A DNA stretch of 32,000 bases from Bdellovibrionales bacterium (GTDB lineage: Bacteria > Bdellovibrionota > UBA1018), in assembly GCA_018266355.1 (NCBI GenBank), contig JAFEAP010000005.1, positions 212,546 through 244,545 of the forward strand, written 5' to 3'. Positions 1-32,000 of this stretch are shown here, one piece after another. The notes beneath the pieces are model-generated. The model saw only the letters and a list, made by a program, of their open reading frames with translations. It searched no databases and was not told the DNA's origin. Positions within the stretch are counted from its first letter, which is position 1, and every line of letters starts with the position of its first letter. Position numbers and translations under genes: made by a program.

Positions 1-772
1 CGCCCAAGCCGCCTTTCGCGGCTTTCGCGGCCTTCCCCTCGCCCTTCACCCGCTTGAGGAAAAGCACGAAGAGACCGAACATCCCGAGGACGAAAAGCAT
101 CACCCCGATCGAGCGGAACGGGCTCGGGAGCGGCTTCCCGCCGGCGAGCGGCTCGCGCTTGCCGGACGGCGACCGGACGGCCTCCTTCGCGTCGGACTTG
201 GATTCGGATTTTTCGGCGGCCTTCGCGGCCGCCTTCTCGGCGTTCTTCTCGCGTTCGGCGGAAGCGATGCGCTCGAGGAGTTCCTTTTGCTCGGCTTCCT
301 TCGCTAGGTTCGCGCCGGTCTGCTCGACGCTCTTCTCGGGAGCGGAAACGGTACGGAGCGCGCTCGCGGTCGTCGTCGCGACCTGGTCGGTCTTCGCGCC
401 GACGAGCCGGAGGGTGATCGTCTTACCGGAGATCTTCACCTGGAGGCGGTTCGCGTAGGACTGGGCGTCGCCTTTCACCGTGAAGCGGGCCCGGACGAGG
501 GCGGGCGAGTATTGGTAGGCGAAGACTTTCGTGAGTTCCGATCCCGAGACCATCGAGACCTTCGCCGGGTAGACCGACGTGTTCGAAAGGGAGAGCTGGA
601 TGTTGTCCCGGACGAATTCGGTCTTCACCTGGGAAGGATCGATCTTCCCGTCGAAAAGCAGTTCGATCGAACCGCCTTCGGCGACGTTCACCTTCTTCAG
701 GTTCACCGCGGCTCGCGCCATCCCCGGAAGGAGGGCTAGGCCGATAGCGATAAGCGAGAGTTTCTTAAGCAT
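1..772 (-). CDS. FliO/FliZ-like flagellar export accessory protein with a large periplasmic N-terminal domain (partial; C-terminus lies beyond the window start)
   Basis: Absent from the ORF track because it runs off the edge. My translation starts at ATG 772-770 (AAGGAAG RBS upstream): MLKKLSLIAIGLALLPGMARA/AVNLKKVNVAEGGSIELLFDGKIDPSQVKTEF... It shows a signal peptide, a ~190-aa soluble region, an Ala/Lys/Glu linker, then TM helix FRSIGVMLFVLGMFGLFVLFLKRVK. No stop before position 1. The position right after fliN matches fliO/fliZ. Confidence 0.6.
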   Translation of the reverse strand, partial: MLKKLSLIAIGLALLPGMARAAVNLKKVNVAEGGSIELLFDGKIDPSQVKTEFVRDNIQLSLSNTSVYPAKVSMVSGSELTKVFAYQYSPALVRARFTVKGDAQSYANRLQVKISGKTITLRLVGAKTDQVATTTASALRTVSAPEKSVEQTGANLAKEAEQKELLERIASAEREKNAEKAAAKAAEKSESKSDAKEAVRSPSGKREPLAGGKPLPSPFRSIGVMLFVLGMFGLFVLFLKRVKGEGKAAKAAKGGLG

Positions 773-842
773 CCTTGCTTCCTTTGCTCCGCGTCCTTCC
801 TGGACGCGGGAGAGTCACTGCACGATAAAGTCGATTCGAGGA

Positions 843-1184
843 TTACTTCAGCTGTTCGATGCGCTCGACCGGACTGATGATGTCGGTCAGGCGGATCCCG
901 AACTTCTCGTTCACGACGACGACTTCGCCGCGGGCGATGAGCTTGTCGTTCACGAGGACTTCGAGCGGTTCGCCGGCGAACTTCGTGAGTTCGACGACGG
1001 ATCCCTGCGCGAGCTGGAGGATTTCCCGGACGGCCATCCGCGAACGACCGAGCTCGACGGTGAGCTTAAGCGGTACGTCGAGGATGAAGTCGAGCGACTG
1101 GACGGGCGGCTGCGGGCCCCGGTTCGTCTGGGTGTTCGCGGCCGGATTCACATTCTGGTTCGTGGCGGCTTCGGTCATGGTCAT
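843..1184 (-). CDS. fliN: Flagellar motor switch protein FliN
   Basis: 113 aa. C-terminal SpoA/FliN-type domain (LDVPLKLTVELGRSRMAVREILQLAQGSVVELTKFAGEPLEVLVNDKLIARGEVVVVNEKFGIRLTDI). Lies directly after fliM. Confidence 0.9.
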   Translation of the reverse strand: MTMTEAATNQNVNPAANTQTNRGPQPPVQSLDFILDVPLKLTVELGRSRMAVREILQLAQGSVVELTKFAGEPLEVLVNDKLIARGEVVVVNEKFGIRLTDIISPVERIEQLK

Positions 1185-1190
1185 ACTCCT

Positions 1191-2222
1191 TTATTCTTCG
1201 ATTTCACGCGTGAGTTGGATGGCCCGGTTTCCGCGGGATACCCCGAAGAAACATTTGAATTTCGAAACATCCTCGATGAGCACGTCGAGTTCCCCGTCGG
1301 CATCCTGGCCGAGCGGGATGATGTCGCCGACCTGGAGGTTCACGAGGTCGCCGACCGTGATGGTCGCGGCGCCGAGGTTCACCTTCAGGTTCGCTTCGAC
1401 TTGTTTCATGTGCTCCGTCATCTTCAGGAGCCATTCCTTGTCGGACTTGTCGCCTTCCGTCTGGAAGGAGGCGTTCAGCTTCGACTTGATCGGCTCGAGC
1501 GTCGAGTACGGGACGACCAGGGCGATCGTTCCGGTCGCGTTCTCGAGCTCGACTTCGAACGTCGTGGAGATGATCACGTCGGACGGCGGGACGACCCCGA
1601 CGAACTGCGGGTTCACTTCGGTCCGGATGAAGGAGATCTTCGACTCGTGGACCGGGGCCCAAGCTTCCTCGAGATCCGAGATCGCGAGGTCCATCACCTT
1701 CTGCATGAGCGAAAGCTCGATGCGCGTGAATTCCTTCCCTTCGATCTTCGTGAACGGACGGTCGGTGCCGCCGAAGAACGAATCGATAAGGGCGTAAGCG
1801 AGCTTCGATTCGAACACGAGAAGCGCCGGTCCCTTCAGGGCCTCGAAACGCATGATGCACATGCAGCTCGGGATCGGCAGCGTGTTCACGAACTCGCCGA
1901 ATTTGAGCAGATCGGTCGAGATGATCGAGATCGAGGCGAATTTCCGGAGCGCGTTCGAGAGCGAGATCCGGTAGAGGCGGATGAAGCGCTCATAAATGAT
2001 GTCGAGCGTCGGCATCCGACCGCGGATGACGCGGTCTTGGTTCGTGAGATCGTACGGAGTGATCTCGGAGTCGGGAATCCCGCCGGCCCATCCGCCCGCG
2101 TTTACGACCGGCGTTTCGCCCGCGCCCGCGGCGGCCGGAGGCGCGGTCTCGACCTTGCCTTCGCTGACCGCGTTTAGGAGCGCGTCGACTTCGGATTGAC
2201 TGAGTACTTGTCCACCACTCAT
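1191..2222 (-). CDS. fliM: Flagellar motor switch protein FliM
   Basis: 343 aa. N-terminal LSQSEVDALL motif (CheY-P binding type), a FliM middle domain and a C-terminal FliN-like domain. Synteny fliL-fliM-fliN. Confidence 0.95.
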   Translation of the reverse strand: MSGGQVLSQSEVDALLNAVSEGKVETAPPAAAGAGETPVVNAGGWAGGIPDSEITPYDLTNQDRVIRGRMPTLDIIYERFIRLYRISLSNALRKFASISIISTDLLKFGEFVNTLPIPSCMCIMRFEALKGPALLVFESKLAYALIDSFFGGTDRPFTKIEGKEFTRIELSLMQKVMDLAISDLEEAWAPVHESKISFIRTEVNPQFVGVVPPSDVIISTTFEVELENATGTIALVVPYSTLEPIKSKLNASFQTEGDKSDKEWLLKMTEHMKQVEANLKVNLGAATITVGDLVNLQVGDIIPLGQDADGELDVLIEDVSKFKCFFGVSRGNRAIQLTREIEE

Positions 2223-2248
2223 GGGTGCCTTCCTTGGCTGGCTCGGTT

Positions 2249-2869
2249 TTACCCGGTTACTGCGAAATTGGTGAAATACACGCCTTTCACCTTCCCGTTC
2301 GTCATGAACGAGTTGAGCGCGTTACGGATCTCTTCCTTGAGATACTCCCGCTGCTCGGCGCTGACTAAATCGTTCGGCCGTTTCGAATTGAACAAATCGA
2401 TGATCGCGTTCCGGACCTGCGGCATCTTCGCCTGGACTTCTTTTTCCACCTCGTCCGTGCCGAGCTCGAGCGCGATATTCACGCGGACGAATTTCTGCGC
2501 GGTGCCGCCCGGGGTCGCGAGATTGACCGTGAACTGCTCGAGCGGGATCGTGCGCGCGTCGTTCGACGCTTTCTTCGATTCGCCGCCGTGTCCGCCGCCG
2601 TGCTCGCCGCCGCCGTGCTCTTCGCTCTTGGCTTCGCCGTGTCCGCCGCCGTGCTCTTCTTTTTTCTCTTCACCGTGCGCGTTTTCCGCGCTCGGTTGGA
2701 TATCGCCGAGCTGGGGCGCGGCGTTCTGTTTCTTGTGCGCGACGAGTAGCGCGCCGATCGTCCCGAGACAAATCAGGAGATTCACGATCGTGATGATCGT
2801 CACGATTTTCGATCCGCCTCCTCCGGAAGCGGGTGCCGCGGGCGCGGCCGCTTTTGCGTCTTCAGCCAT
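2249..2869 (-). CDS. fliL: Flagellar basal-body-associated protein FliL, with a His/Gly-rich membrane-proximal insert
   Basis: 206 aa. Single TM helix (IVTIITIVNLLICLGTIGALLV). C-terminal FliL-type region (FTVNLATPGG..KFVRVNIALELG...LKEEIRNALNSF). GGAGG RBS. Located between flgE and fliM. Confidence 0.85.
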   Translation of the reverse strand: MAEDAKAAAPAAPASGGGGSKIVTIITIVNLLICLGTIGALLVAHKKQNAAPQLGDIQPSAENAHGEEKKEEHGGGHGEAKSEEHGGGEHGGGHGGESKKASNDARTIPLEQFTVNLATPGGTAQKFVRVNIALELGTDEVEKEVQAKMPQVRNAIIDLFNSKRPNDLVSAEQREYLKEEIRNALNSFMTNGKVKGVYFTNFAVTG

Positions 2870-3023
2870 CGACGGGAAACCCTCCTGGTCCTATCCCCTA
2901 TTGTGCATGGCGGACCGCGGAGTGAGCAAGTCCGAAGCGAGGATGGATGGAGAGGTCGCGGAGACGCGAAAAAATTCTGACGGACGTCCGGCCGAGCTTC
3001 GTCAGGAAACCGACGAAAACCGG

Positions 3024-3066
3024 TAAAAAATCGGCTCGGCGACGGCCGGCGAAGTTCGCCGAGCCG
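3024..3066 (-). terminator. Intrinsic terminator downstream of flgE
   Basis: Perfect 11-bp stem (3032-3042 CGGCTCGGCGA pairs with 3056-3066 TCGCCGAGCCG) and a 13-nt loop. On the minus strand it is followed immediately by ATTTTTTA (3031-3024). It begins 20 nt after the flgE stop. Confidence 0.65.
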
Positions 3067-3085
3067 TCACCGAGCCCGATTAAGA

Positions 3086-4369
3086 TTAAGACCGGCGGAG
3101 GTTCAGGATCTCGTTCATCATCTCGTCCGAGGTCGAGATGACTTTCGAGTTCGCCTGGAAGTTCCGCTGGGCGGTCATCAGGTTGATGAACTCGTTCGCG
3201 ATGTCGGTCGTCGAAGACTCGAGGGTCTTTGCGAGGATCTGACCGCGGCCGCCGGTTTGCGGGGCGCCGACCGTCGGCTGACCCGAGTTCCGGGATTCGC
3301 GGAAGATGTTCTTACCCATCTTGAACAGGCCTTCCGGGTTCTCGAACTTCGCCAGCGCGACTTGCGCGACGTTGACCGATTCTCCGTTGGTGTAGACCGC
3401 GGAGAGAACGCCGTCGTCGTTGAACGAGAGACCGGCGATCGTTCCGGCGGTGTAGCCGTCCTGGAGCGTCTTGTAGGCTTCGGAAGCGGTACCGAACTGC
3501 GTGACGGAAAGACCGTCGCCGCCGTTCTTCTTGTCCTTGCCGAAGTTGAACTTGATCTCCTGGTCCTTCTTCGTCGAACCGATGAAGTTGAACGCGTTCT
3601 TGTCCATCTTCTGCTCGAGGAGCTTGCCGTCTTCGTCGAAGGTCAGCGTGCCCTTCGCTTGCTCGACCATTTCGCCGGCCTTGCCGCCCGGGACTTCTTC
3701 GCCCTTGGACATCGCGCGCCACTCCCACTTGCCGTCGTCCGTTTTGTTGAAGTAACAAGTCACGGTCCGCGGCGTACCGGCGCCGTCGTACACGGTCACG
3801 CCGGTGGCGAAGTGCGAGGTTTTCTCCGGGTTCTTCGGATCGAACTGGAGTTCCTTCTTCGCGCGAAGGTCGAGGTTCATGAACAGCTGCACTTCCTTCG
3901 ACGGTTTCGCGTCGATGACGGTGCGGCTGACGGCGATCGAGCCCATTTTCGAGGTGATCTTCCCGGCTTCGTCGGCCTGGAAGCCCTGGACCTTGTAACC
4001 GTCGGCGTTGATGAGGTTACCGTCCTTGTCGAAGTGGAACGCGCCCGCGCGAGAGTAACCGCGGCCTTCCGGTCCTTCGACGGTGAAGAAGCCGTCGCCT
4101 TGGATCGCGAGGTCGGTGACGGATTCCGTTTGGAGGAGCGAACCCTGGGAGAACACCGGGTTCACGGCCGAGAGCTTCGTTCCGCGGCCGATCTGGTTAC
4201 CGCCCATGATCCCTTTGAGCGATTTCGCCACGACGTCGCTGAACTCCGGACGGGAAACCTTGTAGCCCGTGGTGTTCGCGTTCGCGATGTTGTCGCCGTA
4301 GATCGAGAGCGCCTCGCCTTGACCAGTCAGACCGGTAACGCCCGTGTACATAGACGAAAGAATACCCAT
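3086..4369 (-). CDS. flgE: Flagellar hook protein FlgE
   Basis: 427 aa. N-terminal rod/hook motif (SSMYTGVTGL...IANANTTGYK) and C-terminal LESSTTDIANEFINLMTAQRNFQANSKVISTSDEMMNEILNLRR. GGAGG RBS. Confidence 0.95.
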   Translation of the reverse strand: MGILSSMYTGVTGLTGQGEALSIYGDNIANANTTGYKVSRPEFSDVVAKSLKGIMGGNQIGRGTKLSAVNPVFSQGSLLQTESVTDLAIQGDGFFTVEGPEGRGYSRAGAFHFDKDGNLINADGYKVQGFQADEAGKITSKMGSIAVSRTVIDAKPSKEVQLFMNLDLRAKKELQFDPKNPEKTSHFATGVTVYDGAGTPRTVTCYFNKTDDGKWEWRAMSKGEEVPGGKAGEMVEQAKGTLTFDEDGKLLEQKMDKNAFNFIGSTKKDQEIKFNFGKDKKNGGDGLSVTQFGTASEAYKTLQDGYTAGTIAGLSFNDDGVLSAVYTNGESVNVAQVALAKFENPEGLFKMGKNIFRESRNSGQPTVGAPQTGGRGQILAKTLESSTTDIANEFINLMTAQRNFQANSKVISTSDEMMNEILNLRRS

Positions 4370-4531
4370 GATACGCCTCCTTGCGTGTGATTGGGTACGG
4401 CAGGAGGTACGCTTGCGTCATGCGAGCGTTAAGATCTTCTCGCGAAGGTCTTTTCTTTCGTGGGATTTTTAGGAGGCGAAGTTCAATCGGAACTTCGTGA
4501 GACTTCCCGCAATGGGTCCAGTCGGTTTTCC

Positions 4532-4559
4532 TAATCGGCCCGCGAATCCTGCCGTTTTA
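4532..4559 (-). promoter_or_regulatory. Candidate sigma-28 (FliA/SigD)-type promoter for flgE
   Basis: The minus strand reads TAAA-N16-GCCGATTA (TAAA 4559-4556, GCCGATTA 4539-4532), versus the consensus TAAA-N15-GCCGATAA. It lies ~165 nt upstream of the flgE ATG. Confidence 0.35.
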
Positions 4560-4637
4560 CTTCAAACTACAATCTGCTTTTTTATCGTTCCCCCGGAATC
4601 CCCGAGCATCGCTCGACAACTCCGGACTTCCACTCTC

Positions 4638-5135
4638 TTAGACGATGACCGCACCGTCGATATTCGTAAACACGTTGCCGTTCAGGCTCTGTTTATCCAT
4701 CGCGGTGATCACCGTGCGATTCTTCACGTTCACGATCAGGGCGGCGTCTCCCGTCAGAACCAAGGTGTCCTCGATTCCTTTGGCTTCCGCCTTGTCGACC
4801 GCATCCGTGACCTTCGCCATCGTCGAGGGATCCAGCTGGATCTTCCGCTCCGACAACCGTTGCGACGCGTGCGCCGAGAATTTCAACGGTTGCTTGATCG
4901 CGCCGAGGTCCTTCTTCAGACCGCCGGTGTGATCGAGAGCTTCGATCCCCCCTTTTCCATCCGCTTTACCGACGCTCGGATTTCGCGTCTGGTCCCGGAC
5001 TTCGAGGGTGGAGTCCATGACGTGATCGAAGTCGCTCTTTACGCCTTCCGGTTTCTTCTTTTCCAGCTTCTCGCCTTCGATGCGAGAACCCGGAACGGAA
5101 GTCACGTTCGGGTAAAGGAACGGACGATCTGCCAT
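4638..5135 (-). CDS. Small 'flagellar operon protein' found between flgD and flgE (TIGR02530-like, by recollection)
   Basis: 165 aa. The C-terminal half (LKFSAHASQRLSERKIQLD...VLTGDAALIVNVKNRTVITAMDKQSLNGNVFTNIDGAVIV) resembles the conserved short protein seen between flgD and flgE in Firmicute/spirochaete-type operons. AAAGGAAGAG RBS. Confidence 0.7.
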   Translation of the reverse strand: MADRPFLYPNVTSVPGSRIEGEKLEKKKPEGVKSDFDHVMDSTLEVRDQTRNPSVGKADGKGGIEALDHTGGLKKDLGAIKQPLKFSAHASQRLSERKIQLDPSTMAKVTDAVDKAEAKGIEDTLVLTGDAALIVNVKNRTVITAMDKQSLNGNVFTNIDGAVIV

Positions 5136-5251
5136 TTGGCACTCTTCCTTTCTTGATTTTCAAGAACCCATCGAGGTTTCGCTACTTCCCGCCGCCTCGA
5201 CGCCGAATCGGAGATTCGACTTTTACGAACTGCTTTTACTCGCTGCGAACA

Positions 5252-6421
5252 CTAACCTCTTTGATTATCGCCGGACGAAAAACCGTTTGGGAAGCCTTTT
5301 TCGGCTTCATTTTCACTTTTTTCGGCGGACGGATTTTTCCCCGCGGCAGACTTTGCCGATTCGTATGCTTCGAGCGCCTTGCGCGCTTCCGCGCTCGTGT
5401 TCGCCGGATCGAGGTTCTTCGAGCCGACGCCTTTCTCGAACGAGATCCAATTCCCGTTGAGAGCGCCCTTCGCCGGAGCCGGAGCTTCTCCCTCCGCCGG
5501 CGCAGGAGCCGAACCCGCGAGACCTTGGGATTGGAGCGCGGACGCCATCGAACGCGCGCCCGGAATCGCGCCCGGCGCTTCGCCGCCCGCGGTATCGATG
5601 CGGATCACGTTCCGCATGGTGATCTTCTGCGGGGAATTCGGATTGCCGACGAGGAGCGTGCCTTCCGGCCCTTCGAACGAAACGCCGACGACTTTCGCTT
5701 GGCCCTTCGTCTCCATCGCGATCGGCCGCGAACCTTCGTCGAGGGCCTCGACCTTGAAGATGTAGTTCCCGCCCTTGGTCGACATGCCGTTCGTCTTCGC
5801 TCCGTCCCACACGAACGTCTGTTCGCCGGCCTTCTGCGGGCCGAGGTCCTTTTCGAGGATCGTTTCGCCCTGCTCGCTGATGATCTTGAGTTTCGTCTCC
5901 TTCGACGGACGGGAGAGCGAGTAACCGAGCGAGCTCGTCTCGTTGTCGTTATGGACGAAGCGTTCGCGATCGATGGTGATCGTCTTCCCGATGAGACCGG
6001 TCATCGCGAGGCGCTCGAGCGGCTGGTTCGCGTTCGCCATCTTCGACATGGATTGGTTCATGTTCTGGAGCTGTTCGACGCTCGCGAACTGGGCCATCTG
6101 GGTGGCCATCTCCTCGGCCTTGAACGGGCTCGTCGGATCCTGGTTCTTCATCTGGGTGATCATGATCCGCAGGAAGTCGTCCTTCCCGAGGGTTTTTTTG
6201 ATCTCGCGCGGCTTCTCCGCTTTCGCGCCGTACTGGGTCTGGATCTGTTTCCAGAGGTCGCCGAATTTCTCGGTCGCGGCCGATTCCTTCGAGTCCTTCT
6301 GGTTGTTCAGCAGACCGCCTTCGCCGCCCGACGTCTCGAGCGGATGGTCGTTATGCACGGAAGCGTCGACTCCGCGAAGAGCCGCCGCGCCTTTCATGTT
6401 CGTGCCGCTGATACCTTGCAT
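5252..6421 (-). CDS. flgD: Flagellar hook assembly/capping protein FlgD with a long low-complexity C-terminal extension
   Basis: 389 aa. FlgD signature DFLRIMITQMKNQDPTSPFKAEEMATQMAQFASVEQL, followed by a beta-rich FlgD Ig-like region. AGGAG RBS. Confidence 0.9.
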   Translation of the reverse strand: MQGISGTNMKGAAALRGVDASVHNDHPLETSGGEGGLLNNQKDSKESAATEKFGDLWKQIQTQYGAKAEKPREIKKTLGKDDFLRIMITQMKNQDPTSPFKAEEMATQMAQFASVEQLQNMNQSMSKMANANQPLERLAMTGLIGKTITIDRERFVHNDNETSSLGYSLSRPSKETKLKIISEQGETILEKDLGPQKAGEQTFVWDGAKTNGMSTKGGNYIFKVEALDEGSRPIAMETKGQAKVVGVSFEGPEGTLLVGNPNSPQKITMRNVIRIDTAGGEAPGAIPGARSMASALQSQGLAGSAPAPAEGEAPAPAKGALNGNWISFEKGVGSKNLDPANTSAEARKALEAYESAKSAAGKNPSAEKSENEAEKGFPNGFSSGDNQRG

Positions 6422-6520
6422 CGAAAAACTCCTGTGAAACTTCGAAGGGACCGACCGAAGTCGTGAACTTTCCGGTACTGCGAACCGCGGGAGAGCATCG
6501 CTCCCCCGCGGTCCCTAAAA

Positions 6521-8200
6521 TCAGGCCATCACGTCGAGTCGGGACGAGGATGCCGCGCGAGCGGAACCCCCGGCCGAGCCCATCGCGGCGATCCGCGCGG
6601 AAGCTCCGCGCGAGACGGAGCGGTCGTCGCCGGAATCCGCGGAACGCGAGGAGCGACCCTCGTTTCCGGAATAGCCGTCGAACGCCGCGCGCTGCTGGTT
6701 CGCCGATTGGTCGAAGCCCGAGAACGCGTGCTGCCCGTGCGAGTGCTGCGAGCCCTGACCGAGGTCAGAGGCGTTCGCCGCCGCCGGAGCGAGCGTCACG
6801 TCCACGCGTCCGAGCGAGAGACTCTGGCTCGCGAGCGAATCCCGAAGGGAGCTTAAGCTCTCCTCGATGATCTTCTTCGCGGCCGGGTCGTTCGCCTGGA
6901 CTTTCAGGCCGACGTCCTTCCCGTCGGTGGAGACGCGGATCATGAGCTCGCCGAGATTACCCGGATTGAGCTTGATCCGCATTTCGCCGCCTCCGGCGCC
7001 GGACATGTTCGCGATGCCGTTCGAGACGTTGCGAAGCGATTCCGAAGTGAGGCGATCCCGCATCATCGAACCCGGGACGACGTGTCCCGTGATCGTTTGC
7101 GGCATCATCGCTCCGTTCGACTCGCCCGGACGGACGGCCGCGGTGAGCGGCATCCCGTTCGGATAGAACGTGTCGGTTTGGAGCTTCGGCTCGTCCTTCG
7201 CGAGGCGCAAGCCTCCCTCGAGACGACCCCCCTCCGACTTCCCGCCCGCGGCCAAGCCGCCCGGCAGGACTTCGAGGTTCGGTTTCGCACCCAGCGCGGA
7301 GCGATCGGCCGGCGCGGACGGAACGGCGAGCGTCTCCATCGCGGAGACGTTCGGCACGCCCGCGAGGGCCTGCGGATTCCGGCCGTTCGACCGTCCTCCG
7401 AGACCGCCGTTCAGCGACTTGCCCGTCGCCTCCGGCCGAGACGCGCCTTGGAGAGCGGAGAGATACTCCGCGCCCCCGAACACGTTCGCCTTCGCCTGCA
7501 CCGGATTTCCGTTCGCATCGACCGGGGTTTCCCCCGGGCGATCCGCGCGGACGCCTTCGAGCTCCCCGCCTAACGCCGCGATCGCGGAATCGATGTCGTG
7601 CAACGTCGATTCGGCCGCTTGTTTCAGCTGTGATTCGTCCCCTCCCTTGGCCTTCGTCGCCTCGACGAGCTTCTTCAGCTGATCGAGCGAGATCTCCCCT
7701 TTCGTCAGGGGAGTCGGCTTTCCTCCGGAGGCTCGACTCGCGGCGATTTCCTCGGGCGACGGCATGTCAGCCGCGCCGAAGACCCATCGAGAGCCCCACG
7801 GTTGATCGGGTCCAGCGACGAACGCACTGGCCATCGGGCCATTCGCGCTCTTTTCGTTCTGAGCCTGAAACAGCGACGCCACCGTCGGGGCCGGAGCCCC
7901 GCCGGACGCATTCGCGGCGGCGGCCGCGGTAGCTTTTCCTTTCGTCGAGAGCGCCACTTGGTCGGCGAGTTTTTCGGCGTGAGCCTTCAACTCGTCGATC
8001 CCCTTCCCGGCCACCTTCGGATCGGTTTTCGCCGCGGCGACTTGGGCGCCCAAAGTCGTGGCGAGGGCGCCGTCGAACGACGACTCCTCCCCGGGGACTT
8101 TCTTCTTAGCGCTTTTCGTTACCTGCGGGTTCCCGTCCGAGAGCTGGCTCGGGCTGTCGGCGTTCGACAGCGTCGGTACTAGATTGTTTGAGATTTCCAT
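6521..8200 (-). CDS. fliK: Flagellar hook-length control protein FliK
   Basis: C-terminal Flg_hook-type region (MRIKLNPGNLGELMIRVSTDGKDVGLKVQANDPAAKKIIEESLSSLRDSLASQSLSLGRVDV) after a long Ala/Gly/Pro-rich N-terminal part. I prefer ATG 8200 (GGGAGGTG RBS 6 nt upstream) over the track's GTG at 8209. Confidence 0.85.
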   Translation of the reverse strand: MEISNNLVPTLSNADSPSQLSDGNPQVTKSAKKKVPGEESSFDGALATTLGAQVAAAKTDPKVAGKGIDELKAHAEKLADQVALSTKGKATAAAAANASGGAPAPTVASLFQAQNEKSANGPMASAFVAGPDQPWGSRWVFGAADMPSPEEIAASRASGGKPTPLTKGEISLDQLKKLVEATKAKGGDESQLKQAAESTLHDIDSAIAALGGELEGVRADRPGETPVDANGNPVQAKANVFGGAEYLSALQGASRPEATGKSLNGGLGGRSNGRNPQALAGVPNVSAMETLAVPSAPADRSALGAKPNLEVLPGGLAAGGKSEGGRLEGGLRLAKDEPKLQTDTFYPNGMPLTAAVRPGESNGAMMPQTITGHVVPGSMMRDRLTSESLRNVSNGIANMSGAGGGEMRIKLNPGNLGELMIRVSTDGKDVGLKVQANDPAAKKIIEESLSSLRDSLASQSLSLGRVDVTLAPAAANASDLGQGSQHSHGQHAFSGFDQSANQQRAAFDGYSGNEGRSSRSADSGDDRSVSRGASARIAAMGSAGGSARAASSSRLDVMA

Positions 8201-8918
8201 TTTCTTCACCTCCCTTCACTCGATTCGTGGTCTCAGCCGCGCCTACCGACGCGGTCGATCTCGATTTCGCCCGGACCACTCCGGCGAGTTTTTCCGCGAG
8301 CGGAGCCGACTTTGCGGGCTCCATCGCGGCGAGAATTTTTCCGAGTTTGGCCGAGGACAGGCGGGCCATCGCTTCGACGGCGAGGCGCTCGTCCACGGAG
8401 GCGACGATCGCGGCCGCCGCCTTCGGGCTCATGCTCTCGAAGGTTTCGACGAGCTTGCCGACCTTCTCTTCGTTCTTTTGGTCGCCGATCGACTGGGCGG
8501 TCTTGATCTCGTCCCGGACGGCGTCGAGTTTCTTCAATTCGTCGTTCAGCGCGGCCTCTTTCGCCGCGATCTCGTCTTCGCGCTTCTTCAGCTCGGCGTC
8601 CCGCTTCGCGAGGTCCTTCTTGAGTTCCTGGACGTCCGCGATCGACGCCTCGTCGGTCAGGCATCCGCCCTTCTTCACTCGCGCGGAGGCGGCGAAGCCG
8701 CTGGTCGGAGCCGCGCCGGCCGCCGTTTCGGGGGCCTCGGCCGGAGCCTCGGCTTTCGCGGTTTCGGCGGCCTTGCCCTCGGATATCTCGGCGGGAGCGT
8801 CCTCGGCGAAGGTCTCCGGAGCTTCGCTCGTCAGCGTCGTCACGAAGAGACTCCCGGCGCCCGTAAGGGCGACGAGGACGAAGATCGTGCGGGCATCGAG
8901 CTTGATACGGTTCTTCAC
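8106..8918 (-). CDS. MotE/YlxF-like flagellar protein (N-terminal membrane anchor, coiled coil, MgtE_N-like helical region)
   Basis: 270 aa. GTG start overlaps the fliJ stop (GTGA). Hydrophobic N-terminus TIFVLVALTGAGSLFVTTL, a coiled coil (LKKDLAKRDAELKKREDEIAAKEAALNDELKKL), then MSPKAAAAIVASVDERLAVEAMARLSSAKLGKILAAMEP. It occupies the fliJ-ylxF-fliK position. Confidence 0.7.
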   Translation of the reverse strand: MKNRIKLDARTIFVLVALTGAGSLFVTTLTSEAPETFAEDAPAEISEGKAAETAKAEAPAEAPETAAGAAPTSGFAASARVKKGGCLTDEASIADVQELKKDLAKRDAELKKREDEIAAKEAALNDELKKLDAVRDEIKTAQSIGDQKNEEKVGKLVETFESMSPKAAAAIVASVDERLAVEAMARLSSAKLGKILAAMEPAKSAPLAEKLAGVVRAKSRSTASVGAAETTNRVKGGEENGNLKQSSTDAVERRQPEPALGREPAGNEKR

Positions 8919-9385
8919 GCGGTTTCACTCCATTCGAATTCCTCGGTCGTCGTGGACCGAGTGGCGTAGACTTCTTCGAGCTGCTTCTGCTCGCGCTTGC
9001 GGAGCGCGGTCTTGAATTCTTCGTAAGCCTTTTCGCGCAGCACCTCGATCGCGCGCAGCGCCCTCTTCGCCGCGATCACTTCGCGAAGCGCCTTCTCGAC
9101 GAATTTCCGCGCGCGGAAGATCGCCTGGTCGGACTGCACGATGCGAACGCGGTTTCCCGCGATGAATTCGTTTTCCATTTGGTACGCGAGGACCGGCTGC
9201 GGAACGCCGGCGAGCGCCTCGCGGCGCGCGAGCGCGCGGTCGTTATCTTCGAGGATCTTCCGCTTCGCGTTCAGCGCGTCCTGGTATTTCGCCTGGGCGA
9301 GCGCGAGCGCACGGAGCGTCTCTTGCTCCTTCGCCTTTCTCACCCGTTCGACGGCTTCTAAACGAAATCGGAAACGTTTCGTCAT
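8915..9385 (-). CDS. fliJ: Flagellar export chaperone FliJ
   Basis: 156 aa, all-helical and charged coiled-coil protein (RFRLEAVERVRKAKEQETLRALALAQAKYQDAL...). Size and position match fliJ. Call rests mainly on synteny. Confidence 0.75.
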   Translation of the reverse strand: MTKRFRFRLEAVERVRKAKEQETLRALALAQAKYQDALNAKRKILEDNDRALARREALAGVPQPVLAYQMENEFIAGNRVRIVQSDQAIFRARKFVEKALREVIAAKRALRAIEVLREKAYEEFKTALRKREQKQLEEVYATRSTTTEEFEWSETA

Positions 9386-9423
9386 CGCTTATCCATTCTC
9401 CCTGACCGCGCGCACCGCCTCTA

Positions 9424-9473
9424 GACTGAATGTTTTGCCGAGACTAAACGGCCGGGTGACGGAGAATTGGCGG
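9424..9473. repeat. Left copy of an imperfect ~50-nt direct repeat flanking the fliI/fliJ insert
   Basis: AGACTGAATGTTTTGCCGAGACTAAACGGCCGGGTGACGGAGAATTGGCGG. Shares the core GAATGTT..GCCGAGACT.A.CGG and the downstream ACGG..ATTGG with 10989-11038 in the same orientation. Confidence 0.5.
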
Positions 9474-9563
9474 AAAATCGGCGCAAATTCGGCGCGTGAT
9501 CGCCGCCGGGAATTTGACGGTCACTCGATTCAGTTTTCTACGCGCGTCGCCGAAGAGAAAATT

Positions 9564-10952
9564 ATGCGAACTCGAAATTCCTTTTCCGTACGTGCGGCCC
9601 TCGCGATCGGCCTCCTTCCGGCCGGGTCCTTCGCCGGCACCCCCACCATTTCGGCCACCAAATCGGCGGATCCTATCTGCCACTCGGCGGTCGGTCCGAA
9701 CGCCGCCCCGAAAGTCGGGCAATGGCTGAAAACCCACGGAACCTCGATCGGACTTACCGAGGACCACATACCCCTAATACTTCCCACCGGTGACCATTGG
9801 CTGAATTCCCTCGCGAGGGACCTCGAGGACTGCTGTCAAATCCAGCTCGGGATTAACAGCTACGCCAGCAGCGCCTTCGAAAAGGACGTCTATCTCCTGA
9901 ATCCCCGGGCATTCGCCTTGACGAACGACCCCGCCGCCTTTCGCGCTCGACTGGCCGCCGATATGGGCCTCGACTTGAGCCAAAGTTACAAAAGCTACCT
10001 CTATACGAAGGACCCGAGTTTCCTCCGAAAAATCCAGGCCCAAATGAAAATCACGGATACCGGCTACCGCATGGTCGGCACGGAGATCGTCTTTACCGGC
10101 GAGGGCACCTCCGAACTGGCCGCTCTCGCGCGGGAGGTGAAAAAGAGCAACGGGGTCGAGGTCCACTTCCGCGAAAGCAACCCCTATAATCAGGCTCCGC
10201 CGAAACTCCGCTACGACTCCGACGGGAAAACCATTTACCTGAATCGCGAACTCGCCTTCACCCAAACGATTTCTTCCGACGTCGATCTCGAACGGATGAA
10301 AACGAGCCTCGCCGTCGAAAAGTCGATCGCCGAGGAGGGCTTGAACTCCCCTTTTTCGGGCACCCTCACGATCAAGAAACGCTACAGGACCGGTACGCTA
10401 ACCGGGACCGGCGAAGGTCTGCTCGCGAATCCGGAACTCGGCTACGCCGAGCTCATGAAAAGCCTCGAACAGAAGGTGTCGGAAAGCGATTTCCAGGCTT
10501 ACATGAACCAAGTCGCCGACGAGCTGAACTTCAGCGAAAAACTCTACAGGCAGTCCCTCGACAAGCTGAAGGCCGGTGAAGCGAAAGTAAGCGTAAAAAA
10601 CGGAAAGATCCGGCTCTCGATCAAACCCGTACGCGAAAACGCGCTCCAAACCTGGGAGGCGTCGCGGCTCGTGCTCGAGCTCGACGATCCGGCATTGCTT
10701 GATAAGGCCGAGTACCTTTCCGGCGTAACCGGACTGATCAACCGGTTCTTTTATCCGGGCCCCACGGTCTCCCGGTTCAACGCCGTTGCCGAACCCTTCC
10801 GTGAAGCGCTCTCGATTCGATTCGCGCGCCTACAGAAGCAGAAGGCCCGCTGGGACGAGGTTTACCTGAAAGCCTTGAGTCTGCAGGGCCGCGAAGGGTG
10901 GGCCGAGCGACGCCGTCTTCTGGAAAATCTCCGCGAGCTGTTCGCGATCTAA
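9564..10952 (+). CDS. Secreted protein of unknown function (462 aa), on the opposite strand inside the flagellar operon
   Basis: In-frame ATG at 9564 gives a clean signal peptide (MRTRNSFSVRAALAIGLLPAGSFAG). Amino-acid composition is balanced, unlike the Arg/Asp-rich shadow ORFs on the other strand. The upstream part of the 603-aa track ORF overlaps fliJ and looks non-coding. I recognise no family. Confidence 0.75.
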   Translation: MRTRNSFSVRAALAIGLLPAGSFAGTPTISATKSADPICHSAVGPNAAPKVGQWLKTHGTSIGLTEDHIPLILPTGDHWLNSLARDLEDCCQIQLGINSYASSAFEKDVYLLNPRAFALTNDPAAFRARLAADMGLDLSQSYKSYLYTKDPSFLRKIQAQMKITDTGYRMVGTEIVFTGEGTSELAALAREVKKSNGVEVHFRESNPYNQAPPKLRYDSDGKTIYLNRELAFTQTISSDVDLERMKTSLAVEKSIAEEGLNSPFSGTLTIKKRYRTGTLTGTGEGLLANPELGYAELMKSLEQKVSESDFQAYMNQVADELNFSEKLYRQSLDKLKAGEAKVSVKNGKIRLSIKPVRENALQTWEASRLVLELDDPALLDKAEYLSGVTGLINRFFYPGPTVSRFNAVAEPFREALSIRFARLQKQKARWDEVYLKALSLQGREGWAERRRLLENLRELFAI

Positions 10953-10988
10953 CGGGAATAATCGGCCGATTTCGGATCTTCATTCAAA

Positions 10989-11038
10989 AGACGGAATGTT
11001 CGCCGAGACTGAGCGGTCGAGAGTTACGGGATTGGGCG
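10989..11038. repeat. Right copy of the imperfect ~50-nt direct repeat flanking the fliI/fliJ insert
   Basis: AGACGGAATGTTCGCCGAGACTGAGCGGTCGAGAGTTACGGGATTGGGCG. See 9424-9473. Confidence 0.5.
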
Positions 11039-11194
11039 CGTCTCGGTTCCTCCTCCAAGGACACCGATTCACGAGATAGCGTGACCTCGCGTTACGTCAG
11101 AGCCGTTCGCCGCTGACCCGCGCATCGCGGTAACGGGCGGGAATCGCTTCGAATTCCGAACTAAATGATGAAAATTTAAAAATTCAGTCGGAGC

Positions 11195-12580
11195 TCACTT
11201 ACGCGTAGCCGCTTCGGTCGCCCGCACGATCGCGTGCATGAGGTTCACCGATTCTTCGAGCGTCCCCGTCTCGTCGACCCGCTGGCGGAGGAAGAGGTTG
11301 ATCCGGTCGATGGCGGCGATCGCCTGGTCGATCTTCGGGTTCGAACCCTTCGCGTAGGCCCCGATATTGATCAGGTCTTCGGCTTGGTTGTAGAGCGCCA
11401 TCCACTCCTTGATCTTGCCCGCGAAATCCTGCTGGGCGGGATCGGTGACCGAGCGGAAGACCCGCGAGGCGGAGGCGAGGATATCGATCGCCGGAAAATG
11501 GTTCTTCTGGGCGATCTTCCGCGAGAGCACGACGTGGCCGTCGAGGATCGACCGGGCGGAGTCGGCGATCGGATCGTCCATGTCGTCGCCTTCGACGAGG
11601 ACCGTGTAAAGACCAGTGATCGAGCCGCCGTTCACGCCGGTTCCGGCGCGCTCGAGGAGCTTCGGAAGCATCGAGAACACGGACGGCGGATACCCCTTCG
11701 TCGCCGGCGGCTCGCCGAGCGAGAGGCCGATTTCCCGCTGGGCCATGCAGAAACGGGTGACCGAATCCATGAGGAGAAGCACGTCCCGCGACTGGTCCCG
11801 GAAGAACTCGGCGACCGCGGCCGCGAAGATCGCTCCGCGCATCCGCAGGAGCGGACTCTTGTCCGAAGTCGCGACGATCACGACCGAACGTTTCAATCCT
11901 TCTTCGCCGAGGTCGCGCTCGATGAACTCGCGCACTTCCCGGCCCCGCTCGCCGATGAGCGCGATCACGTTCACGTCGGCCTTCGTTTGGCGAGCCATCA
12001 TCCCGAGGAGCACGGATTTCCCGACGCCCGATCCGGCCATGATGCCGACGCGCTGTCCGCGACCGATGGTGAGCAATCCGTTCAAAGCCCGGACGCCGAG
12101 GTCGAGCGGCTGCTCGATCACCGTGCGTTCGAGGGGATGGCTAGGAGATTCGTAGAGCGGCCGTAAACACGCGGTCTCGTCTTCGTCCCACGCGATCGGT
12201 CCCTTGCCGTCGATCGGTTCGCCGGTCGCGTCGAGGACGCGGCCGAGGAGCGCGTTTCCGAGCCGGATCTGCGCGGAATTCCGTTTCAAGACCACGATCG
12301 AATCCGTGCTGACTCCGCGGGCGTCGCCGAACGGCATGAGTACCACGCGTTTCTCGCGGAAACCGATGACTTCGGCGTCGACTCCCGGCATCGCGAGCGC
12401 GCTCTCGTCGAGGCGAAGGGGAACTCCCCCGCCCTCGCCGGTGAGGATGCGACAGACGCTGCCGACGGAAGCGCCCGGAAGGATCGCCTCGAAAACCATC
12501 CCGACCGATTTCACGACTTTACCCGCCACTCGGTAAGGCGTGTGGGTGGAGATTCGGTCGAGGAGCGCGTTCTCTATCAT
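11195..12580 (-). CDS. fliI: Flagellum-specific ATPase FliI
   Basis: 461 aa. Walker A MAGSGVGKSVLLGMM and Walker B VLLLMDSVTRF, with F1/T3SS-ATPase architecture. Its ATG overlaps the fliH stop (ATGA). Confidence 0.97.
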   Translation of the reverse strand: MIENALLDRISTHTPYRVAGKVVKSVGMVFEAILPGASVGSVCRILTGEGGGVPLRLDESALAMPGVDAEVIGFREKRVVLMPFGDARGVSTDSIVVLKRNSAQIRLGNALLGRVLDATGEPIDGKGPIAWDEDETACLRPLYESPSHPLERTVIEQPLDLGVRALNGLLTIGRGQRVGIMAGSGVGKSVLLGMMARQTKADVNVIALIGERGREVREFIERDLGEEGLKRSVVIVATSDKSPLLRMRGAIFAAAVAEFFRDQSRDVLLLMDSVTRFCMAQREIGLSLGEPPATKGYPPSVFSMLPKLLERAGTGVNGGSITGLYTVLVEGDDMDDPIADSARSILDGHVVLSRKIAQKNHFPAIDILASASRVFRSVTDPAQQDFAGKIKEWMALYNQAEDLINIGAYAKGSNPKIDQAIAAIDRINLFLRQRVDETGTLEESVNLMHAIVRATEAATRK

Positions 12581-13458
12581 GCCGATTCCGACTCTCCCGA
12601 ATCGGGGGCATCGGCCTCGATGGTGGCGGCCTCTTCGGCCGCGCGGGCGATCTGGGATTCATCGAGGGCGGCGAGCACCACTTCGTGGAGCGAACCGAGC
12701 TGGGTTTCGAGCGTAGCGTCGACGCGGCTCCAGTCCGTTTCGACGACGACGTCCGAGTCGCCGAGGAGCGAAGAAGACTCGACGGTCACGTTCTTCAATC
12801 CGGAGAATTTCTTCTCGAGTTCGGGCAGCATGCCGTAGAGGGCTTCCATCTGCGACGCGCTCGCGATCAGCTTCAGCTGCTCCTTCGCGCCGACTTTCTC
12901 CACGCAATTCCGGACGAGGCGGGTGATGTACTCCGAGTCGACGAGGATTTCCTTCTGGGCGACGGAACCCGCGATCCGGAACACGAGCTCGACGAGGAAA
13001 CGCTCGTTCGCCCGATGCACTTCGGCCTTCGTGCCTTCGAACGCGGCGATGAGCGCGTCGAGGCGTTCGAGTTTCTCGGCCGCGGAGGCCTCGAAGCTCG
13101 CCTTCGCTTCCGCCTTCCCGCGCGCGTAACCTTCCTCGTACCCCTCTTCGCGGCCCTCCTTCTCGGCGGCTTCGCGAAGCGAATCGACCTGCTGGCGAAC
13201 CCGCGCTTCGACGAGGTGGTTCGTCTCGTCGTCCGCGGAAATCAGGTCGCGCAGGACCGGATCGACTTGGAACCGGCGGTCCTTCCGACCGAGCTCGGCG
13301 AAAGGCTTCGTCGTGCGGTCCGGCCGCTTGCCCGCGAGGGTCGGCGTCCGGTAAGTCGCGGAGGCGTTCGGGCTCAGGTTCGTCATCTCGAACGGACGCA
13401 CCTCGAGGGTCGCTTCCTGATCGAGTTTGAAGATCTTCTTGTCCGTCTCTTGATCCAT
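12577..13458 (-). CDS. fliH: Flagellar assembly protein FliH
   Basis: 293 aa. Charged helical middle (EGYEEGYARGKAEAKASFEASAAEKLERL) and a FliH-type C-terminal domain (VTVESSSLLGDSDVVVETDWSRVDATLETQL). Lies between fliG and fliI. Confidence 0.8.
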   Translation of the reverse strand: MDQETDKKIFKLDQEATLEVRPFEMTNLSPNASATYRTPTLAGKRPDRTTKPFAELGRKDRRFQVDPVLRDLISADDETNHLVEARVRQQVDSLREAAEKEGREEGYEEGYARGKAEAKASFEASAAEKLERLDALIAAFEGTKAEVHRANERFLVELVFRIAGSVAQKEILVDSEYITRLVRNCVEKVGAKEQLKLIASASQMEALYGMLPELEKKFSGLKNVTVESSSLLGDSDVVVETDWSRVDATLETQLGSLHEVVLAALDESQIARAAEEAATIEADAPDSGESESA

Positions 13459-13478
13459 GGCTGCGTATCCCTAGGCCG

Positions 13479-14495
13479 TTAAACGAGCGCGTCCCCGTCG
13501 CCGCCGCGGGCGATCATGATCTTGCCCTCGGACTCGAGGCGCTTCGCGACGTTGATGATTTCCTGCTGGGCCTTCTCGACGTCGGAGAGCTTGACCGGCC
13601 CCATGCTTTCGAGGTCTTCGCGCAGGAGGTCGGCCGCCCGTTTCGAGATGTTCTTGAAGATCTTGTCCTTGATCTCGTCGGGGGCCGTCTTGAGCGCCAT
13701 GACGAGCTTGTCGTTGGGCACTTCCTTGAGCAAGGTCTGCATGCCGCGGTCGTCGATGTAGATGATGTCTTCGAAGACGAACATGAGCTTGCGGATTTCT
13801 TCCGCGAGCTGCGGGTCCTTCTCCTCGACGCGCGCCATGATGTTCTGTTCGGACTGCTTGTCCATGACGTTGAGCATGTCGGCGATCGGTTGGATGCCGC
13901 CGAGCTGCTGGGTGTCGATGGAGCCGAGGGTCGCGAGTTCCTGCTTCAGTACTTCGTCGACCTGCGCGATGAGCGAAGGCGAGATGAAGTCGATGTTCGC
14001 GATACGCAGGACGACCTCGGTCTGGATGGCTTCCGGGAGACGCTTGATGACGTCGACCTTCTTGCCGCCGTCGAGGTGCGCGAGGATGAGCGCGATCGTC
14101 TGCGGGTGTTCGTTGATGAGGAAGTTCGCGAGCGTCCGCGAGTCGACGAGTTCGAGCGCCTCGAGGGTCCGGGACCCTTCGACGACCGAGAGCTGGCCGA
14201 GGACAGTCTTCGCGCGCTCTTCGCCGAGCGTCTGGAGCACGAAATCGCGGCCCATCGCGTGGCCGAAGATGATGTTGTTCTCTTCCGAGATCTCCGAGTA
14301 GAACTCCTCGAGCACGTCGCGCACGACGGTGATCGGCACTTTCGTGACCTGCCCCATGACGTTCACGAGGCGCTTCACGTCGTTGTCCTTCATCTTCTTG
14401 AAGATCTGCGAGGTGACCTGGTTGCCGAGCACGTTCAGCAGCACCGCCGCTTTTTCCACGCCCGACATCTGGTCGATGTTATCGAAGTTCGGCAT
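13479..14495 (-). CDS. fliG: Flagellar motor switch protein FliG
   Basis: 338 aa. SGVEKAAVLL start, MFVFEDI motif and a C-terminal charged-helix region (LREDLESMGPVKLSDVEKAQQEI). Confidence 0.95.
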   Translation of the reverse strand: MPNFDNIDQMSGVEKAAVLLNVLGNQVTSQIFKKMKDNDVKRLVNVMGQVTKVPITVVRDVLEEFYSEISEENNIIFGHAMGRDFVLQTLGEERAKTVLGQLSVVEGSRTLEALELVDSRTLANFLINEHPQTIALILAHLDGGKKVDVIKRLPEAIQTEVVLRIANIDFISPSLIAQVDEVLKQELATLGSIDTQQLGGIQPIADMLNVMDKQSEQNIMARVEEKDPQLAEEIRKLMFVFEDIIYIDDRGMQTLLKEVPNDKLVMALKTAPDEIKDKIFKNISKRAADLLREDLESMGPVKLSDVEKAQQEIINVAKRLESEGKIMIARGGDGDALV

Positions 14496-16192
14496 TAGGC
14501 GGTCTTCCCTTTATCCTTGGACTCTTCGGATTTCTTTTCCGGCGCGCCCGAAGCCGGGGCGACGAGCCAGTCCCGGAGGATGAGCGCGGCCTTCTGCGGG
14601 TTCGCGTCGACGAGGGTGACGACTTTTTCCTTCACCATCTCGCTCTCGATCTTCTCCGGATCGACCTGCTCCGGCATGCCCGGCACCGCGTCCTCGAGGC
14701 CCGGTAGCGCGGCCGAACCTTTCTGGAGCTTCTCGAGCTCCTCGAGCGTCTGCGGCAGGAAGGTCTCCACGCCGTCGGAGGTATTGTCGGTGATCCACTT
14801 GATGAACGGGCGGACGACCATGAAGAAGAAGAGGACGATCACGAGGCCCATGCCCGCGTAGAGGAGCAAGCTCTGGACGTAGGCCTTCTTGTCCCGCTCG
14901 GCCATGAGCGCTTCCGCGTCCGAGAAGTCCGTCTGCGAGAACTCCATGTTCTTCACTTCGAGCGAGTCGCCGCGCTTCTTGTCGAAGCCGACCGCGGAAG
15001 AGATGATCGCCTCGAATTCCTTCAGTTTCTCGGGCGCCCAGAGCTCGACCTTCGACTGGACGACGCCGTCCTTGTCCTTCGTCTTGATGATCTTACCGTC
15101 GACGACCACCGCGACGGAAAGGCGTTTGATCGATCCCGGCGCTTTCGTGGTGGTCTTCACCGTTTCCGGAACCGCGTAATTCGTGATGTCGCCGTCGACC
15201 TTCGTGTCGGTCGTCTTTTGGCCCGAAGGAGCCGTCTGCGCGAGCGGGGTGTTCGACTGGGCCCCGGCGACGCCGGAAGCCGTCGGACGGAAGCCCTGCA
15301 TCGACTGGTTATTGTGCTGCTGCGACCGGATGGCGGCGCCGTCCTGGTCGTAGGTGACCTGTTTCTCGGTCACGGCGTTGAAGTCGAGGTCGGCGGTCAC
15401 GCGCGCGACGACGTGACCGTCGCCGACGATCCGTCCGAGCATCTCCTCGATCGAGCGTTCCATTTCGCGCTCGACGCCTTGTTTGAAGTCGTTCTGCGAG
15501 GACGTGAGCTGGGAAATCGAATCGCCGTTGTTCTTCGAGAGCGTCTTGCCGAGGCTGTCGACGATCATGACGTCGTTCGTGTCGAGGCCTTCGACCGCGT
15601 GGGCGACGAGGGTGGCGATGCCCTGCACCTGCTTGTCGTTCAGCGTCGCGCCCGGCTCGAGGTCGACGATGACCGAGGCCGAGGATTTCTTCTGGTCTTC
15701 GACGAAGGTGGACTTCGCGGGCATCGCGAGGTGGACGCGGGAGCGGCGGACGCCGTGGATCGAGTTCACCGTGCGCATGAGCTCGCCTTCGAGGGCGCGC
15801 TTCTGGTTCACTTTCTGGACGAAGCTCGTCTGGCCGAGGTTCGTCTTATCGAAGACTTCGTAACCGACGACCGAGTTCTGCGGCATGCCCTGGATCGCGA
15901 GGTCCATCCGGAGCTGATCGATGTTCTCGGGGGAGACCGAGATGTTCTTCCCGCCGGCGTCGACCTTGAACGGGATGTTCTTTTCGCGGAGTACGCGGAC
16001 GATGTTCGCCGAGTCTTCCGGGGCCAGGTTCGTCATCAGCGGCATGTACGAGCGATTGCCGGCCCACATGAAGAGCCCGATGACGCCCGCGACGATGGCG
16101 ATCGCCGTGACTCCCATCGCGATCTTCTTCTGGGTGCTTTGGCCCGCCAGAAACTCGCTAAATTGCTTCGTGATTCGATTGAAAAAATCCAC
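14495..16192 (-). CDS. fliF: Flagellar MS-ring protein FliF
   Basis: 565 aa. N-terminal TM helix, a YscJ/FliF periplasmic region (NIVRVLREKNIPFKVDAGGKNISV...), a second TM helix near the C-terminus and a FliG-binding tail. The stop overlaps the fliG start (TAATG). Confidence 0.95.
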   Translation of the reverse strand: MDFFNRITKQFSEFLAGQSTQKKIAMGVTAIAIVAGVIGLFMWAGNRSYMPLMTNLAPEDSANIVRVLREKNIPFKVDAGGKNISVSPENIDQLRMDLAIQGMPQNSVVGYEVFDKTNLGQTSFVQKVNQKRALEGELMRTVNSIHGVRRSRVHLAMPAKSTFVEDQKKSSASVIVDLEPGATLNDKQVQGIATLVAHAVEGLDTNDVMIVDSLGKTLSKNNGDSISQLTSSQNDFKQGVEREMERSIEEMLGRIVGDGHVVARVTADLDFNAVTEKQVTYDQDGAAIRSQQHNNQSMQGFRPTASGVAGAQSNTPLAQTAPSGQKTTDTKVDGDITNYAVPETVKTTTKAPGSIKRLSVAVVVDGKIIKTKDKDGVVQSKVELWAPEKLKEFEAIISSAVGFDKKRGDSLEVKNMEFSQTDFSDAEALMAERDKKAYVQSLLLYAGMGLVIVLFFFMVVRPFIKWITDNTSDGVETFLPQTLEELEKLQKGSAALPGLEDAVPGMPEQVDPEKIESEMVKEKVVTLVDANPQKAALILRDWLVAPASGAPEKKSEESKDKGKTA

Positions 16193-16266
16193 TCGCGTTC
16201 TCCCGTGACTACCTTTTCAGCCTGACTCTTCCTAGTTACGGCGGCCGCTTCGCGGCGCCTACTTAC

Positions 16267-16656
16267 CTAGACCTGCATGCGCATGATTTCTTTATAAGCG
16301 TCCAAGACCTTGTTCCGGACCTGCATCATCAGCTTCAAGGACGCGTCGGCGTTCTCGATCTGGAGCATGGTCTCGTGGATATTCTTCGTGCGCCCGGCGG
16401 CGAGTTCCTTGATCGACTTGTCCGCCGAGATTTGGGCTTCGTTCACCTTTTCGAGGGACTCGGTGAGCATCTGACCGAAGCCTTTCGCGGCTTCACCCGC
16501 GGAAGAAACGTCGGGCGTCGCCATCCCCTCGGCCTGCATCGCGCGAAGGGTCGGCGCTTCGGGCGCGGAGACGTTCTGCTTTCCGGCGCCGAGGAAGCCG
16601 TCGACGTTTCCGCTTTGGAGGGTGCCGGCCAGGTTTTCGATCGTTAAGTTACTCAT
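16267..16656 (-). CDS. fliE: Flagellar hook-basal body protein FliE
   Basis: 129 aa. C-terminal FliE region (FGQMLTESLEKVNEAQISADKSIKELAAGRTKNIHETMLQIENADASLKLMMQVRNKVLDAYKEIMRMQV). Confidence 0.85.
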   Translation of the reverse strand: MSNLTIENLAGTLQSGNVDGFLGAGKQNVSAPEAPTLRAMQAEGMATPDVSSAGEAAKGFGQMLTESLEKVNEAQISADKSIKELAAGRTKNIHETMLQIENADASLKLMMQVRNKVLDAYKEIMRMQV

Positions 16657-16747
16657 AGTTCACGTTTTCGTCTTTCCGGTGACTTCGGTTTCTTCCTGAA
16701 ACCGACTGCCCGCTTAGGGCAGCCGCCCTTTAGCCGACTCCTACCGA

Positions 16748-17185
16748 CTACTTCCCGATCTCGAGCGCTTTGGCGGCCATCGCCTTCGCGGCGTTCATCG
16801 CGGTCACGTTCGCTTCGTACGAGCGCTGGGCCGAGATCATGTTCGCCATCTCCTCGACCGTGTTCACGTTCGGCATGGCGACGTAACCTTCTTCGTTCGC
16901 GTCGGGGTGGTTCGGGTTATAGACCATCCGCGGCGGCGCGGTGTCTTCGTGGATGTCTTCCACGAGCACCCCTTGGACTTGCTGATCGAGCTGGTTGTTC
17001 AGGATCTCGCCGAAGCTTTCCTTGTCCGTCTCGGCGGTAAAGATCGGATCCTTACGCTTGTACGGTCCGCCTTCCTCGGTCCGCGTGGTCTCCGCGTTCG
17101 CGATGTTCGACGAGATCGTGTTCATCCGGCGGGTCTGCGCTTCGAGGCCGCTCGCGCTCACGCGCATGGAAGAAAAGAAATCCAT
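16748..17185 (-). CDS. flgC: Flagellar basal-body rod protein FlgC
   Basis: 145 aa. MRVSASGLEAQTRRMNTISSNIANAETT N-terminus and ISAQRSYEANVTAMNAAKAM C-terminus. Confidence 0.95.
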   Translation of the reverse strand: MDFFSSMRVSASGLEAQTRRMNTISSNIANAETTRTEEGGPYKRKDPIFTAETDKESFGEILNNQLDQQVQGVLVEDIHEDTAPPRMVYNPNHPDANEEGYVAMPNVNTVEEMANMISAQRSYEANVTAMNAAKAMAAKALEIGK

Positions 17186-17216
17186 TACGGGTTACCTCCT
17201 GGGATCATGCCGAGCA

Positions 17217-17627
17217 TCAGCGGTTCCCTCCGCCTTCGGTGATCGAGTATTTCAGCATGCCGAGCTTTTTCTTCAGCATCTCGGCGGCCGCATCGTAAAG
17301 CAGCTGGTTTTCCGCCATTTTCGCCATCTCTTCGGAACGGTTTACGGTATTCCCGTCGAGCGACTCGACGCCGTTCATATCGTCCGCGATCGCCGGCGAG
17401 ACCGGGTCGGTCTCGCGGATCACGATGTGCTCGGGCGAATCGCCCTCGAGCGGAAGCTGGTCGTCGGCGCCGAGCGCCTGGCGAAGCGCGCCCTCGAACT
17501 CCACCTTCTTCGCGTGGTAGCCGGGCGTATCCGCGTTCGCGATGTTCGACGAGATCACGTTCTGGTTCACCAGACGCAAGTTCATCGTCGTGTTCAAGCC
17601 GTTGATGGTGGAGTCGAATCCGGACAT
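17217..17627 (-). CDS. flgB: Flagellar basal-body rod protein FlgB
   Basis: 136 aa from the internal ATG at 17627 (MSGFDSTINGL...QNVISSNIANADTPGYHAK), with a C-terminal EMAKMAENQLLYDAAAEML. The 24-codon upstream extension in the track ORF looks non-coding. Confidence 0.9.
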   Translation of the reverse strand: MSGFDSTINGLNTTMNLRLVNQNVISSNIANADTPGYHAKKVEFEGALRQALGADDQLPLEGDSPEHIVIRETDPVSPAIADDMNGVESLDGNTVNRSEEMAKMAENQLLYDAAAEMLKKKLGMLKYSITEGGGNR

Positions 17628-17707
17628 CCTGTCTTCCCTTCGACGAAACCAGAGGAAAAAATCTTCCGACTTCTTTCTTGCCGCTGACGTTTCTTCCACT
17701 CTGCATT

Positions 17708-17722
17708 ACAGGATGGGTGCCA
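17708..17722 (-). promoter_or_regulatory. Partial sigma-54-type promoter upstream of flgB (perfect -24 element, degenerate -12 element)
   Basis: The minus strand reads GCGTGGCACCCATCCTGTAATGCAG, i.e. TGGCAC-N5-CTGT versus the consensus TGGCAC-N5-TTGC. It lies ~80 nt upstream of the flgB ATG. Confidence 0.3.
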
Positions 17723-17773
17723 CGCCGCGCCTCCAATTAAATCATATTCTTACATGAACCGATCTTCATCGCA

Positions 17774-17813
17774 CTCGGCAGGAACTTCCTGGAGGGGAGA
17801 AATTCCTGCCGAG
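17774..17813. repeat. 40-bp dyad: perfect 11-bp inverted repeat with an 18-bp spacer (candidate enhancer/UAS or RNA hairpin)
   Basis: CTCGGCAGGAA (17774-17784) and TTCCTGCCGAG (17803-17813). It sits between the activator stop (17836) and the flgB -24 element (17722). No T-tract follows on the minus strand. Confidence 0.55.
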
Positions 17814-17835
17814 GCGAATCTTTCAAACGAGGACC

Positions 17836-18909
17836 TTAGACGTTAATGCCGAGCACGCGGTATTCCGCGAGCTTGTTCCGAAGCGTCCGAATGGAGATTC
17901 CGAGCGCCTTGGCGGTGTGGGTCCGGTTGCCTTGGTGATATTCGAGGGCTTGCAGGATGACCATCCGCTCGATGTCGTTGAGCGTTTCGCCCGGGGACCA
18001 CGGATTCTTGTCCGCGGCGCCGGCGCCGTTCCCCACGGCGAGGCTGAGCGTCTCGGTGCGCATGCGGCGCTCGATGACGACGTCCTTCGATTGGATCAGC
18101 ATGCCCTGCGCGGTGATGACGGCGCGCTCGATCACGTTCTCGAGTTCGCGGACGTTGCCCGGCCAGGTGTGCATGTCGAGGATCGCGAGCGCCTCGGACG
18201 AGATCCCCGAAAGCCCCTTGCCGTTCTTCTCGGCGTAGAACTTGATGAAGGACTCGGCGAGCACTTTCACGTCGCCCGTCCGGTCGCGGAGCGCCGGCAA
18301 GGTGAGATTCACGACGTTCAGACGATAGAAGAGGTCTTCGCGGAACGAACCTTCGCGGACGCAGTCGGAGAGGTTCCGGTTCGTGGTGGCGATGATCCGG
18401 ACGTCGATCGCCGTCGGCTTGCGGCCGCCGATGCGGTCGACCTGGCTTTCCTGGATCACGCGGAGAAGTTTCGCCTGGAGGCGGATATCCATCTCGGAGA
18501 TCTCGTCGAGAAGGATCGTGCCGCCGTGGGCGAGCTCGAATTTGCCGGCTTTCGCCGCGACCGCGCCGGTGAAGGCGCCGCGCTCGTAGCCGAAAAGTTC
18601 GGATTCGAGGAGGTTTTCCGGGATCGCCGCGCAGTTGATCGCGACGAACGGCTTGTTCGCGCGGTTCGACGAGGAATGGATCAAGCTCGCCATAAGCTCC
18701 TTACCCGTTCCGCTCTCGCCCTGGATCAGGACGGTGGCCTTGCTCTGGGCGACGGTGCGCGCGAGGTTCATGATATCGCCGAGCTGGCGATCCTTCGTCA
18801 CGATTCCCGCACTGCCTGCCGACGCGCTCGCCGACGAATTCGCCGGGAATCCGGCCCCTTGAAACTTCTCCATCGTCCCCTCCTTGGTCGTTTCCATCAC
18901 ATCCATCAT
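17836..18909 (-). CDS. Sigma-54-dependent transcriptional activator (bEBP) without an N-terminal sensory/receiver domain
   Basis: 357 aa from ATG 18909 (MMDVMETTKEG...). Walker [15 protein letters not shown] loop (ELFGYERGAFTGA), Walker [17 protein letters not shown] and a C-terminal Fis-type HTH (NRTHTAKALGISIRTLRNKL). Only ~37 aa precede the AAA+ core. The ATG overlaps the upstream gene's TGA (ATGA). The longer track ORF (to 19317) is Arg-rich and overlaps the TPR gene. Confidence 0.9.
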   Translation of the reverse strand: MMDVMETTKEGTMEKFQGAGFPANSSASASAGSAGIVTKDRQLGDIMNLARTVAQSKATVLIQGESGTGKELMASLIHSSSNRANKPFVAINCAAIPENLLESELFGYERGAFTGAVAAKAGKFELAHGGTILLDEISEMDIRLQAKLLRVIQESQVDRIGGRKPTAIDVRIIATTNRNLSDCVREGSFREDLFYRLNVVNLTLPALRDRTGDVKVLAESFIKFYAEKNGKGLSGISSEALAILDMHTWPGNVRELENVIERAVITAQGMLIQSKDVVIERRMRTETLSLAVGNGAGAADKNPWSPGETLNDIERMVILQALEYHQGNRTHTAKALGISIRTLRNKLAEYRVLGINV

Positions 18910-21695
18910 AGTGAATTGCCCTCCATGGCATTCGTGCCCGCGAGTTTCTTGCGGGCGAGCTCTTTCCAAAAATCGTCTTTTTCGCTGCCGGCGGCGCGCT
19001 TGAGCAGCTCTCCGACCTTCGCTTCGTCGCCGCCGATCTTCTCGAGCGAGAGCGCGTACTGGTAGATCGCGCGGTTTCCGCCGAGCCCCGCGTTCACGGC
19101 TCGCCCGTAGGCATCGGCCGCTTCTCCGTATTTCCCGAGCTTCGCCGCGAGTTCGCCCTCGGCGAGGATCCACGCTTCTTTCCCGGCGATCGGCTTCAAG
19201 CCCACGCCTTCGGCTTTCGCGCGCGCGCCCGGAGCCGGGTTCGAGTTCTGGAGTTTCCGGAACGCTTCGATCGCCGAGCGCGTATTGCCGCCGTCGGCTT
19301 GGAGGTTCGCGATCCACTGATCGAGCGAGATGCGCTCGACGGAATCTTCCTTCGTCAGCTTCGCGAGCAGCATCGACGCCTTCGAGGCGTGGAGGAGCGC
19401 GGTCGCGTAGCTTTTCGAACGTTCGGCGATCAAGCCGAGGATGATCTCGCGCTGGTAAGCGAACGGGGATTCGTCGGCGACCTTCGCGAGCTTCGCCTTC
19501 ACGTCGTCGACGCTACCCTTCGAGATCCAAAGCGCCTTCGCGTCGGTGAACGCGCGCTCCGAGACCTTCAGCCGGGTATCGAGGTTCGATTCGTCGGACG
19601 CGACCGCGCGGCCGGAGGAGAGGCCGAGCGCCTTCGCTTCCGCGTCGTAGCGTTTCGCGATCGTGCCGGCCGTCCGCCCGAGCCCGAGCTCGGCGGCGAC
19701 GCGCGAGAGGCGGAGGAGATAGTCGGGGTCCGAAAGCGCGAGGCGCTCCGGCGTGACGTCTTCCGGCAGGTTTTCGGTGAGATTCACCCGCGCGCCGTAC
19801 TTATCGTAAAACTCGACCGCCTCGAACTTCTTGCCGGCGTCGAGGAGCGCGAGGACCTGTTTCCGGAAAAGTTTCCGCTCCATGTCTTGGAGCCACGCGT
19901 AAGCGCCGCTCTTGCGCGAGACTTCTTCCTTTTCCCGGATCGCGGCGTCGAGCGCGGCGACCGGATCGTCGAGGAGGATCATCGACCGCACGCGGATCAT
20001 CGACCGGAACTCGCCGAAGCGCTCCATGCGGATCTCGCCTTTGCCGTCGAACTTCTCGGTCTCGTTCTTGAAGAAATCGGCCGCCGTGCGCGCATCGAAC
20101 CCGCCGTGGTCGTCGCACGGAACGAGGCGCATCCGCGCGATGATCGCGCCGGGGCTGAAGGGGTAACGGTTGATCGTTTCGAGGAAGCCCGCGCGGGCCT
20201 TCGCGATCGAGTCCGGGCCCGGGCGACGGCCTTCGATCTCGGCGAGGCGGATAAGCGCGCGCCATCCCGCGGGATGCCCGGGGAAGCGGACGGCGAAATC
20301 CTTGAATTGGGCTTCGGCGCGATCGAGCTGGCCAAGCCAGTAAAGCGCCTCGCCGCGGTTGATCTGCGCGGAAGCGAGCGCGGCGGATTCCGCCGGGAAC
20401 TTCTGCGACGCGCGGAAATACGCGGCGAGGGCTCGGTCGTACTGTTCGCGAAAGAGGTAGGCGTCGCCGATGCGGAGGCTCGCCATCGCGCGCTCGGAAG
20501 TCTCCGGCGCGTTCGCCTCGACCCACTCGTATTCGCGGACGGCGCGGTCGGTCTGCTTGATCTTGTAGAGGCTTTCGGCCGCGATCAGGCGCCACGCCCA
20601 GACGTTCCGGTGTTTCGGATATTCGGTCGCGATCCAGAGGTAACGCTCGATGGTTTGGAGCTCGTTCCCCTCTTTCCGTTTCTCGCCCGCGAGGTAGAGC
20701 GCGGAAGCGAGCGCGGCCGGGGTGCCCGGATTCTTCTCCCGGAGCACGTCGAAGGCGGCGGAGGCCTCGTCCTTCAGCCCGAGCCGGAGGAGCGCGTTCG
20801 CCTTCAGGAATTCCATGTCGACGCGGTGGATGCTGTCGGGCCGTTCCTTGATCAGGAAATCGACGGTCCGCGCGGCGAGCGCGAAATCCCGCTTCTCGTA
20901 GAGTTCGAGCGCGAGCTTCACGTATTTCGCGTCAGGCGCGCCCGGTTTCGCGGGCAAGAACGGATATCCCTCGTCCGGAAGGCCCGTGGGCAGGTAATCG
21001 GCGAGGTTCGGCGTCTCGTGTTCGGGCATGAACTCGAGGAAGAGGTCGACGCCTTCGCGGAGCGGTTCCTTGCAGAACCGGGCGACGTCGGATTCGATGG
21101 CGAGCGCCTGCTCGGCGGCGATCCGGCGGTCGCGGCGTTTCTTCGCCTCGGCGGCGGCGCGGTCGATCGACGCCTGTTTCGCCTTCGCCGCCGTTTCCTT
21201 CTTCACCTGGGCGATCGTCACGCCGCCCTTCGGCCAGAAATCGACGACGAACCGCGCGGGCTCCTTTTCGCGGTAAGTGAAACGCTCCATCTTCGGGTTC
21301 GCGATCGCGTTCTCGCCGGTGGGGAAATTCCATTTTCCGTCGATACGCACGCCGGCGTCCGTTTCGGCCGCCTTCACTTCGGCGATCCGCGGATCGCGAA
21401 GCGCCTCGAGATCGGCCTCGCCGAGGTAGAGGTCCGCGAAGGTCACGCCGCGCAGGAGGAGCGAAAACCCGCCGGACGTCTCTTTCCATTCGGTTTCGAC
21501 CGACGGATCGATCGAGACGGCGAGGCGCGAGTGGGTCTTGAACGTTTCGATTTGGACGGCGGAAGACGGACGAGCGAAGACGCTCGGAGCGGCCGTCAAA
21601 ATGCCGGCGAACGCGACGACGAGCGCGCGAGCGGTCGTCTTGAGACGACGCTTTTCCCCGGGAGACGAATCGTAAGCTTCCTGCTTTTTCGTCAT
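18906..21695 (-). CDS. Large secreted TPR-repeat protein with an N-terminal beta-rich (tentatively AMIN-like) domain
   Basis: 929 aa from ATG 21695 (GGCAGGAA RBS). Signal peptide MTKKQ...ARALVVAFAGILTAAPSVFA/RP, then VQIETFKTHSRLAVSIDPS...FSLLLRGVTF...ARFVVDFWPKGG, then many TPR-like helical repeats (e.g. ALELYEKRDFALAARTVDFLI, EALYWLGQLDRAEAQFKDF, YQYALSLEKIGGDEAKVGELLKRA). The GTG at 21749 is rejected because it lies ~8 nt from the predicted sigma-54 transcription start. Confidence 0.85.
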   Translation of the reverse strand: MTKKQEAYDSSPGEKRRLKTTARALVVAFAGILTAAPSVFARPSSAVQIETFKTHSRLAVSIDPSVETEWKETSGGFSLLLRGVTFADLYLGEADLEALRDPRIAEVKAAETDAGVRIDGKWNFPTGENAIANPKMERFTYREKEPARFVVDFWPKGGVTIAQVKKETAAKAKQASIDRAAAEAKKRRDRRIAAEQALAIESDVARFCKEPLREGVDLFLEFMPEHETPNLADYLPTGLPDEGYPFLPAKPGAPDAKYVKLALELYEKRDFALAARTVDFLIKERPDSIHRVDMEFLKANALLRLGLKDEASAAFDVLREKNPGTPAALASALYLAGEKRKEGNELQTIERYLWIATEYPKHRNVWAWRLIAAESLYKIKQTDRAVREYEWVEANAPETSERAMASLRIGDAYLFREQYDRALAAYFRASQKFPAESAALASAQINRGEALYWLGQLDRAEAQFKDFAVRFPGHPAGWRALIRLAEIEGRRPGPDSIAKARAGFLETINRYPFSPGAIIARMRLVPCDDHGGFDARTAADFFKNETEKFDGKGEIRMERFGEFRSMIRVRSMILLDDPVAALDAAIREKEEVSRKSGAYAWLQDMERKLFRKQVLALLDAGKKFEAVEFYDKYGARVNLTENLPEDVTPERLALSDPDYLLRLSRVAAELGLGRTAGTIAKRYDAEAKALGLSSGRAVASDESNLDTRLKVSERAFTDAKALWISKGSVDDVKAKLAKVADESPFAYQREIILGLIAERSKSYATALLHASKASMLLAKLTKEDSVERISLDQWIANLQADGGNTRSAIEAFRKLQNSNPAPGARAKAEGVGLKPIAGKEAWILAEGELAAKLGKYGEAADAYGRAVNAGLGGNRAIYQYALSLEKIGGDEAKVGELLKRAAGSEKDDFWKELARKKLAGTNAMEGNSL

Positions 21696-21767
21696 TTCCT
21701 GCCTTGCGAGGACCCCGGGCTCATCATGAATCCGGAGTGGTCCTCCCACTCTATCCGGATAGATAAA

Positions 21768-21782
21768 GCAACCCAGGTGCCA
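21768..21782 (-). promoter_or_regulatory. Near-consensus sigma-54 (-24/-12) promoter for the TPR-protein/bEBP operon
   Basis: The minus strand reads GATTGGCACCTGGGTTGCTTT, i.e. TGGCAC (21782-21777), N5, TTGC (21771-21768), with exact spacing and both GG and GC elements. It lies ~73 nt upstream of ATG 21695. Confidence 0.75.
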
Positions 21783-22052
21783 ATCCGGCGCTCGTTGCCG
21801 ATTCGTTTTCGCCGACCGGCAGAAGGTTCCGATCCGTAACCGCTTTCGGGCGAAAATATTTTCCTAGACGCGACGAGTCACCTTAATTTCCTCTCATGTG
21901 ATTTTGTCGCGGTTCTTGACTAAACCGTCAGAAAGTACGACGTGCTCCGTCAAACTCAAAACAGTCCCTCCATCCGCGCACGGACCTTCTCAGGGCACTT
22001 GCAGTCGGGCGACCAAACGTTTCTAATCAAAGGACAAGGAAACTCACCCCTC

Positions 22053-22628
22053 TTGATCCGCATCCGGTCCCTCGCATTTTCCTTCGTCACGCTTTTGACG
22101 CTCGCCTCTTGTTCGACTCTCGTCGGCAATGTGAAACCCGTCGACCAGAAGTCGACCGATTACGGCGTGATCGACCTCTCGAAAGAGAATCCGAAGGTGT
22201 GGAAGCGCCTCGACGATTCGGCGCTTCGCCCGAAGGACGCCCAAATCGGATCGAACAAGCAGGCGTTTTCGTCCGAGATCACCGACCTCGCCTTCCAGTC
22301 GAAACGCACCTCGGCGATCATTTCGCTGAATTCGTCCTGCCGCGAAGGCCGCGAATCGATCGGAGACCTCGCGCCGTACATGAAGGAACTCCTCCTCGGC
22401 ATGCGCGAGGTGACCGAGCGCGAAGAGACCACGCGCCGAATCGACGGCATCGAAGCGCTTCAGACGATCGTCGCCGGCACCCTGGCGGGCGAGCACACGA
22501 AGATCCACGCCATCGTCCTTTCGAAAGAAGGGTGCGTCTACGACCTGATGTACATCTCCCGACCCGAGCGCTATCCGACGCACGAAGGCGACTTCAATCG
22601 CTTTGTTTCCTCGCTAAAGCTGCGTTAA
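22053..22628 (+). CDS. Lipoprotein of unknown function, first gene of the Mla-like operon
   Basis: A TTG start at 22053 gives a 19-residue lipoprotein signal MIRIRSLAFSFVTLLTLAS/C (lipobox LASC). The track ORF starts at GTG 21942, but that would add 37 non-signal residues. The stop is 10 nt before mlaE. Confidence 0.7.
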   Translation: MIRIRSLAFSFVTLLTLASCSTLVGNVKPVDQKSTDYGVIDLSKENPKVWKRLDDSALRPKDAQIGSNKQAFSSEITDLAFQSKRTSAIISLNSSCREGRESIGDLAPYMKELLLGMREVTEREETTRRIDGIEALQTIVAGTLAGEHTKIHAIVLSKEGCVYDLMYISRPERYPTHEGDFNRFVSSLKLR

Positions 22629-22638
22629 CCTTCAGGAA

Positions 22639-23421
22639 GTGAGTACGAACGGCTCCGGCTCGGGACCGGCCAATTCCCTGATCGAATTCTCCGGCGGGTT
22701 CGCCCACCTCGTGCGCGACGTCGCCCGGGAGATCGTGCGTCCGCCGCTCTACTTCCGCTTGATCCTCGACCAGGTCTTCCACATCGGCGTGAACTCGTTC
22801 CTCCTCGTCGCCGTCACCGGCCTCGCCTCGGGCTCGGTCATGGCGCTCCAATTCGGGTTCGGTCTCGCGAAGTTCGGCGGCACGCTTTACGTGCCGAAGA
22901 TCACGTCGCTCTCGATCTTGCGCGAAATGGGTCCGGTCTTCACTTCGCTGCTCGTCGCCGGCCGGATCGGCTCGGGCATCGCGGCCGAAGTGTCTTCGAT
23001 GAAGGTGACCCAGCAGATCGACGCGATCCGCGCGCTCGGCACGAGTCCGGTGAAGCGGATCGTGGTACCGCGCCTCCTCGCCTGCATGATCGCGCTGCCG
23101 CTGCTCACGCTCTTCGCCGACTACATCGCGCTCTGGGGCGCGATGATCATCTGCAAGGTCGAGCTCGGCATCGGCCAGAGCTTCTTCATCGCGAAGACCC
23201 TCGAGACGGTGAAATCCGCCGACCTTTTCTCGGGGATGCTGAAGACGGTCGTCTTCGCTTTCTTCATCGCGATCACGGCGTGCTGGAAAGGATTCAATAC
23301 CGAAGGCGGAACGGAAGGCGTCGGCAACTCGACGACCTGGGTCGTCGTCACGTCGAGCATCTTCATCCTCGTCAGCGACTTCTTCCTGACGAAACTTTTC
23401 ATCATCACCCTTTACACATGA
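22639..23421 (+). CDS. mlaE: ABC transporter permease, MlaE family
   Basis: 260 aa, multi-TM. Typical MlaE stretches (VFHIGVNSFLLVAVTGLASGSVMALQ, REMGPVFTSLLVAGRIGSGIAAEVSSMKVTQQIDAIRALG). The stop overlaps the mlaF ATG. Confidence 0.9.
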   Translation: MSTNGSGSGPANSLIEFSGGFAHLVRDVAREIVRPPLYFRLILDQVFHIGVNSFLLVAVTGLASGSVMALQFGFGLAKFGGTLYVPKITSLSILREMGPVFTSLLVAGRIGSGIAAEVSSMKVTQQIDAIRALGTSPVKRIVVPRLLACMIALPLLTLFADYIALWGAMIICKVELGIGQSFFIAKTLETVKSADLFSGMLKTVVFAFFIAITACWKGFNTEGGTEGVGNSTTWVVVTSSIFILVSDFFLTKLFIITLYT

Positions 23422-24173
23422 GCGCGCACGAATCCCCCGAAATCGTCCTCGAGATGCGCGACGTTCACAAAGCCTTCGGCGCGAAGGTCGTCCACCGCGG
23501 CGTGAGCTTCTCGCTCCGGAAAGGAGAGATGCTCGGACTCTTCGGCGGATCGGGGACCGGGAAGAGCGTGCTCATCCGCTCGATCATCGGGCTCGAGCAG
23601 CCCGATCGCGGCGAAGTGCTCTTCGAGGGCCGGAACCTCCTCACCCTCACCGAGCGCCAGCTCTACAAAGTCCGCACGAAGATCGGGTTCGTCTTCCAAA
23701 ACGGCGCGCTTTTCGACTCGCTCACGGTCGAGGAGAATCTCGCCTACCCGCTTCGCGCCCACACGACGCTTACCGACGAGGAGATCCAAGCCCGCATCGA
23801 AAAGATGCTCGAGCTGATCGACATGAAAGGCACGAACGATCTCCTACCGAACGAGCTTTCCGGCGGCATGCAGAAACGCGCGGGCATGGCCCGCGCGACG
23901 ATCCTCGAACCGTCGGTCATCCTCTTCGACGAACCGACGGCCGGCCTCGATCCGGTGAACACCCGCCGCCTCACCGGAAACATCACGAAGCTGAAGGACC
24001 GAGGCATCACCGGCATCTTCGTCACCCACGACATCCCTGCCGCCTTCGAGATCTGCGACCGCGTCGCGATCCTCCGGGAAGGCGTGATCCACGTCATCGA
24101 CACCGTCGAGAACATCAAGCGGTCGAAGGACCCCTTCGTCCAGTCCTTCGTCCAAGGAGCCTATTACACATGA
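23418..24173 (+). CDS. mlaF: ABC transporter ATP-binding protein, MlaF family
   Basis: 251 aa from ATG 23418 (ATGA overlap with mlaE). Walker A GGSGTGKS, signature LSGGMQKR, Walker B ILFDEPTAGLD. Confidence 0.9.
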   Translation: MSAHESPEIVLEMRDVHKAFGAKVVHRGVSFSLRKGEMLGLFGGSGTGKSVLIRSIIGLEQPDRGEVLFEGRNLLTLTERQLYKVRTKIGFVFQNGALFDSLTVEENLAYPLRAHTTLTDEEIQARIEKMLELIDMKGTNDLLPNELSGGMQKRAGMARATILEPSVILFDEPTAGLDPVNTRRLTGNITKLKDRGITGIFVTHDIPAAFEICDRVAILREGVIHVIDTVENIKRSKDPFVQSFVQGAYYT

Positions 24174-24943
24174 AAGACACCCGTTCGAACGACTTCAAGG
24201 TCGGCATCTTCGTCACGCTCGGCGTGGCCTTCTCGATGGTCACGATCCTCGTCCTCGGCGGCGCGGAGAACGCCTTCACCCGGAAGGTGAACTACAATAC
24301 CCATTTCCCGGCCGCGAACGGGCTGGTCACCGGCTCGAAAGTCGTCCTCTCGGGGATTCCCGTCGGGACCGTCCACGAAGTCGAATACGAGCCGGCGACG
24401 AAACTCGTCCGCATCGAGATCTCCGTCCAGCGGAAGTACGCCGAGTTCATCACCGAAGGCTCGACCGTCGAGATCAACACCCAGGGCGTCCTGGGCGACA
24501 AATACCTCGGCATCAATCCCGGCGGCGTCGGCAAGGAGCTCGCCGAAGGCGCGGACATCCCGAACCTGCCCTCGAGCGACGTCTCGGCTTTCCTTTCGAA
24601 GACCGACGCGGTCATGGTGAACGTGAACGCGACCGTCGAGAGCTTGAACCGGCTACTGAAATCGCTCGAGCGCGGGAACCGCCTCGATCAGATCATCGAA
24701 AACCTCTCCTCGACGACGAAGGGCCTATCCGAATTCGCGAACGGGAAGAACATGGCGAAGTCTTCGAAGTCCCTCGCCGACATCCTCGATAAGGTGAATA
24801 ACGGCGCCGGCACCCTCGGCGCGCTCGTGAACGACCCCGGCCTCTACGAGGACGCCCGCGCCCTCGTCGGCGGCGCGAATCGGAACCGGATCATCCGGAA
24901 CCTCGTGCGCGAGTCCGTGAAAGACGGCACGACGAAGCAGTAG
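24170..24943 (+). CDS. mlaD: MCE-domain substrate-binding protein, MlaD family
   Basis: 257 aa. N-terminal TM helix (FKVGIFVTLGVAFSMVTILVLGG), an MCE fold stretch (GLVTGSKVVLSGIPVGTVHEVEY...VEINTQGVLGDKYLGINPG) and a helical C-terminus. ATGA overlap with mlaF. Confidence 0.85.
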   Translation: MKDTRSNDFKVGIFVTLGVAFSMVTILVLGGAENAFTRKVNYNTHFPAANGLVTGSKVVLSGIPVGTVHEVEYEPATKLVRIEISVQRKYAEFITEGSTVEINTQGVLGDKYLGINPGGVGKELAEGADIPNLPSSDVSAFLSKTDAVMVNVNATVESLNRLLKSLERGNRLDQIIENLSSTTKGLSEFANGKNMAKSSKSLADILDKVNNGAGTLGALVNDPGLYEDARALVGGANRNRIIRNLVRESVKDGTTKQ

Positions 24944-24976
24944 CGCTTCGAATCGCCCTTTGCCCGCGGAGGCTCG

Positions 24977-25873
24977 TTAACCGCCGGATCCGGCCTTCTT
25001 AACCGAGGGCTTCGTACGTACGGGCTTCGTGGGCACGACCCGCTTCGGCGGCGGACCCTGTCCCTCCGTCTTCGCTTGTTCATCGTCGCAAGCACCCGAC
25101 ATAAGGCCCGCGTCGCAGATCGGCTCCACGACGATCGGCTTCATCCGGCTGGTCTCGTCGATTTTCTCGGCGCCGGGTATTTTTCCCGACTTCTTCGCGT
25201 TCCAAGCGAGGTTTCCGTGCTCGCAGTGGTTATCGAAGAAGAAATCCATTTCGCCCGAGCTCGAACCGACCTTGCAGAGGTCGATGCCGTTATCGGTATT
25301 CACGAGGAAACCGGGCCGCATGGAATCGCAGTCCGTCGAACCGGATTTTTGGGTCCAGCAAACCTTCGGCAACGGCTCGGCGTCCTTACATCCGGCATCG
25401 TTATGATAACGGCCGACCACCCATCCGGCGACGGAGCAAACGCTCGGAGCCCCGCCCGAGGAGTTAGGATCCGTCTGGTAATCGCTATAGACCGAAGTGA
25501 CCGGCACGATTTGACCCTTCGAGCAGGTGTCCTGGCCGTTCGATTGGGGCTCGATGAAGAAGCAGTCGGACTGCGCGGGAGGGTCGACGCGCGCCGATTT
25601 TTTCGGCCACTGCGGGGCCCTAGCCGAGGGAATCTTCCCCGTATTTTCTCCCGCCGCTACGTTTCCGTTCTCGCCCCGGACGCAATCTCGCCGCGAACGA
25701 TAAAAGGCGAGTTCGAAATCCTCGCCGACCTTGCATTGTTCGATTCCGTCGACGATCGCGAGACTGCCCCGGTGACATCCTTTCGTCGCCTGCACGAAAC
25801 AAGGGGCGGCGATCGCCGAACCCGCACCGAACGCGACCATCACCACCAAAACTCGAACCGAACGCATCATCAT
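24977..25873 (-). CDS. Secreted cysteine-rich modular protein of unknown function
   Basis: 298 aa from ATG 25873 (GGAG RBS). Signal peptide MMMRSVRVLVVMVAFGAGSAIA/APC. The mature part has 14 Cys, in three 4-Cys modules plus a terminal pair, and ends in a basic Pro/Lys tail PPPKRVVPTKPVRTKPSVKK. The longer track start (25954) would place a strong hairpin inside the coding sequence. Confidence 0.7.
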   Translation of the reverse strand: MMMRSVRVLVVMVAFGAGSAIAAPCFVQATKGCHRGSLAIVDGIEQCKVGEDFELAFYRSRRDCVRGENGNVAAGENTGKIPSARAPQWPKKSARVDPPAQSDCFFIEPQSNGQDTCSKGQIVPVTSVYSDYQTDPNSSGGAPSVCSVAGWVVGRYHNDAGCKDAEPLPKVCWTQKSGSTDCDSMRPGFLVNTDNGIDLCKVGSSSGEMDFFFDNHCEHGNLAWNAKKSGKIPGAEKIDETSRMKPIVVEPICDAGLMSGACDDEQAKTEGQGPPPKRVVPTKPVRTKPSVKKAGSGG

Positions 25874-25908
25874 AAAGATCTCCGACACACGAGAGGCAGA
25901 AACGGAAA

Positions 25909-25943
25909 GGCCCCGGGTCTCGCATCCTACGAAACCCGGGGCC
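25909..25943 (-). terminator. GC-rich hairpin with a T-rich trailer (terminator-like or leader structure) between bEBP-2 and the Cys-rich gene
   Basis: Perfect 10-bp stem GGCCCCGGGT (25909-25918) / ACCCGGGGCC (25934-25943) with a 15-nt loop. The minus-strand trailer is TTTCCGTTTCTGCC. Confidence 0.4.
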
Positions 25944-26046
25944 ATTTCTTTCACCCGGGGGGTAATCCGGATTTAACTGAGTACACGGACTGGACCACTA
26001 CAGGACTCCCAGACTCGGCTGCCCGAAGCGGGCGGCCTCGTTACGA

Positions 26047-27111
<1,065 letters not shown>

Positions 27112-27585
27112 CAATGCTCCCTCCTAACCCGTCCGTGAGTTTTGTCAGATAATGCCTTAGCGGACATTCTCGGAAAGGAGGTGCACTCGGAGGCCGAAGC
27201 GATGGCAGTCGTTCAGGCTTAGGAGCGCTGCTTGAAACTTCCTTGACGTCGTCGTCGAAGAAATCCCCGACTTCCGGTCGGTTCCGGCCCGGGTTTAAAC
27301 CCGAACCTTCAGGCAGCTTTCAGCGATCTTTCCGTGTTCGCCAGAGTCAACTCATCGTCGACTCGAGAATTAGGCTAAGCAGTTTCTGCCGGGTCGTCAA
27401 AATTTTTTTATAAGATCGTCAAAGATTTTTCGAAAACCTTACGATTTCAGGGGCTTGCGGCCGAACTTTTTTCACTCGTTTCGGAAGAAAAAATCACCGA
27501 ATCGTCGCTCCGCATCATCGCTCGAAATCCGCACCTAGAGCGGCTCGGCAAACTCCTTCTCGACCGACTGCGAAATCGCGCGGAA

Positions 27586-28572
27586 TTAAAAGCGCTCCGG
27601 CGCGTGCGCGGATTTTTTTCCGAGACCGACGGCACGCGGATATTCCACGCCGAGAAGCAAACTAATGGCGATCAGAAGAGTCAATGCCGCGAAAACCTGA
27701 AGCGGCGTCACGCCCTGACCGGTGTCGCCGAGGGCGAGAAACATCCCGACGAGCGGATAAAGCAGCTCGATGAACGTCGTGAGACTCGCCGGAAGTTGCC
27801 GAAGCCCCACGTAGTAAATCCAGTAGGCGACCGTCTGCGCGACGACGCCGAGGTAGAGCAGCGGCAGAAAAACTTCGGCCGTGAAGATGCGATGCCACGG
27901 CAGCGGAACGTCCTTCACGAACACCACCGCGCCGAGGAAAACGAACGCGATCGCCCACCGCCAAATCAGCACGACCGAGTTCGGATATCGATTCAGCAGC
28001 GCCTTCCCCGCGACCGTCGATCCGCCCCAAATCAGCGTCGCGAGACAAGCGTAGAGCGTTCCCGAAAGGGCCTCGGGATTCTCGTCCATCATCGGAAGCT
28101 CGGAGCGCGCGGTCTGCGAGTAGCTGAGCAGGATCATGTTCAGCACGACCCACACGGCGCACGGGCCGAAAAAGCTCGAGAAACGCTCCTTCAAGAAAAA
28201 CCACGCGAAAACCAGCACGAACGCCGGTTGGAGCATCGTAAAGAGCGTCGCCCCGGCGCCTCCGATCTTCCCGACCGCGACGGTGAAGAACGTGTTCCCG
28301 AGCGCGCTTCCGCCGAGACCGATCGCGAGGAAAAGGAAGATGTCGGTGCGCGAAACTTTTCCCGAGCGCGCGCGAAGCGGCTGCCCCACCTCCACGCGAC
28401 GTTTCGTGAACACCCACGGCAGCAGCGAAAGGAACGCGATTCCGTGTTCGAGGAATCCGACCGCTCGGGCGTCGAGCACGCGTAGGGCCCGTTCGCGGAA
28501 GACGGCGTCGGTCGCGAAGAGCAGCGACCCGAGGACGACGGCGATTCCCGGTACGAACGGTTTAAGCTTCAT
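27586..28572 (-). CDS. DMT-superfamily (EamA-type) transporter
   Basis: 328 aa with about ten hydrophobic helices in two halves (e.g. FLFLAIGLGGSALGNTFFTVAV, LYLGVVAQTVAYWIYYVGL). The start is 3 nt after the upstream OM beta-barrel gene's stop. Confidence 0.85.
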   Translation of the reverse strand: MKLKPFVPGIAVVLGSLLFATDAVFRERALRVLDARAVGFLEHGIAFLSLLPWVFTKRRVEVGQPLRARSGKVSRTDIFLFLAIGLGGSALGNTFFTVAVGKIGGAGATLFTMLQPAFVLVFAWFFLKERFSSFFGPCAVWVVLNMILLSYSQTARSELPMMDENPEALSGTLYACLATLIWGGSTVAGKALLNRYPNSVVLIWRWAIAFVFLGAVVFVKDVPLPWHRIFTAEVFLPLLYLGVVAQTVAYWIYYVGLRQLPASLTTFIELLYPLVGMFLALGDTGQGVTPLQVFAALTLLIAISLLLGVEYPRAVGLGKKSAHAPERF

Positions 28573-28575
28573 CCG

Positions 28576-29133
28576 TCAGAACGCGTAGCCGAACGAGAAA
28601 CCGAGCCACGGCGTGAGACTCCGGCCGGCGACGAGGTATCCCGCCACGCGGAAGAGAAAACCGGTATCGCTGCGGTATTCGTAGCCGCCGCCGACCGTCG
28701 GCATCACCGGAGAAGAGGGAATTTCGAGGTTCCCCGTCGAAGTGTCGGTCCCTTTCACGCTCGAGTGGTTCAGGATGAGGGTCACGCCCGCGGTGACGTA
28801 CGGCGAACCGGCCGCGTTCAGGAAATAGTAGTCGAAATAGGCCGGAAGGAAGGTCGCCGACTTGTTCGCGTCCAGATCCGTGTTGTGAATGTTCATCGAC
28901 GAGGAGCCGAGACCGAATCCGGCCGACATGTTCTCGTTCAGCGCTTGGTCGAAGTTCACCGAGTAGAGCATCGAACGTCCGAGGAGCTCGATCGAAACGA
29001 CGCTCGGATAAGTCGCACGAGTCGCGTTTCCGAGCGGCCGGCCACTGGCGGCGGCGCGGGCCGAGGAAGCTCCGACGGAGGCGGCGGCGAGGATCACGAT
29101 CGAAACGAGCAACGGACGAAGGGACGAACGCAT
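28576..29133 (-). CDS. Small outer-membrane beta-barrel protein
   Basis: 185 aa. Signal peptide (LLVSIVILAAASVGASSARA), alternating amphipathic beta-strand pattern, and a C-terminal aromatic terminus GFSFGYAF. Confidence 0.75.
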   Translation of the reverse strand: MRSSLRPLLVSIVILAAASVGASSARAAASGRPLGNATRATYPSVVSIELLGRSMLYSVNFDQALNENMSAGFGLGSSSMNIHNTDLDANKSATFLPAYFDYYFLNAAGSPYVTAGVTLILNHSSVKGTDTSTGNLEIPSSPVMPTVGGGYEYRSDTGFLFRVAGYLVAGRSLTPWLGFSFGYAF

Positions 29134-29257
29134 GGGATTTCTCCTGAACTTAAGTCATTGAAATTCCCTAGAGCATGCGGTCATTCCCCGAAGGAAACAA
29201 GCCAGCTTGCGCCAAGCCGATCGTGGGATATGACGCCGGACGCCAACCCTCGCCGCG

Positions 29258-29485
29258 CTAGTCGAGCAAGAGGCGATCGCGCAGCCAAGGGTAGAGCGTT
29301 TGCTCCCACCGAAAAATGAAGAAAGCGGCAGAGAGCAGGAGAAAGAATCCGGCGACGATGAACATTCGGACCTTCAGTCGATTGTTCCCGCGACGGCGAA
29401 AAATCATCCCCATTTCACCGAAGATCAGGATCAGCGGGATCGACCAGTAGGGCATGAATTTGATCGCGAGAAAAAGAAATCGCAT
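29258..29485 (-). CDS. Small two-TM membrane protein (hypothetical)
   Basis: 75 aa. Two hydrophobic segments (WSIPLILIFGEMGMIF and MFIVAGFFLLLSAAFFIF) separated by RRRGNNRLKVR. No clear SD sequence. Confidence 0.5.
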   Translation of the reverse strand: MRFLFLAIKFMPYWSIPLILIFGEMGMIFRRRGNNRLKVRMFIVAGFFLLLSAAFFIFRWEQTLYPWLRDRLLLD

Positions 29486-29587
29486 GGCCTAGGAAAAGTG
29501 TGACCCTTCCCTCGCGCGATCGCAAGCATTCACCCCGGCAAAAGCGCTTCGGAATGATCTCGTCGAACAACCGAACTCGTAGAGACT

Positions 29588-30430
29588 CTAGTGTTTAGAA
29601 TCTTTATGGTCGTCGTCGCGTTTGGAGCGTTCGTCTTTGCGATCGTCGACCCTTTTCGCCTCGTCGCGGTCGTCACGCCCTTGATCATCGCGTTTTTCCA
29701 GGTCGGATCGGCCCTTTTCCGGGCGCTCGGCCGAGTTCTTGCCTTTGGAATCCGTCTCTTTTTTCTCGTCCTTTTTGGCGGCCTTTTCAGCCTCGCGCGC
29801 GCGCTTCCGCTCCTCGCGTTCCTTCTTCTTCGCTTCCCGTTTCGCCTTGCGGGCTTCGCGCCGTTTTGCGCGACGATCGAGTTCGCGATCGTCCACCGGT
29901 TCGTCCGGGTCGTAGCGTTTGATTTGTTTCCATGCGAACTCGAACTTTTCCGGAGTACCGACCGGCGGAATCACCTGCACTTCGATCGTGTGCTCGCCTT
30001 CCGGAACCGCACCGACGTCGAAGGACGGAGCCGCGGGGACCGGATCGTCCCCGTCGAAGCGGTATTCGACCTGGCTTTGTAGCGGGGCGACGACGACGAT
30101 TTCGGCCGGACCTTCCTCTTCGTCTTCCGGATAATCGTCGACGATCACCGAGCTCGATGGAGCGGCCGTGACCGGAGAGCCCCGCCCTTCAGAAGGTGGA
30201 GTATTCGAAGCGTCGGCCGGGGCCGGCACCGAGGCAGGAGCTTCCGCCGCCGGCGATCCTTCGCTCGTCGTCGGAGGAATCGACGACGGATTCGTTTCCT
30301 GGATGCTTTGGGCGATCGTCGGAGCCGCGGTGGTCGGAATGTGCACCACCCGCGCGCCACCGCATCCGCTCGCATAAGCGAGCGCGAGGAATACTGCGGC
30401 CGATCTACTCATTCGAGATAAAGGAGACAT
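29588..30430 (-). CDS. Lipoprotein with a Pro/Ala/Ser-rich linker, a small beta domain and a hyper-charged Lys/Arg/Glu/Asp C-terminal tail
   Basis: ATG 30430 gives MSPLSRMSRSAAVFLALAYASG/C (lipobox). The tail reads RRAKRREARKAKREAKKKEREERKRAREAEKAAKKDEKKE...DDRKDERSKRDDDHKDSKH. Confidence 0.75.
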   Translation of the reverse strand: MSPLSRMSRSAAVFLALAYASGCGGARVVHIPTTAAPTIAQSIQETNPSSIPPTTSEGSPAAEAPASVPAPADASNTPPSEGRGSPVTAAPSSSVIVDDYPEDEEEGPAEIVVVAPLQSQVEYRFDGDDPVPAAPSFDVGAVPEGEHTIEVQVIPPVGTPEKFEFAWKQIKRYDPDEPVDDRELDRRAKRREARKAKREAKKKEREERKRAREAEKAAKKDEKKETDSKGKNSAERPEKGRSDLEKRDDQGRDDRDEAKRVDDRKDERSKRDDDHKDSKH

Positions 30431-30500
30431 CAAGAACCTGTCGGCGTCCCGGAGCCGAAATCAGAGTTCCTTAAGAATCAGATCGTCAATCGTTTGGCGC

Positions 30501-31661
30501 TTAAGCGAGTAGCGTGCGGAGCGCGGCGACTTGGTCGATTTTTTCCCAAGTGAAATCCGCGTCTTCGCGACCGAAGTGCCCGTACGCCGCCGTCTTCGAA
30601 TAGATCGGACGGAGCAGGTTCAGCGACTCGATGATCCCGGCCGGGCGGAGGCGGAAGACCTCCTTCACCGCGTTTTCGATCTTCTCGAGCGGAGCCTTTT
30701 CGGTCCCGAACGCGTTTACCATCACCGAAACCGGTTCGGCGACGCCGATCGCGTAAGCGAATTGGACGAGGCATTTATCGACGAGGCCCGCGGCCACGAG
30801 ATTCTTCGCGACGTAACGGCCCATGTAGCAAGCCGAGCGATCGACCTTCGTCGGATCTTTGCCCGAGAAGGCGCCGCCGCCGTGAGCGCCGTGTCCGCCG
30901 TACGTATCGACGATGATCTTCCGACCGGTGAGGCCGCAGTCGCCCATCGGACCGCCGATGACGAAACGGCCGGTCGGGTTGATGAAGTATTTCGTTTTGT
31001 TGTCGAGGAGATTTCCCGGGATCGTCTTGCGGATCACTTCTTCGGTGATCGCTTCGTGGATCTGCTTCTGCGAGATCTCTTCGTCGTGCTGGGTGGAAAC
31101 CACGATCGCGTCGACGCGCTTCGGGGTTCCGTTCTCGTATTCGATCGTGACTTGGGTTTTTCCGTCGGGACGGAGCCAAGGAAGCGTTCCGTCTTTCCGG
31201 ACGACGGAGAGACGATGCGCGAGCTTGTGCGAAAGGTCGATCGAGAGCGGCATGAAGTTCTCGGCTTCGCGGACCGCGTAGCCGAACATGATGCCTTGGT
31301 CGCCGGCGCCTTGTTCTTTATGGAGACCTTCGCCGACGTTCACGCCCTGGGCGATGTCGGGCGACTGCCGATCGAGGGTGACCATCACCGCGCAGGTGTT
31401 GTAGTCGAAGCCCTTCCGCGAATCGTCGTAGCCGATCTTTTTGATCGCGGCGCGCGCGATCTGCGCGTAGTCGACGCGGGCGTTCGTCGTAACTTCACCC
31501 GCGATGACGACGAGACCGGTGGTGACGAGGGTTTCGCACGCGACGCGCGAGCGCGGGTCTTGAGTCAGAAGCGCGTCGAGGACGGCGTCCGAGATTTGAT
31601 CCGCGATTTTATCCGGGTGACCTTCGGTCACCGACTCCGACGTGAAAAGAGTGTGGCTCAC
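30501..31661 (-). CDS. metK: S-adenosylmethionine synthetase
   Basis: 386 aa. [57 protein letters not shown] start. Confidence 0.97.
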
Positions 31662-31673
31662 GTGCAGTGCCGA

Positions 31674-31799
31674 TTAATCGATGTGGATCGAGAACTTCGG
31701 GGTCGTGCCGTTGTTTTGTTGGTCTTTTTTGCGCGCCTTGCCCTTGTTGTGGCGGCGGACTTTGCGGGCATTGCGGGTTTTACCGGTACGAGAAGACAT
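31674..31799 (-). CDS. Candidate 41-codon highly basic small protein immediately upstream of metK
   Basis: Below the track's size cutoff. My translation is MSSRTGKTRNARKVRRHNKGKARKKDQQNNGTTPKFSIHID. AGAGGT RBS 6 nt upstream of the ATG, G/C-biased third positions, and a TAA stop 12 nt before the metK GTG. Confidence 0.35.
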   Translation of the reverse strand: MSSRTGKTRNARKVRRHNKGKARKKDQQNNGTTPKFSIHID

Positions 31800-31837
31800 G
31801 TTCGACCTCTAAATATTGATGATGAAAAGAGTCTCGG

Positions 31838-31866
31838 AACTTAGCCGAATCTCCCTAACCGGTCAA
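31838..31866 (-). promoter_or_regulatory. Candidate sigma-70 promoter for the small ORF-metK unit
   Basis: The minus strand reads TTGACC (31866-31861), a 17-nt spacer, then TAAGTT (31843-31838). It lies ~35 nt upstream of the small ORF's ATG. Confidence 0.35.
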
Positions 31867-31940
31867 TCGCCACGACCGGTCATCTCGACGCTCTTTCTGG
31901 CCGCGGACTTGCGTTCGGAAATCCCCTCGGAGGGACCTGA

Positions 31941-32000
31941 ATGGAAAAAATCATCCGTCGCCCTATTTTTCCGTCTTTTTTGGTCGGTTTTTACTTTTGG
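31941..32000 (+). CDS. Start of a plus-strand gene (partial, 20 codons; hydrophobic N-terminus)
   Basis: GGAGG sits 7 nt upstream of ATG 31941. Translation is MEKIIRRPIFPSFLVGFYFW..., running off the window end. Too short to characterise. Confidence 0.25.
   Translation, partial: MEKIIRRPIFPSFLVGFYFW

Follow-up and report, generated by a model that had tools for sequence, protein, structure and literature searches.

What switches on a flagellar operon that opens with the gene of a large exported TPR protein, directly followed by that of a sigma-54 activator without a sensory domain? This locus was analysed in a 32-kb stretch of a Bdellovibrionales bacterium (the window; GCA_018266355.1, contig JAFEAP010000005.1, all coordinates being window-relative) and compared with Bdellovibrionota metagenome genomes. 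Taken as a whole, the data are best explained, with a probability of roughly 0.55, by a PflA-like gene accompanied by an intrinsically active activator (bEBP1), which would sustain expression through positive feedback and receive its first input from a neighbouring paralog (bEBP2). On the minus strand, a sigma-54 promoter precedes the TPR gene, bEBP1 and flgB-flgC-fliEFGHI, in this order:

21767-21782, minus strand: canonical sigma-54 promoter TGGCACCTGGGTTGCT, an exact match with -24 GG and -12 GC
18906-21695, minus strand: gene of a 929-aa, most likely PflA-like periplasmic protein (Pfam, AF2, Foldseek, context)
18906-18924, minus strand: TPR-bEBP1 junction, Shine-Dalgarno plus ATGA overlap (sequence and relatives)
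17836-18909, minus strand: bEBP1, sensor-less sigma-54 activator of 357 aa (Pfam, NCBIfam, motifs)
11195-17627, minus strand: flagellar block from flgB to fliI, 3' of bEBP1
17217-17627, minus strand: flgB, assigned directly by NCBIfam and Pfam
16748-17185, minus strand: flgC, assigned directly by NCBIfam and Pfam
16267-16656, minus strand: fliE, assigned directly by NCBIfam and Pfam
14495-16192, minus strand: probable fliF, from the ORF list and the same order with Pfam labels in relatives
13479-14495, minus strand: probable fliG, on the same basis
12577-13458, minus strand: probable fliH, on the same basis
11195-12580, minus strand: probable fliI, on the same basis

The order TPR, bEBP, flgB and flgC is kept in every sufficiently long locus (44 entries with the bEBP, 40 with flgB), which upholds the proposed co-conservation of the first two genes with flagellar genes. 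Promoter, overlap and gene order all recur in relatives whose TPR proteins are just 32-82% identical, and these features are therefore beyond chance. The start of flgB at 17627 lies 208 nt past the bEBP1 stop; the activator gene does end upstream of flgB, as the preliminary description had it, at this distance rather than at 200 nt. In some relatives the gap is merely 13-20 nt, and flgBC-fliEFGHI are probably co-transcribed with TPR-bEBP1, at least partly. The arrangement at the head of the flagellar operon is confirmed as real and conserved, and it is only moderately novel. The same cluster contains a weak FlbB/FlgY-like ORF, and rpoN is absent from the 32-kb window.

The promoter fits TGGCAC-N5-TTGCW at 11/11 specified positions and is the sole site with at most one mismatch in the window, where shuffled sequences predict 0.18. 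In 44 of 46 loci, the TPR gene is preceded by an equivalent site that scores at least 10/11. The -24/-12 promoter claimed ahead of this gene is thus exact and conserved, and only its coordinates need correction, the 18-nt string occupying 21783-21766. Sigma-54 RNA polymerase should bind at 21782-21767, with transcription predicted to start near 21756. The TPR reading frame runs from the ATG at 21695 to the TGA at 18906; an alternative in-frame GTG at 21749 would leave a leader of only about 7 nt past the predicted transcription start.

bEBP1 consists of Sigma54_activat (residues 36-202), AAA_lid_14 (208-278) and HTH_8 (310-350), and Pfam finds no domain N-terminal of the AAA+ core. GAFTGA, Walker A and Walker B are intact, the GAFTGA and Walker motifs being invariant, and the predicted HTH_8 is highly conserved. 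An alternative start, the ATG at 18873 behind AAGGAGGGG (18885-18877), would give 345 aa with 23 residues before the core, and by its predicted domains bEBP1 is sensor-less with either start (18909 or 18873). Specifically, homology to relatives begins at the AAA+ core, only 3 residues precede this core in most orthologs, and Pfam reveals no receiver, GAF or PAS domain among the 120 homologs listed (310-383 aa). The reported lack of a sensory domain is thereby borne out, and no longer ortholog carrying one appears among these homologs. The best NCBIfam match is FlbD; it scores 442 bits, below the cut-off of 750, and covers FlbD positions 114-445 only.

How could such a protein be controlled? 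The regions 21783-21940 and 17723-17835, upstream of the TPR promoter and of a degenerate flgB promoter, have a conserved GGAAnnTTCTGCCG motif in common:

21817-21830, minus strand: GGAACCTTCTGCCG, candidate half-site of an enhancer, with its start 48 nt ahead of TGGCAC
17774-17813, no strand assigned: inverted repeat CTCGGCAGGAATTTC-N10-GAAGTTCCTGCCGAG, 23 nt past the bEBP1 stop, with two motif copies
17707-17722, minus strand: TGGCACCCATCCTGTA, sigma-54-like but degenerate promoter ahead of flgB, fitting a relaxed -24/-12 pattern

The enhancer-like motif is matched 6 times in the window, where 0.94 matches would be expected, and exact matches occur only at 21817-21830 and in the flgB inverted repeat. 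With up to two mismatches it is present in 26 of 43 upstream regions of relatives, where 0.068 occurrences per 260 bp would be expected, and is missing from the other 17; it mostly lies 36-48 nt ahead of TGGCAC. The flgB promoter TGGCACCCATCCTGTA is one of only two window sites that fit the relaxed pattern; its -24 element is perfect, and its -12 element reads TGT instead of TGC. Of 40 loci, 15 contain a variant, GGCAY-N5-YTG(A/T)A, in the interval from the bEBP gene to flgB, and 25 do not; the 1.3 Mb scanned yield only 26 matches to it, these 15 included. These elements are therefore clade-specific and not universal, and the flgB promoter, being without the near-invariant GC in its -12 element, may be non-functional.

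These observations are compatible with a model in which bEBP1, since it has no sensory domain, would be intrinsically active and governed by the amount made, that is, by sigma-54 transcription and coupled translation, possibly with added control by a putative partner of the PspA, HrpV, FliX or FleN type. It would bind the GGAAnnTTCTGCCG sites, one some 48 nt ahead of its own promoter and an inverted pair upstream of the flgB promoter with its weak -12 element, and binding would thereby create positive feedback and raise flgB-fliI expression. The shared motif provides candidate sites and fits such feedback, and self-activation of bEBP1 is plausible. A first round of transcription would need another input, for which the likeliest candidate is a paralog that has no sigma-54 promoter of its own:

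26047-27111, minus strand: bEBP2, second sensor-less sigma-54 activator, 354 aa (motifs, orthologs in relatives)

bEBP2 is located 4 kb upstream of the TPR-bEBP1 locus and is 40% identical to bEBP1, with 8 residues before the AAA+ core, an intact GAFTGA and HTH_8. A terminator-like hairpin of its own lies at 25909-25943, and upstream of the gene no sigma-54 promoter was found. Orthologs in 19 relatives are 63-91% identical and lie on the strand of the operon, and in nearly all of them a start codon stands 8 residues ahead of the core. An unrelated mla operon is situated between the two activator genes. The presence of this conserved, sensor-less paralog nearby makes it doubtful that bEBP1 stands at the top of the hook-basal-body hierarchy, as had been suggested. 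It also invites a two-tier cascade without autoregulation, in which bEBP2 is the master that binds GGAAnnTTCTGCCG and fires the TPR promoter while bEBP1 serves later flagellar promoters elsewhere; this order is like that of the FlrA-to-FlrC or FleQ-to-FleT schemes. The conservation of bEBP2 beside the locus, the missing sigma-54 promoter and the activation of the R. sphaeroides fleT promoter by FleQ alone (PMC10084136, PMC7277832) make this a tentative alternative. However, bEBP2 was not found within 7 kb in about a dozen loci where the TPR promoter is retained, and the motif is also present just downstream of the bEBP1 gene.

That downstream copy could have another role. The inverted repeat might be an RNA element, whether an attenuator, a partial terminator or a 3' stabiliser that separates the TPR-bEBP1 and flgB transcripts, and not an enhancer. 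It forms a hairpin stem of 14-15 bp, the 226-nt stretch that contains it (17620-17845) folds with z = -3.9, and about 10 relatives have comparable repeats whose GGCAG/CTGCC ends are conserved and whose inner arms covary with pairing kept, which also fits an RNA hairpin rather than a protein site. Nevertheless this reading appears unlikely: no U tract follows the repeat, its conserved outer bases CGGCAG/CTGCCG match the single motif copy ahead of the TPR promoter, where there is no hairpin, and loci with gaps of 13-20 nt are entirely without it.

It is more doubtful still that bEBP1 and bEBP2 form a mixed AAA+ ring active at flagellar promoters, like HrpR/HrpS or FleQ/FleT. Both described bEBP hetero-oligomers involve proteins without N-terminal domains (PMC10084136), and one neighbourhood here contains two conserved sensor-less paralogs with GAFTGA and HTH. 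But each keeps its HTH, unlike FleT, and could act alone, and the HrpR/HrpS genes are adjacent whereas those of bEBP1 and bEBP2 are split by the mla operon.

The feedback model assigns no signalling role to the TPR protein, and its predicted structure argues for a different function. The signal peptide that had been recognised (about residues 1-41) holds up, and after it come an AMIN-type beta-sandwich at 47-155, one long helix at 161-202 and, from 256 to 919, a TPR superhelix. Pfam matches are TPR_6, TPR_14, TPR_16 and TPR_21, and a PDB profile search returned sequence similarity to generic TPR proteins only. For the AF2 model (pLDDT 84.5), Foldseek ranks 9hmf_K first in the PDB, a PflA-length chain of the C. 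jejuni motor scaffold, with low full-length TM-scores of 0.23-0.26; the N-terminal domain model best matches AmiC over 120 alignment columns, presumably its AMIN domain. The alignments of close homologs (929-930 aa) cover 100% of the query, and 56 long homologs in Bdellovibrionota span 602-1021 aa, mostly about 900-990. By fold and context, including the weak FlbB/FlgY-like ORF of the cluster, the protein is most likely not the generic envelope protein of the preliminary description but a Sec-exported, PflA-like motor scaffold, a structural flagellar protein of the class that forms periplasmic spokes or scaffolds around the motor and not a signalling partner, and its gene is therefore ordinary at the head of the operon.

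The TGA of the TPR gene (18908-18906) does overlap the bEBP1 ATG (18909-18907) in an ATGA at 18909-18906, as described, and 33 of 44 loci show this overlap. The final TPR codons contain a Shine-Dalgarno, GGAGGG (18924-18919); almost all of the 44 loci have one of AAGGAGG type, and the codons of the conserved C-terminal AKEG, GCCAAGGAGGGC, double as this element. A Shine-Dalgarno of this strength could allow bEBP1 to be translated on its own, and the arrangement is no proof of translational coupling. The earlier view of the secreted TPR protein and the bEBP as a fixed-stoichiometry regulatory pair, the envelope protein informing the activator, is unsupported and highly improbable: adjacency in all loci and the conserved overlap favour it, but compact operons often contain overlapping genes, in about a quarter of loci a short gap takes the place of the overlap, the signal peptide and AMIN-plus-TPR scaffold architecture predict separate compartments, and a periplasmic TPR protein, on which a cytoplasmic tail is unlikely because the N-terminal 30-45 residues are unconserved, cannot touch a cytoplasmic bEBP.

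Among known systems, PflA of Campylobacter and Helicobacter resembles the TPR protein in its signal peptide, AMIN-like beta-sandwich, linker and long TPR superhelix (PMC11870540, PMC13023049, PMC5758724), a combination of AMIN-like domain and TPR that the literature attributes to PflA (PMC11870540, PMC5758724, PMC12222027). A PflA-like gene in a B. bacteriovorus flagellar operon has already been noted (PMC5758724), and the wider group includes MotK of C. sphaeroides, CC_2058 and B. bacteriovorus WP_011165745.1, a putative ortholog of the TPR protein. PflA and the TPR protein are both encoded among flagellar genes, and the C. jejuni periplasmic scaffold is the best structural match in the PDB. 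In contrast to PflA, the TPR protein is longer (929 versus about 790 aa), shows no detectable sequence similarity to it and continues from its AMIN domain into a helix of 40 residues; the first place in the flgB operon and the overlap with a regulator gene are unreported for PflA, and no PflB-like partner was seen in the 32-kb window.

Activator genes are known from early flagellar operons, among them fleT and flbD. FlbD of Caulobacter crescentus, the best NCBIfam match of bEBP1 and likewise a flagellar bEBP, has a receiver-like N-terminal domain that bEBP1 does not; its binding sites are close to flagellar promoters of the early and middle classes, and in the FlbD/FliX system a partner, not phosphorylation, controls it in trans (PMC3930126); no fliX was seen in the 32-kb window. 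PspF and HrpR/HrpS, like bEBP1, consist of AAA+ and HTH with no N-terminal domain; they are intrinsically active, being repressed in trans by PspA or HrpV (PMC10084136); their regulons, unlike the present one, are membrane stress and type III secretion, and no PspA- or HrpV-like gene is adjacent to the bEBP1 locus. The suggestion that the architecture is unlike that of described flagellar regulators gives way to two sensor-less precedents, LafK and FleT, the latter also without HTH (PMC3162934). LafK, of the lateral flagella of Vibrio parahaemolyticus and Aeromonas, combines an AAA+ core and HTH with no signal-recognition domain (PMC3162934) and is not necessarily at the top of its own hierarchy (PMC3930126); it belongs to another phylum, the likeness is one of domain architecture, and neither an overlap with a scaffold gene nor a nearby sensor-less paralog is reported for it. 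In Rhodobacter (Cereibacter) sphaeroides, two bEBPs, FleQ and FleT, control flagellar genes, and FleT, which has no N-terminal domain and differs from bEBP1 in missing the HTH that bEBP1 keeps as HTH_8, has its gene at the start of an early flagellar operon under sigma-54 control, fleT-fliEFGHIJ, that is activated first by FleQ (PMC7277832, PMC10084136).

A sigma-54-type promoter, an exported PflA-like protein, an overlapping gene for a sensor-less sigma-54 activator (bEBP1) and downstream basal-body genes are conserved together in the relatives of the Bdellovibrionales locus. The preliminary description of this DNA had the promoter, the open reading frames, their overlap, the activator domains and flgB right in every particular, the one caveat being an alternative bEBP1 start at 18873. 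The operon is laid out as follows.

Features of the flagellar operon (window coordinates, strand, identity)
21782-21767, minus strand: sigma-54 promoter TGGCACCTGGGTTGCT
ATG 21695 to TGA 18908-18906, minus strand: TPR gene, 929 aa
ATG 18909-18907 (overlapping the TPR TGA) to 17836, minus strand: bEBP1, 357 aa
Start 17627, 208 nt past the bEBP1 end, minus strand: flgB, then flgC and fliE
After fliE: fliF, fliG, fliH and fliI, assigned from the ORF list and from relatives in which the gene order is identical and carries Pfam labels
Downstream of fliI: a plus-strand insertion, then fliJ, an FlbB-like ORF, fliK, flgD, a TIGR02530-family gene, flgE, fliL and fliM

The promoter matches TGGCAC-N5-TTGCW at 11 of 11 specified positions, with GG at -24, GC at -12 and exact spacing, and is the sole site with at most one mismatch in the 32-kb window, where shuffles predict 0.18. 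Upstream of the TPR gene, a match of at least 10 of 11 positions to TGGCAC-N5-TTGCT is present in 44 of 46 entries. Transcription is predicted to start near 21756, with the TPR ATG about 60 nt further on. Simple scans of the window give no sigma-54-like or sigma-28-like pattern at fliJ to fliM, and the 32 kb contain neither an rpoN gene nor an Rfam family match. The plus-strand insertion, an ORF of about 462 aa (9564-10952) that breaks the flagellar gene string between fliI and fliJ, begins with a signal-peptide-like stretch (MRTRNSFSVRAALAIGLL...) and matches nothing in Pfam; in the relatives L002 and L003, fliI is followed directly by fliJ.

Long homologs of the TPR protein number 56 (602-1021 aa, mostly ~900-990; 34-80% identity), all of them from Bdellovibrionota or Oligoflexia metagenomes. 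A genome scan that sampled one genome per species adds 48 further loci (L001-L048) from Bdellovibrionota-type MAGs or the isolates FG-1 and FG-2, a few of them in evidently mislabelled bins. The order TPR, bEBP, flgB, flgC is kept at every locus long enough to show it, which bears out the proposed co-conservation of the TPR and activator genes with flagellar genes. Three distant members (35-42% TPR identity) keep the whole context: a divergent mlaD-F-E operon and a small ORF on one side, and on the other the TPR gene, a 4-nt overlap, a gene for a 323-327-aa bEBP, and then flgB, flgC, fliE, fliF, fliG, fliH and fliI, with fliJ continuing the string in two of the three. In the window, the divergent plus-strand operon (21942-24943) consists of a 228-aa ORF without a family match, followed by MlaE, MlaF and MlaD; this mla operon adjoins the TPR gene even at only 35-42% TPR identity.

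The activator itself is compact. Specifically, bEBP1 contains Sigma54_activat (PF00158) at residues 36-202 (E = 2.6e-71), with Walker A, Walker B and GAFTGA motifs and a DEISEM, all invariant in the alignment, an AAA_lid_14, and a Fis-type HTH_8 at residues 310-350 (E = 2.4e-16) with a mean column identity of 73% across the family; Pfam finds nothing before residue 36. Every motif needed for sigma-54 activation is present, and activation itself is predicted. Homology to the window protein starts at residue 36, the beginning of the AAA+ core. The core is preceded by 35 non-conserved residues in the window (23 from the alternative start) and by three in most orthologs, the variable extension of 13-41 residues being confined to the window's sub-clade. 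Among the best 120 homologs (310-383 aa), no receiver, GAF, PAS or other sensory Pfam domain occurs, so the claim that the activator lacks a sensor held up: no longer ortholog with such a domain was found among them. The best curated match is Caulobacter FlbD (NF050807), but its 442.5 bits fall far below the cut-off of 750 and the alignment covers profile positions 114-445 only, past the receiver domain; bEBP1 is not regarded as an FlbD equivalog. A FleT-type assignment was rejected because the HTH is kept and highly conserved: FleT has neither an N-terminal domain nor an HTH, whereas bEBP1 lacks a sensory domain but carries HTH_8. A flagellar bEBP gene within an early flagellar operon has precedent in flbD. 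Another is the fleT-fliEFGHIJ operon (PMC7277832). By its architecture, bEBP1 belongs with the sensor-less bEBPs PspF and HrpR/S and with LafK, which is likewise sensor-less among flagellar regulators (PMC3162934).

The junction between the two genes is conserved as well. Stop and start overlap as ATGA in 33 of 44 entries, the others having a 1-, 8- or 11-nt overlap or a gap of 12-87 nt, and AAGGAGG lies 5-10 nt before the bEBP start in nearly all entries. In most loci, this Shine-Dalgarno sequence is supplied by the conserved C-terminal Ala-Lys-Glu-Gly codons of the TPR protein, encoded by GCCAAGGAGGGC, which also serve the downstream gene as ribosome-binding site (18919-18930, minus strand, and the equivalent junctions of L001-L048). 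Because the same codons form the ribosome-binding site, conservation of the C-terminal peptide may reflect an RNA-level constraint. The window junction holds a diverged copy, AMEG, and a second AAGGAGGGG 36 nt downstream, which suggests a local duplication or insertion. The alternative start at 18873, which leaves the 23 N-terminal residues, has its own AAGGAGGGG Shine-Dalgarno; the gene calls of close relatives start at the overlap position.

What the first gene encodes bears on how the operon is read. Pfam recognizes only TPR families in the protein, whose N-terminus (basic region, hydrophobic region, VFA motif) is signal-peptide-like. Modelled with AlphaFold from 24 family members (pLDDT 84.5), the protein is predicted to have a disordered N-terminus, a beta-sandwich at 47-155, a 40-residue helix and a TPR superhelix at 256-919. 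Its top Foldseek match in the PDB is a Campylobacter jejuni periplasmic motor scaffold (9HMF chain K, 9hmf_K; E = 2.3e-11), aligned over the full length of a 773-residue chain at a low TM-score of 0.23-0.26; the matches that follow are generic eukaryotic TPR scaffolds. We take 9hmf_K to be PflA from its chain length, 773 residues being the mature length of PflA. Residues 42-216, modelled on their own (pLDDT 90), match best E. coli AmiC (4bin; E = 1.7e-3, rmsd 3.5 A, 120 columns), in a part that presumably corresponds to the AMIN domain. The protein thus has the features of a PflA-like scaffold: a signal peptide with an AMIN-like beta-sandwich, a long C-terminal TPR superhelix and flagellar gene neighbours, its gene lying directly ahead of the bEBP gene and flgB at all loci. 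At the sequence level, a 24-member profile run against PDB chains matched generic TPR, CpoB and YbgF proteins only, with no homology to PflA, and for this reason we call the protein PflA-like on the grounds of modelled fold and context and do not claim orthology to PflA as proven. Sub-threshold NCBIfam assignments to YbgF and BamD were dropped because they cover only residues 414-530. The ORF between fliJ and fliK (8106-8918, minus strand) is weakly FlbB/FlgY-like: it resembles FlbB, a collar protein of spirochaetes, with a match that stays below the cut-off (E = 3e-7). FlbB falls within the FlgY/MotE E-ring group, the partners of PflA-like proteins, and the predicted FlbB/FlgY-like ORF fits a PflA-FlgY pairing.

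The architecture matches that of both PflA, described by Feng et al. as an AMIN-like sandwich, a loop and 17 TPR repeats, and MotK, which combines an AMIN domain with TPR; PflA-like TPR genes that occur as a single copy near flagellar genes are, the same authors propose, widespread (PMC11870540, PMC13023049). Chaban et al. noted a PflA-like signal-peptide TPR protein of ~1000 aa in the flagellar operon of B. bacteriovorus and speculated that the inner-membrane-proximal ring visible by cryo-ET is made of this protein (PMC5758724; repeated in PMC12222027). WP_011165745.1 is not established as the B. bacteriovorus ortholog: a locus-tag search returned the Chaban paper only, and the one-genome-per-species scan includes no type-strain locus of this species.

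The DNA around flgB offers a second candidate control point. A relaxed -24/-12 pattern has just two matches in the window, the canonical promoter and TGGCACCCATCCTGTA at 17722-17707, ~80 nt upstream of flgB. In 15 of 40 loci, the interval separating the bEBP gene from flgB contains GGCAY-N5-YTG(A/T)A, and these sites make up 15 of only 26 counted across 1.3 Mb of locus DNA; a canonical sigma-54 promoter is present in no such interval. No sigma-70-like promoters were detected around either regulatory region or upstream of the second activator gene, and no intrinsic terminator follows bEBP1. At L023, L045, L046 and L048, the bEBP stop lies 13-20 nt from the flgB start, with neither promoter nor repeat; flgB must therefore be co-transcribed there, and the internal flgB promoter and the inverted repeat must be lineage-specific additions or losses. 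The two regions share a 14-nt motif, GGAAnnTTCTGCCG, with an exact copy at 21830-21817, 48 nt upstream of the canonical promoter, and an inverted pair at 17811-17776, just past the bEBP1 stop. With up to one mismatch, it has six matches in the window against 0.94 expected. In relatives, 26 of 43 loci carry the motif upstream of the TPR promoter, where chance would give 0.068 per 260 bp; its distance from TGGCAC is usually 36-48 nt. Similar inverted repeats follow the bEBP gene in about ten relatives; since their GGCAG/CTGCC ends are conserved, their inner arms covary and a U tract is absent from them, the repeat could serve as an enhancer, an RNA hairpin or both.

A second sensor-less activator, bEBP2 (26047-27111, minus strand, 354 aa), lies on the operon strand beyond the divergent mla operon. 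Its AAA+ core begins after 8 residues, GAFTGA and HTH_8 are retained, and identity to bEBP1 is 40%. Orthologs on the operon strand occur near the locus in 19 relatives (63-91% identity); nearly all start 8 residues before the core, and the C-terminal tail varies (proteins of 352-405 aa). No sigma-54 promoter was found upstream of bEBP2, and the existence of this conserved neighbour undermines the claim that bEBP1 stands at the top of the flagellar hierarchy. The bEBP2 transcript probably ends at a terminator-like hairpin (25909-25943; 16-bp, GC-rich, T-rich tail). Past this hairpin lies a Cys-rich ORF of ~298 aa (24977-25873, minus strand) that starts like a signal peptide and matches no family. 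GC content is low, 0.51 against ~0.61, in the 470-nt intergenic stretch ahead of bEBP2 (27115-27585), where TTGACG occurs twice at a distance of 22 nt together with a CGGCAGAA half-site. Neither a sigma-70 nor a sigma-54 consensus promoter was called in this stretch.

In the mechanism that we favour, at slightly better than even odds, bEBP1 would be intrinsically active and controlled by dosage; acting on the shared motif, it would reinforce its own operon and the internal flgB promoter, and bEBP2 would supply the initial input. A bolder model makes flagellar control in Bdellovibrionota a sensor-free circuit of two minimal bEBPs. Primed by bEBP2, it would produce bEBP1 only once ribosomes have finished the 2.8-kb gene of the exported scaffold, and bEBP1 would then feed back on its canonical promoter and on the flgB promoter with its weak -12 element. 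Control would then lie in dosage, delay and coupling and not in a ligand or phosphorylation. We give this bolder model roughly one chance in five. A linear cascade of the same two activators would do without the feedback. A mixed bEBP1/bEBP2 ring is both a rival and a possible form of the feedback circuit; both proteins keep GAFTGA. The repeat after bEBP1 may instead act as an RNA element. The TPR-bEBP signalling pair of the preliminary description fares worst. On the PflA-like reading, the TPR gene is a structural flagellar gene, and its place in a flagellar operon needs no special explanation.

Motility is important to the predatory members of the Bdellovibrio-like bacteria, and to our knowledge, flagellar gene control in these bacteria is essentially unstudied. 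The locus offers testable wiring: a conserved sigma-54 promoter, two minimal activators, a shared candidate enhancer motif and a conserved stop/start junction. The idea that PflA-like AMIN-TPR scaffolds occur widely beyond Campylobacterota gains a well-supported lineage, and the locus indicates that such a scaffold gene can head a core basal-body operon. In the literature searched, we did not find descriptions of this combination in Bdellovibrionota, of a conserved junction with its Shine-Dalgarno in conserved codons, or of the pair of minimal bEBPs and the weak-(-12) flgB promoter. Each component, taken singly, has a known counterpart, and the pair of bEBP1 and bEBP2 invites comparison with FleQ/FleT and HrpR/HrpS. 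If the sensor-free feedback is false, the locus is an ordinary compact flagellar operon; if it is true, the locus joins LafK and FleQ/FleT as a flagellar hierarchy without two-component input.
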